In this document: positions 1-64,000 of the stretch, in pieces
Numbering within the stretch: position 1 is the first letter of the stretch
How the letters are laid out: the number at the start of each line of letters is the position of its first letter
Assembly (NCBI GenBank): GCA_964654185.1
Contig: CAZZIE010000004.1
Coordinates: 4,994-68,993, forward strand
Source of the DNA: an uncultured Spirochaetaceae bacterium
Lineage (GTDB): Bacteria; Spirochaetota; Spirochaetia; DSM-27196; PWMO01
DNA length: 64,000 nucleotides
Reading direction: 5' to 3'
Translations under genes and position numbers: made by a program
Notes under the pieces: generated by a model
What the model was told of the DNA's origin: nothing
The model's database searches: none
Seen by the model: only the letters and a program-made list of their open reading frames with translations

Positions 1-220
1 AATCGGTGTACTGGCCGTAGCCCTTGTCGGGCTCGACCTTCGCCTCAACGCTCTCCCCGGGGGTTTTCCCCTCGAGAGCCTCCTCCAGGCCTTCAACAAT
101 GTTGTCGTGCCCGTGGAGATAGGCGAGCTCGCCGTTGTTCTGAGAAGTGTCGAGAACCTCGCCGGCCTCATCCTTCAGTTCATAGTCGATGGTTACGACT
201 GCGTCTTTCTGTACGTTCAC
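1..220 (-). CDS. slyD: FKBP-type peptidyl-prolyl cis-trans isomerase (SlyD-like). Only the N-terminal part lies in the window.
   Basis: Own translation from GTG (complement of 218-220): VNVQKDAVVTIDYELKDEAGEVLDTSQNNGELAYLHGHDNIVEGLEEALEGKTPGESVEAKVEPDKGYGQY. This is a typical SlyD/FKBP N-terminus. A GGAGG lies just upstream (complement of 228-232). The gene is absent from the ORF track because it runs off the window edge. Confidence 0.75.
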   Translation of the reverse strand, partial: MNVQKDAVVTIDYELKDEAGEVLDTSQNNGELAYLHGHDNIVEGLEEALEGKTPGESVEAKVEPDKGYGQYTD

Positions 221-426
221 TGGATTACCTCCGAAAAATGGTCGTTCGACCAGGCAGGACACACCAGTAGCGTTACGGCGTGACGAGATATCGCCGCCCG
301 GCCGTCTCTAACGTACGATGCAGCGGCGGAAAACCTCAAGGATTGCGGGCGAATTCCCGGACTTTCCGGGGGGAGATCTCAGGGGAATGGCCGCAACCGG
401 GCCGTGGGCGCGGGACATCCGGGGGC

Positions 427-496
427 CACCGGCGCGGGACCGCCGGTGCGGGGGCCATGGGCGGGCGCGGGACCGCCGGTGCGCCGGGCACCGGCG
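427..496. repeat. GC-rich intergenic repeat: a 20-bp direct repeat, each copy part of an 8-bp-stem hairpin
   Basis: GGCGCGGGACCGCCGGTGCG occurs at 431-450 and 464-483. Inverted repeats CACCGGCG/CGCCGGTG lie at 427-448 and 474-496. The region sits between the cyclase stop (503) and the slyD start (220). Confidence 0.7.
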
Positions 497-502
497 GCAT
501 CC

Positions 503-3214
503 CTACTTCGAGCTGAGGTTGAACACACCGTCCCAGTTGGCCGGCGGCGCCTTCTTCTGAAACTCGGCGCAGCGCTTCGCGAAGAAGGTCGCGGGGCCGT
601 CGCCGGGTCGAGCCGAGAGCACATCCTGGAAGCGCTTCCGCGCCTGCTCCCAATCACGATTCTCGAATAGATCTAATCCCTCGTGAAAGGTGTCAAGGGC
701 CTCCTTGACCAGAGGATCGAGCTGATTCGCTTCCTCCACCACCTCGAAGAGGCGAACCGGCGTTTCAATACCGACAACGCGGACGCGGTCGAGCTTCCGA
801 TACGCAAAGTGGTCTCCTGCCTCGTTGCGGGTTGCCTCACTGGCAAGGACCCAGGTGCCGTACTGCTTGTTCACTCCCTCGAGCCGCGCCGCCAGGTTCA
901 CAGCGTTGCCCATCATGGTGTAATCCATTTTCTGCAGCGTACCCATATTGCCGACTACCATCTCGCCGGTGTTAATCCCGATCCGCGTCAGCAAAGGCCC
1001 CGGGGTGCGCTCTTCCTCGACAAGCCGCTCGTTCAGCTCCTGCTCCACCCGTTTCATCCGCACCGCCGATAGACAGGCTCGTCGCGCGTGGTCAGGGAGG
1101 TCGATCGGAGCGCCGAAAAAGGAGATGATGGCGTCGCCCTCGTACTTGTCGATTGTGCCGCGCATCTCCAGGATGGTGTCGCTCATGGCGGTCAGGTACT
1201 CGTTGAGGAGCGCGACCAGCGCCTCCGGATCGAGTTTCTCAGAAATCGTTGAGAACCCTTTCACGTCGGTGAAGAAGGCGGTGAGATGCTTCTTTTCGCC
1301 ACCCAACCGCAGCTTGTCCGGGTCGTTCATGAGATCACTGATGACGTCGGACGAGAGATAGTGAGAAAAGGCGTTCCGGATGTACGAGCGCTCCTGGGCT
1401 GTCTGAATGAACTTGAACGCCGTCAGCCCTATGAAGGTGAGACCTCCCGAGATCAACGGTGCGATCATGGGCGGATAGTTCCGGGTGAGCAGAAAGTAGG
1501 CCCCCGCCGCAACGGCAAAGACCACCACGTACCCGACACCGACGATGAGTGAAGGCACCGGGTCGAGGCGGCGAATCGTCAATGCGATTGCGAGAGCCAG
1601 CACCGCAGCGAGAAAGATGCCGTACCAGTGCGGCAGGAAGTCCAGGAACCGCCGTTGCAGGATGGTGTTGGTCACCGATGCGTGGGTTCCAACGTTTGCG
1701 TATTCCGGCGAGAAGGGGTTCACCCCGATATCCGTCGTACCTGTGCCGGTATAACCGATGTAGGCGTAGGAGCCGTCCAGCTCCTCCTTCAGCCTCTCCC
1801 GGTTCTCGGCGTAGGTGCCGTATATCTCCCGGGTGGCGTTGAAGATGTCGGGGACCTCCTCCAGAAGCGGTTCGTACTGGTTGCGCAGATCATCCGGCAG
1901 ATCGTCACGGTCCAGGATGCGCTGCACTTCCCCGAGAATTGCCTGTTCGGCATTACCGTTCACGAAGGTCCCCGTCTGCTGAGCAAACTGCTCCCGGACC
2001 TCCCGGTACTCCTCAATATCCACGTCCCGTCCGTTCTCTACTATGTCGCGCCGCAGGCCGTCAGCGTAGTCGAAGAGCTGCAACGGGTTGGTACCGTCGT
2101 GGAAGTTGAGGTACCCGGCGTCCGACATGGTCCGCAGGTTAGCGACGAGGCGCTCCTCAAGACGCTGATTGCGAACCAGTTCGAAGAATGAAAGATGCCG
2201 AAGCGTGCCCTCGAAGGTACCCTTGGGCCAGTTGATGAGGAACTCGCCATCCGGTGTCAAAGGAATCACAATGTCTTCGGGCTCGTCCTCACCGGGAATC
2301 TGCGCCTGCCGCAGGATAACGCGGTCCGCGTAGGCTTCCACCTCCGGCCTGCCCAGAAGATCGAGCGTCGGCGTAAATGCAAGCTGGCCGAAGAAGTGGT
2401 CCTCGTACTGCGCAAGGATGTCGACCCGTCGACGAACTCCATCCGGATCAATGATAACGTTCGGAAACCCGGCTCCGTCACCACCTCGCAGAATGGTGGA
2501 AATCGTCGGCCGGATACCGGCGGCGGTGAATGGCCAGGTTCCTTCTGTGTTGTCCTCGACATGCTCGAGGGAAAACTCGTTCATGGCGAGCTCGAGGGCC
2601 TCCTGGGGCACCTCCCGTTCAACCTCCGGCGCCATCCCTATGGTGAAGAAGGTGTTGCCGTGAAAGGCGGCGGCGCGCCCGAAGTAGGCATCGTTATCTC
2701 TGGCAATGCTCTGGACCTCGTCCATGAGTTGCTGCCGCGCCTGGTCGGTGAGACCGGCGAGATCCTGAACAAATCCTTCCGCCTCCGAAAGCGGGATCTG
2801 TCCCTGCTGGAGCGCCGTAAAGAGGTCCACGATATTCTGGCGTATCTGTCCGAACTGGTTCTGAAGGACCTCCGGAAACTCCTGATTCAATACCTCTGAG
2901 TTGACCCCTCGGGGGCTCGCCTCGGTGTACTCGATGTCGAGCATGGTAAAGCGGTTGCCGAACTCGGCCAGCATTATCAGCCCGTCGGCTATGATGTGTC
3001 GGCTCCAGGGCCAGACGCCCACCTGGGCAATGGCGGTGTCATCGATTTCGAGAAGGAGGAGGTTCTCATCCTCAGGGATGGGTTCCTTGATCCGGAGCAG
3101 GGTGTCGTAGAGGCGCAGATCCGCCGTCTCGAAGAGCTCGACGAAGGACGCGGCGCCGATGACACCGGCGACAACCAACGGAATGAGCACGTAAAGAACC
3201 GTTGTACGCTTCAC
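503..3214 (-). CDS. CHASE2 sensor-domain adenylate/guanylate cyclase (class III), membrane-bound
   Basis: The ORF has one N-terminal TM segment, a large extracytoplasmic region, a cluster of TM segments (LPHWYGIFLAAVLALAIAL...), then a class-III cyclase core (HLTAFFTDVKGFSTISEKL...YEGDAIISFFGAP...GINTGEMVVGNMG). The preferred start is GTG at 3214 (VKRTTVLYVLIP) with GGAGG 8 nt upstream; ATG at 3259 is an alternative. The track ORF up to 3589 overlaps the divergent gene and is not credible. Confidence 0.85.
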   Translation of the reverse strand: MKRTTVLYVLIPLVVAGVIGAASFVELFETADLRLYDTLLRIKEPIPEDENLLLLEIDDTAIAQVGVWPWSRHIIADGLIMLAEFGNRFTMLDIEYTEASPRGVNSEVLNQEFPEVLQNQFGQIRQNIVDLFTALQQGQIPLSEAEGFVQDLAGLTDQARQQLMDEVQSIARDNDAYFGRAAAFHGNTFFTIGMAPEVEREVPQEALELAMNEFSLEHVEDNTEGTWPFTAAGIRPTISTILRGGDGAGFPNVIIDPDGVRRRVDILAQYEDHFFGQLAFTPTLDLLGRPEVEAYADRVILRQAQIPGEDEPEDIVIPLTPDGEFLINWPKGTFEGTLRHLSFFELVRNQRLEERLVANLRTMSDAGYLNFHDGTNPLQLFDYADGLRRDIVENGRDVDIEEYREVREQFAQQTGTFVNGNAEQAILGEVQRILDRDDLPDDLRNQYEPLLEEVPDIFNATREIYGTYAENRERLKEELDGSYAYIGYTGTGTTDIGVNPFSPEYANVGTHASVTNTILQRRFLDFLPHWYGIFLAAVLALAIALTIRRLDPVPSLIVGVGYVVVFAVAAGAYFLLTRNYPPMIAPLISGGLTFIGLTAFKFIQTAQERSYIRNAFSHYLSSDVISDLMNDPDKLRLGGEKKHLTAFFTDVKGFSTISEKLDPEALVALLNEYLTAMSDTILEMRGTIDKYEGDAIISFFGAPIDLPDHARRACLSAVRMKRVEQELNERLVEEERTPGPLLTRIGINTGEMVVGNMGTLQKMDYTMMGNAVNLAARLEGVNKQYGTWVLASEATRNEAGDHFAYRKLDRVRVVGIETPVRLFEVVEEANQLDPLVKEALDTFHEGLDLFENRDWEQARKRFQDVLSARPGDGPATFFAKRCAEFQKKAPPANWDGVFNLSSK

Positions 3215-3347
3215 GGGATACACCTCCCTCTTTGGGATCACTATAGTTTGCTCCCGCATTGAATTGCAACGAAACGGCGCTGTTGAATCCGTGCTCGACG
3301 GCAACGTATACTGCAAGAATAGAAACGTCTCCACCGGGGAGGGAGAG

Positions 3348-3800
3348 ATGAAACGAATCGTCATTCTGGCGTTGCTGCTTGCCCTGACGGCCGGCTTCGC
3401 CGTGGCACAATCGAACGAGCTCATAGATGAGCTACTAGCTACGGAGGAAGCGCCCTTCGCGGCTGCGGTGTATCTGGTCATGCTCGCCGGCGGCGAGATC
3501 GACGAGGACACCTCGGTCCAGGAGGCGTACAGTGAGTTCGACTTCTCCAACTGGAGGATCGCGGAGAAAGGAGCGGATGCTCCGGTCACCCTCGGCGAGC
3601 TCGCCTACCTCAGTATGGAGACCCTTGGCATTTCGGGCGGCATCATGTACAGCCTGATACCGTCACCGCGGTACGCCGCACGAGAGTTCAGTTATCTACG
3701 GCTCGTCCCGGGCAAGGCGTATCCGGGGCGCGTCCTCTCGGGGCGTGAAGTGGTCGACGTGATTGGCCGCGCCACGCGATACGCGGACCAGCAAGGTTGA
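3348..3800 (+). CDS. hypothetical exported protein (signal peptide)
   Basis: MKRIVILALLLALTAGFAVAQS signal peptide with GGGAGAG just upstream. It is the first gene of a tightly spaced four-gene plus-strand operon divergent from the cyclase. Confidence 0.7.
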   Translation: MKRIVILALLLALTAGFAVAQSNELIDELLATEEAPFAAAVYLVMLAGGEIDEDTSVQEAYSEFDFSNWRIAEKGADAPVTLGELAYLSMETLGISGGIMYSLIPSPRYAAREFSYLRLVPGKAYPGRVLSGREVVDVIGRATRYADQQG

Positions 3801-3811
3801 GGAGGGTAGAC

Positions 3812-5158
3812 ATGCAACGCGTAACAATACTGATTGCAGCGCTTCTGCTGCTTGCGGCGCCTTTTGCCCTCAGCTTCGACTTCGGCGCCGACGTAACAAC
3901 CACTTCCCGTTACACAACCGGCGAGGAGTTCTTCAACAAGGATGCCCTCATCGTGTGGACCGAAGCTCCCCTCGGGGAGAACCACCTCTTCCAGCTCCGC
4001 GGTGGATACGCCTTTTCGACGCTGCTGCCGGTCGAACTTGTCCTGAACCGCTTCGTCATTCAGGGTGATTACAGCCCTACGGCGAATACCAGGCTTGTGA
4101 CACAGCTGGGGCGAATCGGGCTCCAGACACCGTCCGGCATGGTGTTCAACCACGACGTTGACGGCGGCTCACTTCGCATTCAGGCGCCCGGAGCAACGAC
4201 CCGATTCGGCATGGGCTACACGGGATTTCTGTTCGGACCGGCTTCTCAGATTCTGGTGTCCATTGCAGATACGCAGGTTTCTACAACGGACACCTTCGCA
4301 CTGGCCACTCCCAGGGTAGTCGGCACCGCCGCGGTAACCTTTACCGATCTGATTCCCCGACAGGAGATCACCCTGGCCGGGGCGTTTCAGGAGGATCTGC
4401 GGCCGGTCATGAAGCCCGGCAATCTCGACACGCCCCTCATAGGCCCCAACGATACGGATGTTCCCACAGATGCCAGCGGACCGGTTGATACCCAGTACGT
4501 CAGCCTGGGCATCAACGGCGGTATCACCTCCGGCCTCTTCTATCAGGTGTGGGGCACCTACAACGCAGGGAGCATGCTCACGCTGACACAGGACCCCGAC
4601 ACCAACGTTGAGTCCTACCAGCCCACGCCCATCCGCGCATTCGCGGCATCACTCGGCCTTACCTACTTCCGGCCGCAGCTTCTCTCGCTGCGCGTGAACG
4701 GCAAGTTCACCTACACCAGCGGGGACGCGGATCACAGCACCTACTTCGAAGGCAACACCGAGGATGCCTCCACCCTCTACCAGCCCATTAACGCAGCAGC
4801 GGCTTCAATCGCATTTGCCCCGCGTCTTGGGAATATTATGTATGGCGAGTTACATTTAGGAGTGAGGCCCTTCGGCTCGGTGCAGAGTCGATTCTTGCGC
4901 AACCTCGGAGTCAGTTCCGGGGTATATGTGTTTGCACGGAGCACCGAAGGAGCGGTCTCGGCAACCGGCGTCGGAACAGGCGCCGGAAGCAACTATCTGG
5001 GAACGGAGGTGGACTTGAATGTGACGTACCGGCCGTTCTCCGATCTTGGATTGGGAGTTGGCGTGGGAATGTTCTTCCCGAACGGAGGGAGTGGCAGCCC
5101 CATGACCAGCCAGAAACCTGTAACCCGCGCGCGTCTTTCTACGTCGTTTAGCTTCTGA
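3812..5158 (+). CDS. putative outer-membrane beta-barrel protein
   Basis: MQRVTILIAALLLLAAPFALS signal peptide, GGAGGG upstream, alternating beta-strand-like sequence and a C-terminal ...STSFSF ending in Phe, which is OMP-like. Confidence 0.65.
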   Translation: MQRVTILIAALLLLAAPFALSFDFGADVTTTSRYTTGEEFFNKDALIVWTEAPLGENHLFQLRGGYAFSTLLPVELVLNRFVIQGDYSPTANTRLVTQLGRIGLQTPSGMVFNHDVDGGSLRIQAPGATTRFGMGYTGFLFGPASQILVSIADTQVSTTDTFALATPRVVGTAAVTFTDLIPRQEITLAGAFQEDLRPVMKPGNLDTPLIGPNDTDVPTDASGPVDTQYVSLGINGGITSGLFYQVWGTYNAGSMLTLTQDPDTNVESYQPTPIRAFAASLGLTYFRPQLLSLRVNGKFTYTSGDADHSTYFEGNTEDASTLYQPINAAAASIAFAPRLGNIMYGELHLGVRPFGSVQSRFLRNLGVSSGVYVFARSTEGAVSATGVGTGAGSNYLGTEVDLNVTYRPFSDLGLGVGVGMFFPNGGSGSPMTSQKPVTRARLSTSFSF

Positions 5159-5184
5159 AGACGCGGAAGAATAAGGAGAGGGAC

Positions 5185-5868
5185 ATGAAACGCATTGCAC
5201 TGATACTTCTGCTTCTTGCCCTTGCCACACTACCTGCGCTCGCCCAGATAACGGCGGTCGTAGAGGAGACAAGCGGCAAAGTTGAGATACGCCTGCCCGG
5301 CAGTAATTGGGCGACCGCCCGAGTCGGCATGGAAGTGCCGACAGGGGCCACGATCTCCACCGGATTCAACTCCGAGGCGATTCTGGCAATCGGCGACTCC
5401 GTGCTGACGGTTGATCCCCTCACCCGCATGGGTGTTGAGGAGCTCCTACAGAGTGAGGGCGTGGTCAAGTCCAGCCTTCGACTCAACGTTGGTCGCGTAT
5501 CGGCCGACGTCCAGACTGCCGAGGGACTCCAGTCGGACTTCCAGGTGAAGAGCCCGCTCTCGACAGCATCCGTTCGCGGCACCGTTTTCAGCTTCGACGG
5601 CACGACCATTGAAGTCAGTGAAGGTGTCGTGACCATCACCAACAGCCTCGGCCAGACTCGTCGGATCGTCGCGGGCAACCAGTCCACAACGGATGGAGAG
5701 TCCACACCGAGCGGCGAAGAGGAAGAGCTCGAAAACACCACGACCATCGTATTCTCCACCTCCTCCTTCGACGATGAGGCAGGCGAAGGCGACGGGACCG
5801 ACGACGCGCCGGAGGTTACGACGACCGGGACGCTGCCGATCACCATCCAGACAAGCACCGGCCAATAA
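5185..5868 (+). CDS. FecR-domain exported protein
   Basis: Signal peptide MKRIALILLLLALATLPALAQ, then a FecR-like pattern (GKVEIRLPGSNWATARVGMEVPTGATISTGFNSEAILAIGDSVLTV ... ASVRGTVFSF). Confidence 0.7.
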   Translation: MKRIALILLLLALATLPALAQITAVVEETSGKVEIRLPGSNWATARVGMEVPTGATISTGFNSEAILAIGDSVLTVDPLTRMGVEELLQSEGVVKSSLRLNVGRVSADVQTAEGLQSDFQVKSPLSTASVRGTVFSFDGTTIEVSEGVVTITNSLGQTRRIVAGNQSTTDGESTPSGEEEELENTTTIVFSTSSFDDEAGEGDGTDDAPEVTTTGTLPITIQTSTGQ

Positions 5869-5882
5869 AGGAGGGTACCAGA

Positions 5883-7358
5883 ATGAGATTACGAACTACC
5901 CGCCATCTATTCAGAAGCGCCATTGTACTTGTGGGCATTATCTTGCTTGGCGCCTGCTATCTCGGCGGCACGCCTCAAAGCGGTGACATAACCGTGACAC
6001 TTCCTTCGGCCCGGCAGCTTGCCGACGCCGGCCTGCAACCTCAGGTGACTGGAAGCGAAATAGATACGGCACGCATCTATCTGTCCAGAACGCGTGGCGC
6101 GGGGTCGACACTGATCGACCTCAACACGGAAGACGAAGACGTCGACTACCGTGAAGTGGATACGACCGGAGAGGCCACGGACGTGACTCTCTCGGACGTA
6201 CCGACCGGGAGCGGATATCGCCTCTACGTCAGCGTCTGGGACGGATCCACCCTCGCGGGCTACGCCTGGACGGAGACTTCGTTTGAGGTGATTGCCGGCG
6301 AGAATCCCGGCCAGACATTGACGCTGCAAGATGCAGACTTCACTGCGCCGGCACAGCTCGCAACCGAGGCGATTAACGGGCTGACCACCAAGGATGGCAC
6401 GATCTACGCCTCAAGCAGTGAGGCCGTCTTCGCCGTTTCTCCGACGGACGCAACCAGCACGCTCACGCTCGGGGATGCCGGTGGGATCAACTCCGTGACC
6501 GGTGGTGGCGCGGATACTGATGTCTTTGTGAATGCTGCCCAGGGGATCTACCGGGTGGCCGGCACCTCATTGACGGCGTTCGCCGGATATGATGCAGATG
6601 AGTACGGTGCCGCCTTGACGTCCACCGGCTTCACCACTGACACCGGGGAGATCATCATAGCGTTCCAGACTGCGACCGGCCTGGGATTCAGCGCCGACGC
6701 AACCAGCTCCGCTGACGACGATTGGTTTTTCTTTCCCACCGCGGACCTTGTCGGAGACACCGACATAAACCTGTCCATATTCGACCTGGTTGTTGACACA
6801 TCAGGCGACGAGGGTCGCGCCTTTCTGGCGACCTCCGTGGGAGGCTTCATTGTCACGCCCTCCGCTGTCGACGATCTCGCCGGAGAGACAGAGGACGTTG
6901 TGCAGGCAATCGAAGTCTTCGACTTCTACGATGAAGCCATTGACAGCCGTATAGCTACGTCGATCGCCTTCGATGCGGATAACGCCATTCTCTACGTCGC
7001 AGCCCGCGGCGCCGGAGGAGCATGGGCCGTCCAGCTCGGCGAAGACGCGGAAGGAAACACGACCTTCGACGGGACCTCTCTCTCTGAGAACGAGCCCCTT
7101 ATTCCGAACAGGGTCGAGAACGTCGCAGTCCAGTCCGGCGTGAGCAACCCCTTTGTGGCTCTTCTCACCAAGGACGCCGTAGTCCTCTACAGGGATGGTG
7201 ACGGCGTCGTTGAGGTGTATCCCTTCGTCGCGTACGATGTACAGCCGGGTCAGTCGGATCTGGTCGCGTTCCGCGACAAGGATGACGACGGCACCGACGA
7301 ACAACTCGTGGTTGCCGGAAGCAACGGAGTACGCATTCTCGGGAGCCTTCCGGAATAG
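5883..7358 (+). CDS. hypothetical lipoprotein
   Basis: The N-terminus ...IVLVGIILLGAC YLGG has a lipobox-like LGAC. The rest is Thr/Asp/Gly-rich and repeat-like. No family recognised. Confidence 0.6.
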   Translation: MRLRTTRHLFRSAIVLVGIILLGACYLGGTPQSGDITVTLPSARQLADAGLQPQVTGSEIDTARIYLSRTRGAGSTLIDLNTEDEDVDYREVDTTGEATDVTLSDVPTGSGYRLYVSVWDGSTLAGYAWTETSFEVIAGENPGQTLTLQDADFTAPAQLATEAINGLTTKDGTIYASSSEAVFAVSPTDATSTLTLGDAGGINSVTGGGADTDVFVNAAQGIYRVAGTSLTAFAGYDADEYGAALTSTGFTTDTGEIIIAFQTATGLGFSADATSSADDDWFFFPTADLVGDTDINLSIFDLVVDTSGDEGRAFLATSVGGFIVTPSAVDDLAGETEDVVQAIEVFDFYDEAIDSRIATSIAFDADNAILYVAARGAGGAWAVQLGEDAEGNTTFDGTSLSENEPLIPNRVENVAVQSGVSNPFVALLTKDAVVLYRDGDGVVEVYPFVAYDVQPGQSDLVAFRDKDDDGTDEQLVVAGSNGVRILGSLPE

Positions 7359-7394
7359 CAGCGGAAGGCCGTGGACGACGGCAGCTTCCGCTGC
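7358..7394 (+). other. strong GC hairpin overlapping the stop codon of the lipoprotein gene
   Basis: GCAGCGGAAGGCCGT-ggacg-ACGGC(ag)CTTCCGCTGC: about 15 bp of stem with a 2-nt bulge and no U-tract. Confidence 0.5.
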
Positions 7395-7433
7395 GCGTCG
7401 TCCCACGGCACAAAGCCAATTGGACCACACGAA

Positions 7434-7465
7434 GGCGGGTACCGTAACGGTGCCCGCCTTTTTTG
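7434..7465 (+). terminator. Rho-independent terminator
   Basis: GGCGGGTACCG-taa-CGGTGCCCGCC stem followed by TTTTTTGT. Confidence 0.75.
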
Positions 7466-7490
7466 TGTTCGCCCTTCGGTACCGGCCATT

Positions 7491-7525
7491 CTTTTCGTGC
7501 GCCCTCCCGGGCGCACACGAAAAAG
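7491..7525. other. hairpin in the convergent intergenic region (possible terminator for the minus-strand OMP gene)
   Basis: CTTTTCGTGCGCC-ctcccg-GGCGCACACGAAAAAG, an imperfect stem. The A/T runs are part of the stem, so there is no free U-tract. Confidence 0.35.
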
Positions 7526-7620
7526 GGCAGCCAACGCCCTGGTGGACGCCGACTGCCTGTCTGAACTCTGAATCTGTAACGGCGTGCCGCCGCTTCCGCC
7601 TTACCGGACCGGTCCCACCC

Positions 7621-8649
7621 CTAGAAGCTCAGCCTCATACCGGTGGTTACGGCCGGCGCCATGGTGGTAAGGCTGTACTGACCGTGCAGGAAGAGCCCGA
7701 ACCCGCCGAAGACCAGATCGAATCCGCCGCGCGCGGCCAGTGCAAAGTCATAGAGATTGACTGTCGCGCCAGGCTCACTCCCCCCGGACTGCTCTTGGTA
7801 GGAGGTACCTCCAACTGTCAGATCGAAGTTCTTGATACCCGCGCTGAATGTGCTCTGTTGGAAGTACGGAGTCACCGCAATGAACGGAACAAAAAACGCC
7901 AGCTTCTTCGATATGGCGAGCTCCAGCCCGGCCGTGTGGATGGTCGTGTCCACAAAGAGACTCATGCTGTCGGGCACTTCGGCACCGGGCACGACATTCG
8001 TGATCTGGCTGGTTATGTCATCCGTTAATGGAAAAGCGAAGTCGAAACCGGCATACGTGTACCCCAGGCCGGCGGTAATTGCGGGAAAACCCGGAGCGTC
8101 CTCTACGAGGGTCTTTCTAACCTGGCCACCGAGGTTGAGAATGCTGAACTCGAGGCCGCTGAAGTTCGCTGTGGCTTCTCCTCCAAGACTCAGGCCCCAA
8201 CCGGCCAGCGCGTTCGGCACCCACGCGGCCGTGCCGAGAATCTGCCAGCCGGCAATTGTCCCTCCAAGGGTCAGACGAGATAGCGGATAAGGGATGAAAC
8301 CCTCATAGATTGTCTGTACCGTTCCCCCGGCTTCTTCAATGAGGGGGTTCACGATCTCGTTCAAGGGCAGCAACTCGTACTCCGGAGGGGGATCGATCGC
8401 CTCGTCCCAACCCTGCAAGTCGAGAACCGCACCAAGAGACGTACCAATCGTGAAGGATCGATAGGCCGGCACGGATGCATCCCCGGTGGAGATGCCGTTC
8501 ACGGCGGTCTGCTGGAGATGGGGCAGCAGGTGCTCTCCGAGCGATCCCAGAAAGATATTGAAGTCGTCGTCCAGGACGGTGAGGTTCTGGGAGAACCCTG
8601 CGCCAGCTGCAACAACGATAACCATGACAATCAGAAGAAGACGTTTCAT
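7621..8649 (-). CDS. putative outer-membrane beta-barrel protein
   Basis: Start at MKRLLLIVMVIVVAAGAGFSQ (ATG at 8649, GGAGG upstream). Gly/aromatic-rich alternating sequence with a C-terminal ...GMRLSF ending in Phe. Confidence 0.65.
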   Translation of the reverse strand: MKRLLLIVMVIVVAAGAGFSQNLTVLDDDFNIFLGSLGEHLLPHLQQTAVNGISTGDASVPAYRSFTIGTSLGAVLDLQGWDEAIDPPPEYELLPLNEIVNPLIEEAGGTVQTIYEGFIPYPLSRLTLGGTIAGWQILGTAAWVPNALAGWGLSLGGEATANFSGLEFSILNLGGQVRKTLVEDAPGFPAITAGLGYTYAGFDFAFPLTDDITSQITNVVPGAEVPDSMSLFVDTTIHTAGLELAISKKLAFFVPFIAVTPYFQQSTFSAGIKNFDLTVGGTSYQEQSGGSEPGATVNLYDFALAARGGFDLVFGGFGLFLHGQYSLTTMAPAVTTGMRLSF

Positions 8650-8782
8650 CAGCCGACCTCCGGCAGAGTGATCTTTCTCTATTGTCACGCAAACGAAGGT
8701 GTTTTGCAATTGCCGGGCGCGACGGTGTCAACAGGAGCGGATGGGCCGCCCCCGGCCGGGACGCTGAACCGGCGTCGCACCC

Positions 8783-10273
8783 CTACGCGGTTTCGGCCAG
8801 CCGTTTGTTGATTGCCGCGGCCGCCTGTCTCCCCTGCCCCATGGCAAGGATCACCGTGGCTGCTCCCAGGACGATGTCGCCGCCGGCGAAGACGCCGGGG
8901 ATGGAGGTCTCGCCATTATCGTCGGTGATGATGTTTCCGCGGCGGTTCACCTTCAGTTCGGGAGTGGTTGTAACCAGGAGCGGGTTGGATTCGTTGCCGA
9001 TCGAGACGATGACCGTATCCACGTCAATGACGTTCTCGCTGTCGGGTATGGCGACGGGACGGCGGCGGCCGGAGTCGTCCGGTTCGCCGAGCTCATAGTC
9101 CAGGCACTCAATGCCGACAACGCGCTCGTCCTCATTCCCGAGAATGCGCTTCGGGCTCTTGAGGAAGTGGAAGCGGATCCCCTCCTCCTCGGCGTGATCC
9201 ACCTCTTCGGCCCGGGCGGGCATCTCCGTGCGGGTACGCCGATACACGACATTCACCTCTTCGGCGCCCAGGCGCACCGCCGTCCGGGCGGCGTCCATGG
9301 CGACATTGCCGCCGCCGAGAACCGCCACCTTCCGGGGCTGGAAGATCGGCGTGTCGGCCCTGTCACGGTCGTAGGCCTTCATCAGATTGCTCCGGGTGAG
9401 GTACTCGTTCGCCGCGAAGACACCGACGAGGTTCTCCCCGGGAATGCTCATGAACTTCGGCAGTCCCGCACCGGTGCCGATGAAGATGGCGTCGTAGCCG
9501 TCCTTCTCAACCAGATCCCGGAGCTTGCGCGTCCGGCCGACCAGAAAGTTCGTCTTGATCTCGACACCCATGGCTTCCAGGGTCTTGATCTCGTCTCCGA
9601 CGATGCGCTTGGGAAGCCGAAACTCCGGAATGCCGTAGATCATGACCCCGCCGGGCTTGTGGAACGCCTCGAAGAGGGTGACCTCGTGACCCTCCCGGCG
9701 AATGTCCGCGGCGGCGGTGATGGAAGCGGGACCGCTGCCGATCACGCCGACCTTCTTACCGGTCGCCGGCTTCACCGTCGGCGAGGCGCCGTCGGCGTGC
9801 TCTGCGCCCCAGTCAGCCACGTAGCGCTCGAGCCGCCCGATCGATACGGACTTGAAGATGTCCTTCAGCGACTTACCTACGGTGCAGTACTCCTGACACT
9901 GATTCTCCTGGGGGCACACGCGACCGCAGATCGCCGGGAGAAGACTGGTCTCCTTGATGACTGCAAGCGACTTTGCGTAGTCGCGCTCGGCTATCGCCTT
10001 AATGAATCCTGGAATGTCGATGGCAACGGGACAGCCCTTGATGCAGGGTGCATTCTTGCACTGGAGGCAGCGTTCCGCTTCGACGAGGGCCTGCTCCTCG
10101 AAGTAGCCGTAGGTTACTTCTTCCATATTGCCGCGACGCTCCCGCGGATCCTGGCTCGGCATGTCCTGCTGGGGTATCTTCAAGCGATCCTTGTTCTTCA
10201 TGGTCGCCGGGTCAATGCTCTTGAGAACGTCCTGCGCTTCCGCCTGCAACTCTTCCGCTGATCGAAAACTCAC
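8783..10273 (-). CDS. nfnB: GltD/NfnB-type NADPH-dependent FAD/[4Fe-4S] oxidoreductase. This is the large subunit of an NfnAB/SudAB-like pair, often annotated as homotetrameric glutamate synthase.
   Basis: EAERCLQCKNAPCIKGCPVAIDIPGFI...LPAICGRVCPQENQCQEYC, then two Rossmann motifs (VGVIGSGPASI, VAVLGGGNVAMDAART) and FAGGD. GTG start with GGAAGGGAG upstream. Confidence 0.8.
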   Translation of the reverse strand: MSFRSAEELQAEAQDVLKSIDPATMKNKDRLKIPQQDMPSQDPRERRGNMEEVTYGYFEEQALVEAERCLQCKNAPCIKGCPVAIDIPGFIKAIAERDYAKSLAVIKETSLLPAICGRVCPQENQCQEYCTVGKSLKDIFKSVSIGRLERYVADWGAEHADGASPTVKPATGKKVGVIGSGPASITAAADIRREGHEVTLFEAFHKPGGVMIYGIPEFRLPKRIVGDEIKTLEAMGVEIKTNFLVGRTRKLRDLVEKDGYDAIFIGTGAGLPKFMSIPGENLVGVFAANEYLTRSNLMKAYDRDRADTPIFQPRKVAVLGGGNVAMDAARTAVRLGAEEVNVVYRRTRTEMPARAEEVDHAEEEGIRFHFLKSPKRILGNEDERVVGIECLDYELGEPDDSGRRRPVAIPDSENVIDVDTVIVSIGNESNPLLVTTTPELKVNRRGNIITDDNGETSIPGVFAGGDIVLGAATVILAMGQGRQAAAAINKRLAETA

Positions 10274-10359
10274 TATCTACTCCCTTCCTTGATGATACGG
10301 GCTCCTGTAAGATATGGCGCCGGCCGCGCCGATCCGGCATGACCGGTGCCGCGGTTGCG

Positions 10360-11226
10360 CTACTTCTGGGCAGCCTGCCGCTCCTCCGCGTCTGCCACGG
10401 CGTCGAGCCTGCACGCCTTGCTGGCTTCCGTTTCCTGGTCCTTGTAGGCGGCGAGACGCCGCAACATGTTGTCGAAGTCCACGGCATGCCCGTCGAACTC
10501 CGGGCCGTCCACGCAGACGAACTTCGTCTCACCCCCGACGGTGACCCGGCATCCCCCGCACATGCCGGTACCATCGACCATGATGGTATTGAGGGATACC
10601 ACCGTATGCACCTCGTAGGGACGGGTCGTTTCGGCGGCGAACTTCATCATGATCGGCGGCCCGATTGCCACGGCGAGATCCGGGGGCGGGTCCTGCTCGC
10701 ACTGCTCCTTCAGGGGCTCGGTCACGAGGGCCTTCCGTCCGTAGGAGCCGTCGTCGGTCACCACGATGAGCTCATCCGCAATGGCGCCCATCTCCTCTTC
10801 CAGGATGACGAGCTCCTTCGTCCGCGCCCCAATGATGATGGTAACGTGATTGCCCGCCTCCTTGAGCGCCTGGGCGATCGGATGCAGCGGTGCCACACCG
10901 ATTCCGCCACCGACGCAGACGACCCGGCCGAAGTTCTCAATGTGGGTGGGCTGCCCCAGAGGTCCGAGGACGTTCGCAATGGCGTCCCCCGCCTGATACG
11001 TGGCGAGCACCCTGGTGGTCTTGCCCACCGCCTGGAAGATGAGAGTGATCGACCCCTCGTCGGGGTCCGCATCCGCAATGGTCAGAGGAATGCGTTCGCC
11101 GAAGTTGTCGTCGAGCTGCAGGATGACGAACTGCCCGGGGTGTCGCTCCCGGGAAATCTCGGGAGCGCGAATGCGCATCTTGAAGACGTTTTCCGAAAGC
11201 TGCGTTCGTTCCAGTATTTCCTTCAT
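10360..11226 (-). CDS. nfnA: NfnA/SudB-type ferredoxin-NADP-reductase-like FAD/[2Fe-2S] subunit
   Basis: Start at MKEILERTQLSENVFKMRIRAPEI (ATG at 11226). FNR-like fold motifs are present (RIPLTIAD, VCVGGGIGVAPL) with a C-terminal Cys cluster (GTGMCGGCRV...FVCVDGPEF). Confidence 0.8.
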   Translation of the reverse strand: MKEILERTQLSENVFKMRIRAPEISRERHPGQFVILQLDDNFGERIPLTIADADPDEGSITLIFQAVGKTTRVLATYQAGDAIANVLGPLGQPTHIENFGRVVCVGGGIGVAPLHPIAQALKEAGNHVTIIIGARTKELVILEEEMGAIADELIVVTDDGSYGRKALVTEPLKEQCEQDPPPDLAVAIGPPIMMKFAAETTRPYEVHTVVSLNTIMVDGTGMCGGCRVTVGGETKFVCVDGPEFDGHAVDFDNMLRRLAAYKDQETEASKACRLDAVADAEERQAAQK

Positions 11227-11364
11227 GCCGGTGTTTCCTTCATGGTACAGAGTCCTCGCACAAGCTTTGCGGCGGGGCCTCCGCGGTCCGGCGCGCATGT
11301 GCGTGCCACTGCGGTCACCCCGCACTGCTGCAGCCGACGGGACGCCTCACGCCCGCCCGTCGGC

Positions 11365-11394
11365 ATCGATATAAATCCTATATTATCTATAAAA
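11365..11394. promoter_or_regulatory. AT-rich island upstream of nfnA holding ATCGATAT and TTATCTATAAAA boxes
   Basis: ATCGATAT at 11365-11372 and TTATCTATAAAA at 11383-11394. The same 12-mer recurs at 23180-23191, and ATCGATAT recurs at 37872 and 37900. Confidence 0.45.
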
Positions 11395-11517
11395 AAGAGT
11401 CCATATTGCTCTGATCATACGGCGGCAGGTCGTCCGTGTAAAGGGTCTGGTTGAAACATCCTACCTTTCCCGATCACCATTCGCGCCTTCCGGGGCTTTC
11501 CGCCCGGCCGCTGCCGA

Positions 11518-13320
11518 TCAGATTCTTCGACGCTGTGCATTCAGCCCCAGGAGCGTGGCATCAATGCCCTTGGCGGCCTGGTGGCCGTTGGCAATTGCAC
11601 TGATCGCGTCGCGCTTGGTGTTGGTAATGTCGCCACCGGCGAATACCTTAGGATCGCCGGTTGCCCCGAACTTGTCTACCGTCACCCGGCCGCGGTCGAC
11701 GGTGATCTTTGCCAGCGCCTCCTCCGGCAGGAAGGAGTAGTCCGCATCCTGGCCGATCGCCGAGATAACGGAGTCGAAGACCTCCCGGTGCTCGGAGCCC
11801 TCGATCAAGACGGGCTTCGGACGCTTCCCCTCCCCCTGGTCGACCATCTCCGCCTCGCCCCAGACGAAGGTCGCCTGGGTACTCCGGGACGCATCCTCCA
11901 CGGCAATCGGAACGGCCTGGGGAACGATCCGCACGCCCTCGTCGATGGCCTCATCGATCTCCTCCTCGTCGGCGGGCATGTCCTGGATGCGGCGCCGGTA
12001 GAGCACCGTGACCTCCGCCCCCAGGCGGCGGGCGGTCCGGGCGGCGTCCATGGCGACGTTGCCGCCGCCGATGACGGCGACCTTCTCTCCCATACCGGGA
12101 TCGCGCCCGGCGGTAACGTCGTCGAGAACCGTGATTCCCGACAGTACCCGCGGGTGGTCCTCTCCGGGAATGCCCATCTGATAGGCGTTGGGAAGACCGG
12201 TGGAGATGAAGACCGCGTCGTAGTCCCGATAGATGTCTTCGAAGGTGAGGTCGCGGCCAACCTGGAACTCCTGCTTGATCTCGACCCCGAGGGAGCGGAT
12301 GTAGTCGATGTCCTTGTTGATCTGATCGTAGGGAAGCCGGTACTCCGGGATTCCGTAACGAAGCATGCCGCCGGGGAGGTCCCGGGAGTCGTACACGGTG
12401 ATCTCGTAACCCAGGAGACGCAGATAGTAGGCGGCGCTCAGGCCGCCGGGGCCGGAGCCGACGACTGCCACGCGCTTGCCGTTGGACTCTTCCGCGCTGC
12501 CCAGGATCATCTCGTAGTCCCGGGAGTAGATCTGGTCCGCAATGTAGCGCTTGAGCCAGCGGATCGAGATGGCCTCCCCCTCGCCGTGGCGCTTTGCACA
12601 GACGCTCTCACAGGTGTGCGTACACACCCGCCCGCACGATGCCGGAAGCGGGTTGGATTCATAGACGATGCGCAGGCCTTCTCCGAGATCATCGTCGCGG
12701 ATGGCGCGAATGTAGCCGGGCACGTCCATGTGCGCCGGGCAGGTGGCAATGCAGATGCCGCAGGCGACGCAGCGGTCCGCCTCTTTCCGGGCCTGCTCCT
12801 CGGAATAGCCCTGCACGAGCTCCCGGAAGCTGGTCAGACCCTCCTCGGGAGCGAGCGTCTCCATCTTCACGCGCTCCTTCTCCAGGAGCTCGTACCCCGG
12901 GGCGCGCTCGTACCCGAGGTCGCTCTCGTCCCAGGCCTTCCGGTCCTCTCCGGGAACGTAGCGGAAGACGTCCGGGTCGATGTCGACCCAGATGTACTCG
13001 TTGCTCATGCCCAGAGAGCCGGTGGGGCAGATGTCGACGCAGAGGGCGCACCAGCAGCAGCGGCCGTAGTCCACCATGGGGCGCAGACCGCTGTCGCCGT
13101 GACGCGGCTTGTGCCGGACCGACTCCACCAGATCGATGGCCTCGTTCTGGCACACGGTCTCGCAGGTCCCGCATCCAATGCACATCTCGCCGTCGTTGGT
13201 GTGAAAGCCCCGGTACCGGGGCGCCCCGGGCCGATCATCAATGGGGTTCTTCGTCGTATAGGGCTTCTCGAAGGCGCGCTTCCACACCGAAAAGGGTGCA
13301 ATCAGGTCTTTGACACTCAT
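11518..13320 (-). CDS. fusion protein: NuoI/MbxN-like 2x[4Fe-4S] ferredoxin subunit (N-terminal, about 170 aa) joined to a GltD/NfnB-like FAD-NAD(P)H oxidoreductase (C-terminal, about 430 aa)
   Basis: N-terminal part: CIGCGTCETVCQNEAI ... CCWCALCVDICPTGSL (NuoI-type). C-terminal part: EADRCVACGICIATCPAHMDVPGYI...ASCGRVCTHTCESVC, VAVVGSGPGGLSAAYYL, VAVIGGGNVAMDAART, FAGGD. It is the last gene of the coupled operon. Confidence 0.85.
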   Translation of the reverse strand: MSVKDLIAPFSVWKRAFEKPYTTKNPIDDRPGAPRYRGFHTNDGEMCIGCGTCETVCQNEAIDLVESVRHKPRHGDSGLRPMVDYGRCCWCALCVDICPTGSLGMSNEYIWVDIDPDVFRYVPGEDRKAWDESDLGYERAPGYELLEKERVKMETLAPEEGLTSFRELVQGYSEEQARKEADRCVACGICIATCPAHMDVPGYIRAIRDDDLGEGLRIVYESNPLPASCGRVCTHTCESVCAKRHGEGEAISIRWLKRYIADQIYSRDYEMILGSAEESNGKRVAVVGSGPGGLSAAYYLRLLGYEITVYDSRDLPGGMLRYGIPEYRLPYDQINKDIDYIRSLGVEIKQEFQVGRDLTFEDIYRDYDAVFISTGLPNAYQMGIPGEDHPRVLSGITVLDDVTAGRDPGMGEKVAVIGGGNVAMDAARTARRLGAEVTVLYRRRIQDMPADEEEIDEAIDEGVRIVPQAVPIAVEDASRSTQATFVWGEAEMVDQGEGKRPKPVLIEGSEHREVFDSVISAIGQDADYSFLPEEALAKITVDRGRVTVDKFGATGDPKVFAGGDITNTKRDAISAIANGHQAAKGIDATLLGLNAQRRRI

Positions 13321-13323
13321 GAT

Positions 13324-14559
13324 CTACCTCTCGATCTCCGGCGGATAGGTGTGGAGGCTGACCATGAGCCCCGCAACGTCGGCGATATTTGTTCCCACCG
13401 CCAGCTTTTCCAGCACCACCATGGCGTGGGTGTATGAGGGGCCGCGCACATACACGCGCCGGGGGTATCCGGTACCGTCGGCAACAAGGAAGTACCCGTA
13501 TTCGCCCCGGGTACACTCCGCGCGACGGTAGGTCTGCCCGGGTGGGATCTTCCAGTGCAGGACGTTCGGCAGCCTAGTGTGAATGGCGCCCTCCGCGGGA
13601 ATGCGGTCGGCGATCTGTCTGATCAGTGAGATCGCCTGGTACATCTCCCGAAAGCGCACCCGGGCGCGGGCGTAGGCATCCGACTCTGTCTCAGTGACGA
13701 TGTCAAAGTCCAACTGATCGTAGCCGAGATACGGCGCATCCTTGCGGATGTCCCGGGCGACGCCGGCGGCTCGCGCATTCGGACCGGTAATGCCGTAGCG
13801 GTCGATCATGTCCGGGGTGATCACGCCGAGCCCCTTTGCCCGGGACTTGAAGACGGCGTTGGAGAACATGGCAAGGTCGATCTCCCCGAGGAGCTTCTCC
13901 ACTGTGGCCAGGACCGCCTCGAGACGATCCCGGAAGCCCTCCGGAAGATCCGCGCGAACTCCGCCGGGGATGATGTACATGTGGTAGATGCGGCCACCCG
14001 AGAGCTCCTCGAAGAGATCGAGGATGTAGTCGCGGTGGACCATGGTCCACTGGCCGATGGTGCCCATGCCGAAGGAGCCCGCCTGGCCGCCGATCCACTG
14101 AAGGAAGCTCGTCAGCCGCGCCATCTCCAGCGTCAGGAGGCGGATCCAGTTGGCCTTCTCCGGCACCTCGATCCCGGCGAGCTCCTCCACGGTGGCGGCG
14201 TAGAGATACTCGTTGAAATCGGGTTCCGGCACGCAGATCCGGCACACTAACGGGAAGTTCTGAATGAAGGTGCGCCGCTCCATGAGCTTCTCGAAGCCCC
14301 GGTGGAGATATCCCACGTGGGTCCGGCACTCCACGACGGTGTCTCCTTCCACGGTGAGCTCCAGGGACATGTTGCCGGTAATGCCGGGATGGTTCGGGCC
14401 CTGCCAGAGCTTGAGATACTTCCCGCTCTCGAGATCGATCCGCGGCGCGCCGGTGTCGGAGCCCTCATTCCGGTCCGGGGCGTCGAACTCGCGATAGGTC
14501 GGCTTCTCGTAGATCTCCCGGGAGTCGATGTCCCGGAACAGATGGGTGTACGTGCTCAT
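13324..14559 (-). CDS. NuoD / [NiFe]-hydrogenase large-subunit homologue lacking the C-terminal NiFe ligands (MbxL/MbsL-like)
   Basis: WQGPNHPGITG...HVGYLHRGFEKL is typical of the family. The N-terminal motif reads VCRICVPEP where RICGIC is expected. The C-terminus reads SLHTYPPEIER where DPCxxCxxR is expected. Confidence 0.85.
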   Translation of the reverse strand: MSTYTHLFRDIDSREIYEKPTYREFDAPDRNEGSDTGAPRIDLESGKYLKLWQGPNHPGITGNMSLELTVEGDTVVECRTHVGYLHRGFEKLMERRTFIQNFPLVCRICVPEPDFNEYLYAATVEELAGIEVPEKANWIRLLTLEMARLTSFLQWIGGQAGSFGMGTIGQWTMVHRDYILDLFEELSGGRIYHMYIIPGGVRADLPEGFRDRLEAVLATVEKLLGEIDLAMFSNAVFKSRAKGLGVITPDMIDRYGITGPNARAAGVARDIRKDAPYLGYDQLDFDIVTETESDAYARARVRFREMYQAISLIRQIADRIPAEGAIHTRLPNVLHWKIPPGQTYRRAECTRGEYGYFLVADGTGYPRRVYVRGPSYTHAMVVLEKLAVGTNIADVAGLMVSLHTYPPEIER

Positions 14560-15173
14560 GACGTGCTCTCCCCGTCGGTGCCGGCACCGCCCGCCTCCGG
14601 AGAGGCCGGGTGCGGTCCGTCGATCTCCGCGTAGAGGGCGCGCTTCATGTGCTCCCGGACTACGGTTTTCTTGCGCCCGGGGCGCGGGAAGTAGCGCGCC
14701 TCCGAATAGGCGCGGGTATCGAACTCCCGGCGCATGGGGGGAATGTCGTTCCAGCTCTCCAGGATGAAGGGCTCATCCACCCGGGGGCTCCCGGGGAAGT
14801 CGATGCCGAACATCTCCTTGAGCTCCCGCTGGTAGGTGCTTGCCTGCGCCCAGAGGAGGTGGATCGACTCCATCTCCGCGGCGTCCCGGGGAACCTCCAC
14901 CTCGACGCCCACGTCCCGTCGGCCGGTGTAGTCGTGGAGCAGATAGGTGAGACGAAAGGTCCCCTGCTCGATCACGTCGACCGCCGTCAGGAAGACCAGA
15001 TGGGTGAACCCCTCGACGTCGCGAAGGTGGCGGATCATGGGAACGGCGTGCGACCGGGAGATCCGGATGAACGCCTGACCGGCGTGACTGATCCGCCCGT
15101 TGTCGGTCTCGAAACGCTGAGCAAGGTCCTGGAGAAGCTCCTCAAGGGGGCGAGTGGCCGTATGCATCGTCAT
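14556..15173 (-). CDS. NuoC/MbxK-like 30-kDa subunit
   Basis: HLVFLTAVD...YQRELKEMFGIDFPG pattern. The start overlaps neighbouring genes by 4 nt. Confidence 0.8.
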   Translation of the reverse strand: MTMHTATRPLEELLQDLAQRFETDNGRISHAGQAFIRISRSHAVPMIRHLRDVEGFTHLVFLTAVDVIEQGTFRLTYLLHDYTGRRDVGVEVEVPRDAAEMESIHLLWAQASTYQRELKEMFGIDFPGSPRVDEPFILESWNDIPPMRREFDTRAYSEARYFPRPGRKKTVVREHMKRALYAEIDGPHPASPEAGGAGTDGESTS

Positions 15174-15191
15174 AAATGATCTCCTCCGGCC

Positions 15192-15962
15192 CTACCAGTT
15201 GTAGTCCGGCATGTTCCAGTCGGTGATGACCCTCTTCTGATTCGCCTTGTACCAGTCGAAGTTCTCGGCGTAGTAGTTGGCCCCTTCGGCTTCGCCGGCG
15301 CGGATCAGTTGCTTCAGCTTCTGGAATCCCGCGAGGATGGCTTCAGGGCGCGGCATGCAGCCGGCGACGTAGACATCCACGGGGATGTAGTGATCGAGGC
15401 GGTTGATGGTGTTGTAGCTGTCCCAGTACATGCCGCCGTTGATGGTGCAGCTCCCGAGGCCGATCACGAACTTCGGGTTCTGCATCTGCTCGTAGCTCCG
15501 GACGATACGCTTGAGGGTCTTCAGGGAGACGTAACCCCCAATGATGAAGACGCTCGACTGCCGCGGCGTGGGGCGTCCCTGAATGCCGTAGCGGTAGGCG
15601 TCGAACCGGGCGGTCATGAGGGGACGGAGCTCGATTGCGCCGCAGCCGGTGCCGAAGCCGAGGATCCAGAGGCTCTGGGAGCGGGCCCAGTTGAGGAATT
15701 TCTCAATGATGCCGCGGAAGGGGGCGACCGCCTCGGGGCGGGCGTCACAGAAGCAGGCACGGTCCTGGATCGGCATGTCGAGGTTGGGAAGGCGCACGCC
15801 GTCTCCCGTGATGGGCAGGGTGCGCTTCTCTTCCGGGTCCGACGCGGCGCTTGTGTCCGGGGCCGTTGCCCGCGCCGCTGCCGTGCCCGGCGCGCCGCCC
15901 GGCGCATTGGCCGACGCGTTGGCCGCCGCCTCCGCAGAGGTGCCGTCTGTGTGGTCGCTCAT
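15192..15962 (-). CDS. NuoB/MbxJ-like [4Fe-4S] subunit with an Ala/Pro-rich N-terminal extension of about 60 aa
   Basis: SLWILGFGTGCGAIE, VIGLGSCTINGG and VAGCMPRPE. Only one Cys sits where complex I has CC. The ATG at 15962 overlaps the TGA of the upstream gene (ATGA), which supports the long form. Confidence 0.8.
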   Translation of the reverse strand: MSDHTDGTSAEAAANASANAPGGAPGTAAARATAPDTSAASDPEEKRTLPITGDGVRLPNLDMPIQDRACFCDARPEAVAPFRGIIEKFLNWARSQSLWILGFGTGCGAIELRPLMTARFDAYRYGIQGRPTPRQSSVFIIGGYVSLKTLKRIVRSYEQMQNPKFVIGLGSCTINGGMYWDSYNTINRLDHYIPVDVYVAGCMPRPEAILAGFQKLKQLIRAGEAEGANYYAENFDWYKANQKRVITDWNMPDYNW

Positions 15963-16885
15963 GCAACGCTCCTTATGATCTGCAGCGCGACGGCGATAAC
16001 GCCGATCGCTGCGGGGATCTTCAAGAAGAAGGTGATCGAATCCTGAACGCGGAAGCGTGGGAAGGAGACTCCCACGAAAACCGTGAACAGATAGATGAGA
16101 AAGGTCTTGATGACCATGGCAAAGATGTTGGTCGCTCCACCGAAGAAGAGGTTCATGTAGAGGATCAGCTTTGCGCCGTTGAAGATGGCGCGGTTGGACT
16201 GGAGCATGCCCATGTAGGAGCCCTGATACTCCGTCGGCGGGCCCATGGGGATCTCCTGCGGTGCGGTGACGACACTGAAGGGGTTACCCATGGTCATACC
16301 CAGGAAGGCGACCATTCCGGCAATGGTGGCCAGAGGATTGGCAAAGAGGTTCCAGCTGAGAATCCCTCCCTGCTGGACCGCGACGATTTCGGTTATCGAC
16401 AGGGTGTTGTGCTGGATTGCCAGGGACACGATCGCCAGGGTGAAGGGCACCTCGAAGGCGGTCATCTGCGCAAGGCCCCGGGCAACGCCGATGGCGCTGT
16501 ACGGGTGCCCGCCCTCACCGGCTCCGAGGGCCATGCCGAGCTGGCCGAAGAAGATGAAGTACACCACCAGGAGCAGGTCGCCGGCGAAGTGGAAGTTCCC
16601 GAACACCGTGGAGCCGAAGATGACGGGAATAAACATGAGCGTGCCGATGCCGCCGGCGAGGCGGAAGACCGGCCCCAGATAGAACATGATCCCGTGGCTT
16701 ATGGTTGTCCGCTTGGCGTTGTTCTTGATGATGTCGATGTACGGCTGCCACACGGGGATGCCGATCCGACCTTGGACCCGGGCGCGGATGCGGGCGGTGG
16801 TTCCCATGAGAAGAATCCCGTAGTTGAAGACCACGAAGAGGGTAATGGCGGCGTACAGGACGTGGAGCAAGATCGGCTCGGTCAT
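15959..16885 (-). CDS. NuoH/HycD/MbxM-like membrane subunit
   Basis: A polytopic membrane protein with RIRARVQGRIGIPVWQPYIDIIK at the N-terminus, which is the NuoH/HycD signature region. Confidence 0.8.
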   Translation of the reverse strand: MTEPILLHVLYAAITLFVVFNYGILLMGTTARIRARVQGRIGIPVWQPYIDIIKNNAKRTTISHGIMFYLGPVFRLAGGIGTLMFIPVIFGSTVFGNFHFAGDLLLVVYFIFFGQLGMALGAGEGGHPYSAIGVARGLAQMTAFEVPFTLAIVSLAIQHNTLSITEIVAVQQGGILSWNLFANPLATIAGMVAFLGMTMGNPFSVVTAPQEIPMGPPTEYQGSYMGMLQSNRAIFNGAKLILYMNLFFGGATNIFAMVIKTFLIYLFTVFVGVSFPRFRVQDSITFFLKIPAAIGVIAVALQIIRSVA

Positions 16886-19800
16886 GAGAGACCTCCTGCA
16901 ATGACGTAGAGAGCGACAACAAAGAGGAGAATGTGGAGCGCGTAGGTCTGGCCGTTGCCGGAGTAGATGCGCCGCATGGCGGAGCCCGCGGCGTTCACCC
17001 CGTCACGGACCCCCGCCCAGAAGGCGATCACGCCGGGTCGTGAGAGAAAGCCCAACGCCTTGTCGTAGTGGGCGAAGAAGTGATGGGCGAAGTGGGTGGT
17101 TTCCGGGCGATCCGGGCGCTCCGCAGCGTAGACAATGTTGAACTGTCCGACCGCCTGGGGACGGCGCATGACGACCATGAGCCACACGAGGGGCACAATG
17201 AACACCACCATGGTGACGTACATGACCAGGTTGCCGTTCCAGTATCCCAGCGTCGAAAGCACCGTGTAGCGCTCCATGACCGTAGCCGTACCGAGGTAGG
17301 CGCCGGTGGTCGAGAGGAGTGGCTGCACGAGCAGATTCGGATACATGGAGACGCCCATGAGCCCCCCGGCCAGAAGCAACTGCGGCAGGATGAGCCAGAA
17401 GGGCGCCTCCCGCACCTCGCGATGCGTGTCCTTCAGCTGTCCCAGAAAGATCGTGTGGATGAACTTGAAGAGGTAGAGAAACGCAATGGTGCTGGCAAAG
17501 AAGGCAAGGGCCGCCTGGAAGTACCACCCGCGCTCGAGCAGCGCGGTGTAGAGCATCCATTTGCCGCCGAACCCTGCCAGGGGCGGAACCCCCGACACCG
17601 CAATGATGGCCATGAGCGACGATATGAAAGTCAGGGGCATCTTCTTGATGAGCCCGCCGAGCTCGTGCATCCGGCTCGTTCCGGTCCTGAAGATGACTCC
17701 GGCCACGGCCAGGAAGAGCATTCCCTTGAAGATCAGGTGGAGCACCGAGAGATAGAGCCCCGTGGTCCATCCGAGCTGACTCGCCATGGCGACGGCCATG
17801 ATGATGTAGCCGAGCTGGCTCATGGAGGAGTACGCCAGGAGATACTTCACATCGCTCTGGTACACCGCGAGGAGCGCACCGAAGAGGGCCGTGAGTGCGC
17901 CGATCCAGCCGACGATTGCCAGCAAGAGATCCGCAGCGCCGGCGGTCGTAACGAGGAGCATGCCGACAACCAGGAGTCCCGCAACGGGCACCTTGCTCAG
18001 AATGCCGGAGAAAACCGGAGACAGGTCGTCCTCCGCCTCGGCGTAGGCGCCGGGAAGCCAGATCTGCACCCCGACGGCACCGGCTTTGACCAGAAATCCC
18101 GCAACAATGAGGATGAGCGCGGCCAGCGAGGCGCCGGCACTCACGCCCCCGGCCGCGCCGGTGCCGGCGTTGAGGGCCCCGGCGGTCGCGCCGGACAACG
18201 CGGAAACCGCGAGCCCCGCCACGGCCGGTCCCAGCAGAGCCGCTGCATCCGGAGCCAGGGTCGCGGAGACGACGTGGGGAAAGCCGAAGGCGACGCCGGT
18301 GAGCCCCAGGTAGACCAGCCCCACCATGAGAAGGAACGCCCCGCCGACGGAGAAGACAAGATAGCGAAGGGCCGCCCGGGCGGCGCCGTGTCGCCTCAAC
18401 AAGAGAAGGTAGGACGCCAGCGTAACCGACTCGAAGGCGAGAAAGAATCCCGCCGAGCTCTCGGCGGCAAGGAGGGAAACCATGCTCAAGGTGAGTGCGG
18501 CAACCAGGGGAAAGAGCCCCGTTGCGCGCTTCCTCCGGTTCAGCAGCGCAAGAGTGGCAATCACGCCGCCTCCCGCGAAGATTCCCAGAAAAACAACCCC
18601 CATGCCTTCGAGCATCGGATAGACCACCCAGCCGAACCCGGCAATCGCCGCCACGGTGAGCAGGGCCTTCACCCGGGCCGGCAACCAGTCGAGAACCCAC
18701 AACGCCACAGCCGCGGCAAAGGGCACGAAGAGGAGCACCTCCCGGAAGCCGAACAGCCAGGCCGACAGAGGGCCCAGGACGAGCAGGATCACCGCAAACA
18801 CCCCGGGAGGATCGTCGGCCACGCCGGTCCGGGTCGCGCCGGTGCGGGCCTCGCCGGTGCGGGCCTCGCCGGTCCGTACCGGTGCGGCCGCCGCGGCGGC
18901 GTGGGCAGTCGCCGTGACACCGCGGGCACCCGCCGCAGGCAGCGCGTCGTCAGCGGCCGCCGCGGATCGCGCCCTCTCGTCCGCGACGGGTTCACCAGCG
19001 TCCTCCCCGAGCACCTGCGGAGTCAGCGCCGCCCCGAGAAAGCGGAAGAGATACGTCGCCTCGAGGAGGGAGCCCAGGAGGATCACGACGATCCAGAGAA
19101 CTGAGCCCGCCCCGGCAAGCTGAGTAATGAGCGTCCACTTTGCCCAGAATGCCGGAAAGGGAGGAAGGCCTGCGAGGGCGATTACGAAGAGTCCCGCGGC
19201 AATCAGCAGACCGCGGCGAACTCGTGACCCGTCACCGCCACGGCGCAGCCGGCTTGCCAGACCGGCCAATCCCTCGAAGCCCAGGGAGGAGGCGATCCAG
19301 AAGAGGCCGCCCTTTGCCAGGAGATGATTCACCAGGAGACCGCCGCCTACCAGAAGGGACGTGCCGACGCTCCAGTCCTGCAGATGTGCCAGCGAGACTG
19401 TCGCCACGACCAGACCGAGTTGCGCCACCGAGGAGTATCCGAGCATTCGCCGGACCTGACGCTGCCGGAGTCCCATCAGGTTGGAAAGACCGAATGTCAG
19501 TACACCGACACCAACGAGGACACTCAGCTGTGGGCCAGGAATCATCGGCACAATCTTGTAGAGGGCAGCAACAATGCCGCCGGAGGTGCCCACGGAGATG
19601 ATTGATGCAACTGCCGGCTCGGAGGCTTCATATACATCGAGCGCCCATCCGTTCGCCGGGAAGGGCTTCAGCTCAATCAACAGCGCAGCGACCACCAGGA
19701 ACACGGCGACGAATCCCGCGCCGCCGGTAAGAACCTCGCTCCCCTGGGCCGTCAGGATCATGCCGTCAATGTTCAGGGTTCCGGTCACGCGATAGAGGTA

Positions 19801-20331
19801 GATCGTGCCAATCAGAAACAGTGCCGATGCCAGACCTCCCGCTATGACATACTTGAAGCCCGCACTGAGACCGCGTTGATCGTCGTGCAGGGCAATCATG
19901 CCGTACGTGGCAATGGCGGTGATCTCCAGGAACACGAACACGTTGAAGAGGTCCCGGGTGAGGATCAATCCGTTGGTCCCCATGGCCATCATGAGCAAGA
20001 GGATCTGCGCGCCCAGATGACCGTGAAGGAATCGCCTCGTGAGAAGAACGCCCGATCCGAGGAAGGCCAGATTCACTGCAAGGGCGAGCCCGGCCTCGAG
20101 GGTCCCCATGCGCAGGTTGATCGAAAAGGGCGGCGCAAACCCCGCCGTCAGCACCTCCGGAGCGGCCGCGCCGCCCAGGAGCGCAACGAGCCACGCACCG
20201 GAGAGCCCGACCATCCAGGCAAGGGTTCCAAGGGTCAGCCCGAGGGAGAGACCCCGGCCGAGCCGGTCGGCAAGTCCGAGAAGAAATGCAACCAGGAGCG
20301 CGATTGCCGGCAGAAAGATCGGGCTTACCAT
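16882..20331 (-). CDS. fused double NuoN/MrpD-type antiporter-like subunit (MbxH'-MbxH equivalents in one 1149-aa polypeptide)
   Basis: Two complete Proton_antipo_M-like modules (about residues 1-450 and 520-1149) are joined by an Ala/Arg/Thr/Gly low-complexity linker (...RTGEARTGEARTGATRTG...). Confidence 0.8.
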   Translation of the reverse strand: MVSPIFLPAIALLVAFLLGLADRLGRGLSLGLTLGTLAWMVGLSGAWLVALLGGAAAPEVLTAGFAPPFSINLRMGTLEAGLALAVNLAFLGSGVLLTRRFLHGHLGAQILLLMMAMGTNGLILTRDLFNVFVFLEITAIATYGMIALHDDQRGLSAGFKYVIAGGLASALFLIGTIYLYRVTGTLNIDGMILTAQGSEVLTGGAGFVAVFLVVAALLIELKPFPANGWALDVYEASEPAVASIISVGTSGGIVAALYKIVPMIPGPQLSVLVGVGVLTFGLSNLMGLRQRQVRRMLGYSSVAQLGLVVATVSLAHLQDWSVGTSLLVGGGLLVNHLLAKGGLFWIASSLGFEGLAGLASRLRRGGDGSRVRRGLLIAAGLFVIALAGLPPFPAFWAKWTLITQLAGAGSVLWIVVILLGSLLEATYLFRFLGAALTPQVLGEDAGEPVADERARSAAAADDALPAAGARGVTATAHAAAAAAPVRTGEARTGEARTGATRTGVADDPPGVFAVILLVLGPLSAWLFGFREVLLFVPFAAAVALWVLDWLPARVKALLTVAAIAGFGWVVYPMLEGMGVVFLGIFAGGGVIATLALLNRRKRATGLFPLVAALTLSMVSLLAAESSAGFFLAFESVTLASYLLLLRRHGAARAALRYLVFSVGGAFLLMVGLVYLGLTGVAFGFPHVVSATLAPDAAALLGPAVAGLAVSALSGATAGALNAGTGAAGGVSAGASLAALILIVAGFLVKAGAVGVQIWLPGAYAEAEDDLSPVFSGILSKVPVAGLLVVGMLLVTTAGAADLLLAIVGWIGALTALFGALLAVYQSDVKYLLAYSSMSQLGYIIMAVAMASQLGWTTGLYLSVLHLIFKGMLFLAVAGVIFRTGTSRMHELGGLIKKMPLTFISSLMAIIAVSGVPPLAGFGGKWMLYTALLERGWYFQAALAFFASTIAFLYLFKFIHTIFLGQLKDTHREVREAPFWLILPQLLLAGGLMGVSMYPNLLVQPLLSTTGAYLGTATVMERYTVLSTLGYWNGNLVMYVTMVVFIVPLVWLMVVMRRPQAVGQFNIVYAAERPDRPETTHFAHHFFAHYDKALGFLSRPGVIAFWAGVRDGVNAAGSAMRRIYSGNGQTYALHILLFVVALYVIAGGLS
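18823..18882. repeat. 15-bp tandem repeat (about 4 degenerate copies) encoding the inter-module linker
   Basis: GCCGGTGCGGGCCTC at 18838-18852 and 18853-18867, with degenerate copies on both sides. It encodes (RTGEA)n on the minus strand. Confidence 0.8.
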
Positions 20332-20750
20332 TTCAGCTCCTTGAAGTCGTCGATCTGGAGCGATCCCCGGCGATCGTGCAGCTGCACGGCGTAGACGAGC
20401 ATGAGGGCGGTGACAGCCAGCCCGATTACAATGGCGGTGAGCACCAGCGCCGACGGCACAGGATCAACCACCTGGGCGGCGGCCCCCTGAGCGGCGGTGG
20501 CCTGCGCGGCGCCGGCCTGAGCGGCGGCGGCCTGCGCGGCGCCCCGGCCGGCGGTGCCGAGGACGGCAACGGCTTCGTCCAGAATCGGGGCGGTGCGCCC
20601 GCGGATGTAGCCGATCGACACCATGACGAGGTGGATCCCGGTGTCGACGATCGAGAAGCCAATGATCATCTTCACGATGTTGCGCTGCGTGAGCATGCCC
20701 CACAGTCCAATGAGAATCAGCAGAAAGCCGAAGGCGGATACGATGGTCAT
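20325..20750 (-). CDS. MrpC/NuoK/MbxG-like small membrane subunit with a low-complexity loop insertion
   Basis: FGFLLILIGLWGMLTQRNIVKMIIGFSIVDTGIHL is MnhC/NuoK-like. It carries an inserted AAQAAAAQAGAAQATAAQGAAAQ stretch. Confidence 0.75.
   Translation of the reverse strand: MTIVSAFGFLLILIGLWGMLTQRNIVKMIIGFSIVDTGIHLVMVSIGYIRGRTAPILDEAVAVLGTAGRGAAQAAAAQAGAAQATAAQGAAAQVVDPVPSALVLTAIVIGLAVTALMLVYAVQLHDRRGSLQIDDFKELKW
20486..20545. repeat. 30-bp tandem duplication inside the MrpC-like gene
   Basis: CCTGAGCGGCGG(T/C)GGCCTGCGCGGCGCC at 20486-20513 and 20516-20543. Confidence 0.8.
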
Positions 20751-21598
20751 GGCGCCTCCCGATTGGGTTCGTGGGTATGCGCGGCTGCGGGATTTGCCCT
20801 CATACGGTCGAGAATGCCGGTGAGCTCCGCCCCGACTTTGAGACCGACCAGCGAGTAGATCACGGGAATTGCGCCGGCACTCAGGAGCATCCCGTATCGA
20901 CCGGGCGGCAACAGCCGTGCATCCAGAAAACCTGCAGCCAGCACGATGCCGAGAATGCCGATTATCACGTAGGCTCCGCCGGACATCGACTCGATGAAGG
21001 TCAGTATCCCGTGGCCGATGCGAGCGCGGCTCGCCGAGAGGAAGTGCAGGAGCGCCGCCGCGGCAACAAGGACTCCTCCCTGGAATCCTCCGCCCGGAGT
21101 CAGGTGGCCGTGAAGGAATATGTACACACCGAAGACGAGCACCAGGGGCATGAGAATCCGCGCCCCGCTGGTGAGAATCTCCGATGGCTCGGATCGCGAG
21201 GCGCTTTCGCGGTCCAGTCCCGACCCGACCTCGTCTCCGGGGAGTCCGTGCAGGGGCCGCCCGCGACCCGGGGCAATTGACCGCTCCGGGGAAGCGGGCC
21301 CCGGCACGGCGCCGGTGAGCGGTCCGTGAGCATCGGGCCCAAAGCTGCGGCGCAACAGGAACCCGATCCCCGCGGTAGCGATGAAGAGAACCGCAACTTC
21401 CCCGAGTGTATCGAGTCCCCGATACGTGACTACCACCGCGGTGACGACGTTCTGGGCTCCGAGCTCATCCGGCGTGCGAGTTACGTAGCCCTCGGCAACG
21501 CGGGAGAGCTCGGCAGTCGGCGGCACGTCCCGGAGGAGCGGAAAGAGCAGCACTGCCACACCGGCGACCGCGACGATGGCAAACAATCTGGCGATCAT
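20747..21598 (-). CDS. MnhB/MrpB-family membrane subunit (MbxF-like, with a MbhE-like N-terminal part)
   Basis: NVVTAVVVTYRGLDTLGEVAVLF and FLHGHLTPGGGFQGG are MnhB-family signatures. They are separated by a Pro/Gly/Ser-rich insertion. Confidence 0.75.
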   Translation of the reverse strand: MIARLFAIVAVAGVAVLLFPLLRDVPPTAELSRVAEGYVTRTPDELGAQNVVTAVVVTYRGLDTLGEVAVLFIATAGIGFLLRRSFGPDAHGPLTGAVPGPASPERSIAPGRGRPLHGLPGDEVGSGLDRESASRSEPSEILTSGARILMPLVLVFGVYIFLHGHLTPGGGFQGGVLVAAAALLHFLSASRARIGHGILTFIESMSGGAYVIIGILGIVLAAGFLDARLLPPGRYGMLLSAGAIPVIYSLVGLKVGAELTGILDRMRANPAAAHTHEPNREAP

Positions 21599-21930
21599 GA
21601 GTCGGTGCCCTCCCCTGCTGGACCGTCGGTTCCCGTGGCGGTTTCAGTGGCGGCCCCGGTGGCGCGTCCAGCCTCGGCGCCGTGTCCGCCGCTGCGGGTC
21701 AGCCGGATTCGGTTCAGCGCCAGGAGGAAGACCACCGTGGTCAGAGCTGAGCCTATGGCGGCCTCCGTCATGGCGACGTCCGGTGCTGCCAGCACCAGAA
21801 AGACAATGCTCGCCAGAAGACTGACAACCCCTGCGGAGATGATCGCTGCCACCAGACTCTTCTGATACAGCGCAAATACCGCAGAGATCACCATGACGAT
21901 TCCCAGCACGATCAGTAATGCATCGATCAT
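21595..21930 (-). CDS. MbhD/DUF4040-like small membrane subunit (MrpA C-terminal-like)
   Basis: Three TM helices (...AAPDVAMTEAAIGSALTTVVFLLAL...) plus a Gly/Ala/Thr-rich tail. The 4-nt overlaps on both sides place it in the operon. Confidence 0.6.
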   Translation of the reverse strand: MIDALLIVLGIVMVISAVFALYQKSLVAAIISAGVVSLLASIVFLVLAAPDVAMTEAAIGSALTTVVFLLALNRIRLTRSGGHGAEAGRATGAATETATGTDGPAGEGTDS

Positions 21931-22340
21931 GGCGACTCCTTTCTGGACCCGCCGGCGCTCGGCCCGGCCACGCTCGACGTGCCCCCGGCGCTCGGGGCGG
22001 CGTCGGCGTCAGCGTCAGCGCCGCTGCCCGCCAGGTCGTCCTGTACCGTTTGCGACGCGAGCGGGATGCCCGCCGCGTGAGCCGCCCGTATGAGGGCGTG
22101 CGAAGATATCGGATTGGTGAATACAATGAACACGATCAGCAGGGCCAGGCGCGGAAGCCAGCTCGGAAAGGCAATACCGACGCCCGCGAGGAACAGGATG
22201 GACCCGAGCGTCGTTGCCTTGGTGCCCGCCTGCATGCGGTTGTACACGTCCGGCATGCGAACAAGACCGAGGGCAGCCAGCAGCAGGAAGATCGCCCCTG
22301 CAATGCTCACCAGACCTCCGATTACGCCAAGAAGATCCAT
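21927..22340 (-). CDS. MnhG/MrpG-like subunit (MbxC-like)
   Basis: Start at MDLLGVIGGLVSIAGAIFLLLAALGLVRMPDVYNRMQAGTKATTLG (MnhG signature). The ATG at 22340 abuts the stop of the upstream gene (22342-22344). Confidence 0.8.
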   Translation of the reverse strand: MDLLGVIGGLVSIAGAIFLLLAALGLVRMPDVYNRMQAGTKATTLGSILFLAGVGIAFPSWLPRLALLIVFIVFTNPISSHALIRAAHAAGIPLASQTVQDDLAGSGADADADAAPSAGGTSSVAGPSAGGSRKESP

Positions 22341-22341
22341 G

Positions 22342-22602
22342 CTAGAGCCCCCTTTCCAGGTAGCGGGCAACCGCCACAACGCCGAGGAAACTGACGAGCC
22401 CGTAGACCAGGGCGACATCAATGTAGATTACTCGCCCGCTCACCACCGCAATGAAGGCAATGATCGATATGGAGATGATGGTCATTCCATCCAGACCGAC
22501 GGTGCGGTCCGCAGCGGATGGACCCGCCAGCACTCGCGCAAACGCCAGGACGGCGGCCACGACGGCAATGCCCCCGGCAACCCAGAACAGGGTCTCAACC
22601 AC
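22342..22602 (-). CDS. MnhF/MrpF-like subunit (MbxB-like)
   Basis: 86 aa with three TM helices (RVLAGPSAADRTVGLDGMTII...ARYLERG), which is the MrpF pattern. Confidence 0.75.
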   Translation of the reverse strand: MVETLFWVAGGIAVVAAVLAFARVLAGPSAADRTVGLDGMTIISISIIAFIAVVSGRVIYIDVALVYGLVSFLGVVAVARYLERGL

Positions 22603-23092
22603 AGATCACCTCCAGGTAGCGTTCGAACTTCTCGACAATGCGTTGCGTGGTTGCCTCGATATCGTCGCCTTCAACATTGATCCAGTGGATGTAGAGGATT
22701 TCGCCCCGGCTCTCAACGGTTATGGTCCCCGGTGTCAGCGTGATGGAGTTGGCAAGAATCAGCCGTCCCAGACGACTCTTGAGTCTGGTGCGGACCCTGA
22801 CGATACCTGGACGAATCGGAAGCTGCGGGGCAAGCACCCGGAACGCCACGTCGAGATTGGCGCGGATCAGCTCGCCGAAGAAGACAAAGGCGTAGGCGAT
22901 CGCGAACAGGACGGATCTCGGGGAAATGCGAAAATCACCGAGCACTTCCGCCGCCCCCAGGGGCAACAGCATAACCAGCAGCGTGACAATGCCGGCGGCT
23001 CCCAACTCCTGAAGGTTCAGCGGGTACGCAAGGGCGGACCACACGACCATCAGGAGCAGGGCCAACAACACTCTTCCTCGCACGAGTGTCAC
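22595..23092 (-). CDS. MnhE/MrpE-like subunit (MbxA-like), first gene of the operon
   Basis: ANLDVAFRVL...ANSITLTPGTITV...LYIHWINV is the MnhE pattern. The preferred start is GTG at 23092 (GGGGAG 5 nt upstream). The track start at 23131 has no RBS. Confidence 0.75.
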   Translation of the reverse strand: MTLVRGRVLLALLLMVVWSALAYPLNLQELGAAGIVTLLVMLLPLGAAEVLGDFRISPRSVLFAIAYAFVFFGELIRANLDVAFRVLAPQLPIRPGIVRVRTRLKSRLGRLILANSITLTPGTITVESRGEILYIHWINVEGDDIEATTQRIVEKFERYLEVICG

Positions 23093-23179
23093 AGGCGCTC
23101 CCCATACCCGTCTGCAACTCGGTCGGCACACTCAAGGGTCAGGCGACGAAACGCACAGGCCGGCCGCTTCGATGGGCAC

Positions 23180-23191
23180 TTATCTATAAAA
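23180..23191. promoter_or_regulatory. TTATCTATAAAA box in the AT-rich region upstream of the Mbx-like operon
   Basis: This 12-mer is identical to 11383-11394. It is embedded in an AT-rich island (23178-23220) within an otherwise GC-rich sequence. Confidence 0.45.
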
Positions 23192-23298
23192 GGATTTCTA
23201 TATACGAATGATTGTATATGAGCGCGCCGGTTCTGTAAAGGAGAATCTACGGCGAAGCTACCGGTAAGAAGCGAAGATGTGGGCCGGCCCGGATGAGG

Positions 23299-23604
23299 TC
23301 ATACTCCGTCGGATCGCAGCAGGGACGACCAGACCTCGCCATCGAAGCCGAAGTAGAGCTCCCCGTCGATCTCCAGCACTGGGTAGATCGGTTTGGCACC
23401 GTACGCAATCTCGAAGTCTTCCTGGATCTGATGCCGCCTTTCCGCGGGTAATCGATCGAGGAGAATCGCCTGGACCGAGAGCCCTTCCCTGGTCAGGAAC
23501 TCTCTGGCGCGGCCACAGTGCGAGCAGAACGAAAGCCCGTACACGTATGCGTTGGACACAACGTGTTCGCCGGGCAACTGGACATAGGGGACATCCGGGT
23601 ACAC
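23299..23604 (-). CDS. glutaredoxin/NrdH-like thioredoxin-fold protein (CSHC motif)
   Basis: VYGLSFCSHCGRAREFL...PVLEIDGELYFGF. GTG start at 23604 with AGGAGGG 4 nt upstream. The gene directly abuts the stop (23606) of the upstream gene. Confidence 0.7.
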   Translation of the reverse strand: MYPDVPYVQLPGEHVVSNAYVYGLSFCSHCGRAREFLTREGLSVQAILLDRLPAERRHQIQEDFEIAYGAKPIYPVLEIDGELYFGFDGEVWSSLLRSDGV

Positions 23605-23605
23605 T

Positions 23606-24451
23606 TCACCCTCCTTTCGTCTCTCCTCGCCATGAGTAATCCGGTTCGTAGCCGAGCTCGGCGCGGGCGCGATCAATCGAGAGGAGTGTTTCGTAGGTCT
23701 GCAACTCCTTTCGAATGGGAACTTCAGGAAAGTACTCTTTCATGAGATCCGCGCTGGGCCGATCCATGACGGTGTCCGCGGCGGCGATGACGTAGTGCGG
23801 CGCTCCCTCTATGACCGCCTCCAGGGCACGTCGACAGCTCTGCGCAACATCCCGGACGTCCACGTAGCCCCACAGGTTCCACTTCCGGAGATTTGGATCC
23901 TTCTGGTACTCCTCGAATGCGTCATACTCGTCCGGCAGAATGATGTTCGAAAAGCGCAGGCCGATGATGGGAATGCCGGTCCACCTGTGGAACTGGCGAG
24001 CCATCTCCTCCGAAACGACCTTGGAGAGCGCGTAGTGGAACTCCGGATAGGTGTGGTTCTCGTCAACCGGCGCGTAGTCGGGGTGTCGTTCGAAGGGAAG
24101 CCCCAACGCCGTCTCACTCGACGCCCAGACAATGCGCTCCAGCCCGAGTGTGGCCGCCGCGTGGAAGACGTTGTACGTCGAGATTGTGTTCGTCTTGAAC
24201 GTCTCCCCGTCGGTGACCATGTACGGAGCCGGAATCGCCGCAAGATGCACCACCGCATCGGCACCCCTCAGAACCTCTACAGTCTGGCCCAGATCAGTGA
24301 GATCAGCCCGCCGAATCGAGTGATCCGCAGGATCAAGAGGTGCGGCAACGTCAACCTTGAGAACGTCGTACCCGCGCGCCTGCAGGGTGTCGACGGTGAA
24401 GCGCCCCGCCTTTCCCTCGCTGCCGGTAACTACCACTTTGCGAATTGCCAT
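23606..24451 (-). CDS. NAD-dependent epimerase/dehydratase family (extended SDR) protein
   Basis: VVVTGSEGKAG (Gly-rich NAD motif)...ASSETALG...YALSK (catalytic YxxxK). Confidence 0.8.
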   Translation of the reverse strand: MAIRKVVVTGSEGKAGRFTVDTLQARGYDVLKVDVAAPLDPADHSIRRADLTDLGQTVEVLRGADAVVHLAAIPAPYMVTDGETFKTNTISTYNVFHAAATLGLERIVWASSETALGLPFERHPDYAPVDENHTYPEFHYALSKVVSEEMARQFHRWTGIPIIGLRFSNIILPDEYDAFEEYQKDPNLRKWNLWGYVDVRDVAQSCRRALEAVIEGAPHYVIAAADTVMDRPSADLMKEYFPEVPIRKELQTYETLLSIDRARAELGYEPDYSWRGETKGG

Positions 24452-24525
24452 AGACTCCCCCTGTCGACATCTGCCCCGGACCGCATCTTGATTGTTCTCA
24501 TTGAGTCCGCGATCTTCTGTCTGTC

Positions 24526-25176
24526 ATGCAAGGTAGGATACGGCGTCTACCGTACAGTCGCAACCGGAATCACCAGGCGGAGACGCACCCTGAGCTACAT
24601 GAAGTCGATGAAGCCATTCGTGACTTCAAACGCACTGAAGCACGAGTCTCAGGTACCGCCGGTGATTCTGCAGGGGGCAGGCGGCGACGGAAGATCGTGG
24701 TGCGCTTGGTCGCCGCCGCGACGGTCGTCCTCATTTTCCTCATTGCGGTGCCGCCATTTCGGTACCCCGTCGAGGGAGTGGTATCATCCAGCTTCTTCCT
24801 TCGGCGTCGCCCCGAGAGCAGACTCTTCTTTGACATTGAGATGCATCGCGGCCTGGACCTGGCAGCGCCAGCCGGTACCCCGGTGATTGCCACTCGAAGC
24901 GGCCGGATCGTACGAGTGAGCGAGCACCCTGCCTACGGGAACCTCGTCGTCGTTCGGCACCTCTTCGGCCTCGAGACCTACTATGCACATCTGTCTCGAG
25001 TTCGAGTTCGAGAAGGGGCACTGGTGCTTCGAGGCCGGCCGCTCGGCGCGGTGGGAGAAACCGGACGGGCCACCGGACCTCATCTGCACTTCGAGGTTCG
25101 TGCCGCCGATCGCAGCCTTCCCCCGGGTCTGTTTCTGTTATTCCACGATGTGCGCCGCCTGGTCATCGGTCGCTGA
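24526..25176 (+). CDS. M23 family metallopeptidase
   Basis: HRGLDLAAPAGTPV...GNLVVVRH...YAHL...GETGRATGPHLHFEV, preceded by one TM segment. Confidence 0.8.
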   Translation: MQGRIRRLPYSRNRNHQAETHPELHEVDEAIRDFKRTEARVSGTAGDSAGGRRRRKIVVRLVAAATVVLIFLIAVPPFRYPVEGVVSSSFFLRRRPESRLFFDIEMHRGLDLAAPAGTPVIATRSGRIVRVSEHPAYGNLVVVRHLFGLETYYAHLSRVRVREGALVLRGRPLGAVGETGRATGPHLHFEVRAADRSLPPGLFLLFHDVRRLVIGR

Positions 25177-25239
25177 GAGCGCACCCGCAGCCCACGGGGC
25201 CGGCATCCTCCGCGTGGAACACATGCCTGACCACGTGAT

Positions 25240-25959
25240 ATGATCCCTCCCATGCGGATACGCGAATCGATCATTCTTGCCGTGGGCGTTGTCGGCGCGG
25301 CCCTGGTTTTCGGGCTCTTCTTTCATGCCGCGCGAGACAACGACGACACCATCCAGGTTGTCGGCAGCGCCTCGAGCCGGTTCACTGCGGACACGCTGAA
25401 GTGGAGCCTGACACTGACCCGTGCAACCGACGGGACAACACCGGCCGAAGGGTACGCTCTCATACAGGATGATGTGGCCAGGTTGCGTAACGTCCTGGTT
25501 AATGAGGGCATCCAGGAGGACGCCATTACCGTTCAGCCCGCAACGAGTCATCCCATGCATGACCGTGAGGGGAGCATTTCCGGGTACCGCGTACAACAGG
25601 CGGTGCAGATCATCACCGTGCAGCTCGATGCCGCCGAGAACCTTGCGTTTGCTCCCGGACAGTTCCTTGAGTCCGGAATGATCCTGGAGCGCTCGCAGCT
25701 GGAATACTTCTACTCGGAGATCGACAGCCTGAAGCACGACCTCCTCGCGGAGGCCACGAGGGACGCCCGGGAGCGGGCAAACCGCATCGCCGGCGCCGCC
25801 GAAGTAAGCGTCGGACCGATTCGGGAAGCACGGGCCGGTGTTTTTCAGATCAGAGAGCCGTACTCGACCGAGGTGACCGCCTACGGAGTCTATAACACCG
25901 CATCCCGGGATAAAGAGATAACCGTCACCGTTCACGCCAGGTTTGCCGCGGAACGATGA
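25240..25959 (+). CDS. SIMPL-domain (DUF541) protein
   Basis: An N-terminal TM segment, then the SIMPL pattern (...WSLTLT..., GYRVQQAVQIIT, DLLAEATRDARERANRIA, ITVTVHARF). The start could instead be the ATG at 25252. Confidence 0.7.
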   Translation: MIPPMRIRESIILAVGVVGAALVFGLFFHAARDNDDTIQVVGSASSRFTADTLKWSLTLTRATDGTTPAEGYALIQDDVARLRNVLVNEGIQEDAITVQPATSHPMHDREGSISGYRVQQAVQIITVQLDAAENLAFAPGQFLESGMILERSQLEYFYSEIDSLKHDLLAEATRDARERANRIAGAAEVSVGPIREARAGVFQIREPYSTEVTAYGVYNTASRDKEITVTVHARFAAER

Positions 25960-25998
25960 CGGCCTCGGAAGCTTCGCCGAAGGGTGAAGCTTCTTTCC

Positions 25999-26790
25999 CT
26001 ACTTCGCGATCATGCCGCTGATTGTCCCGCCCGTCACTTCAATACACGTCGCGTTAATCGCTTCGTTGGAAATGACGTGGCGAATCGTGTCCGCAATCTC
26101 TTCCGGCTCGATCAGGCGTCCCAGGTTCACGTTGCTCAGGATCTTCTCGAGAGCCTTCTGATCCATGCCGCGGACCATTGGCGTTCCCACGTACCCGGGC
26201 GCGATCGAGACCACGCGAATACTGTTGATGTTTCGCATCTGGAACTCGCCGACCAGTACCTTCGGCCACATGGCCAGGGCGGCCTTGGTCGAAGAGTAGT
26301 TCAACTGACCGACGCCGCCGGCCTTCTGAATGGACGAGATCGTGAAGAGAACGCCCTGATACCCGTTGTCGATCATTCGTACCGCGGCCTCTCGCAGCGT
26401 TATGAAGGATCCCGTGAGGTTCACCTCCACGACCTTTCGGAAGTCGTCCGTGGACATGACCTTCTTGACCTTGCCGGTTTCCTTGTCGGTCGAAATGACC
26501 AGCTTGTCCCGAATGATGCCCGCACAGGGCACGACGACGTTGATCTCCCCGAAACTCTCGATCGCCGCATCCATGAGGCGTGCGGTGTCTTCGTCCTTCG
26601 TGACGTCCACCACCTGTGATGCCGCCTCACCACCTGCGTCCCGGATTTCCTTCTCTACACGATCCAGTCCTTCCTGACTCATATCGCCAAGCATGATCCG
26701 CAGGCCGCTACCGGCCAGACTCTTTGCCACGGCTTCGCCAATGCCGCTTCCGCCACCGGTAATGACGGCGACCTTTCCCTTGAGTTCCAT
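25999..26790 (-). CDS. short-chain dehydrogenase/reductase (classical SDR, FabG-like)
   Basis: KVAVITGGGSGIGEA ... NYSSTKAAL (YxxxK variant). Confidence 0.8.
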   Translation of the reverse strand: MELKGKVAVITGGGSGIGEAVAKSLAGSGLRIMLGDMSQEGLDRVEKEIRDAGGEAASQVVDVTKDEDTARLMDAAIESFGEINVVVPCAGIIRDKLVISTDKETGKVKKVMSTDDFRKVVEVNLTGSFITLREAAVRMIDNGYQGVLFTISSIQKAGGVGQLNYSSTKAALAMWPKVLVGEFQMRNINSIRVVSIAPGYVGTPMVRGMDQKALEKILSNVNLGRLIEPEEIADTIRHVISNEAINATCIEVTGGTISGMIAK

Positions 26791-26813
26791 TACTCATCCT
26801 CCACGTAGCTTAT

Positions 26814-26851
26814 TGACCGTGGTCATTGACTTTATACATTGACCACAGTCA
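26814..26851. promoter_or_regulatory. candidate TetR operators in the divergent SDR/TetR intergenic region
   Basis: TGACCGTGGTCA (26814-26825; arms TGACC/GGTCA) and TGACCACAGTCA (26840-26851). CATTGAC occurs as a direct repeat. Confidence 0.5.
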
Positions 26852-26982
26852 GTGTATTCGCTATAGTTGGAACTGTCAAAGGGTTCGCTCGACGGACGAC
26901 CCTGGTTGTACAAACAGGGGTGCGTCCCAAACAGACACGGGCGTGTTCCCGGATCGTCGGCTCCCATTACACGAGACCTGAA

Positions 26983-27624
26983 ATGACCAACCGCAAGGCA
27001 CAGGCCATACGCACCAAGAAGGCACTTTTCGACAGCGCTCTCGCTCTGTTCAAGGAGAAGGGCTTCGACGCGGTAACGATCGAAGAGATTGCGCAGCGCG
27101 CCGGGACGGCAAAGGGCACTTTCTATACCTACTTTTCCACGAAGAGCGCGATCATCATCGAAGAGTTCCAGGCAATCGACGACCACTATCGCAGGTACGC
27201 ACGAAACCTTCGCAGGTACGATTCGGCCAGACAGCAACTTGTCGCCTTCACACGAACGCAGCTCCGGTATGTCAGGGACAAGATCGGCCTCGAGATGCTC
27301 AAGCTGCTCTACTCTAACCAGCTCGTTCATCCTCAAACCGAAAAGGTCCTCATCGACACGAAGCGCTATTTGCATGCCCTTGTACGGGATATCGTCCACT
27401 CGGGCCAGGAGCGGGGTGAGTTCCGGACGGACGTCGAGGCCGATCGTCTTGCACAGCTGTTCAATCGGTCAATGCGGTCAATCTTCCTGGATTGGGCGAT
27501 CTCGGACAGCGCGTTCGATCTCGTTCGCGAAGGCCTGGACTACTGTGAGGTCGTCCTGCTCCCGGCGCTGGACGGCCGGGCATCTGAAGAGACGCCGGGG
27601 CGGCCTCCCTTTCCCGGCGCGTAG
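26983..27624 (+). CDS. TetR/AcrR family transcriptional regulator
   Basis: Start at MTNRKAQAIRTKKALFDSALALFKEKGFDAVTIEEIAQRAGTAKGTFYTYF (TetR HTH). Confidence 0.85.
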   Translation: MTNRKAQAIRTKKALFDSALALFKEKGFDAVTIEEIAQRAGTAKGTFYTYFSTKSAIIIEEFQAIDDHYRRYARNLRRYDSARQQLVAFTRTQLRYVRDKIGLEMLKLLYSNQLVHPQTEKVLIDTKRYLHALVRDIVHSGQERGEFRTDVEADRLAQLFNRSMRSIFLDWAISDSAFDLVREGLDYCEVVLLPALDGRASEETPGRPPFPGA

Positions 27625-27694
27625 CGCCCCCCACCCTCAAGCCTCAAGCCGTGCCACCGGGGCCAACCGTCCCGGCGCGAGACTGAGTTTATCC

Positions 27695-27740
27695 TTGACA
27701 ACAAAGGTGGGCCGCGGGTATCATTCACTCACCGTGGTTA
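27695..27740 (+). promoter_or_regulatory. sigma70-like promoter of the thiolase gene with an overlapping TetR-operator-like site
   Basis: TTGACA (27695-27700), 18 nt, TATCAT (27719-27724), then TCACCGTGGTTA (27729-27740). That last site matches TGACCGTGGTCA at 10 of 12 positions. Confidence 0.5.
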
Positions 27741-27834
27741 TTGAGAGTTGATTCATATCTCACTTCCTCTACAGACCTCGTTGCCGTTGGTGGCGGCGTC
27801 GGGAAGATGAGAAACCCACCTAACGGAGCACGCC

Positions 27835-29094
27835 ATGAGTCAGGTAAGCATTATCGGCGCATACAACTCGAAGTTCGGCGCCTTTGTCGAGAAGAACAAA
27901 GAGACCGGCGAGGTTACCGATCGGAAGTCCATCTATGAGCTTCTGAATGAGGCCGTCAAAGGTGCCGTCGAAGACGCACAGATAGATCCGCAGGAGATTG
28001 ACGGGGTGTGGGTAACCTCCTTCACGCCGGGCCTCTTCACGGAGCAGGACCATCTCGGACCGTTGCCGATTGAGGCATTTCCGGAGGCACTTCGCTTCAA
28101 GCCCTCCCAGCGCGTCGAAGGAGCCTGCGCCAGTGGGAGTATGGGGATCTACAACGCGGTCTACGGGATTGAATCTGGTCGCTACAAGAAGGCCCTTGTC
28201 GTCGGGGTGGAGAAGATGAATCTCCTGAAGACGAAGGGAGTCACCCACGCCCTGGCGACGGCCTCCTACTGGCCGACCGAAGGTGCGCAGGGAATGACCT
28301 TCCCGGGCCTCTTTGCCGAGTACGCCAGGGGTTACAAGGAACACTACAATCTCACGGATGAGGACCTCCGAAAGATGCTCGCTTACGTGAGTGCCCTCAT
28401 GTATAAGAACGGCCTTGAGAACCCCTCTGCTCACTTCTCCAAAGGGAGTCCACCCGACCGGCATGGTCTGGTCACGCCACAGGCTATCATGGAGCTCCCT
28501 GACGACAAGAACCCCATGATTGCGGAGCCTCTGCGCCTGCACGACTGCTCCCTCATTACCGACGGCGCCGCCGGTGTGGTGCTTGCTCACAACGACGTGG
28601 TTGGGTCAGGCACACCCCGGGCGGTGGAGATTGCCGGCATCGGTCACTCTTCCGAGCGGCTCCCAATCGAACGGCGAGATAACATGTACGAGCTGATTGC
28701 CGGAAAGAAGGCGGTGACCCAGGCGTACCGTGAAGCCGGGATCTCCGTCGACGATCTCGACCTCGCCGAGGTTCACGACTGCTTCACCATCAATCAGCTT
28801 CTGTCGACGGAAGCACTTGGCCTGTCAAAGGATGGTCGTGCCGGGCACGACTACATGGAAGGGCGCTTCACCCGGGATGATCGCTGTCCCGTCAATCTTT
28901 CGGGAGGACTCAAGGCGAAGGGACACCCCGTTGGCGCAACCGGCGTATCCATGCACGCTCTCGTGTACAAGCAGCTTGTAGGAGAGCCGATCGGTGCAAC
29001 ACCGACCACGGGATCACCGGAAGTGGGCGTAACCCTGAACGTCGGCGGATCCGCTGCAACGAATGCGGTCACGGTGTTGCGCCGCACCAGGTAA
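27835..29094 (+). CDS. thiolase-family protein (SCP-x/acetyl-CoA acetyltransferase-like)
   Basis: VEGACASGSMG (active-site Cys), ...HDCF...NLSGGLKAKGHPVGATG. Confidence 0.8.
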   Translation: MSQVSIIGAYNSKFGAFVEKNKETGEVTDRKSIYELLNEAVKGAVEDAQIDPQEIDGVWVTSFTPGLFTEQDHLGPLPIEAFPEALRFKPSQRVEGACASGSMGIYNAVYGIESGRYKKALVVGVEKMNLLKTKGVTHALATASYWPTEGAQGMTFPGLFAEYARGYKEHYNLTDEDLRKMLAYVSALMYKNGLENPSAHFSKGSPPDRHGLVTPQAIMELPDDKNPMIAEPLRLHDCSLITDGAAGVVLAHNDVVGSGTPRAVEIAGIGHSSERLPIERRDNMYELIAGKKAVTQAYREAGISVDDLDLAEVHDCFTINQLLSTEALGLSKDGRAGHDYMEGRFTRDDRCPVNLSGGLKAKGHPVGATGVSMHALVYKQLVGEPIGATPTTGSPEVGVTLNVGGSAATNAVTVLRRTR

Positions 29095-29109
29095 CGTTTC
29101 ACGGAACCT

Positions 29110-29172
29110 GTGGATGTGGCGGCCGGTGGCGGACCCGCGGCGGGCCGCAAGGGCCCGTCGCGACACATCCAC
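29110..29172. terminator. nested GC hairpin between convergent genes (candidate bidirectional terminator)
   Basis: Outer stem GTGGATGTG (29110-29118) pairs with CACATCCAC (29164-29172). The inner stem of about 11 bp is capped by a GCAA tetraloop. No U-tract. Confidence 0.45.
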
Positions 29173-29198
29173 CGGCAGGCCGCCGCAAAATCACATGC

Positions 29199-29753
29199 TC
29201 AGGAGCCCGAGCCTCCCGATTGAGACTGACCCTGCTGGGCCTGCATCTCCGAGCGGACGCGCTCCTGTATCTCGGGACTCTGAGAGAGTGCCGAGTAGAT
29301 CTCGTTGAACCGGGCAACTTCCATGTCCTCTTCAGAGATGACGTCCTGCACTCTGTTCTGGAGGCCGTCCTGGATCTCGGTAATCTCCGACATCGTCTGT
29401 TGATATGCCTGCTGCTCCTCATCGGAGAGCTCGACGTTTGATCCCTGGTTGCCGGACTGCTGCCTGGCCTGATAGATCTCGATGAAGCGCTGCCGACTGA
29501 AGCTGCTGTCCTGGATGACCTCTCCAATCTCCGCCTGAGCGTTCTGCTGAATCGACTGGATGGCCACCAATGCCGCCGTGAACTGCTCGATCTCAGCGTC
29601 GGACACCGATACACTGGGCGAGCTCGGTGGCTGTGGACCCGTTTCACCCCCGGGGGAACCGGAGGATTGGCCGAATGCGATCATTGCCGGCGCCACAAGG
29701 GCAACCACCAATGCCAAAAAGAGACGGTTAATGTGTGGTGTAAATTGTACCAT
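29199..29753 (-). CDS. DUF4168-like exported protein
   Basis: Signal peptide, then two repeats of the pattern seen in DUF4168 (EIEQFTAALVAIQSIQQ...; ...RFNEIYSALSQSPEIQERV). Gln/Ser-rich. Confidence 0.55.
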   Translation of the reverse strand: MVQFTPHINRLFLALVVALVAPAMIAFGQSSGSPGGETGPQPPSSPSVSVSDAEIEQFTAALVAIQSIQQNAQAEIGEVIQDSSFSRQRFIEIYQARQQSGNQGSNVELSDEEQQAYQQTMSEITEIQDGLQNRVQDVISEEDMEVARFNEIYSALSQSPEIQERVRSEMQAQQGQSQSGGSGS

Positions 29754-29810
29754 TAAGGGGACGGTAACAACCCGCCCCCTCCTGCGTCAAAGTCGGCGAG
29801 CGATCGTGAG

Positions 29811-30569
29811 TTAGAGCGTTTCCAACTCCCGCACGAGGGCGCGGGAGAGTTGTTGGTGTACAAAGCGTCGCACCCGTGCCCGGAACGCATTCCCCTGGCG
29901 CGGATCGAACATCACGACGTGCACGTGTTTACCCTCCGCACGCACCCCGGAAACGACACCCGATACTTTCACGGCCTGCCCGCGCAGTCGGAGCTGGATA
30001 TCGGTGAGATAGCTTCTGACCGGTACTTCCATGTCGGGCTCGAAGGAGCACGCCATGCCGACTGAGCTGATGTCGTGTACCACGCCGTTGCACAGCATGT
30101 CGTGGATCTTCACATTGAAGGTCGCCACCTTCGGATCATCTATCCGGGCCCGCACGTACCGCCGGCGCCCTCGCGCCTCATTTGCTTCGAGCATGCGCAG
30201 CACAATCCCGGAGCTTTCCTCGAGTCCCAGCGAGAGCGTGACGAACCCGGCCTGAACCCCAATGTCCATGAGATACTTCCGCGCAAGCTCCTCGTTCTTG
30301 TTGTACGTGAGGATCCCGACCCGCACGTTCGTCGTCTCGGGAGACTCGCTGATCTCACGGACGTACTCTTCCCAGCGCTCCTCGGACAGTCCCGCATCAA
30401 TGTTCACAAAGAGGATGGAGTCGTCGTACCGGGGCAGCAACTTTCGCAGACGCTGATGGTCCTTGAGCAGATACACTTCATACTCGTTGCGAACCACTTC
30501 CCAAACAAGCTCTTCGGTGACTACGCTCGGGGGATACAGGAAGAATACTTTCTTGCCAAATTCCGGCAT
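29811..30569 (-). CDS. PilZ-domain protein (putative c-di-GMP receptor)
   Basis: The C-terminal half has RRRYVR (RxxxR) and HDISSVGMA (DxSxxG). The N-terminal domain of about 130 aa is not recognised. Confidence 0.7.
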   Translation of the reverse strand: MPEFGKKVFFLYPPSVVTEELVWEVVRNEYEVYLLKDHQRLRKLLPRYDDSILFVNIDAGLSEERWEEYVREISESPETTNVRVGILTYNKNEELARKYLMDIGVQAGFVTLSLGLEESSGIVLRMLEANEARGRRRYVRARIDDPKVATFNVKIHDMLCNGVVHDISSVGMACSFEPDMEVPVRSYLTDIQLRLRGQAVKVSGVVSGVRAEGKHVHVVMFDPRQGNAFRARVRRFVHQQLSRALVRELETL

Positions 30570-30622
30570 GTCATGTCCATTGTACTAGAAGTCGTGCAGG
30601 GTAACACAACGGAGTAAATATC

Positions 30623-31267
30623 ATGCAATTCCTTGAGTTGGCGAAGCGGCGATACAGTGTTCGCGCTTACACGGACGCCTCGGTCCCCCGGAAGCTGGTG
30701 GAGCGCGCGCTGGAGGCTGCACGCCTCGCCCCCTCCGCAAGCAACTCCCAGCCCTGGCACTTTGTAGTCGTTGACGAGCCGGAACAGTGTGCAGAGCTGG
30801 GGGCGGCGTGTCGCGGGCCGGCGGGAACGTTTAACAAGTTCGCCGTCTCGGTTTCCACTTTCGTTGTAATCCTCGAGAGCTGGGGCGCTGCTCACACGGC
30901 CCTGGCGGGCCTCCTGAAGGGTCGCCGCTACAGTTCCTACGATGTCGGCATGGCCGCGGAGCACCTCTGTCTCCAGGCGGCGGAAGATGGCCTCGGCACC
31001 TGCATGCTGGGCTGGTTTGACGAACGCCGCGTCCGTCGACTGGTCGGCGCACCCCGGGGGTACCGGCCCACACTGGTCATCACCGTCGGCTATCCTCGCA
31101 AGGATTCGCCGCCTCCGAAGAAGAGGAAGGCGCTATCCGAGGTCGTGAGCTGGAACAGACACGACGGGCGGGGGACGCCCTCCGCTCTCGCAGACCACAG
31201 CGCCGCCCCCGCACACCACGCCGCGGCCCCCGCTACCGGGGCGCTGCGGCCAGGACCCGCGCAGTGA
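30623..31267 (+). CDS. nitroreductase family protein
   Basis: RRYSVRAYTD...LEAARLAPSASNSQPWHFVVV. Confidence 0.8.
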   Translation: MQFLELAKRRYSVRAYTDASVPRKLVERALEAARLAPSASNSQPWHFVVVDEPEQCAELGAACRGPAGTFNKFAVSVSTFVVILESWGAAHTALAGLLKGRRYSSYDVGMAAEHLCLQAAEDGLGTCMLGWFDERRVRRLVGAPRGYRPTLVITVGYPRKDSPPPKKRKALSEVVSWNRHDGRGTPSALADHSAAPAHHAAAPATGALRPGPAQ

Positions 31268-32106
31268 AACAGCGTCATCTCAGGCGGGGACTCCTCGGGT
31301 TCGTGCGGCACGTCGTGGACATTGTGCGGGAGAACGAGCTCGGCCTCCTGGCAACCTCCATGGCCTTCGCCACGGTACTCGCGGTCATGCCGCTTCTGGC
31401 AGTGAGCCTGTCGGTCTTCCTCTTCATCGAGCCTCTCGAGCCCTACCTGCGCGCCCTCGAGCAGATCATGCTGCAGTACCTGCTCAGCGGTCCAGGCAAC
31501 CAGCTCGTAACTCAGGTTCAGGACACGATCTCCCAGATGCGGAGCAGCGTGATCGGCGGTGCGGGACTCGTCTTCCTCGTCGCTGTGGCCATGAAGCTCC
31601 TCAACGACGTCGACACAGCCGTACAACGCGTCTGGGGCGTACGCGACCGGCGGCACGCCGTGCGCTCCCTCCTGTCATACCTCGCGATAATCGTTCTGGG
31701 GCCGGTGGTGCTTGCGCTGCTGGTGGCAGCCCTCTCGGTGGATGTCCTGCCCTACTTCGGCCGCATTCCCACCCGCGTCGTCGCCTACCTGGTCCTCGCC
31801 ACCATCCTCTTCGCGGTGTACCACTTCGTCCCGCGCCATCCCGTGAAGTTCCGCGCCTCTCTCGTCTCAACGGCCGGGTCCGTCCTCCTGCTGGCCCTCG
31901 TCCAGCGCGGATACGGCTGGATCACGGCGAACGTCCTGAACTACAACCGCATCTACGGCTCCCTGGCGGTCATCCCCCTCTTCCTCATCTGGGTGCTGCT
32001 CTTCTGGATCGTCTTTCTCCTCGGAAACGCCGCCTGCGCAGCCCTCACCCACCGCGCCGAGCACGCCGCAGAGCGCAGGGCACGCCACACCACCTCAGAA
32101 GAGTAA
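31264..32106 (+). CDS. YihY/BrkB family membrane protein
   Basis: LLATSMAFATVLAVMPLLAV..., polytopic, ...YGSLAVIPLFLIWVLLFWIVFLLG. Confidence 0.75.
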   Translation: MKQRHLRRGLLGFVRHVVDIVRENELGLLATSMAFATVLAVMPLLAVSLSVFLFIEPLEPYLRALEQIMLQYLLSGPGNQLVTQVQDTISQMRSSVIGGAGLVFLVAVAMKLLNDVDTAVQRVWGVRDRRHAVRSLLSYLAIIVLGPVVLALLVAALSVDVLPYFGRIPTRVVAYLVLATILFAVYHFVPRHPVKFRASLVSTAGSVLLLALVQRGYGWITANVLNYNRIYGSLAVIPLFLIWVLLFWIVFLLGNAACAALTHRAEHAAERRARHTTSEE

Positions 32107-32166
32107 GAAGATTCTGGGGACGATGCGTACGGCGCCCCGCCCCACCCGGGACCGACCGAAGGGCCG

Positions 32167-32233
32167 GGCGCGAACCGCCGCGTCAGCGGGGGGTCGGCGT
32201 GGCCGGTCCCGGCGCGAACCACCGCGTCGGCGG
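32167..32233. repeat. 23-bp imperfect direct repeat in a GC-rich intergenic region
   Basis: GGCGCGAACCGCCGCGTCAGCGG (32167-32189) and GGCGCGAACCACCGCGTCGGCGG (32211-32233). Confidence 0.7.
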
Positions 32234-32259
32234 CGCGCGTGGGTGCCGGAGCCCGCGGG

Positions 32260-32287
32260 GGGCCGTGCGCCGTCATGCGCACGGCCC
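32260..32287. terminator. perfect 11-bp GC hairpin 8 nt downstream of the hydA stop
   Basis: GGGCCGTGCGC-cgtcat-GCGCACGGCCC. There is no U-tract. It lies between convergent yihY-like and hydA genes. Confidence 0.5.
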
Positions 32288-32294
32288 GTACCCG

Positions 32295-34139
32295 TCAGGC
32301 CGGCTCGACGGGCACCTTTACCGCGTGGGCGGCTCCGGCGACGCCGGCACGCAGCGCCTCAATGTCCCGCAGGGAGGCGCGGCCGGCGTAGTGGGTGTGG
32401 AGGAGATGATGTGAGCGCTCGCCGAGGGGCGCCCCGAGGAACTCCGTGTAGAGCTCCTGCACCGCCGGGTTCTCGTGAGACATGCGGATGGGGCGCGATT
32501 CGTCCTCTTCGTAAATGGCGCGGATCCGCGCCTCCCGCACCTCATTGGTGGTGAAACGGGGCTGGCCTCCGCCGCCGATGCATCCGCCCGGACAGGTCAT
32601 GATCTCGACGAAGTGGTACTCCTTCTCACCCCGGGCAATGAGGTCCAGCACGTCCCGGGCGTTGGAGAGGCCGTGGGCAACCGCCACACGGAGGGTCGCC
32701 CCCTCAAGGAAGCTCCACTCCGGCAGGGCACCCTTCACGGTGAGCTCCGCCTCCTTCACGCCCTGCAGGCCCGCAAGGGGCTCCACATGGAGGGCCGGGG
32801 TACCGAGGGGCTTGCCCGTCACGACGGCGTGGGCCGTCCGGAGGGCCGCCTCCATGACACCCCCGGTGTTGGCGAAGATGTCCGCCGCTCCCGTCGAGAT
32901 GCCCAGCGGCGCATCCATTTCGGAGTCCTCGAGGTTGGGAAAGTCGATCCCCGCCTCGCGGATGATCTCGCCGAGTTCCCGGGTGGTAAGCACCCAGTCG
33001 ACGTCGCGGACACCGCTGTCGGTCATCTCCGGGCGCGCCGCCTCGAACTTCTTGGCCGTGCAGGGCATGACCGACACGACCGAGATGTCCTCGGGACTCG
33101 TGCCGAGTTGTTCCGCGTAGTAGCTCTTCGCCAGGGCGCCGAACATCTGCTGCGGGCTCTTGCAGCTCGATATGTTGGGCAGGAACTGCGGGTAGAAGTG
33201 CTCGGCGTAGTTGATCCACCCGGGAGAGCAGCTCGTGAACTGCGGCAGGGCCACCTCCTCGCCGTCGACGAGGGCACGCTTCAGCCGCATGAGCAACTCG
33301 CTCGCCTCTTCCATGATCGTGAGATCCGCCGTGAAGTTGGTGTCGAATACGGCGTCGAAACCGAGTTGCCGAAGCGCCGAGACCATCTTGCCGGTGACCC
33401 GACTCCCGGGAGGATACCCGAAGCACTCTCCGATCGAGGCGCGGATTGCCGGCGCAGTCTGTACCACCACCGTCTTATCGGGATTGCCCAGGTCACGCCA
33501 GACACCGTCGACGTGACGCACCTCCGTAATTGCCCCGACCGGGCAAACCGCCGCGCATTGACCGCACTGCACGCAGGGCGTACCGTCCAGGTCGTTCGCG
33601 AAGGCCGGTCCGACCACCGTGGCAAAACCGCGGTTCTGCGCTCCCAGAGCGCCGACCGCCTGAATGGAGTTGCACACCGTCACGCAGCGGCGGCACTTGA
33701 TGCACTTCGCCGTCTCGCGAATGAGCGCCTCCGTGCTCAGGTCGACGAGCTTGCTCGCCCGCTCGCCCTCGTAGGGAATCTCCCGGATCCCCAGGTCGTA
33801 GGCGAGCGCCTTGAGCTCACAATCCTCGCTGCGGGCGCAGGTCTTGCAGTCGCCGTCGTGCTCGCTCAGAAGGAGCTCGACCACGGCGCGTCGCGCCTCC
33901 CGGACCCGGGGAGAGTTGGTCTTGACCTTCATCCCGTCGCGCACCGGGGTGGCGCACGCCGCCAGAGTGGTCCGGGCGCCTTCGACCTCCACCATGCACA
34001 CCCGACACGCGCCGGTTGGCTCGAGTCCCTGGAGGTTGCACAGCGTCGGAATCGTCACGCCGGCTCGTCGCGCCGCGGTAAGAATCGTATCGTCAGCTTC
34101 TGCCGGTACCGGCACACCGTTAATCGTCAGTTCAGCCAC
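32295..34139 (-). CDS. hydA: [FeFe]-hydrogenase catalytic subunit (M3-type: 2Fe-2S, His-ligated 4Fe-4S, 2x4Fe-4S, H-domain) with an atypical P1 motif
   Basis: H-cluster motifs are FTSCSPGW (P1, atypical), MPCTAKKFE (P2) and EIMTCPGGCIGGGGQP (P3). The N-terminal region LTINGVPV...CRVCMVEV is a 2Fe-2S domain. GTG start at 34139 (AAGGAGG 6 nt upstream) overlaps the hydB stop by 8 nt. Confidence 0.9.
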   Translation of the reverse strand: MAELTINGVPVPAEADDTILTAARRAGVTIPTLCNLQGLEPTGACRVCMVEVEGARTTLAACATPVRDGMKVKTNSPRVREARRAVVELLLSEHDGDCKTCARSEDCELKALAYDLGIREIPYEGERASKLVDLSTEALIRETAKCIKCRRCVTVCNSIQAVGALGAQNRGFATVVGPAFANDLDGTPCVQCGQCAAVCPVGAITEVRHVDGVWRDLGNPDKTVVVQTAPAIRASIGECFGYPPGSRVTGKMVSALRQLGFDAVFDTNFTADLTIMEEASELLMRLKRALVDGEEVALPQFTSCSPGWINYAEHFYPQFLPNISSCKSPQQMFGALAKSYYAEQLGTSPEDISVVSVMPCTAKKFEAARPEMTDSGVRDVDWVLTTRELGEIIREAGIDFPNLEDSEMDAPLGISTGAADIFANTGGVMEAALRTAHAVVTGKPLGTPALHVEPLAGLQGVKEAELTVKGALPEWSFLEGATLRVAVAHGLSNARDVLDLIARGEKEYHFVEIMTCPGGCIGGGGQPRFTTNEVREARIRAIYEEDESRPIRMSHENPAVQELYTEFLGAPLGERSHHLLHTHYAGRASLRDIEALRAGVAGAAHAVKVPVEPA

Positions 34140-37100
34140 GAGCTGCCTCCTTTTCCACTGTCCGGGCTTCCAGGCACTTGCCGAAGTCACAGCGCAGACA
34201 TCTCGACGCCTGGCGCAACGCCACAACCTCCGACCAGGACTTCTCGACCTCGCTGAAGTTGTGCCGCCGCCGCTCTACGGGAATGGTCTCCAGTGCCTCT
34301 CGTTCGAAGGGCACCGGATCCGCATCCGGGTCGAAGGCCACATCCACCGGCTTGTCCTCCCGCCAGAAGGCGTGATTCTCACCGGTCAGATAGAGATCGA
34401 TGCCGACGGCCGCCCGTTCGCCCGCCCCGATCGCTTCCACGACCGACGCAGGCCCCAGGACGGCGTCACCCCCGGAGAAGATCCAGGGCACACTTGTCTG
34501 ACCCGTCTGATGGTCCGCGCGGATGAAACCGTCCCGGCTCACGGCAACCCCGACGTCGGCGATCAGGGGCGCCGCATCCAGCTTCTGGCCGATTGCGACG
34601 ATCACCTGATCCGCGGGGATCTCAATGATCTCCTTGCCCCGCCGCGTCGGCCGGCGCCGTCCGCTCCGGTCGAAGTCACCCAGGGTGAGCTCCGCGCACT
34701 GCATGCCGGTCACCGCGCCGTTCTCGTCGCGCTCAATGCCCACCGGCTGCGTGAGGGTCCGCAGGTCGACGCCCTCGGCGACGGCCTCTTCGATCTCCTC
34801 CGCGTACGCCGGCATCTGGTCCCGGGTCCGCCGATAGACGACGGTAACTTCCGCGCCCAGACGGATCGCTGTTCGCGCCGCGTCGATAGCCGCATTCCCG
34901 CCGCCGACGACGACCACGCGGTCGCCCACCGGCGCGGAACCCCGAACGTTGTACTCCCGGAGGAAGTCACCGGCCCGGACCACGCCGTCACCGGCGCTTC
35001 CGGGAATGTCGAGATCGACACAGGCGGGGGACCCCGGGCCCAGGAAGACAGCGTCGTATCCATCGTCCTGAAGCTGCTTGAGGGTGAAGTCCCGGCCGAG
35101 GCGTTTCTCCGGATGGATGGTCACCCCGAGCTGCTCGATCATGCGGATCTCCCGCGCCAGGGTTTCCCGGGGCAGGCGGTATTCCGGAATGGCCTGAACC
35201 AGCATGCCGCCGGGTCGCGGCTGCGCCTCGAAGACCTCCGGACGGTAACCGAGCCGCGCCAGGAAGTAGCCGCAGGAGAGCCCCGCCGGCCCGGCGCCGA
35301 TGATCGCGACTTTCCGGTCGGCATTGGCCGGATCCTCCCGGACCTCCGGCGTCTGTACGACGATCTCCTGATCCACCATGAAGCGCTTCACCGCGCGGAT
35401 AGCTACCGGTGAATCGAGACTCGACCGGCGACACTTCTCCTCGCAGGTGTGGAAGCACACACGGGCGCACACCGCAGCGAAGGGATTCCGCTCCCGATGG
35501 AGGCGCAGCGCCTCGGCGTAGCGTTTCTCCTTGACCAGGCTGACAAAGCCGGGAACATCGACCCCGGCGGGACAAGCGGACTGACAGGGCGCCCGCACGA
35601 GGGATGGGCACACACCGGCGCTGCAGTGACGATCGCGGATGTGTTCGACGTACTCGTGCCGGAAGTGGCGGAGTGTCGAGAGCACGGGATTCGGCGCGGT
35701 CTGCCCCAATCCGCAGAGAGCGGTGTCCTTGATCGACCGACCGAGTCGCTCCAGCCGGTCGATGTCTTCCATCTCGCCCCGGCCCTCGCAGATCCGGTCC
35801 AGGATCTCCAGCATGCGCTTCGTCCCGACGCGGCAGGAGGTGCACTTGCCGCAGGATTCCTCCTGCACGAACTCCAGGAAGAAGCGCGCCACGTCGACCA
35901 TACAGGCGTCATCGTCCATGACAATGAGACCGCCCGACCCCATGATGGCGCCGAGCTCGTTCAGCGACGCGTAGTCGAGAGGAACGTTGAGGTGCTCCTT
36001 GGGGATGCACCCGCCGGAGGGTCCGCCGATCTGGGCGGCCTTGAAGGGCTTGTCGTTCTTGATGCCGCCACCGATGTCGTAGATCACCTCGCCCAGAGTC
36101 GTCCCAATGGGAACCTCCACCAGGCCGGCGTTTCGGATCGATCCCGCCAGGGCGAAAACCTTGGTGCCGGGACTGTCCTCGGTACCGCTCTTCTCGTAGG
36201 TGGCGGGGCCGAGGGAGAAGACCGCCGGGACGTTGGCGTAGGTCTCCACGTTGTTCAGGAGGGTCGGCTGCCCCCAGAGTCCCTTCTGCGCGGGAAAGGG
36301 TGGCCGTGGTCGCGGCTCGCCGCGCTTGCCCTCGATCGAATGGATCAGGGCGGTCTCCTCGCCGCACACGAAAGCACCGGAGCCCTTCCGGTACCCCAGG
36401 GTGAAGGAGAAGCCCGTTCCCATGATGTCGTCACCCAGGAGACCGTACTCGGTAGCCTGCTTGATGGCGTTGTCCAGGCGTGCAACCGCCAGGGGATACT
36501 CCGCCCGGACGTAGACGTACCCGGCGGAGGCACCGATGGCGAAGGCGGCAATGGCCATGCCCTCAATGACGCTGTGTGGATCGCCCTCGAGGAGACTCCG
36601 ATCCATGAAGGCGCCGGGGTCGCCTTCGTCGGCGTTGCAGAGCACGTACTTCGGGGTGCCCTCGGCAATGCGGGTGGCGTCCCACTTGAGCCAGGTCGGG
36701 AACCCGGCGCCCCCGCGACCGCGCAGGCCCGAGGTCTTCACGCCCTTGATCACGGCGGCAGGATCATTGGCCGCGAGGATGGTGGCCAGGCTCTGGTAGC
36801 CGCCGGCGGCAATGTAGTCATCTATGCTCGTGGGATCTATATTGCCGCAGTTTCTGAGCACCACCTTCTGCTGCCGACTGAAGAACTCAATGGCGTCGCG
36901 GTGATCCGCTGCCGCCTGTTCCTCCGAGACGTCGCGGTGGAAGAGCCGCTTGACGGGGTTGCCCGCGACAATGTGGCTCTCGACGATCTCCTTCGCGTCC
37001 TCGGGCCGTACGCCCTGGTAGAAGACGCCGTCCGGTTCCACCACGACCACCGGACCTTCGGCGCAGGGCCCCATGCATCCGGTACTCTTCAGCTCGACCT

Positions 37101-37296
37101 TTCCGAGAGCGCCGTCCTCTCCATCGGCGCCTCTCGCCGCGTCGAGGGCGCTCTCCAGGGCGGTGCGAATCTCGTCCGCACCCGACGCAAGACATCCACC
37201 ACCGGCGCAGACGAGAATCTTCCGGGGCTTCCGGGAGGAGGACTTCTTCAGTTTGGCCCGCAGGTTTGCAAGAGAGTCCGTAGATTTGACGTTCAT
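34132..37296 (-). CDS. hydB: HydB-type flavoprotein (Trx-like 2Fe-2S plus NuoF-like FMN/NADH/4Fe-4S) fused C-terminally to a GltD/NfnB-like FAD-NAD(P)H module
   Basis: ILVCAGGGC...GCMGPC, GLRGRGGAGFPTWLKW, NADEGDPGAF, ESCGKCTSCRVG, then CQSACPAGVDVPGFV...AAVCARVCFHTCEEKC, VAIIGAGPAGLSCGYFL, VVVVGGGNAAIDAART, FSGGD. ATG at 37296 overlaps the hydC stop (ATGA) and has GGAGG upstream. Confidence 0.88.
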   Translation of the reverse strand: MNVKSTDSLANLRAKLKKSSSRKPRKILVCAGGGCLASGADEIRTALESALDAARGADGEDGALGKVELKSTGCMGPCAEGPVVVVEPDGVFYQGVRPEDAKEIVESHIVAGNPVKRLFHRDVSEEQAAADHRDAIEFFSRQQKVVLRNCGNIDPTSIDDYIAAGGYQSLATILAANDPAAVIKGVKTSGLRGRGGAGFPTWLKWDATRIAEGTPKYVLCNADEGDPGAFMDRSLLEGDPHSVIEGMAIAAFAIGASAGYVYVRAEYPLAVARLDNAIKQATEYGLLGDDIMGTGFSFTLGYRKGSGAFVCGEETALIHSIEGKRGEPRPRPPFPAQKGLWGQPTLLNNVETYANVPAVFSLGPATYEKSGTEDSPGTKVFALAGSIRNAGLVEVPIGTTLGEVIYDIGGGIKNDKPFKAAQIGGPSGGCIPKEHLNVPLDYASLNELGAIMGSGGLIVMDDDACMVDVARFFLEFVQEESCGKCTSCRVGTKRMLEILDRICEGRGEMEDIDRLERLGRSIKDTALCGLGQTAPNPVLSTLRHFRHEYVEHIRDRHCSAGVCPSLVRAPCQSACPAGVDVPGFVSLVKEKRYAEALRLHRERNPFAAVCARVCFHTCEEKCRRSSLDSPVAIRAVKRFMVDQEIVVQTPEVREDPANADRKVAIIGAGPAGLSCGYFLARLGYRPEVFEAQPRPGGMLVQAIPEYRLPRETLAREIRMIEQLGVTIHPEKRLGRDFTLKQLQDDGYDAVFLGPGSPACVDLDIPGSAGDGVVRAGDFLREYNVRGSAPVGDRVVVVGGGNAAIDAARTAIRLGAEVTVVYRRTRDQMPAYAEEIEEAVAEGVDLRTLTQPVGIERDENGAVTGMQCAELTLGDFDRSGRRRPTRRGKEIIEIPADQVIVAIGQKLDAAPLIADVGVAVSRDGFIRADHQTGQTSVPWIFSGGDAVLGPASVVEAIGAGERAAVGIDLYLTGENHAFWREDKPVDVAFDPDADPVPFEREALETIPVERRRHNFSEVEKSWSEVVALRQASRCLRCDFGKCLEARTVEKEAARG

Positions 37297-37796
37297 TCCG
37301 CTGCCTCCGTCCCTCGATACTGATCGAGAAGGTCCGCCGCCCGGGCGGGCTTCACCTGCTGGTGAACGTCCTCGTCGATCACGACGACCGGTGCCAGCCC
37401 ACATGCGCCGAAGCACCTGCCGATCTCCAGGGTGAACTCTCCGTCTCCCGTGGTATCCCCTACCGAGACGCCCAGGCAGTCGCACAGGCGTTCCACCAGC
37501 TGTTTACCGCCGCGGACGTAGCACGCCGTTCCCAGACACGCGCGAACGGTGTGGCGTCCTCGCGGTTGCGTCGAGAAGAGGGAGTAGAAGGAAACCACTC
37601 CCGCCACTTCGCTGTAGGGAATCTTCAGAGTCCCCGAGATGTGCTGCAACACCTCCTCGGGCAGATACCCGAGCCACTCCTGCACGTCCTGCAGGACCGG
37701 TATGAGGGCACCGCGCTCCTCGATGTGCGTTTCGATGATCGAATCCAGCTGTTCGTAGGAGAAGGTTGCGGGAAGCGGGTGGACGGAGTTCGACAT
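37293..37796 (-). CDS. hydC: NuoE-like [2Fe-2S] subunit of the hydrogenase
   Basis: ALIPVLQDVQEWLGYLP...CLGTACYVRG...IGRCFGACGLAPVV. AGGAGG upstream. Confidence 0.88.
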   Translation of the reverse strand: MSNSVHPLPATFSYEQLDSIIETHIEERGALIPVLQDVQEWLGYLPEEVLQHISGTLKIPYSEVAGVVSFYSLFSTQPRGRHTVRACLGTACYVRGGKQLVERLCDCLGVSVGDTTGDGEFTLEIGRCFGACGLAPVVVIDEDVHQQVKPARAADLLDQYRGTEAAE

Positions 37797-37869
37797 GCGG
37801 ACCTCCTGATATATGTGGGCGGGAAGATCCAGCCGGGAAGCGCCTTCACGCCCAAGTTAAGGGGAAATC

Positions 37870-37908
37870 ATATCGATATTTCCCAATAGATATCTTAGCA
37901 TCGATATC
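37870..37908. promoter_or_regulatory. array of three ATMGATAT boxes spaced exactly 14 bp apart (candidate operator)
   Basis: ATCGATAT at 37872-37879 (within the perfect palindrome ATATCGATAT, 37870-37879), ATAGATAT at 37886-37893 (within AGATATCT), and ATCGATAT at 37900-37907. Confidence 0.5.
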
Positions 37909-37919
37909 TGACCTGTCAA
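37892..37919 (-). promoter_or_regulatory. sigma70-like promoter for hydCBA
   Basis: On the minus strand: TTGACA (complement of 37914-37919), 16 nt, TAAGAT (complement of 37892-37897). The boxes above overlap the spacer, the -10 element and the early transcribed region. Confidence 0.55.
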
Positions 37920-37960
37920 GTGTAATTTGTAGTCAACATTACAGGGTTGCTCAGGAAATA

Positions 37961-38377
37961 ATGGCTGCCGGAGGTTCTGTTTCTCGTGCTCCGGCGGTTG
38001 CCTCCAGGCCCGGAAGCGAAGTATGCTCCCTGTGCCCAATGCGAGTTCGTGAATCCCATTCTGAAGTACTGACGCGGCTGGTTCGGTCGCTGCCGAAAGT
38101 GGTCGTACAGAACCGCCTCATGGCAACGAGTGACCGGGACGTTGCCCTGGCACTGCTCTACGTTCCCAAAGAGGATCGTCGGCCCGTTCTCGAGGCAATA
38201 TCAAAGGCCAAGCGCACGCGTGTGGAGGAGGAGATCCTCCTCCACGAACGCCTGCAGATTTCGTGGAAGCATTATGAAACGGCGGTCTCGCAGCTGATCC
38301 GCGCCCTGCAGGAGAACAGCGCGCAGAAGGGCGCCCGAAGCTATCTGCGACCGCTCAGGCCCCGCCCTTCCGAATAA
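37961..38377 (+). CDS. small protein with a FliG-C/MgtE-N-like helical repeat (hypothetical)
   Basis: ATG at 37961 with AGGAAA upstream. [36 protein letters not shown]...[13 protein letters not shown] resembles the FliG C-terminal/ARM-like motif (..DRD.alALk....e.r..il..mSkRaa..l.eem). Confidence 0.45.
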
Positions 38378-40898
38378 AGGCGTCCCGGTAACCTTTGGCG
38401 CGAATCCAGTACAGGACGCTACCCCGCTCGTCCTCATTCAACGGTCCAACAAAGAGGCGGTACAGCTCACGATCTTCGCCTGCCGCGGAGAGGACCGCGA
38501 CGGGATAGGTACCGCGAAGATTGTCCACCGCGCTCTTTGCACTCTGGGGATCCGAGAAGGCCCCGACCTGGAGGTAGAAAGACTCCGGCGATAGCGTGTT
38601 GATGAGCGGCAGATTCTCCCTGGCCCAGCTCCGCCCAACCCGGACCGGTTCCTCCGGCGCCGGCTCCTCGGGCTCGGCTTCCTCGGGGGGTTCCTCTTCC
38701 GGCGCTTCGGCGACGCGTTCCTCGGGCTCTTCCGCAGCGGGCTCTTCCGGAGCGGGCTCTTCCGGAGCCGGCGCCTCCTCCGGGGCTTCCTCGGCGGGCG
38801 GCCGCTCGGTCACCCGGGGAGGACGCTCTTCCGCGGGCTCGAGCCTCGGTTCTGCGACGGTAGCCTCCGGTGGCTCCATCTCCTCGTCCTGGGGCGGTTC
38901 CGCCCGCTCAATCGGCGGTTCCGGCTCCGTGGCTGCAAGGCTCGGCGCCTCCGCACCGTCGGCAAACTCCTCCGCCGGCGGCTCGACCTGCCCGAGTGTT
39001 GCCTCAGGCTCGGTCACTTCCGCAACGGCGGTCGGCTCCTCGGGCTCCGCCTCCTCCGCAACGGGAGGTTCCAGTTCCTCTTCTGCGCGATCCTCCGCCT
39101 CAGCCACGGTCGGCGCCGGCGTGCGCGCCGCGATCTCCGAGGGCTCCTCGTCGCTGTCAGGGGTCTCCAGGCTCTCCTCTGAGGGATCCGCGAGCTCCGG
39201 CGGCCGCAACTCGGCGGGCTCCAGCGAGATGACCGCGTCTTCGGGAATCGTCGGCGTTATGGTCTCTTCGGCCTCGGCCTCCGGCTCTTCCGCAACAGCT
39301 TCGTCCCCCTCCGCCGGCGGGCCGGGCTCCGCCTTTGCGAGGCGCTCGGGAAGCTCGTCATCCGGCGCAGCGATCCGCCCGAGGCCCTCGGCGATCGGCC
39401 TCTTCGGGGTCGGACTTGCAAGCACAGCGGCCGGACCGAGCCCTTCGACGGGAGGAGACACGACGGGGAGCCCGTCGGCATCGACCTCAGGAGCCTCTGC
39501 CGGAGCCTCTTCATCAGGCGCCTCTTCCGCCGGTGCCGCCTCGGCCGGTGCGTCCTCGGCAATGCGCGGCTCGTCGGTTACGTCGGGTCGCGCCATGGAA
39601 GTGCCGGCCAGGGCCTCCGCCTCGTCCGGAGGTACCGGCGTGGCGAGATAGGTCCCAACATCGTCGGGCTGCGGCGCAGGAAAGAGGTTCTTCCGGGGAA
39701 ACCGGTCGCTCAGGGCGCGCAGAGATTCCGCCAGAACGCTCGGTGCCGCCTCCGCGGGCTCTACCGGCTCCGCAGGCTCAGCCGGTTCCTCGGCGGGTTC
39801 CGCCACCTCGGGTTCCGCAGCGGGTTCAGGCTCCGCGGGCGGACTCGGCGGGAGGACTTCCGCGACGGGAGGCTCCTCCGGCGTCGGCTCGGGGACCGCA
39901 AGAGTGTCCGTCGTTGCCGGCGTCTCTGCCGGCTCCTCCGCGGGTTCCGCCTCGGCGCGGCGCAGACCCTCCGAAGCTTCGCGAATGCCCGCGCCCAGGC
40001 CGCGGCCTGCACGAGAAGCGGCCTCAGCCTCGGGTTGCTCTTCCGGCTCGGGCTCCTCCTCGGGCTCGGGCTCCTCAGCCGCCTCGGCTACCGGAGCCTC
40101 CTCGTCCTCGGGACGGATGGCTTCCTGCACCTCGGGGGTCGGAATCCCGTTACCGGGCTCCTCCCGGGGAGGGGCGGGGGTCATGGGAAGGCTCTCATCC
40201 GGCGCTTCGGCTACGCGCGGCGCAGCCTCTTCGGCCGGCTCCGGTTCCGGTTCAGGTTCAGGCTCCGGTTCAGGTTCAGGTTCAGGTTCCGGCTCCGGTT
40301 CAGGTTCAGGTTCCGGTTCAGGTTCGGGTTCGGGTTCGGGCTCCGGTTCGGGTTCGGGTTCCGGCTCCGGCTCCGGCGCGGGTTCGGGTTCAGGTTCGGG
40401 TTCAGGTTCCGGCTCCGGCTCCGGCTCAGGTTCGGGCTCGGCCTGGGCAACGGATTCCGGGACCTCACGCTGCCGGAGGATCTCGCGGTTCGGGTCGGAG
40501 AGGCTCGCAGAGGGGTTCACCTCGGGATCCCGGCTGTACGCGGCTTCGGGGCCGGCGGGAACGGCCGCGAGTCCGCCGGTGGTAGCCGGCTGTACGCGCA
40601 CCTGGGCGGGATCGTCCGCGTCGAGACCGAGTTGATCGGCGGCATCCTGGGACACCGTCAGGAAGATTCCCGGCTGAGATACGCGCCCCACCACAATGAC
40701 CTCGACGGTACGGCCGTTCTCCGGGTTGGTCACCTCGATCACGGTGTTCCGCTCAAAGCTGTTGGAAGCGGCGTAGAGACCTTCCCGGGGGAACTGGTTA
40801 TATCCGCCGACGGCGGCGGTGCCTTCCCAGACGTTCTGCCCGAACAGAAAGCCTGCGCAGACCACGAGAAAGATGAGACTTAATGCGAACCGCTTCAT
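38355..40898 (-). CDS. RlpA-like (DPBB) lipoprotein-type protein with a long acidic Glu/Pro/Ala-rich spacer and a C-terminal SPOR domain
   Basis: Start at [20 protein letters not shown] (ATG at 40898, GGAGGAG upstream). DPBB-like segment: [23 protein letters not shown]...[13 protein letters not shown]. About 600 aa are low-complexity, including about 34 EP dipeptides. SPOR-like segment: [21 protein letters not shown]...YRLFVGPL. Confidence 0.8.
40236..40440. repeat. hexanucleotide (GGYTCN) tandem repeat of about 34 units encoding (Glu-Pro)n
   Basis: An uninterrupted run of GGCTCC/GGTTCC/GGTTCA/GGTTCG units, read directly from the sequence. Confidence 0.9.
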
Positions 40899-40949
40899 GT
40901 CGAGACTCCTCCACCTTTTATGTTCGGCGCGCCGGGAAAAGAGTTGAGT

Positions 40950-40982
40950 GCGGTTGCAGCCGCTCCGTGATCGAGCAACCGC
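40950..40982 (-). terminator. candidate intrinsic terminator between the hypothetical gene and the RlpA/SPOR gene
   Basis: GCGGTTGC (40950-40957) pairs with GCAACCGC (40975-40982). On the minus strand it is followed by ...CTCTTTTCC. The 13-bp direct repeat CCGCTCCGTGATC (40960-40972 and 40979-40991) overlaps it. Confidence 0.4.
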
Positions 40983-41004
40983 TCCGTGATCAAAGGACGT
41001 TTCT

Positions 41005-41508
41005 CTATCGCATCTTCTCCGAAAACGCCGATCCGACGCGCCGTCCGAGGTTGTAGCCGGCCCGCTCAATGCTTCCGGCCTCCTCGTCACTGAGGACTTC
41101 CACCGGCAGGGTCTCGCTCCGGGGAGCCCGGCCGCCGCCGATCTGCATCCACGCGTACTCCACCTCGCGGAGTACGAGAGCGTCCCGCCCGCGATCGAAG
41201 GTGACGACGGCGTCCACGACGTACCCGGCGCCCCCATCGCTCGCAATCTCCACGACCTGTGCGGTGCTGGAGACTGCGTCATGCCGGGACCGGTTGAAGA
41301 CGATGTGCCCCATGTCGAAGAGCACGTCCATGATGCCCGCCTCGACGCTGCTCAAGTAGAATCCGACGTGGTCGGAGCCGGTATACTCTTCATTCGCTCG
41401 CACGGAGACCATGACGGTCTCCGCGAAGCCGGCGCCGGCAACGAACACTGCAAGGATCACAATCAACGCGACGCGGCGGCAGGTGATTAAGCCAAGGGGT
41501 AATCTCAT
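41005..41508 (-). CDS. hypothetical exported protein
   Basis: Start at [29 protein letters not shown] (signal/TM). No family recognised. The start is uncertain; ATG at 41553 is an alternative. Confidence 0.5.
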
Positions 41509-41762
41509 ACTGATTCCGTCTATCCTCTCCAGGTGATCGAAGACACGTGACATTGCGGATGCGACGTCGGAAAGGAGTGCCGCTCCGCGAATCCACGCCC
41601 ATCCCGGTCTCGCGGTGTCCCGGTTTCGCGGTATAGCGCTTTCGCGCTCTCGCGCTCTCGGCGCGCTCACTTCATTGTCGGTGCCGAAGCGCCGTCAGTT
41701 GACGCTTCAAGCAGCCCGCCGGACGCTCAAGCAAGAGAAAGGACGAGCTGCACGTCGCTTTC

Positions 41763-41791
41763 TTGCTTTGAAGGTGCTCCTGTCGTAGAAT
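41763..41791 (+). promoter_or_regulatory. sigma70-like promoter of the NusG-paralogue operon
   Basis: TTGCTT (41763-41768), 17 nt, TAGAAT (41786-41791). An imperfect inverted repeat AAGCAAGAGAAAG...CTTTCTTGCTT (41738-41768) overlaps the -35 element. Confidence 0.55.
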
Positions 41792-41811
41792 GCCCCGCAC
41801 CTGTGAGTCCT

Positions 41812-42348
41812 ATGGAGTACTTCGTCGCGCAAGTACGGACCCGAAAGGAGTCCGCGTACATACGGTTGGCAAACAACCTCGAGCTCCCCGGAGTGCACCG
41901 GCTCATGTGGCCGCGCCGTGTGTTGAAAATACGAAGAAGAGGGATGGTCAAGAAGGCCGATGTGCCGGTCTTCCCCGGATACGTCTTCATTGAGGCCGAT
42001 GAGATTACCCCGGAGACGTACCAGCGCCTGCGCCGGTTGCCCTACTTCCTTCGCTTCCTCCCGGAGAACGAGGATATCAAACCCCTCAGTGATGAGGACA
42101 AGCGGGTGATCGCGCATCTCATTTCGTACGGCGAGGTCGTGCAGCCTTCCCGGGTGACCTTTGACGAGAACTCGCGCATTCTGGTGCTGGAAGGACCGTT
42201 GAAGGGACTTGAAGGACGCATTACGAAGATCGATCGTCGAAAGGGGCGCGCCAGAGTGCGCCTCGACCTCTACGACAACGCCTTCGAGGTGGACTTTGCA
42301 TTTGAGTCGCTGGAAAAGCTGAAGTCGACGGAACATGAGCGGACATGA
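41812..42348 (+). CDS. NusG-family specialised paralogue (RfaH/LoaP/UpxY-like antiterminator)
   Basis: YFVAQVRTRKESAY...VFPGYVFIEAD (NGN domain) and a C-terminal KOW-like segment (VLEGPLKGLEGRITKIDRRKGRARVRL). It sits first in a polysaccharide-type operon. GTG at 41803 is an alternative start. Confidence 0.75.
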   Translation: MEYFVAQVRTRKESAYIRLANNLELPGVHRLMWPRRVLKIRRRGMVKKADVPVFPGYVFIEADEITPETYQRLRRLPYFLRFLPENEDIKPLSDEDKRVIAHLISYGEVVQPSRVTFDENSRILVLEGPLKGLEGRITKIDRRKGRARVRLDLYDNAFEVDFAFESLEKLKSTEHERT

Positions 42349-43823
42349 GCGGTAAGAGACGCAATCGCATCTACATCATTGGCGCCGGTTTCGCCGGGAT
42401 GTCCATTGCGCGGGATATTCGCGCCAAGGAGATCCTTGGGGAGGTCGTCGCTTTCCTTGACGACGACCCGCAGAAGATCGGAACGCGTGTCGACGGGGTT
42501 CCCGTCCTCGGTCCGATCGATGCGGTTGCGGAGATCGTCGACAAGACCCCCGCGGACGAGGCGCTGATTGCCATTCCCAGTGCCGGCCGGGAGAAACTGC
42601 GACAGCTCTATCAGCTCCTGGAGAACGCGGACTTCGCGAAGATTCGAATTCTCCCGGCGGTCTCACAGATTATTGAGGGAGATGCCCATTTCATTCAGAC
42701 CCGCGAGCTCAATCCCGAAGACCTTCTGGGCCGCAACCCCGTGAAGATCGGGCTGCGCGAGAGCCTCCGGTACCTCCGGGGCAAACGCGTCGTCATCACC
42801 GGCGCCGGCGGCAGCATTGGAAGCGAGTTGGCCCGGCAGCTCCTCTCCGGCGGGGCGCAGCGCCTCTACCTCTTTGGTCACGGTGAAAACAGCATCTACG
42901 AGATCGACCGGGAACTGCGGCTCCTTCAGGAAGAGGGCGTCGGCGAGAGGGCAACCATTGTGCCGGTCATCGGGGAGCTCCAGGACCGCGACTACATGCG
43001 CTTCATCCTGAAGAGACTGAAGGCCGATGTCATCTTCCACGCCGCCGCGTACAAACACGTACCCATGGTGGAGGCCAACCCGGTAGTCGCGGTGAAGAAC
43101 AACGTCCTCGGCACGCAGAACCTGGTTGACGCGGCGCTGGAAGCGGGCACCGAGCGCTTTGTGCTCATTTCGACCGACAAGGTCGTGGAGCCGACCTGCG
43201 TCTACGGCGCCTCCAAGAAACTCGCCGAGGAGATCGTGCTGGCGGCGCGGAGCAATCACGGCTCCTACATGGTCGTCCGGTTCGGCAACGTCCTGGGCTC
43301 CCGGGGAAGCATTGTGCCCCTCTTCCATCAGCAGATCGCCAAGGGCGGCCCCGTAACCATTACTCACCCTGAAGTTTCCCGCTTCTTCATGACCATACCG
43401 GAGGCGTCCAGTCTGGTGCTCAAGGCGGGGGGCGTCGGCGATCCCGGCGCGCTCTACGTCCTCGACATGGGCGAGCCGGTGCGCATTCAGGATCTTGCAG
43501 AGCAGATGATCCGCTTCTACGGCTACGAGCCCCACAGTGAGATCGGCGTCTCCTACATCGGGTTGCGCACCGGAGAGAAGCTCACGGAAAGCCCCATCGG
43601 TCCCGGTGAGAGCCCCTGCGACACGCCGTACCCGCGCATCAAGCGCCTGGAGCGTAACGAGCCTGCGGCCGGGTGGCTTACCGAGGTGATCGAGGAGCTG
43701 CGGCCGGTTTGTCAGTTCGATTCGGAGCGGCCGGACGTGTTCAGAAACCGCCGCGCCCTGCGACAGGCTCTGGCACGGCACTTCCCGACCCTGGAGACGA
43801 AGCCCGATGAGCCGGAGTACTGA
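42345..43823 (+). CDS. CapD/PglF/WbpM-type nucleotide-sugar 4,6-dehydratase/epimerase (soluble form)
   Basis: IYIIGAGFAG...VVITGAGGSIGSEL...FHAAAYKHVPMVE...STDKVVEPTCVYGASKKLAE. The ATG overlaps the upstream stop (ATGA). Confidence 0.85.
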   Translation: MSGKRRNRIYIIGAGFAGMSIARDIRAKEILGEVVAFLDDDPQKIGTRVDGVPVLGPIDAVAEIVDKTPADEALIAIPSAGREKLRQLYQLLENADFAKIRILPAVSQIIEGDAHFIQTRELNPEDLLGRNPVKIGLRESLRYLRGKRVVITGAGGSIGSELARQLLSGGAQRLYLFGHGENSIYEIDRELRLLQEEGVGERATIVPVIGELQDRDYMRFILKRLKADVIFHAAAYKHVPMVEANPVVAVKNNVLGTQNLVDAALEAGTERFVLISTDKVVEPTCVYGASKKLAEEIVLAARSNHGSYMVVRFGNVLGSRGSIVPLFHQQIAKGGPVTITHPEVSRFFMTIPEASSLVLKAGGVGDPGALYVLDMGEPVRIQDLAEQMIRFYGYEPHSEIGVSYIGLRTGEKLTESPIGPGESPCDTPYPRIKRLERNEPAAGWLTEVIEELRPVCQFDSERPDVFRNRRALRQALARHFPTLETKPDEPEY

Positions 43824-44991
43824 GTACATTCCCTTTGCGCGCCCGGCAACCGGCGCGGAGGAGGAGGCTGCGGTCCTTCGGGTTCTCAGGAGCGGATGGC
43901 TCACTACCGGAACGGAGGCGCAGCAGCTGGAGCGCTCCTACGCGCTGGCGGCGGGACGACGCCACGCTGTCGCGGTTTCCTCCGCCACGGCGGGGCTGCA
44001 CCTGGTCTGTGAGGCGCTCTCCCTCCGGAAGGGCGCCCGCGTGGCCATGAGCCCGTACACCTTCACGGCCTCCGCGGAGATTCTGCGCTATCTCGACCTG
44101 CACCCGACCTTCGTAGACATCGACCCTGAAACTCTTCAGATGGATCCGCGCGCCCTGGAGGCGGAGCTCGCGGCCGGTGAAGGAATCGCCGCGGTCATGG
44201 CGATTCACATTGCCGGGTTGCCGAGCGACATGGCTGCGATCCGGAGCATTGCGCAGCGACATGAGATTCCGGTGGTGGAGGACGCGGCGCACTGCCTGCC
44301 GAAGAGCGGAGACGCCGCCGTTCCGGACGGGGGATCCGCCGCAGCGATCTTCTCCCTCTACGCGACGAAGCCGGTCACCGCCGGGGAGGGGGGCATTGTT
44401 GTCACCGACCGCGACGACCTGGCCGAGCGCACCCGGGTCATGCGGCTTCACGGAATCGACCGGGACGTCTGGCGGCGCTACACCGACCGCGCGGCGACCT
44501 GGCGGTACGACGTCGTTGACGCGGGATACAAGTACAACCTCCCGGACCTGCTGGCGGCGGTCGGCCGCGTCCAACTCGAGAGCGCCGAGGCGCGGCGCGC
44601 CCGACGGCGAGAGATTGCCCGGCGCTACCACGACGCCCTTCGGGATCGCGATTATCTGAAGCTCCCGCAGGATCACCCCGATCACGACTGGCATCTCTAC
44701 ATCGTCCGGGTGACGCCGGCGGCGCTTCGGGACCCCTTCGTCGCCGGTCTCGCCGAGGCTGGGGTCGGGACGTCGGTCCACTACATTCCCCTGCACCACT
44801 TCAGCTACTACCGCAGCACCTACGGCCTCTCCCCGGAGGACTTTCCCGCGGCAACCCGCGCCTTCCAGGCGGCGGTGAGTCTGCCCCTCTACGCGGGCCT
44901 CACCGACGGAGAGGTCGACCGGGTGATTGCCGCCGTGCTGGACGTGGGAGACACTCTCTCCAGGAGGTTCGAGCGTGTCTCAGGAGAGTAG
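43807..44991 (+). CDS. DegT/DnrJ/EryC1/StrS family PLP-dependent sugar aminotransferase
   Basis: YIPFARPATGAEEEAAVLRVLRSGWLTTG...SLYATKPVTAGEGG... Confidence 0.85.
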   Translation: MSRSTEYIPFARPATGAEEEAAVLRVLRSGWLTTGTEAQQLERSYALAAGRRHAVAVSSATAGLHLVCEALSLRKGARVAMSPYTFTASAEILRYLDLHPTFVDIDPETLQMDPRALEAELAAGEGIAAVMAIHIAGLPSDMAAIRSIAQRHEIPVVEDAAHCLPKSGDAAVPDGGSAAAIFSLYATKPVTAGEGGIVVTDRDDLAERTRVMRLHGIDRDVWRRYTDRAATWRYDVVDAGYKYNLPDLLAAVGRVQLESAEARRARRREIARRYHDALRDRDYLKLPQDHPDHDWHLYIVRVTPAALRDPFVAGLAEAGVGTSVHYIPLHHFSYYRSTYGLSPEDFPAATRAFQAAVSLPLYAGLTDGEVDRVIAAVLDVGDTLSRRFERVSGE

Positions 44992-47086
44992 TCTCCCCCG
45001 GCTCTTCCGCCGCCCCACCGTTTTTGCCAGCGATCTGACCGCGCCGGACATGCTCCACGCCGTGACGCTCCGGTCGACGCGCCCACGCGGAAGCATTGGG
45101 GATCTCCCGCGCCTGCGCGTGCCCACGGACATCCATCTCTTCGGTGCCGACGACGTGCCCGGCGCGAACCTCGTCACGATCGGCGGCGGCAGTCACCCCG
45201 TCCTGGCGGATGACCGGGTGAGTTACGTGGGGCAGCCGATTGCCGTGCTCGCCGGGCCGGACATCCGGAGGGTGCATCAGTCGCTGGATCTCCTTCAGCC
45301 GGAGTACGGCGACGAGGAGGCGGTGCTGGACGAGGACTCGGATAGCGCCGAGATCGCCGGGGAACGTTTCGCCGAGCGGGGCAATCCCGACGGGGAACTC
45401 CGCGACGCCTTCCAGATTGTCCAGGGAACCTACCGTACGGGGCCTCAGGAGCACCTCTACAGCGAGCCCCAGGCCGTTTTCGCCACACCGGAAGGGACCG
45501 AGTCGGTTACCGTGTACACTTCAACCCAGTGGCCGCACCACGTGCAGCGCTCCATTGCCCGGGCGCTGGGCGTGCCTCTCAAACGCGTCCGGGTCATTGC
45601 AACGGAGACGGGAGTCCACCTCGACGGGAAGCTCTGGATTCCCTCCCTCATCTCGGTACACGCCGCCCTGGCGGCACTCCGAACGGGCCGACCGGTGAAG
45701 CTGGTCTACACGCGTCAGGAGGACTTCCGCTTTACCTCGAAGCGGGCACCGGTTCGGGTGCGCTACACGACCGCCCTGGATTCGAGCGGCGATCTCCGGG
45801 CGGTGATCGTCTTCATTCGCGTGAATGTGGGAGCCTTCCCCATCTACCTGGACGAGCTCCTCGATCACCTGGTGATTTCGGCCACCGGTGACTACCGGTG
45901 CGACAACATCCGCGTCCACGCCGTGGCACTCAAGACCAACCTCCCCCCTTTCGACGCTTTCTCGGGCCTCGGAAGCGCCCAGGCCTTCTTTGCCTGCGAG
46001 AGCCACACCACCCGGGTGGCGGAGGTGGCGCAGGAGTCCCCGCTTGCGTGGAAGGCGGCGCACCTCCTCCGCAAGGGTGACACGCACCCCCTCGGCGGGA
46101 AGGAGCAGGAAGACCGGGAGGCGTACAAGCTCTTCGACCGTGTCGATGAGGCTTCCGACTTCTCCCGGAAGCACGCCGCCTTCGAGCTCCAGAAGAAGCG
46201 GCGAACCACCTTTCTCGGCGCCACGGAAGAGCAGCGGGGAATCGGCATTGCCTTCGCATCTCAAGGGAGCGGCTTCGTCGGCCGGGGCGAGGAGGAGATC
46301 TCCGCGTCGGTGCGCATTCGGCTAGATCAGGAGGGTGTCGCAACGGTGTACAACTCCGCGGTGTCCGAGGGAGAGTCCCTCCGCGCCATCTGGACCGACC
46401 GGATAGCCGCCGCGCTCAACCTCAACCGCGAGAATGTGCATTTTGCCGACACCGACACGGCGGTCGTCCCGGACTCGGGGCCGTCCTTCCTGTCACGGAA
46501 CATTACGGCGGTCACTCGCGCCCTGGACCTTTCCTGCGCGGCCATCCAGAAGCGCCGCTTCCGTGATCCCCTGCCCATTGAGGTGTCCCGAAGCTACCGC
46601 GTGCCCCGGGTCCTCACCTGGAACCGCGAAACCGTATCGGGAAAGCCCTACGCCAACCTCTCCCGGGCCGCCGCGGTGGTAGAGCTCTCCGCCAACCCGT
46701 CCACCCTGGAGATGCATGTCCGGGGGATCTGGCTCGCGGTGTTCGCCGGCAACATACTTGATCCGAACGGCGCCCGGAAGAAGCTCGAGATGTCGGTCTA
46801 CCAGGCAATGGGGTGGGCCGCATCCGAAGCGCTGGACTACCAGTCCGGGCTCCTGGCGGCCCACGCCTATGAGCAGTACGCACCGGATCTCTGGTCGCAG
46901 TATCCGCCCATTTCCATTGACTTCGCCGGCGATCTGGAGAAGCTTCCCTCCCTCGGGCTGGAGGAGCTACCATTCAACTGCGTGCCGGCGGCCTACGCGG
47001 CGGCGGTGACCCAGGCGACAGGGCACTACATTGACCGGATACCTGCGACGGCGGCACTCCTGCGCTCTTATCTGGAGGAAGAGTGA
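44975..47086 (+). CDS. xanthine dehydrogenase/aldehyde oxidase family large (molybdopterin-binding-like) subunit, divergent
   Basis: LHAVTLRS...SYVGQPIAVLAG, QEHLYSEPQA, TQWPHHVQRSIARALGVPLKRVRV, GRPVKLVYTRQEDF. GTG at 44975 has AGGAGG 7 nt upstream and overlaps the degT-like gene by 17 nt. The canonical GGGFGGK motif is replaced (see findings). Confidence 0.7.
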   Translation: MSQESSLPRLFRRPTVFASDLTAPDMLHAVTLRSTRPRGSIGDLPRLRVPTDIHLFGADDVPGANLVTIGGGSHPVLADDRVSYVGQPIAVLAGPDIRRVHQSLDLLQPEYGDEEAVLDEDSDSAEIAGERFAERGNPDGELRDAFQIVQGTYRTGPQEHLYSEPQAVFATPEGTESVTVYTSTQWPHHVQRSIARALGVPLKRVRVIATETGVHLDGKLWIPSLISVHAALAALRTGRPVKLVYTRQEDFRFTSKRAPVRVRYTTALDSSGDLRAVIVFIRVNVGAFPIYLDELLDHLVISATGDYRCDNIRVHAVALKTNLPPFDAFSGLGSAQAFFACESHTTRVAEVAQESPLAWKAAHLLRKGDTHPLGGKEQEDREAYKLFDRVDEASDFSRKHAAFELQKKRRTTFLGATEEQRGIGIAFASQGSGFVGRGEEEISASVRIRLDQEGVATVYNSAVSEGESLRAIWTDRIAAALNLNRENVHFADTDTAVVPDSGPSFLSRNITAVTRALDLSCAAIQKRRFRDPLPIEVSRSYRVPRVLTWNRETVSGKPYANLSRAAAVVELSANPSTLEMHVRGIWLAVFAGNILDPNGARKKLEMSVYQAMGWAASEALDYQSGLLAAHAYEQYAPDLWSQYPPISIDFAGDLEKLPSLGLEELPFNCVPAAYAAAVTQATGHYIDRIPATAALLRSYLEEE

Positions 47087-47571
47087 GAATCAGCTTCGTC
47101 CTGAACCGACAGCGCGTCTCTCTGGATACACATCCCGAGACTCTTCTGATCGATGTGCTCCGGGAGAGCTTCGATCAGATCGGGGCGCGGCCGGGGTGCA
47201 TTCAGGGAGAGTGCGGATTCTGCTCGGTTCTCCTGGACGACAACCTGGCGCTCTCATGCATGCTTCCCATGTTTCTGGTCCGGGGGCGCCGGGTCACCAC
47301 AATCGATGCCTTCCTCCAGAGCCCGGAGTACCGCGACATTGAGCTCGGGTTTCGCCGTGCCGGGATCGAGCCGTGCCGCTTCTGCGTGGCCGGCAAGGTC
47401 CTCACCACCTACGAGGTGATTCGCCACGCCCGTCGACCGAGTGTAGAGGAGCTCGACCGAGCCGCCGCGGCGGTGCAGTGCCGCTGCACCAGCTACTCGC
47501 GCTATCGCACGGCCATCCGTTACGCCGCGGAGTTCCGCAGGAAGAGAGAGAATGTCAAACGACGCTCTTAG
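47083..47571 (+). CDS. [2Fe-2S]-binding small subunit of the xanthine dehydrogenase family
   Basis: GCIQGECGFCSVLLD...SCM (first cluster) and PCRFCVAG...CRCTSY (second cluster). The GTGA start overlaps the upstream stop. Confidence 0.8.
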   Translation: MRISFVLNRQRVSLDTHPETLLIDVLRESFDQIGARPGCIQGECGFCSVLLDDNLALSCMLPMFLVRGRRVTTIDAFLQSPEYRDIELGFRRAGIEPCRFCVAGKVLTTYEVIRHARRPSVEELDRAAAAVQCRCTSYSRYRTAIRYAAEFRRKRENVKRRS

Positions 47572-48442
47572 CACCTATATCCACTACCCGCGCAACCTCG
47601 CCGAGCTCATAAACATCTACCACCGTCGCCCCCACGCCCTCCTCTACGCCGGGGGCAACTACATTCTGAAGACGCAACGTCAGCGCTACCTCGACTTCGG
47701 CACGGACATAATCTACGTTGCGAATGTGGGCGAGCTGACGCGGATCACCCGGAGTGAGCGCACCGTCGAGATCGGCGCCGCGGTCCCCGTGGCGGAGGTG
47801 CTGGAGCTCGGCCGCAACGTCCTTCCCGGCCCCTTTCTCTCGGCGCTCCGCCGACTAGGTCCGGTCGGAGTGCAGCACAGTGCCACCCTGGGCGGCAACC
47901 TCGGGGTCCGCGACGAGATCCTCACGGTCGAGCCCATTCTGCATCTCCTGGACGCCCGGATAGAGCTGCGCAGACACGGCAACTCCCGGTGGATTCCGGT
48001 TACCCGGCTCCGCGATGAGGACGGCTCCCTGTCACTGCGGCCGGGTGAGCTGATCACCCGGATCCGGGTGCCCATCAACGCCTGGAACCACTTCGACTTC
48101 CGGCAGTTCGGGAAGCCCTACCTTGCCGACTCGGAGCCCGTGGTTTTCGGAGCGCTGGCGCGGACGACCAAGGAGGTCCTGGAGGATCTCCGGGTCGCCG
48201 CCAGTGCCGGGGGCGGAAGCGTCTTTCGCAACCGGGAGCTGGAGGCGGAGCTGGTGGGCCGGCGGATCCCCTTCCCCGCCCGGGAGCTCCAGGGCTTTCT
48301 CCGGGACGCGCTCAGCTACATCTCTTCGACGGGAATGCCCTTGACCGGGCTGCAGCGGCACCGGCTGATATCACTCCTTCGGGACTTCGTCACCGCCCTG
48401 CCGCGACAGACCGCCTCCCGCAGCAGCGTCGAGATGCCGTGA
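47552..48442 (+). CDS. FAD-binding (CoxM/XdhB-like) medium subunit of the xanthine dehydrogenase family
   Basis: LLYAGGNYIL...ATLGGNLG... Size and position fit the FAD-binding subunit. Confidence 0.7.
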   Translation: MSNDALSTYIHYPRNLAELINIYHRRPHALLYAGGNYILKTQRQRYLDFGTDIIYVANVGELTRITRSERTVEIGAAVPVAEVLELGRNVLPGPFLSALRRLGPVGVQHSATLGGNLGVRDEILTVEPILHLLDARIELRRHGNSRWIPVTRLRDEDGSLSLRPGELITRIRVPINAWNHFDFRQFGKPYLADSEPVVFGALARTTKEVLEDLRVAASAGGGSVFRNRELEAELVGRRIPFPARELQGFLRDALSYISSTGMPLTGLQRHRLISLLRDFVTALPRQTASRSSVEMP

Positions 48443-48564
48443 CGGGTGGCGACGCAGCGTGTGCGCCGGGACGGGGCCGCGCGCACCGGGGCGCCGGCGC
48501 GGTCCCGTTGCGAAGCGCGCGGGGCCATATTATGATTGACCAACTTCACAAGGGGTAATCCTGG

Positions 48565-51500
48565 GTGCAGGAGTTCGTTCACCTCCACAACCATTCCGAC
48601 TATAGCCTGTTGAAGGGCGCCGCCCGCATCTCCGACATGGTTGCACGGGCCGCCGAGATGGGCATGCGCCACCTGGCCATCACCGACGACGGGAACATGT
48701 TCGGCGCCCTGGAGTTCTACCAGGCGTGCAAAGCCGCCGACATCAATCCGGTAGTCGGCTGCGACTTCTACGTTGCCGGTGAGTCCCGGCACGTCAAGAC
48801 GCCGGGGAACGCCGGGAACCGGTCGAACCGCCTGGTCCTCCTTGCCCGGGACAACCAGGGCTATCGGAACCTCATTGAGCTCAGCTCGCTCGGCTACACC
48901 GAGGGTTTCTACTACAAGCCCCGGATCGACAGGGAGCTCCTTCAGCAGTACGCCGGCGGCCTGATCGCCCTGACCGGCAGCCTCTCCGGCGAGATCCCCT
49001 CCTATATCCGTCGCAACCGCATGGACGACGCCGCCGAGGCGGCGCGCTGGCTCGTCCGGGTCTACGGCGCAGGGAACGTCTATCTGGAGCTGCAGGACCA
49101 CAAGCTCCCGGAGCAGCGCATCGTGAATCAGGGGCTCCTTCAGCTTTCAAAGGAGCTCGACCTTCCCCTCGTCGCCACGAACGACACCCATTATGTCAAT
49201 AAGGACGATGCCAAAGCGCAGGATGTGTTGCTCTGCATTGGATCCAACAAGAAACGCCACGAGACCAACAGGTTCAAGTTCTCCACGGAGGAGTTCTACC
49301 TGAAGCCCCCGGAGGAGATGGCGGCACTCTTCGCGGAAACCCCGGAGGCGCTTTCCAACTCGGTGCGAATCGCCGAGCAGTGCAACCTGGAGATCGATCT
49401 CCCGGGCCCCATGTTCCCGGACTACACCATCCCGGAGGAGTTCGCCTCCCCGGACGACTATCTTCGCCACCTCACCTTCGAGGGGCTGAAGGATCGCTAC
49501 GAACCGGTGACGCAGGAGCACCGGGAACGCGCCACTTACGAGCTCGATACGATCATCGACATGGGGTTCACCGGGTACTTCCTCATTGTCTGGGACTTCA
49601 TCAAGTTCGCCCGGGACAACGGGATCCCCGTGGGCCCGGGGCGCGGCTCCGGCGCCGGCAGCATTGTCGCCTACGCCCTGAAGATCACCGACATTGAGCC
49701 CCTCAAGTACGGTCTTCTCTTCGAACGCTTTCTCAACCCCGACCGCGTTTCAATGCCCGACTTCGACATTGACTTCTGCTACGAGCGGCGGGGAGAGGTC
49801 ATTGACTACGTCACCCGGAAGTACGGAAGCGACAAGGTCGGTCAGATCATCACCTTCGGGACCCTGAAGGCGAAGGCGGTCATCCGGGATGTCGCGCGGG
49901 TCCTGGACTACTCCTTTGCCGAGGCGGACCAGATTGCCAAGAAGATACCCGCGGGCCCCGGGGTCAAGCTGAAAGAGGCGATCGAGGCGGACCCGGAGCT
50001 TCAGGAGATGGCGGAGCCCGGGAGCCCGCACCACGAGCTGATCGCCATTGCCCTCAAACTCGAAGGACTCCACCGCCACGCCTCGACCCACGCCGCAGGC
50101 ATCGTCATAGGTCAGAAACCGCTGACCGAGTACGTTCCCCTCTACCGCGACCCGAAGACCGGCAGCATCTCGACGCAGTTCACCATGGATCAGCTCGAGG
50201 CGTGCGGCCTGGTGAAGATGGACTTTCTGGGACTCAAGACGCTCACCCTGATCGAGAATACCCAGGCGCTCATTCGCGAGCGCGGTGTGGACTTCGATCA
50301 TGAGAAGATCCCCGAGGAGGATCAGCCTACCTTCAAGCTCCTCGGCGAGGGAAAGAGCGCGGCAATCTTCCAGTTCGAGAGTCAGGGCATGCAGGCGGTC
50401 CTCGCGAAGGCGAAGCCCACCCGGATCGAGGATCTCATTGCCTTGAACGCCCTCTATCGGCCGGGGCCCATGGAGAACATCGATCAGTTCGTGGAGTCGA
50501 AGCACGGGCGCACCCCGATCCGATACCCCCTGAAGGAGCTCGAGCCGGTCCTGAAGGAGACCTACGGCGTCATTGTCTACCAGGAACAGGTCATGGAGAT
50601 CGTCCGGATTGTCGGCGGCTTCTCCCTGGGACAGGCGGACATTCTCCGACGCGCCATGGGCAAGAAGAAGATCGCCGAAATGGAGAAGATGAAGGCGGAG
50701 TTCCTGGATGGGGCGGTGAGCAAGGGCTTCACCCGGGCCCAGGCCGAAGGTATCTTCGATCTACTGAAGCCCTTTGCCGGGTATGGCTTCAACAAGTCCC
50801 ACGCCGCGGCGTACTCCATCCTGGCCTACAAGACCGCCTACCTGAAGGCGAACTACACCGTCGAGTTCATGGCGGCCAACCTCACGAATGAGATCAACAA
50901 CCCCGACACCTTCGCGTGGTACCTCAACGAGACACGGACCATGGGGATCACGGTGCACCCGCCGGACCTCAACCGAAGCGAGAAGTACTTCACCGTTTCG
51001 GGAAACGACATACTCTACGGCCTGGTGGGGATCAAGAACGTCGGCTCCGGAGCGGTGGACGAGATCCTCCGGGAGCGCCGTGAAGGTGGGGAGTTCACAT
51101 CGGTCCAGGACTTCCTGGAGCGGGTGGATCTGCGCACGGTCAACCGCAAGATGCTGGAGGTGGGCATCCAGTGCGGCCTCTTCGACAGCCTGGACGGACG
51201 TCGCCGCACCCTCATGGAGAACCTGGACGTCCTCATGGACCACGCCTCCAAGACCCAGGAGTTGCGACGAAGCGGCCAGACGTCTCTCTTCGAAGCGGAG
51301 GAAGCGGCGGTTACGTCCACCCTGGATACGGTCGAGGAGACCGACCCGGTCGAGTGGCTCGAGTACGAGCGGGACTACCTGGGCGCCTACTTCTCCGGCC
51401 ATCCCATGGACAGCTACCGCCGCAGATGGGAGCGCTGCGTCCACGTGAATCTCTCCCAACTCGGGGGCATCTCCCCGGAGCGAACCCACCAGCTACTGGG

Positions 51501-51984
51501 CCTGCTCACGGACACCCGGGTGATCTTCACGAAGAACGGCAGGCCCATGGCCTTCGGCAAGCTCGAAGACTTCAACGGCCAGGTGGAGCTCGTGCTCTTC
51601 GAGAACGCCTATGAGGAGAGCCGGGAACTCTTGCACGATCGCAAGGTCGTCGGCGCGTTCGGCACCTTCGAGGAGCGCCGGGGACGCATGCAGTTCGTCG
51701 TGGAAAAGCTGGTCGGGCCCGAGGATCTCGAGGAGACGGCACCGGTGCCGATTCACATTCGCCTGAAGGTATGCGACAACAATCACGACGAGATGGAGCG
51801 CCTCCGAGGACTCCGCGCCTTCCTCTACGAACGGCGGGGCAATTGCCCCGTGTACCTCCACGTGGGAGAGAACGGCCGGGAGACCGTCGTCAAGGCGTCG
51901 TCCCAACTGACGGTGTCAGGCAAAGAGAGTATCTTGGAGGAGATTCGGCGCTACGAGCCGGTGGAAGCGGTCTGGACCGGGTAG
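48565..51984 (+). CDS. dnaE: DNA polymerase III alpha subunit
   Basis: FVHLHNHSDYSLLKGA (PHP domain), ...GPGRGSGAGSIVAYAL..PDFDIDF.., 1139 aa. Confidence 0.95.
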   Translation: MQEFVHLHNHSDYSLLKGAARISDMVARAAEMGMRHLAITDDGNMFGALEFYQACKAADINPVVGCDFYVAGESRHVKTPGNAGNRSNRLVLLARDNQGYRNLIELSSLGYTEGFYYKPRIDRELLQQYAGGLIALTGSLSGEIPSYIRRNRMDDAAEAARWLVRVYGAGNVYLELQDHKLPEQRIVNQGLLQLSKELDLPLVATNDTHYVNKDDAKAQDVLLCIGSNKKRHETNRFKFSTEEFYLKPPEEMAALFAETPEALSNSVRIAEQCNLEIDLPGPMFPDYTIPEEFASPDDYLRHLTFEGLKDRYEPVTQEHRERATYELDTIIDMGFTGYFLIVWDFIKFARDNGIPVGPGRGSGAGSIVAYALKITDIEPLKYGLLFERFLNPDRVSMPDFDIDFCYERRGEVIDYVTRKYGSDKVGQIITFGTLKAKAVIRDVARVLDYSFAEADQIAKKIPAGPGVKLKEAIEADPELQEMAEPGSPHHELIAIALKLEGLHRHASTHAAGIVIGQKPLTEYVPLYRDPKTGSISTQFTMDQLEACGLVKMDFLGLKTLTLIENTQALIRERGVDFDHEKIPEEDQPTFKLLGEGKSAAIFQFESQGMQAVLAKAKPTRIEDLIALNALYRPGPMENIDQFVESKHGRTPIRYPLKELEPVLKETYGVIVYQEQVMEIVRIVGGFSLGQADILRRAMGKKKIAEMEKMKAEFLDGAVSKGFTRAQAEGIFDLLKPFAGYGFNKSHAAAYSILAYKTAYLKANYTVEFMAANLTNEINNPDTFAWYLNETRTMGITVHPPDLNRSEKYFTVSGNDILYGLVGIKNVGSGAVDEILRERREGGEFTSVQDFLERVDLRTVNRKMLEVGIQCGLFDSLDGRRRTLMENLDVLMDHASKTQELRRSGQTSLFEAEEAAVTSTLDTVEETDPVEWLEYERDYLGAYFSGHPMDSYRRRWERCVHVNLSQLGGISPERTHQLLGLLTDTRVIFTKNGRPMAFGKLEDFNGQVELVLFENAYEESRELLHDRKVVGAFGTFEERRGRMQFVVEKLVGPEDLEETAPVPIHIRLKVCDNNHDEMERLRGLRAFLYERRGNCPVYLHVGENGRETVVKASSQLTVSGKESILEEIRRYEPVEAVWTG

Positions 51985-52118
51985 CCGACGCACGCCCGAG
52001 CGCCAAAGCGCCGCAGGCGCCGCGACGGGCCGGACCCCGAACAGAGGCGAACGGTCCCGACGGGCCGGGCGGCCCCGCGCGCCGGCCGCCGCACCGCTTC
52101 GCGACTGAGGAGGACTGA

Positions 52119-52709
52119 ATGCTGCAGATGATCATGCGATTCGTGAGCACACTCATTTCCATTTACATGCTCATCATCTTCATCCGCATTGTGCTGAGCT
52201 GGTTCAGCGGCGGCTACTACGGGCGCGTCATGGACTGGCTTCGCGCCATTACGGACCCCTACCTCAACATCTTTCGCGGATCGAGGTGGACGCAGATCGG
52301 CCGCATGGACTTCTCCCCGGTCGTCGCCATCATTGCCCTGGGCATTGTGAGCAACCTGGCGAGCAGGATCGCCTTCGCCGGCACAATCAGCTTCGGGATC
52401 GTAGTGGCCATGACGCTCCAGGCTCTGGCATCCGCCATATCATTCTTCATCATTCTCTTCCTCGTCCTCGCCGGCATCCGGCTGATCTCGACCTTCTTCA
52501 ACGTCGACATGACGAGCCGCTTCTGGTACGCCCTCGACGAGATCCTCCGTCCCCTGACTGCGCGCCTCACCGACAAGATTGCCCGCGGACGGGAGATGTC
52601 CTACAAGCAGGAGCTCATGGTCTTCGGCGTGATCCTCATTGCCGTGCTTATACTGGGCAACCTCGGCGTGGACCTGCTGTCGGGAGGTCTTCGACGGCTG
52701 CCCTTCTAA
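52119..52709 (+). CDS. yggT: YggT family membrane protein (two YggT repeats)
   Basis: YMLIIFIRIVLSWF... and a second repeat FLVLAGIRLISTFF. GAGGAGG upstream. Confidence 0.7.
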   Translation: MLQMIMRFVSTLISIYMLIIFIRIVLSWFSGGYYGRVMDWLRAITDPYLNIFRGSRWTQIGRMDFSPVVAIIALGIVSNLASRIAFAGTISFGIVVAMTLQALASAISFFIILFLVLAGIRLISTFFNVDMTSRFWYALDEILRPLTARLTDKIARGREMSYKQELMVFGVILIAVLILGNLGVDLLSGGLRRLPF

Positions 52710-52770
52710 TCGTGCCGATGCCGACGGCCGGACCGCCACGCCCTTCGCAGCGGCGGCGCGCCCTGATTCC

Positions 52771-54867
52771 ATGACCCTCGAAGAGCTGCAGCTGCCCGTA
52801 ACGCGTCTCACCGGTGTCGGCCCCGCCGTAGCGGGCCTCCTGCACAACCTCGGCGTCGCAACCGTCGGTGATCTCCTCCTCCACGCCCCGCGCAGCTACG
52901 AGGATCGCTCCGAGCACCGTCCCTTCTCGGTGGCCATGCACGGTGAAAGCGTCAACACCGAGGCGGAGGTCATTGCCCACGACTACGTCGGCCGCCATCC
53001 CCGGCGCACCCTGCGCGTCTACCTGCGGGATGAGAGCGGCGTCGCCGCCCTTCTCTGCTTCGGCCGCAACTTCCTGGCAAACAAGCTCCCTCCGGGAACG
53101 CGAATCCGCGTTGCCGGCACCTTCCAGTACCGCCGGGGAGAGCTCCAGGCCTCCGCCTTCGACTTTGCCCCGGCGGACAATCCCGGCAACGAGTTCGGGG
53201 TGATTCTCCCGATCTATCCCGCCACCGAAGGCCTGGGCCAGCGCCAGCTCCGCAAGCTCGTGGCGACGGCGCTTCGCCACTACGGCAAACACGTTCAGGA
53301 GACGCTCCCTGAGCGCCTCCGGATGGAGCACGAGTTTCCGGAGGCGCCGACGGCCCTTCGGGCGCTGCACTTCCCGAAGACCCTCGACGAGGCGGAGACC
53401 GCCCGGCGCACCCTCGCCTTCACGGAGCTCTTCGAGCTCCAGCTCCAGGTGGCCCACCGCGCGGTCACCCGGGCGGCGCAACGGGTGAAGGTGCTGCGTG
53501 CCCCGGACCGTCTGCAGCGCAGCCTCATCGACTCACTGCCCTTCGAGCTCACCGAAGACCAGCAGAGTGCCCTCAGGGACCTGCGAAACGACATGGAGAC
53601 GGCGAGCCCCGCCGCCCGGCTCCTCCAGGGGGATGTCGGCAGCGGCAAGACCCTGGTCGCCTTCCTGGCGGCGGCGCCCTACCTGGAGTCCGGACACCAG
53701 GCGGTCTTCCTGGCGCCGACGGAGCTCCTGGCACAGCAGCATTTCCGTAACGCCCGACGCCTCTTCGAGCCCGCCGGCGTCGACGTGGTCCTGCTCTCTG
53801 GAGCGAGCCGCGGCGAGGAGCGCGCCGCCGCGGAGGAGGCGGTGAGCTCCGGATCGGCGCGGCTCATTGTCGGGACCCACGCCACCTTCACCGAGCGGGT
53901 GCGCTTCCACGCCCTGCGCTTCGTCATTGTGGACGAGCAGCACCGCTTCGGCGTGCTCCAGCGGCAGGCCCTCGTGGCGAAGGGCGACAACCCGGATGTT
54001 CTCTACATGACGGCCACTCCGATCCCGCGAACCCTCGCCCTCACCGCCTTCGGGGACATGGACACCTCGGTGATCCGGCAGATGCCGGCGGGACGGAAGC
54101 CGGTGAAGACGCATCTCGCCCGGACCGACCACGCCGAGCGCGTGTACGACCGCGTCCGCCGGGAGCTGGCCGCCGGCAGGCAGGCGTACTTCGTCTACCC
54201 GATCATCGAGCGCACCGCCAGGAGCGACCTCCACGACGCGGAATCCATGGCGGCGCGCCTTGCGGACGAGGTGTTCCCGGAGTACGCGGTGGACCTGATT
54301 CATTCGCGCATCCCCGAGGAGGAGAAGGAGACGCGCATGGCGCGCTTCGTGGAGGGGTCCCTCCAGGTCCTCGTGGCGACGAGCGTCGTGGAGGTCGGGG
54401 TGGACGTGGCCAACGCTACCTGCATGGTCATTACTCACGCCGAGCGCTTCGGCCTTGCATCCCTCCATCAGCTCCGCGGGCGTGTCGGCCGGGGGAGCGA
54501 TCAGTCCTACTGCTTCCTGGTCTACGACGAGCCCCTCACCGACGACGCCCGAGCGCGCCTGAAGGTCATGAAGGAGCGCAGCGACGGCTTCGAGGTTGCC
54601 GAGGAGGATCTGCGCATCCGCGGCCCCGGCGACCTTGCCGGCACGCGCCAGGCGGGGTACCTGCGTTTCAGCGTCGCCGACCTCTCCCGGGACATGGAGC
54701 TCATGCTCACGGCGCGCCGCCACGCCTTCGACATCCTCCATGCCGACCCGGGGCTCCTGGCACCGGAACACGCCCCCCTCCGCCGCCTCATTACCGATCG
54801 GACCGGCCGAACTACCGGAGACGCGATCTCGCCCGAGGGAGCGCAGGAAGAGGTCACAGAATCATGA
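52771..54867 (+). CDS. recG: ATP-dependent DNA helicase RecG
   Basis: LTGVGPAVAGLL, FELTEDQQSAL, LLQGDVGSGKT, VIVDEQHRFGV, TATPIPRTL, QLRGRVGRG. Start at ATG 52771 (MTLEELQLPV). Confidence 0.92.
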   Translation: MTLEELQLPVTRLTGVGPAVAGLLHNLGVATVGDLLLHAPRSYEDRSEHRPFSVAMHGESVNTEAEVIAHDYVGRHPRRTLRVYLRDESGVAALLCFGRNFLANKLPPGTRIRVAGTFQYRRGELQASAFDFAPADNPGNEFGVILPIYPATEGLGQRQLRKLVATALRHYGKHVQETLPERLRMEHEFPEAPTALRALHFPKTLDEAETARRTLAFTELFELQLQVAHRAVTRAAQRVKVLRAPDRLQRSLIDSLPFELTEDQQSALRDLRNDMETASPAARLLQGDVGSGKTLVAFLAAAPYLESGHQAVFLAPTELLAQQHFRNARRLFEPAGVDVVLLSGASRGEERAAAEEAVSSGSARLIVGTHATFTERVRFHALRFVIVDEQHRFGVLQRQALVAKGDNPDVLYMTATPIPRTLALTAFGDMDTSVIRQMPAGRKPVKTHLARTDHAERVYDRVRRELAAGRQAYFVYPIIERTARSDLHDAESMAARLADEVFPEYAVDLIHSRIPEEEKETRMARFVEGSLQVLVATSVVEVGVDVANATCMVITHAERFGLASLHQLRGRVGRGSDQSYCFLVYDEPLTDDARARLKVMKERSDGFEVAEEDLRIRGPGDLAGTRQAGYLRFSVADLSRDMELMLTARRHAFDILHADPGLLAPEHAPLRRLITDRTGRTTGDAISPEGAQEEVTES

Positions 54868-54979
54868 CGATGCCTACGGTGCCTCGCCCCACCTTGCCCT
54901 ACCGCCACTGCCCGTGCCGGAGGCGAGATCGGCGCGGGCCGACCGCGCGCCGCCGGGCCACACGCTCGACGGAGGCGAC

Positions 54980-55669
54980 ATGCGGATAATCGCGGGCCGC
55001 TACGGCGGTCGCCGCCTCAAGGTACCGCCGGGCATTATCCGCCCGGCCATGGATCAGATGCGCGAGAGCGTCTTCGCCAGTTTGGGCAACCTGGAGGGTG
55101 CGCGCTTCCTCGACCTCTTCGCCGGCTCCGGGGCGGTAGGCCTGGAGGCGGCCTCCCGGGGCGCCGCCCTGGTAGTCTTCGTGGAGTCGGACCGCAAGAA
55201 GATCGCCACCCTCCAGGAGAACATCACCGCACTGGGACTGGAGCTGCGCCGCGGCGCCCCGACGAACCCCGCCGAAACCGGCGCGGCTGGGCCGGAGGAC
55301 GCGGCGACGGCTCACGTGGTGGCATGGCCGGTCGAGCGCTACCTGGCATCCGGGCGCGCGGACAGGCTGCAGGCGGACACGACGGGCCCGGGCGGGGAGC
55401 GTATCGCCGCGATGCACGGCGACGGGGAGCGCACCGCGTCGGAGACCTTCGACTGCGTCTTTGCCGATCCGCCCTTTCCCTATCAGAAGCGCGCGAAGGT
55501 GCTCTACAGCCTCGGCACCTCCCCCCGCATCGTCGAAGGGGCCGTGGTCATGATCCACTATCCAGCCGAGTCGCCGCTGCCGGATGCGGTTCCCGGCCTG
55601 GAACACCTGCGAGACCGCCGTTTCGGCCGCTCCGTGGTCACCTTCTTCCGGCGGTCCTCGGTTTCCTAA
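54980..55669 (+). CDS. rsmD: 16S rRNA (guanine966-N2)-methyltransferase RsmD, with an internal insertion
   Basis: MRIIAGRYGGRRLKVPPG..RP..D..RESVF..L, LDLFAGSGAVGLEAASRGA, FADPPF. GGAGG lies 4 nt upstream of ATG 54980. Confidence 0.85.
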   Translation: MRIIAGRYGGRRLKVPPGIIRPAMDQMRESVFASLGNLEGARFLDLFAGSGAVGLEAASRGAALVVFVESDRKKIATLQENITALGLELRRGAPTNPAETGAAGPEDAATAHVVAWPVERYLASGRADRLQADTTGPGGERIAAMHGDGERTASETFDCVFADPPFPYQKRAKVLYSLGTSPRIVEGAVVMIHYPAESPLPDAVPGLEHLRDRRFGRSVVTFFRRSSVS

Positions 55670-55739
55670 CGGACGGGGATTTGGTACGCTGTCGGCTCCA
55701 CATCTCGACAGGAACAGCGAGTTCCGCAGGACCGGAGAG

Positions 55740-56855
55740 TTGACGGCGCAACGACGTAACATACTGCGACTCCCCCAGGGGACGGAGTCTTTCCACCTCA
55801 GTGAAGCCCTTCGGCATCGCCGCCGTCTGCGGCGGCTCGAGGATCTGTATTCCTCCTGGGGCTACCTGCCGGTGGAGACACCGGTATTCGATTTCTACGA
55901 TGTCTACGCCCCGCTCATGCAGGCGAAGGCGGTGGGCGAGGTCTATCGCCTCATCGACCGGGAGGGGGAGCTTCTCATGCTCAGGTCGGATGCCACGCTC
56001 TTCCTGGCCAAGCAGCTCGGGCTCATTCTGCAGGACGAGGACCTGCCGGTACGGGTCTATTACGCCGACACGATTCTGCGCCATCAGGACCCGGAAGATA
56101 TCTCCAAGAACGAGTTCATCCAGACCGGTGTGGAGCTGATCGGTGAGGCCGGTGCCGATGCGGAGGCGGAGGTGCTCCTGCTGCTGTGGGAAACCCTGGC
56201 CGAGACCGGCGCAACCGACGCCGTGATCCATCTGGGTTCGCGCCGCGTGATCAACGCGGTAACCGCGGGCATGACCGAGGGGGATGCGGAGGAGCTCCGG
56301 AGCGCCGTGACGCTTCGCGACGTCGAGCGGATCCGCACCGTCCTGGGCGCCACGTCGACAAGCGAGGGCACATTCCGCGCCGCCGGCAAAGAGCTCGTTG
56401 AGCTGCTGTCCTTCATCGGGACGGGGACGGAGCTGGCGGATCTGCGCACGAGACTCGCCGGAGGAGTGAGCACGGAGATGCTCTCCGGACTCGATCACCT
56501 GGCACGCCTTGCGGATGAGCTCTCCCAGATCATTCCGGCCGGGCGCCTGCGCATTGATCTCTCGGAAGTCGGAGGGCAGCCCTATTACACGGGTATCGTC
56601 TTCCGGGCATACATTCCCGGCACCGATTCGGAGATAGCCTCGGGAGGGCGGTACGACGAACTCCTCGGCCGCTACGGATTCAATGCACCCTCCGTGGGTT
56701 TCTCCCTGCTCCCGGGAAAGGTCGAGTCGGCGCGATCCCGGACGCCGCGGCCCGAAGAGCTGCCGATACCCGCCCGGGCTCAGGGCGCAACCGTGAAGGA
56801 GCGGTATGAGGATGCCCGCCGACGCCGCGCTGCCGGGGAGAGGGTGCAACTATGA
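55740..56855 (+). CDS. hisZ: ATP phosphoribosyltransferase regulatory subunit HisZ
   Basis: LPQGTESFHLSEA....LEDLYSSWGYLPVETPVFDFYD..., LRSDATL (HisRS-like core without an anticodon domain). The probable TTG start at 55740 is uncertain. Confidence 0.8.
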   Translation: MTAQRRNILRLPQGTESFHLSEALRHRRRLRRLEDLYSSWGYLPVETPVFDFYDVYAPLMQAKAVGEVYRLIDREGELLMLRSDATLFLAKQLGLILQDEDLPVRVYYADTILRHQDPEDISKNEFIQTGVELIGEAGADAEAEVLLLLWETLAETGATDAVIHLGSRRVINAVTAGMTEGDAEELRSAVTLRDVERIRTVLGATSTSEGTFRAAGKELVELLSFIGTGTELADLRTRLAGGVSTEMLSGLDHLARLADELSQIIPAGRLRIDLSEVGGQPYYTGIVFRAYIPGTDSEIASGGRYDELLGRYGFNAPSVGFSLLPGKVESARSRTPRPEELPIPARAQGATVKERYEDARRRRAAGERVQL

Positions 56856-57586
56856 GCGCCGGTGGTTTTCGTGATCTGCACGACGACGCCGGCAAGGACC
56901 CGGAAGCGGGAGCCGACGCACGGGACGGCAGGGAGGCGGATGCCTCGAAGGCGCCGCTCACCGTAGCGCTGCCGAAGGGGCGCCTCCTGGAACAGACACA
57001 GGAGTTCTTCGAGGGCGCCGGTCTCGGTTTCGACATAGAGCAGCGCCGCCTCGTGGCGAAGGACCGTGAGGGCGGACTCCGCATCATGTTCGTGAAGAAC
57101 AGCGACGTTCCCACCTACCTCCACCACGGAATAGCCGGCCTGGCGATCTGCGGTGAGGACGTCGTCTACGAGTCGGGCCACCCCTTCTTCCGCCTTCTGG
57201 AGATGCCCTTCGGTGGTACCCGTATCTGCCTGGCGACGCGGGAAGACTTCGACCCCGAGCGCGACACCTCCGGGCGCATGCGCGTAGCGACAAAGTTCAC
57301 CCGATTCACCCGGGACTTCTTCCATCGCCGAGGCCTGCCTGTCGAGGTGATTCGTCTCAACGGCTCGGTGGAACTTGCGCCGATTCTCGGCCTTGCGCCG
57401 TACATCGTCGACCTGGTGGAGACCGGCTCCACCCTCAAGGCGAACAACCTGGTGGTTCGTGAGGAGTTGACGCAGATCAAGGTGCACCTCCTTGCAAACC
57501 CCGCCTACTACAAGTATTACTTTCGTCAGATCGATGCCCTCGTCGCGCGCCTTCGCGCTGCAATGAGCGGCGCTGAGGGGCAGTGA
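56852..57586 (+). CDS. hisG: ATP phosphoribosyltransferase (short form) HisG, with an N-terminal extension of about 35 aa
   Basis: LTVALPKGRLLEQT...LRIMFVKNSDVPTYLHHGIAGLAICGED...DLVETGSTLKAN. ATGA overlap with hisZ. Confidence 0.9.
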   Translation: MSAGGFRDLHDDAGKDPEAGADARDGREADASKAPLTVALPKGRLLEQTQEFFEGAGLGFDIEQRRLVAKDREGGLRIMFVKNSDVPTYLHHGIAGLAICGEDVVYESGHPFFRLLEMPFGGTRICLATREDFDPERDTSGRMRVATKFTRFTRDFFHRRGLPVEVIRLNGSVELAPILGLAPYIVDLVETGSTLKANNLVVREELTQIKVHLLANPAYYKYYFRQIDALVARLRAAMSGAEGQ

Positions 57587-57614
57587 GGGGCAGTGAGGGG
57601 CAGTGAGGGGCGAC
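57575..57614. repeat. 10-bp tandem repeat (GAGGGGCAGT, 3 copies plus 1 partial) spanning the hisG stop codon
   Basis: Read directly: GAGGGGCAGT at 57575, 57585 and 57595, then GAGGGGCGAC at 57605. Confidence 0.9.
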
Positions 57615-57636
57615 GCGGCAACATTCACCATGCGGG

Positions 57637-57666
57637 GCGGCACATGACACGGAGCGGCACATGACA
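57637..57666. repeat. 13-bp direct repeat GCGGCACATGACA (2 copies); the second copy contains the hisB start codon
   Basis: Copies at 57637-57649 and 57654-57666. Confidence 0.85.
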
Positions 57667-58239
57667 AGCAAACAGGAACGGACCACCAGAGAAACCTCGA
57701 TAACCCTTTCTGTGGACATGGCGCAGGCGCCTGAGCCGGAGATCGACACGGGTCTTCCCTTCTTCGATCACATGCTCCGGGCCATGTCCTTCCACGGATG
57801 CCTGGGCCTGAAGGTGTCCGCCCGGGGCGACCTGGAGGTGGATGCGCACCATACCGTCGAGGACATTGGGATTGTGCTCGGTGACGCCCTGCGGGAGATC
57901 CGCGACGCGAATCCGACCATTCGCCGCTTCGGCCACGCCGCCGTGCCCATGGACGACGCCCTGGCGGAGGCCACGGTGGACTTCGGCGGCCGGGGCTACC
58001 TGGTCTACAACCTCACCTTTCCCCAGGCCTACGCCGGCACCTTTCAGCTGGCGCTGCTCCGGGAGTTCTTCCACGGGCTCTCGGCGCGCGGGCTCTGCAA
58101 CCTCCACCTCAACGGCCGCTACGGGGAGAACGGGCACCACCTGGCGGAAGCGGCATTCAAAGCTCTGGGCCTGGCCGTTCAGAGCGCCTTCGCCCCCGGT
58201 CCGTACCGGAGCAAGGCATCGACGAAGGGCAGCTTGTAA
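57661..58239 (+). CDS. hisB: imidazoleglycerol-phosphate dehydratase
   Basis: RTTRETSITLSVD...TGLPFFDHML...DLEVDAHHTVEDIGIVLG...NGHHLAEAAFKALG. Confidence 0.93.
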   Translation: MTSKQERTTRETSITLSVDMAQAPEPEIDTGLPFFDHMLRAMSFHGCLGLKVSARGDLEVDAHHTVEDIGIVLGDALREIRDANPTIRRFGHAAVPMDDALAEATVDFGGRGYLVYNLTFPQAYAGTFQLALLREFFHGLSARGLCNLHLNGRYGENGHHLAEAAFKALGLAVQSAFAPGPYRSKASTKGSL

Positions 58240-58435
58240 ATGTAAAGTGGACATTCACCTCCCAGGTTGATACTCTAGGGAGTACATGCTCGGAGGGTGT
58301 CGTCGGAGGGTCTCGTCGGTGTAGAGAGTATGGCCCGAAGGCAGTACGACCCCGAACCACGTGGCATTTGCAGCCCACGTATTGCATCCTGAGTTGATTT
58401 GTCCGAATACCTACGCTACGGTTCGTTGAAGCACT

Positions 58436-58795
58436 ATGGCGAAGCTGAATACCAGTCACGAGCCGCTTCCCGGCTTCGTGAAGGTTTCGAAAGATAAGCG
58501 ACCGACTCTGACGGGAGAACAACGAACCGCGCTGATCCGCAAGGGCAATGAGCTCTTCAACGCGGGTCGTCTGGACGAGGCGCGGCGGATCTTCCTCACG
58601 GCGAGTTACAGCGACGGACTGATTCGGCTTGGGGATTACTACTACAAGAACAAGCAGCCACTTGAAGCGTTCAAGATGTACTGGCAAGCCTCCGCGACGG
58701 ACCGGAGCGGCAAAATGATCGAGCAGATGGCCGGGGTTGTGCGCCACTGGCTGCAGGAAGATAACGGTGAGCTCTCAGAACCCGATACCAGATAA
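58436..58795 (+). CDS. hypothetical protein (possible single TPR/Sel1-like helical hairpins)
   Basis: ORF with an ATG start and plausible composition (GNELFNAGRLDEARRIF...YYYKNKQPLEAFKMYWQA). No family recognised. Confidence 0.5.
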   Translation: MAKLNTSHEPLPGFVKVSKDKRPTLTGEQRTALIRKGNELFNAGRLDEARRIFLTASYSDGLIRLGDYYYKNKQPLEAFKMYWQASATDRSGKMIEQMAGVVRHWLQEDNGELSEPDTR

Positions 58796-59909
58796 CGCCC
58801 GGAGCACGGAGCAGGACGAACAGTCACGCATCCGCGCCTACATTGCCGAGCTCTCTCAATCCGCCTATCAACTGCTGCGGGAGAACTACGTCCGCGAGGC
58901 GGAAGAGAAGTTCAAGGAGATCCTCTCCTACGATGATACGAACAACTACGCCCTGGTCGGCCTGGGCGACGCCGCGAGGAAGCGCAAGGACTGCAAGACC
59001 GCGGTCGTTTACTACAAGCGCTGTCTGGAGTCCCACCCGAAGAACAATTACGCCCTCTTCGGTCTGGCCGACTGCTACAAAGCAATGCGCCATTTCCACC
59101 GCGCTATTGAGTACTGGGAAGAGTACCTCACCCTCGACGACCGCAACGTTACCGTCCTTACCCGGGTAGCCGACGCCTATCGCAAGGTGAAGAACTTCGA
59201 TCGCTCCAAGGAGCTCTACGACCAGGTTCTCGAGCTGGAACCGGACAACGCCTACGCGCTGATCGGGCTCGGCCATCTCAACTACGACTTCAAGCGCTAC
59301 GACGACGCACTCCGATACTGGCTCCGCATGTACGAGCTCAGCGGGGATCGCGTCGACATCCGCGTGCTCACCTCGATTGGAAACTGCCACCGGAAGCGGA
59401 AGACCTTTGCGGAGGGGATTCCCTACTTTGAGGAGGCTCTCGAGCGGGAGCCGAAAAACTTCTACGCCCTCTTCGGTCTGGCCGACTGCTACCGCGGCCT
59501 GGGACACCCCGAGAAATCCCTCGTCTACTGGAACGGGATTCTCGACCGCGACCCCCGGAACAAAGTGATACTTACCCGCGCCGCCGACGCCTACCGCGCC
59601 ATGGGCGAACACGAGCAGGCGCGGAAGTACTACGAGACGGCTCTCGACATCGAGTACGATACCTACGCCGTCCTCGGGCTGGCACTGCTGAACCGCACCG
59701 AGGGGCGGATTGATCTTGCCATCGAGTCCCTGAAACGTCTTGTGGCGCACGAACCGAAGAACAGCCGGATCTACCTGGAACTGGCGCACACCTACCTGCA
59801 GGATCGGGACGAGCGGAGCGCCATGATGGTGCTCCGGGACTTCTTCGATCAGGGGCTCCAGGATCGGCACGCCACGGAGCTCTACAACCGCCTCAAGGGC
59901 CCGCGCTGA
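58767..59909 (+). CDS. tetratricopeptide-repeat protein
   Basis: At least 8 consecutive TPR units (..NYALVGLGDAARK.., NYALFGLADCYKAM.., AYALIGLGHLNYD.., FYALFGLADCYRGL..). The start is uncertain: GTG at 58767 (AGGAAG upstream) or TTG at 58737. Confidence 0.8.
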   Translation: MSSQNPIPDNARSTEQDEQSRIRAYIAELSQSAYQLLRENYVREAEEKFKEILSYDDTNNYALVGLGDAARKRKDCKTAVVYYKRCLESHPKNNYALFGLADCYKAMRHFHRAIEYWEEYLTLDDRNVTVLTRVADAYRKVKNFDRSKELYDQVLELEPDNAYALIGLGHLNYDFKRYDDALRYWLRMYELSGDRVDIRVLTSIGNCHRKRKTFAEGIPYFEEALEREPKNFYALFGLADCYRGLGHPEKSLVYWNGILDRDPRNKVILTRAADAYRAMGEHEQARKYYETALDIEYDTYAVLGLALLNRTEGRIDLAIESLKRLVAHEPKNSRIYLELAHTYLQDRDERSAMMVLRDFFDQGLQDRHATELYNRLKGPR

Positions 59910-59911
59910 CG

Positions 59912-61117
59912 GTGAATCCGACCGCCCCGACGCACACCTCGACCGCGACGTTCCGCACCCCGGCCGCCACGATATCCTCAGCCGAGCCGCTTCTTGTCAT
60001 CCCGGAAGATGACCCGGCCCTCCTGGGTCTGGACCGTCCGGGTCGCCTGGAGCAGTGCTTCCGCCTGATTCACGGCAGGGACCCGGGAGAGGTCGCCGCC
60101 GGAACGCGTGCTGCCGCACACCGGGCCGGACGCATGGCGTCACAGGTAACACGGACGCTACGGGGCGGCGACGGAACGACGAAGCTCCAGATCACCCTGC
60201 CCGACGGCTCCGTGATAGAGAGCGTGCTTCTTCGGGATGCCAGACCCTCCGGGGCTGCACGGCTCACCGCGTGCCTCTCCACCCAGGTCGGCTGCGCCGT
60301 TGGGTGCAGCTTCTGCCGAACCGGGCGCATGGGACTGCACCGCAATCTCTCCGGCCAGGAAATCCTTGAGCAGTACCTCCACCTGCGCCGCCGCTTCGGC
60401 TCCATCTCCAACGTGGTCTTCATGGGAATGGGCGAGCCCCTGCACAACACCGCTGCGGTGCTCGCGGCGGTTCGCGTCCTGGCTCACCCCCGCGGTCCCG
60501 GGATCTCACTGAATCGCATTACCATCTCGACGTCGGGGGTCGCCCGCGGCATTGAGCGGCTCGCCGAAACGGAACGCTTCTCTCCGCGCGCCGGCGGCCG
60601 TCCGCGCCTCGCCATCTCGCTCATCACCGCGCGACCGGACGTGCGGGGCCGACTCATTCCCGCCGCGCTTCGCCGGAGCGGTGAACCCGTGGCGGCGCTG
60701 GCGGAGCTGCGCGCCGCCGTAGCGGGCTACCAGGCGCGGACCGGACACCCTACCACCTTCGAAGTGGTGCTCATGGACGGTGTCACCGATACCGACGAGG
60801 ACGCCGGCGCCCTCATCGCCTTTCTGCAGGGGGACGGGGGTTCCATGCCCTCGGAGTACACCATAGGCGGCGACTCAGCGGGCCGCGCAGCCAACCACGT
60901 GCCGGATGAGCCCTCCGACGCCCGGCGGCGTCTCCAGGGAGATGTCAATCTGATTACGTGGAATCCCGTCGACGGCGTGCCCTTCCAAACATCGTCACGG
61001 GAACGGGTGGACCGCTTCGCGTACCGACTGCTGAAGGCGGGGATTGCGGTTACCTATCGCTTTCCCCGGGGCACGAAGAACGGCGCAGGGTGCGGTCAGC
61101 TCGGAACGGCGGTGTGA
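59912..61117 (+). CDS. rlmN: radical-SAM 23S rRNA/tRNA (adenine-C2)-methyltransferase RlmN-like
   Basis: ACLSTQVGCAVGCSFCRTG (CxxxCxxC), NVVFMGMGEPL, ITISTSG, NLITWNPV, GAGCGQL. It has long N-terminal and internal insertions, and the start is uncertain. Confidence 0.8.
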   Translation: MNPTAPTHTSTATFRTPAATISSAEPLLVIPEDDPALLGLDRPGRLEQCFRLIHGRDPGEVAAGTRAAAHRAGRMASQVTRTLRGGDGTTKLQITLPDGSVIESVLLRDARPSGAARLTACLSTQVGCAVGCSFCRTGRMGLHRNLSGQEILEQYLHLRRRFGSISNVVFMGMGEPLHNTAAVLAAVRVLAHPRGPGISLNRITISTSGVARGIERLAETERFSPRAGGRPRLAISLITARPDVRGRLIPAALRRSGEPVAALAELRAAVAGYQARTGHPTTFEVVLMDGVTDTDEDAGALIAFLQGDGGSMPSEYTIGGDSAGRAANHVPDEPSDARRRLQGDVNLITWNPVDGVPFQTSSRERVDRFAYRLLKAGIAVTYRFPRGTKNGAGCGQLGTAV

Positions 61118-61337
61118 GCCGACGGTGAGAGACGGACAGGCGGAGCCGCACGGACGCTGCGGCCTCTATCCTTCGCAACCTACTCAGAACCCTGTTGATG
61201 GCCCTGGCAGTAAACCGCTACGGAGCCGTAGGTTGCCGGCGCCCGGCCTGCGAAGAACCCCGTGCCGGTGTAGAAGTCGCCCAAACTTCGCCTGCATCGT
61301 GACTTGACGGGATCCCAACAACAGGGTTCCGGGTACG

Positions 61338-63128
61338 TTACGCCGACTCCAGGACCGCCTTGATCCGCCGAACTCCCTGAGAGGACGACTGCTCCTTCTT
61401 GATCTTGAAGCGCCCGAGACGGCTGGTCCGGTCTACGTGGGGACCGCCGCAGACCTCCCTGGAGTAGTCGCCGATGCTGTACACCTTGACCACCTCGTCG
61501 TAGCGCTCGCCGAAGAGCGCAATCGCGCCGTTTTCCTTGGCATCTTCGAGGGTCATGGTGTCCCAGGAGACCGGCAGGTCCCGCTCGATCTGCTCGTTCA
61601 CGATCCGCTCGACCTCCTGGATCTGCTCCGGGGTCATCTTCTCGGGGTGAGAGAAGTCGAAGCGGAGGCGCTCAGGCGTAATGTTGCTCCCCTTCTGCGC
61701 CACGTGATCGCCGAGAACATCTCGGAGCGCCTGATGGAGCAGATGCGTTGCCGTATGGAGCTTCGTCGTGTGCTCCGAGTGATCCGCCAGACCGCCCTTG
61801 AAGGTCGCCGAGGTATCGCTCTTGGACGCCTCCTGGTGCTTCCGGAAGGCCTCGTCGAAGCCCTCCCGGTCCACCGTGAGGCCGTGCTCCGCAGCGAGCT
61901 CCTCGGTGATCTCCACCGGGAAGCCGAAGGTGTCGTAGAGCTTGAAGGCCACGCGCCCGGGAATCACCCGGTCCGGATTACGCATGAGGTTCGGCAGCAT
62001 CTTCTCGAACTCGTGCTCGCCCTTCTGGAGGGTAATGAGGAACTTCTCCTCCTCCTGGTGAAGCTCTTCGAGAACCTGGTCGCGCTTATCGTAGAGGACC
62101 GGATAGGAGTCTTTGTACATGTCGATGACTGTGGCCGCCGGTTTGTGGAGGAAGCCCGCTTCCAGGCCGAGCTTTCGGCCATGCCGCACGGCGCGCCGAA
62201 TGAGACGCCTGAGGATGTAGCCCTGCCCGACGTTCGACGGCGACACCCCTCTCTCATCGCCAATAATGAAGCTCGCCGCCTTGACGTGGTCGCAGACAAT
62301 GCGGATGGAGCGGTCCGACGCCTCCTCGGCGCTGTAGCGGGCGCCGGTAAGCTCCTCGACGTCGGCGATGATCGGCGTGAACAGCTCGGTCTCGTAGACG
62401 GAGGACTTACCCTGGAGAATGGCAATGGTCCGCTCAATGCCCATGCCGGTATCGACGCAGCGGCGCTCCAGCTCGTCGAAGGTGCCGTCCGCCTTGAGGT
62501 TGTACTGCATGAAGACGTCGTTCCAGATCTCCATGTACTTCCCGTCGGAGACTCCGGGGCGGCTCTTCGGGGTGCCGGGAATGCCGGTGTCGATGAACAT
62601 CTCCGAGTCGGGGCCGCACGGTCCCGTCTGTCCCGCCGGTCCCCACCAGTTGTCGCTCCGCGGCAGCCGGTAAATACGTTCGTCGGGTATGCCGAGACGC
62701 CGCCACACCGCGGCGGACTCTTCATCCGGCGGAACGTCCTCGTCGCCGGCGAAGACCGTGATCGAGAGCTTATCCGGTGAGATGCCGAGCCACTTCGGAT
62801 CGGTGAGAAACTCCCAGCTCAGGAGGATCGCCTCCTCCTTGAAATAGTCCCCGAGGGACCAGTTTCCGAGCATCTCGAAGAAGGTGAGGTGGCTCGAGTC
62901 GCCGACTTCATCAATGTCGATGGTGCGGATGCACTTCTGATAATCCACCAGGCGCGTCCCCGCCGGGTGGGGTTGCCCCAGCAGGTACGGCACCAGCGGG
63001 TGCATCCCCGCCGTCGTGAAGAGGACGGTGGGATCGTTCTCCGGAATCAGGGAGCTCCCGGATATCTCCGCGTGTCCCTTCTCGACGAAGAAGTCGATGT
63101 ATTTTTTGCGCAGTTCGTTGGCGGTCAT
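61338..63128 (-). CDS. alaS: alanine--tRNA ligase, short form (catalytic plus editing domains, no C-Ala/DHHA1 domain)
   Basis: LRKKYIDFFVEKGH...FTTAGM..., FFEMLGNWSLGDYFK, GPCGPDSE, editing-domain HTATHLLH...CGGPHV. The protein ends after ...RRIKAVLESA at 596 aa. Confidence 0.92.
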   Translation of the reverse strand: MTANELRKKYIDFFVEKGHAEISGSSLIPENDPTVLFTTAGMHPLVPYLLGQPHPAGTRLVDYQKCIRTIDIDEVGDSSHLTFFEMLGNWSLGDYFKEEAILLSWEFLTDPKWLGISPDKLSITVFAGDEDVPPDEESAAVWRRLGIPDERIYRLPRSDNWWGPAGQTGPCGPDSEMFIDTGIPGTPKSRPGVSDGKYMEIWNDVFMQYNLKADGTFDELERRCVDTGMGIERTIAILQGKSSVYETELFTPIIADVEELTGARYSAEEASDRSIRIVCDHVKAASFIIGDERGVSPSNVGQGYILRRLIRRAVRHGRKLGLEAGFLHKPAATVIDMYKDSYPVLYDKRDQVLEELHQEEEKFLITLQKGEHEFEKMLPNLMRNPDRVIPGRVAFKLYDTFGFPVEITEELAAEHGLTVDREGFDEAFRKHQEASKSDTSATFKGGLADHSEHTTKLHTATHLLHQALRDVLGDHVAQKGSNITPERLRFDFSHPEKMTPEQIQEVERIVNEQIERDLPVSWDTMTLEDAKENGAIALFGERYDEVVKVYSIGDYSREVCGGPHVDRTSRLGRFKIKKEQSSSQGVRRIKAVLESA

Positions 63129-63227
63129 GAGGCCGTTCCCTTTTGCTCTATCACTGTCGTATTGCTCAGTGTTTTCCTGCTCAGTGTTGTATTGGTCGGC
63201 GCTGTCGTGGTTCGGGTAGCCGCGGGG

Positions 63228-63722
63228 TCAGAAGTCCTCGATATCGGCTTCAGTCTCCGGCGTGAAGAACTCCGGAAAGGCGTAGACCATGTTCCCGGTG
63301 CGTCGACGGACCCGGATCTCGGCGAAGCCGTTCTGGACGAGCTCCTCGAGCTTCTCCCGCGCCTCTCCGGCGGGGATGTTTGCTTCCAGGGCGATCTCCG
63401 ACGGGGTCGTCATGCCGCCGTTCCGCTTTGCGGTCCGCAGGATCACGTGCTCCACGGAAACGTTGTCCGCGGACTCCTGCTCCATGCTGAGAAAGAGGTC
63501 CCGGGCTCCGCCCTGCGGTCCCTCCAGGCGACGCTTCAGATTCTCCTGGCGAACCTGCTCCGGAATGGTGAAGGCGTCATAGATCGTGCCCAGGCCGAAG
63601 ATGCCGCCGGTCAGGAGGTAGATGATACCCGTACCGATCTTGCCCATGTAGATGCGGTGCAGACCGGCCACGCCGAAGAGCGAGGGTATCCAGAAGAGGT
63701 AGGCGTAACGGACCGAGAACAC
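63228..63722 (-). CDS. TM2-domain protein with a C-terminal winged-helix-like domain
   Basis: GTG at 63722 (GAAGGAG 5 nt upstream). [44 protein letters not shown] is the TM2 signature. Confidence 0.7.
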
Positions 63723-63878
63723 AGAAACTCCTTCAATAGTCGCCGACTTGCATGGAATATACCGCGTACGGCCACGGCCGCTCAAGGCCGTCGCGCACCG
63801 CGTAATTGGCCCGTGAGGGCCATGGCGCCGGCGGAACAGTGGCTGTGCCGGCAACCAGAGCGACGACTCCGGCGACTG

Positions 63879-64000
63879 CTAAAGATACTCCTCGTCCGGC
63901 CGGCGGACAACCAGCGCCCCCTCCTCTTCCAGGCGCTGGAGGTAGCGAAGGAACTCCGTCGCCGCCGCGTCGGCATCGCTCTTGCGGACGGGACCGAGGT
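63879..64000 (-). CDS. C-terminal fragment of an unidentified protein (its 5' part lies beyond the window)
   Basis: Own translation of the open minus-strand frame to the window edge: ...GPVRKSDADAAATEFLRYLQRLEEEGALVVRRPDEEYL*. The stop is at 63879-63881. Not in the ORF track. Confidence 0.4.
   Translation of the reverse strand, partial: LGPVRKSDADAAATEFLRYLQRLEEEGALVVRRPDEEYL

Follow-up and report, generated by a model that had tools for sequence, protein, structure and literature searches.

The analysed window, 64,000 nucleotides of a contig from an uncultured Spirochaetaceae bacterium, carries on its minus strand the genes hydC, hydB and hydA, which overlap at their starts and stops and form a translationally coupled operon (Table 1). 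The ATG start of hydB overlaps the hydC stop codon (ATGA) and is preceded by GGAGG, while hydA starts at a GTG with AAGGAGG upstream, and its overlap with the hydB stop is 8 nt long. A sequence-only reading of this DNA had already placed hydB at 34132-37296, with 1054 aa, as the middle gene of hydCBA, and of these particulars only the strand had to be corrected, to minus. A longer hydB ORF, with a GTG start and extending up to 37485, was rejected; it would read through hydC and homologs give no support for it. The candidate promoter, which precedes the ATG of hydC by about 95 nt, agrees with the consensus at 10 of 12 positions, and the region holds five such sites against 0.7 expected from shuffles; it is a consensus match only.

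Table 1. Features of the hydCBA locus, with coordinates in the window
Feature	Coordinates	Strand	Details or basis
Candidate sigma-70-type promoter, hydCBA	37892..37919	-	TTGACA, 16 nt spacer, TAAGAT, extended TG
hydC (BfuC), NuoE-like thioredoxin-fold [2Fe-2S] subunit	37293..37796	-	167 aa
hydB fusion (sub-type I BfuB)	34132..37296	-	1054 aa + stop codon
HydB residues 25-110, N-terminal Trx-like [2Fe-2S] ('B5')	36967..37224	-	Pfam match 25-106
HydB residues 144-552, NuoF-type FMN/NAD(H) core + [4Fe-4S] 'B1'	35641..36867	-	Profile and sequence matches
HydB residues 552-569, hinge H552-x5-C558-x4-C563	35590..35643	-	Alignment with solved BfuB
HydB residues 570-644, main part of GltD/DPD-type Fe-S domain	35365..35589	-	Fer4_20 profile positions 21-108
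HydB residues 645-970, FAD + NADP(H) Rossmann domains	34387..35364	-	Pfam, NCBIfam, alignments, model
HydB residues 971-1005, linker from FAD domain back to Fe-S domain	34282..34386	-	Conservation, model
HydB residues 1006-1040, permuted N-terminal segment of GltD Fe-S domain	34177..34281	-	Alignments, Fer4_20
HydB residues 1041-1054 + stop, variable end	34132..34176	-	Conservation, model
hydA (BfuA), M3-type [FeFe]-hydrogenase	32295..34139	-	614 aa, GTG start

HydA comprises an N-terminal [2Fe-2S] domain, a His-ligated [4Fe-4S] domain, a 2x[4Fe-4S] domain and the H-cluster domain, and a C-terminal [2Fe-2S] domain is absent. It matches Pfam Fe_hyd_lg_C (E 2e-96), scores 856.9 bits against NF040763 (cut-off 765 bits) and aligns with A. 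woodii HydA1 (7q4v_A) at E 4e-178. The H-cluster motifs P1, P2 and P3 read TSCSPGW, MPCTAKKFE and EIMTCPGGCIGGGGQP, respectively, and the P1 variant TSCSP is common to A. woodii HydA1. HydC matches Pfam 2Fe-2S_thioredx over residues 18-161 (E 4e-47), and its translation carries the pattern C-x4-C...C-x3-C, with C87, C92, C128 and C132 as ligands of cluster C1.

The HydDB rules assign to group A2 ('glutamate-synthase-linked') those enzymes whose neighbouring protein carries a GltA/GltD domain and lacks NuoF, and to group A3 those with a NuoF domain in the neighbouring protein. Group A2 was rejected since the HydB partner bears both NuoF and GltD domains, and the H-cluster motifs of HydA, together with NuoF in the adjacent HydB, place the enzyme in group A3. 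The 'glutamate-synthase-linked' subgroup named in the sequence-only reading is HydDB A2, which does not apply here owing to the NuoF domain. Judged by its sequence, the enzyme (HydC-HydB*-HydA) belongs with the trimeric [FeFe]-hydrogenases of group A3 (Bfu-type) that have been published as 'sub-type I BfuABC'.

Pfam and NCBIfam agree on the domain order proposed for HydB beforehand, namely a Trx-like domain, a NuoF-like core and a GltD-like module in place of the 2x[4Fe-4S] ferredoxin domain. The Pfam matches are 2Fe-2S_thioredx (25-106), Complex1_51K (186-357), SLBB (381-429), NADH_4Fe-4S (468-552), Fer4_20 (560-644) and Pyr_redox_2 (662-959), and an NCBIfam NuoF match (149-553) adjoins GltD-type models (about 541-1043), which include YgfK, AegA and PreA-type models. 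The core matches that of the bifurcating A. mobile HydB (7t2r_B) at E 2e-219; identity to solved bifurcating BfuB proteins is 52-57% across about 570-600 aligned columns, and 64-66% across the 412-427-column matches to 7t2r_B, 8a5e_B and 7q4w_B.

Among 119 homologs all ligands of B1, B5 and the Zn hinge are 91-100% conserved. Those of B5 (C30, C35, C74 and C78) and B1 (C482, C485, C488 and C528) show no variation; the FMN/NADH loops GLRGRGGAGFP, CNADEGDPGAF and GAFVCGEETAL are essentially invariant, with two positions nearly so. The hinge motif corresponds in alignment to HIRDKKCPAxxC, which every solved BfuB protein has, and, with C465 and C503, is predicted to form the Zn ('B2') site of the Bfu family, from which the C-terminal module would hang; C465, H552, C558 and C563 are 100% conserved and C503 91%. 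The corresponding Zn ligands are C437, H524, C529 and C534 in T. sibiricus NfnB, and the extra Cys is C476 in A. mobile. The hinge His is regarded in the literature as a hallmark of bifurcating BfuB proteins and is missing in non-bifurcating homologs. Of the Bfu family features defined by Schut et al. (2022), the FMN/NAD(H) site, B1, Zn hinge and B5 are present in HydB, C1 is present on HydC, and B3/B4 is missing; the components of the bifurcating core are thus kept except for the mobile C-terminal 2x[4Fe-4S] ferredoxin domain.

Where that domain usually sits there is a GltD/NfnB-type module of about 485 aa, with 2x[4Fe-4S], FAD and NADP(H) sites. No Fer4-type domain (B3/B4, two CX2CX2CX3CP motifs) was found after residue 569; the two [4Fe-4S] sites there belong to the unrelated Fer4_20/DPD_II fold. 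Within residues 570-644, C571 and C622 are assigned to the distal [4Fe-4S] cluster and C575, C614, C618 and K637 to the proximal one, and the latter positions map onto the ligands C108, C147, C151 and K170 of cluster A7 in Csac NfnA. These residues are all 100% conserved, as is an extra Cys, C610, that is common to NfnB but not to StnC or Csac NfnA, and K637 is Lys in 119/119 homologs.

The FAD motif GxGxxG (GAGPAG, 667-672) and GGGNAA (798-803) are conserved across the family, R707 is invariant, and in the NADPH 2'-phosphate motif YRR(T/S) (821-824) Y821, R822 and R823 are invariant and 824 is Thr or Ser. The GltD part thus retains its cofactor-binding residues and, with the FMN/NADH loops, bears out the two nucleotide sites suggested earlier. 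Module matches were obtained with 9bov_A (E 1.7e-109), 9n5u_A (3.6e-102), 8oh5_C (1.8e-98) and NfnB of NfnSL (6.5e-91), so that its nearest relatives are the NADPH modules found in Stn/NfnABC transhydrogenases. In the predicted monomer model, which is moderately confident (pLDDT 78, pTM 0.61), the NuoF-type core matches BfuB chains with TMt 0.84-0.95 and the Rossmann part matches the NfnL-like domain of 9bov_A, 8oh5_C and 9n5u_A.

The tail of about 95 aa ending in RCLRCDFGKC, noted earlier as a further element, is present but is not an extra feature; by alignment, it consists of a linker followed by the segment that forms the N-terminus of the GltD Fe-S domain, placed here by circular permutation. 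The linker shows a mean column conservation of 0.71 and mostly non-regular structure in the model (pLDDT about 63-76). The following segment, with the pattern RRxNFxEVE...W...RQAxRCLRCDYGK, aligns with residues 13-47 at the N-terminus of T. maritima NfnB, and the tail by itself gives a match to positions 1-35 of the Fer4_20 profile (E 1e-4). A de-permuted construct matched positions 1-106 of this profile with 96.8 bits, compared with 77.9 bits for the native order, and BLAST of HydB against the NfnB encoded in the window gave the same split alignment. The tail is predicted to supply C1033 and C1036 to the distal [4Fe-4S] cluster. Both are 100% conserved, whereas the last Cys of the terminal motif, C1041, is Cys in 3% of homologs. 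Residues 1041-1054 (mean conservation 0.26, pLDDT 34-39) are probably disordered.

The fusion, for which a survey across genomes had been suggested, proved to be widespread. The continuous NuoF-GltD architecture occurs in at least 119 protein clusters (1000-1081 aa, 65-75% identity), and full-length fusion loci were found in 80 genomes, which span more than 10 phyla and include complete chromosomes and an isolate genome. The order hydC-hydB-hydA is kept in about 77 of the 80 loci, the rest being mostly cut by contig ends, and with virtually no exception hydC is the gene upstream of hydB; at one related locus the fusion is 91% identical to that in the window. The uninterrupted frame assumed in the sequence-only reading holds, with no stop or frameshift at the NuoF/GltD junction. 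A mis-assembly or frameshifted joining of two neighbouring genes has negligible probability, given the identical architecture in independent assemblies, the 100% conservation across the junction and a permuted tail that makes sense only within one polypeptide.

Neither is the fusion itself new, and the window contributes a further member of sub-type I BfuABC. The question of earlier characterisation has a divided answer: an in silico description exists, by Zheng and Huang (2024, mSystems; PMC11406978), who named the fusion 'sub-type I BfuB', while no biochemical study of any member was found in the literature searched and that paper says likewise. No PDB chain spans both the NuoF and GltD halves. 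The phyla given by Zheng and Huang are Spirochaetota, Planctomycetota, Verrucomicrobiota, Kiritimatiellota, Pseudomonadota and Hydrogenedentota, and the enzymes, with BfuB B3/B4 replaced by DPD_II (2x[4Fe-4S]) plus an FAD/NAD(P) domain and an M3a-type HydA with Ser at P1 position 5, show no substantive difference from that in the window. The account, in the sections available, treats BfuB domain by domain and is silent on the permuted tail, the closeness of the module to Stn, the Lys ligand and the kept Zn hinge, which are added here.

The most likely function, to which we assign a probability of about 0.45, is that of a hydrogenase which does without ferredoxin and couples H2 to NAD(H) as well as NADP(H). 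Electrons from H2 would enter at the H-cluster and pass along the HydA Fe-S chain to B1-FMN-C1, with one electron pair leaving at FMN as NADH. The canonical second branch leads from C1 through B3/B4 to ferredoxin, whereas that of the fusion would lead from C1 to the distal [4Fe-4S] cluster (C571, C622, C1033, C1036) and then, by way of the proximal Lys-ligated cluster (C575, C614, C618, K637) and FAD, to NADP+. Summed up, this would give 2 H2 + NAD+ + NADP+ <-> NADH + NADPH + 2 H+, free of ferredoxin, and the FAD would act as a plain 2e-/1e- converter and NADP(H) port, not as a second bifurcation site. In vivo the reaction could run towards H2, evolved from NADH and NADPH in these fermenters, or could use H2 to make NADPH. 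In Stn/NfnABC enzymes the cassette lies on the mid-potential input branch and not on a low-potential output, and the cluster potentials may not suit the role proposed here. Ferredoxin could also dock elsewhere, for example at the distal cluster as in NfnSL or at HydA. More distant NuoF-GltD fusions carry Glu in place of Lys and are found without a hydrogenase, so that the role of the module may differ between clades.

That the enzyme is a ferredoxin-free bifurcating hydrogenase, with a low-potential branch ending in a flavin and a pyridine nucleotide, is a tentative and somewhat doubtful proposal. NAD+ and NADP+ have the same standard potential, and bifurcation would therefore be sensible only with a gap between them in vivo. 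Potentials in vivo of roughly -280 mV for NAD and -380 mV for NADP are quoted in PMC9304861. If the proposal were correct, exergonic NAD+ reduction would drive endergonic reduction of the more reduced NADP+ pool at the low H2 pressure of sediments or, in reverse, NADH and NADPH would be confurcated to H2. HydABC and Nfn would then be combined within a single complex, the first Bfu enzyme with ferredoxin replaced as third partner, and a natural experiment would be at hand on how FMN-B1-C1 gates its two branches.

Rather unlikely is a non-bifurcating enzyme with two ports, in which the Fe-S chain links the H-cluster to two independent nucleotide sites; it would be uncoupled, NADH/NADPH-dependent and active at low H2, like S. 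wolfei Hyd1ABC, and may show uncoupled NADH:NADP+ transhydrogenase activity on the side. BfuB homologs without B3/B4 are non-bifurcating and ferredoxin-independent (PMC9304861; PMC11406978), the equal E0' of both acceptors means that thermodynamics demands no coupling, and in Stn the module with the Lys ligand serves simply as an NADPH port. However, those homologs also lack the Zn-hinge His and B5, both invariant here, and the kept hinge-mounted module suggests that a gated, conformationally coupled transfer is retained.

It is unlikely that ferredoxin is still a substrate and that the enzyme merges HydABC with an Nfn-like function, either with the FAD as a second, Nfn-type bifurcating flavin and ferredoxin at the distal [4Fe-4S] cluster, or with ferredoxin on HydA/HydC and NADP(H) as an additional acceptor. 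Zheng and Huang raised two bifurcation centres as an idea (PMC11406978), NfnSL serves ferredoxin through two [4Fe-4S] clusters of the same fold, and both C610 and the Arg that contacts flavin N5 in NfnB (R707) are conserved in the fusion. However, non-bifurcating StnC has this Arg as well; the domain at which ferredoxin docks in canonical enzymes is missing; neither nfnA nor any NfnA/NfnS-like [2Fe-2S]/FAD partner is encoded in the operon; and the invariant Lys replaces the Glu deemed important for the low-potential branch of NfnB. A Lys ligand as in non-bifurcating Stn/NfnABC argues against an Nfn-type bifurcating FAD. The NADP-linked or Nfn-like coupled hydrogenase of the sequence-only reading still supplies the leading hypotheses.

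The GltD/NfnB/SudA family serves several partners, but it is very unlikely that the module handles a substrate other than NADP(H) (for example as a polysulfide/sulfide-dehydrogenase-type unit) or docks a glutamate-synthase-like large subunit, since the motif for NADPH does not vary, the modules most closely related to it act as NADPH ports, and no large-subunit or other partner gene is conserved beside the operon in the window or the related loci.

With the canonical HydABC enzymes of T. maritima, A. woodii and T. kivui (7p5h, 7q4v, 8a6t) and the A. mobile NiFe-HydABCSL (7t2r) as comparators, the enzyme has HydC, the HydB core (52-66%), the Zn hinge, the N-terminal [2Fe-2S], the HydA chain and the H-cluster motifs in common, but carries the FAD/NADP(H) module instead of the B3/B4 ferredoxin docking domain. 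In canonical enzymes ferredoxin binds at that BfuB domain, between B3/B4 and the BfuC C-terminal domain (PMC12018979). Hyd1ABC of Syntrophomonas wolfei, non-bifurcating, NADH-dependent and with no ferredoxin requirement, has a HydB without B2-B5 (cited in PMC9304861 and PMC11406978), whereas the fusion retains B2 and B5 and has gained a new redox module. The archaeal group F hybrid [FeFe]/[NiFe] hydrogenase, likened here by its description only, has a NuoF-like HydB with a GltA/GltD-type domain, but it is a multi-subunit complex and its catalytic partner differs; Greening et al. 2024 (PMC11216029) modelled the glutamate-synthase domain as the electron exit site and guessed that it binds ferredoxin.

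For the module itself, the large subunit of NfnAB/NfnSL (T. maritima 4ylf, P. furiosus 5jca) has the same fold and cofactors (2x[4Fe-4S], FAD, NADPH), but NfnB is non-permuted, has Glu at the proximal-cluster ligand position, requires NfnA/S and uses its FAD as the bifurcation site. The window also encodes a canonical nfnAB (8783-11325, minus strand) with such a non-permuted, Glu-bearing NfnB, and the fused module is therefore a distinct device and not the Nfn of the cell. The same permuted GltD/NfnL cassette is found in StnABC/NfnABC (S. ovata 8oh5, C. saccharolyticus 9bov, T. sibiricus 9n5u), which share with the fusion the Lys-ligated proximal cluster, the CxxC after the FAD domains, YRRT and the BfuBC core. 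StnC K170 and Csac NfnA K170 hold the K637 position, and the StnC FAD has been shown to be non-bifurcating (PMC10482914; PMC11829005). In these transhydrogenases, however, the cassette lies in an A subunit without an H-cluster and BfuB keeps B3/B4 and binds ferredoxin, while in the fusion enzyme BfuB carries it and the A subunit, with its complete H-cluster domain, is a genuine hydrogenase.

HydABC-type hydrogenases are the main H2 valve of anaerobic fermenters, and how electrons are split at their FMN/Fe-S site is still debated. The HydB encoded here joins a NuoF-like half to a GltD-type module, and profile HMMs (Pfam, NCBIfam) gave the same domain order as the sequence-only reading. Features are collected in the table below. 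The open frame extends over 34132-37485 on the minus strand, with the ATG at 37296 as the biologically sensible hydB start; this ATG has GGAGG ahead of it and shares bases with the hydC stop codon (ATGA). The hydA GTG overlaps the hydB stop by 8 nt with a perfect AAGGAGG ahead, and these overlaps and ribosome-site motifs indicate that the three genes are translationally coupled. About 95 nt upstream of hydC there is a good sigma-70-like candidate promoter whose -10 is extended, and upstream of this an unrelated ORF directly precedes the operon; the sole Pfam match of its product is a C-terminal SPOR (peptidoglycan-binding) domain, leaving about 900 residues unmatched. A BrkB-like gene lies convergently downstream of hydA, and no terminator-like site was found there on the minus strand. 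Among the window neighbours no hydD, hydEFG or regulator genes adjoin the operon, while the sugar-nucleotide modification genes, the molybdopterin subunit that follows them and the cyclase look like ordinary context genes.

Features of the hyd operon, of HydB and of other loci discussed (HydB domains in residues; L081, L084, L085, L086 and L087 are loci with more distant NuoF-GltD fusions)
Feature	Location	Strand	Remark
hydC	37293-37796	(-)	first gene of hydC-hydB-hydA; NuoE-like (Pfam/NCBIfam)
hydB	34132-37296	(-)	ATG at 37296; 1054 aa
hydA	32295-34139	(-)	GTG start at 34139
Trx-like [2Fe-2S]	HydB 25-106		Pfam/NCBIfam
NuoF core	HydB 186-552		Pfam/NCBIfam
Fer4_20	HydB 560-644		Pfam/NCBIfam
Pyr_redox_2	HydB 662-959		Pfam/NCBIfam
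ORF preceding the hyd operon	38355-41282	(-)	975 aa
Polysacc_synt_2 gene	42345-43823
DegT aminotransferase gene	43807-44991
Molybdopterin subunit gene	44927-47086		xanthine-dehydrogenase family
Cyclase gene	503-3589	(-)	CHASE2-adenylate/guanylate cyclase
nfnA	10360-11325	(-)	DHODB_Fe-S_bind + NAD_binding_1
nfnB	8783-10273	(-)	496 aa, non-permuted
Mrp/Mbh-type cluster	11518-22421	(-)	membrane complex
Last gene of Mrp/Mbh cluster	11518-13320		600 aa
NuoD-like large subunit	13324-14559
L081	6001-9117		distant fusion without hydrogenase
L084	927-4094		distant fusion without hydrogenase
L086	5001-12686		distant fusion without hydrogenase
L085			distant fusion without hydrogenase
L087			distant fusion without hydrogenase

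The fusion is genuine and recurs full-length in other genomes. A search of 5.8 billion proteins yielded at least 119 clusters of 1000-1081 aa that cover 93-100% (mostly 96-100%) of HydB at 65-75% identity, most of them annotated just as 'NuoF' or 'FAD-dependent oxidoreductase', and when one genome was scanned for each GTDB species, 486 stretches proved to code for a HydB relative. The best 80 of these 486 are all full-length or nearly so; complete chromosomes are among them, as is the isolate Vibrio sp. CAU 1672, and the closest is from an uncultured Spirochaetaceae MAG (Spirochaetota, 91% identical). These 80 are distributed over Spirochaetota, Omnitrophota, Fibrobacterota, Kiritimatiellia/Verrucomicrobiota, Lentisphaerae, Planctomycetota, Bacteroidota, Latescibacterota, Hydrogenedentota, Marinimicrobia and Sumerlaeota, plus records that carry the labels Nitrospirales and Pseudomonadota. 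The fused hydB is flanked directly by hydC upstream and hydA downstream in about 77 of the 80 loci, most exceptions being contig ends, and this conserved order excludes a frameshift at the NuoF/GltD junction, a chimera or a pseudogene. Identity varies little from phylum to phylum, which suggests horizontal spread, a conclusion also drawn by Zheng & Huang 2024 (PMC11406978).

The N-terminal 569 residues of HydB are a bona fide BfuB, the B subunit of the bifurcating Bfu family. Against solved bifurcating subunits, E values lay between 2e-219 for A. mobile HydB and 1e-186 for T. maritima HydB, and an AlphaFold model of the HydB monomer (pLDDT 78), which bears out both halves, gave TM scores of 0.84-0.95 (target-normalised) on solved bifurcating chains. 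Across an alignment of 119 homologs, the N-terminal [2Fe-2S] ligands (C30, C35, C74, C78) and those of the NuoF [4Fe-4S] cluster (C482, C485, C488, C528) are invariant, as are C465, H552, C558 and C563, with C503 91% conserved. The last five residues correspond to C437, H524, C529 and C534, which form the Zn 'B2' hinge in T. sibiricus NfnB, and to a fifth Cys present in the A. mobile enzyme. Since the NuoF loops, GAFVCGEETAL among them, are essentially unchanged, NAD(H) is expected at the HydB FMN by analogy with canonical HydB.

Alignment of HydB with every canonical BfuB ends at about residue 568, precisely at the expected start of their ferredoxin-like domain. From R568/A569 onwards it aligns with the NADPH module on the A subunits of the Bfu-type transhydrogenases, NfnA and StnC (9bov_A residues 101-568, E 1.7e-109; 9n5u_A, 3.6e-102; 8oh5_C residues 101-573, 1.8e-98), with weaker matches to NfnB of the classical NfnSL (4ylf_B, 6.5e-91) and to true GltD (about 1e-54). 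The module is no recent duplicate of the genome's own GltD-type genes, since the window's two paralogs, both non-permuted, share just 38-39% identity with it.

The tail of about 95 aa ending in RCLRCDFGKC that the sequence-only reading listed as a separate element is present, and is explained by permutation of the module. HydB residues from about 1007 to 1041 pair with the T. maritima NfnB N-terminus (PESRRRNFEEV...EAQRCLQCPTHPC), the isolated tail matches positions 1-35 of the Pfam Fer4_20 profile, and moving it in silico before residue 568 produced an unbroken Fer4_20 match (1-106) of 96.8 bits, against 77.9 in the native order; BLAST of HydB against the window's own NfnB yielded the same split alignment. 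Together these comparisons indicate that the HydB Fe-S domain is circularly permuted, with the break falling within the CxxCx4C motif. A cluster of the tail's own at C1033/C1036/C1041, or a NuoG-type His/Cys3 site, was ruled out since C1041 is variable (Cys in just 3% of homologs), the invariant C571 at the module start fills the role of third Cys and the tail corresponds to the beginning of Fer4_20.

Mapping from cluster A7 of Csac NfnA (C108, C147, C151, K170; PMC11829005) predicts C575, C614, C618 and K637 as ligands of the proximal cluster, and C571, C622, C1033 and C1036 are assigned to the distal cluster by elimination. All eight predicted ligands are invariant across the family, and the distal cluster would be put together from the module's first and last residues, directly beside the Zn hinge. 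The cofactor-binding residues of the GltD part are also present and conserved, comprising the FAD GxGxxG (667-672), R707 (the counterpart of StnC R239 and NfnB R201), GGGNAA (798-803) and the 2'-phosphate motif YRR(T/S) (821-824), in which position 824 alone varies (T/S).

HydA passes the NCBIfam cut-off for NADH-dependent [FeFe]-hydrogenases (NF040763; 856.9 bits versus 765). It is M3-type, with A. woodii HydA1 nearest (E 4e-178), and all three H-cluster motifs are present. Its P1 motif is TSCSPGW versus the textbook TSCCPxW; in CpI the second P1 Cys ligates [4Fe-4S]H, and the change to Ser raises the question of how such enzymes ligate this cluster. We rejected the variant as a sign of an inactive or sensory HydA, given that A. 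woodii HydA1 (7q4v_A), from a solved bifurcating complex, carries the same TSCSPGW and that Ser in P1 is reported (PMC11406978) to be common among A3 enzymes. The 'glutamate-synthase-linked' subgroup named in the sequence-only reading, group A2, was not borne out, since the HydDB rule for A2 explicitly bars NuoF-containing partners, and the fusion hydrogenase belongs to group A3.

Five BfuABC sub-types in Hydrogenedentota are defined by Zheng & Huang, mSystems 2024 (PMC11406978), the present fusion being that of their sub-type I, and Greening et al., Cell 2024 (PMC11216029) modelled an archaeal hybrid hydrogenase with a glutamate-synthase domain on HydB. The text of Schut et al. 2022 (PMC9304861) makes no mention of the fusion, the sole NfnB-type (FAD/NADP+) domain described there sitting in BfuA and not in BfuB. 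Neither a purified or assayed member of the fusion hydrogenase nor an identical characterised enzyme was found in the literature searched, and among PDB chains up to April 2026 none spans both HydB halves. The enzyme is a further member of a functionally uncharacterised type that earlier in silico work had described. The original observation is confirmed and its interpretation supported in part; this analysis adds a residue-level cofactor map, accounts for the 'tail' by circular permutation, identifies the module as Stn-type and shows that the Zn hinge is retained.

About ten more distant NuoF-GltD fusion clusters (36-50% identity, 50% clustering) were found, some of them (36-47% identity) at hydrogenase-free loci. 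A formate-dehydrogenase-type molybdopterin subunit and a poly-ferredoxin precede one of these, which has no NuoE, and another lies beside NuoE and a 403-aa NuoG-N-terminal-like protein lacking an H-cluster or catalytic domain; others occur as tandem NuoE and fusion pairs, alone, or beside a two-component system. Regex scans showed that the module ends in RCLRC or RCLQC in all ten representatives and that the hinge junction H-x5-C-x4-C-x7-C-x3-CP is present in nine, the exception being P0147. Where the pattern caught the ligand position (five cases), it is Glu in P0127, P0133 and P0144 and Lys in the other two.

The genome carries its own canonical nfnAB (8783-11325), about 23 kb from the hyd operon, which argues that the HydB module is not the cell's transhydrogenase. 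In the window's NfnB the N-terminal motif is of the normal kind (RCLQCKNAPC...CP) and the proximal ligand position is Glu ('RLERY'); this protein provides an internal contrast, non-permuted with Glu, to the permuted HydB module with Lys. The Mrp/Mbh-type cluster encodes MnhG, MbhD, MbhE/MnhB, a NuoK-like protein, a 1149-aa antiporter-like protein, NuoH-, NuoB- and NuoC-like proteins and a NuoD-like large subunit; the last looks Mbx/Mbs-like rather than like a NiFe hydrogenase, since it has an N-terminal CRIC and lacks the C-terminal CxxC. The product of the final gene has a 2x[4Fe-4S] NuoI/MbhN-like domain at its N-terminus, fused to a GltD-type FAD/NADPH module that is complete and non-permuted and has a YRRR motif and Lys at the ligand position, giving a second redox machine in which a ferredoxin-type subunit is joined to an NADPH port. 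The cluster possibly encodes an ion-translocating, NADP(H)-linked complex.

For canonical Bfu enzymes the cited papers establish that the third substrate delivers mid-potential electrons, through the A-subunit chain, to B1-FMN-C1 (the NuoF [4Fe-4S] cluster, the flavin and the HydC [2Fe-2S] cluster), that NAD+ is reduced at FMN, and that low-potential electrons move by way of the mobile C1 domain to B3/B4, carried by the BfuB C-terminal domain on its hinge, and onward to ferredoxin. In the fusion hydrogenase we propose that the low-potential branch would end in FAD and NADP+, with the ferredoxin-free net reaction 2 H2 + NAD+ + NADP+ <-> NADH + NADPH + 2 H+. Physiological potentials are about -280 mV for NADH and about -380 mV for NADPH (Schut et al., PMC9304861); the pair averages about -330 mV which, by Nernst calculation, is in equilibrium with roughly 1e-3 bar H2, so that the proposed reaction would be reversible at environmental H2. 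Coupling would allow H2 formation from NADH at about 50-fold higher H2 than NADH alone and, in the reverse direction, H2 would charge the NADPH pool.

The Stn enzyme uses this cassette as a non-bifurcating NADPH port whose proximal cluster is Lys-ligated, the ligand in bifurcating NfnB being Glu (PMC10482914). The hinge His retained in HydB is kept in virtually all Bfu B subunits and missing from non-bifurcating homologs (PMC12018979). An uncoupled NAD(P)H hydrogenase with dual ports is unlikely, although it is the best placed of the alternatives. Less probable again is a Hyd/Nfn hybrid using ferredoxin, which in canonical Bfu docks between the BfuB C-terminal domain and that of BfuC (PMC12018979); the match of HydB to BfuB stops where the ferredoxin-like domain would begin. 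Another substrate at the FAD, beside conserved FAD and NADP(H) motifs, seems very improbable.

The fusion hydrogenase is abundant, occurring in hundreds of species from phyla that include Spirochaetota, Planctomycetota, Kiritimatiellia, Omnitrophota, Fibrobacterota and Bacteroidota. If H2 is indeed coupled by this enzyme to NAD(H) and NADP(H) with no part for ferredoxin, metabolic models that follow a 'NuoF' or standard bifurcating annotation assign the wrong redox partners, and the enzyme would be a convenient test system for the Bfu mechanism because both outputs are optically readable as NAD(P)H. With the cofactor map and the identity of the permuted Stn-type cassette, a vague 'second flavin' becomes a specific, testable electron path for which particular mutants and assays can be designed. 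Compared with canonical Bfu, the last element alone is exchanged: the ferredoxin-docking domain is gone and HydB hangs a two-cluster/FAD/NADP(H) module, with a distal cluster predicted to be made from residues flanking the junction, on the same hinge. At the proximal ligand position HydB resembles Stn in having Lys, invariant in the family, and differs from NfnB with its Glu.
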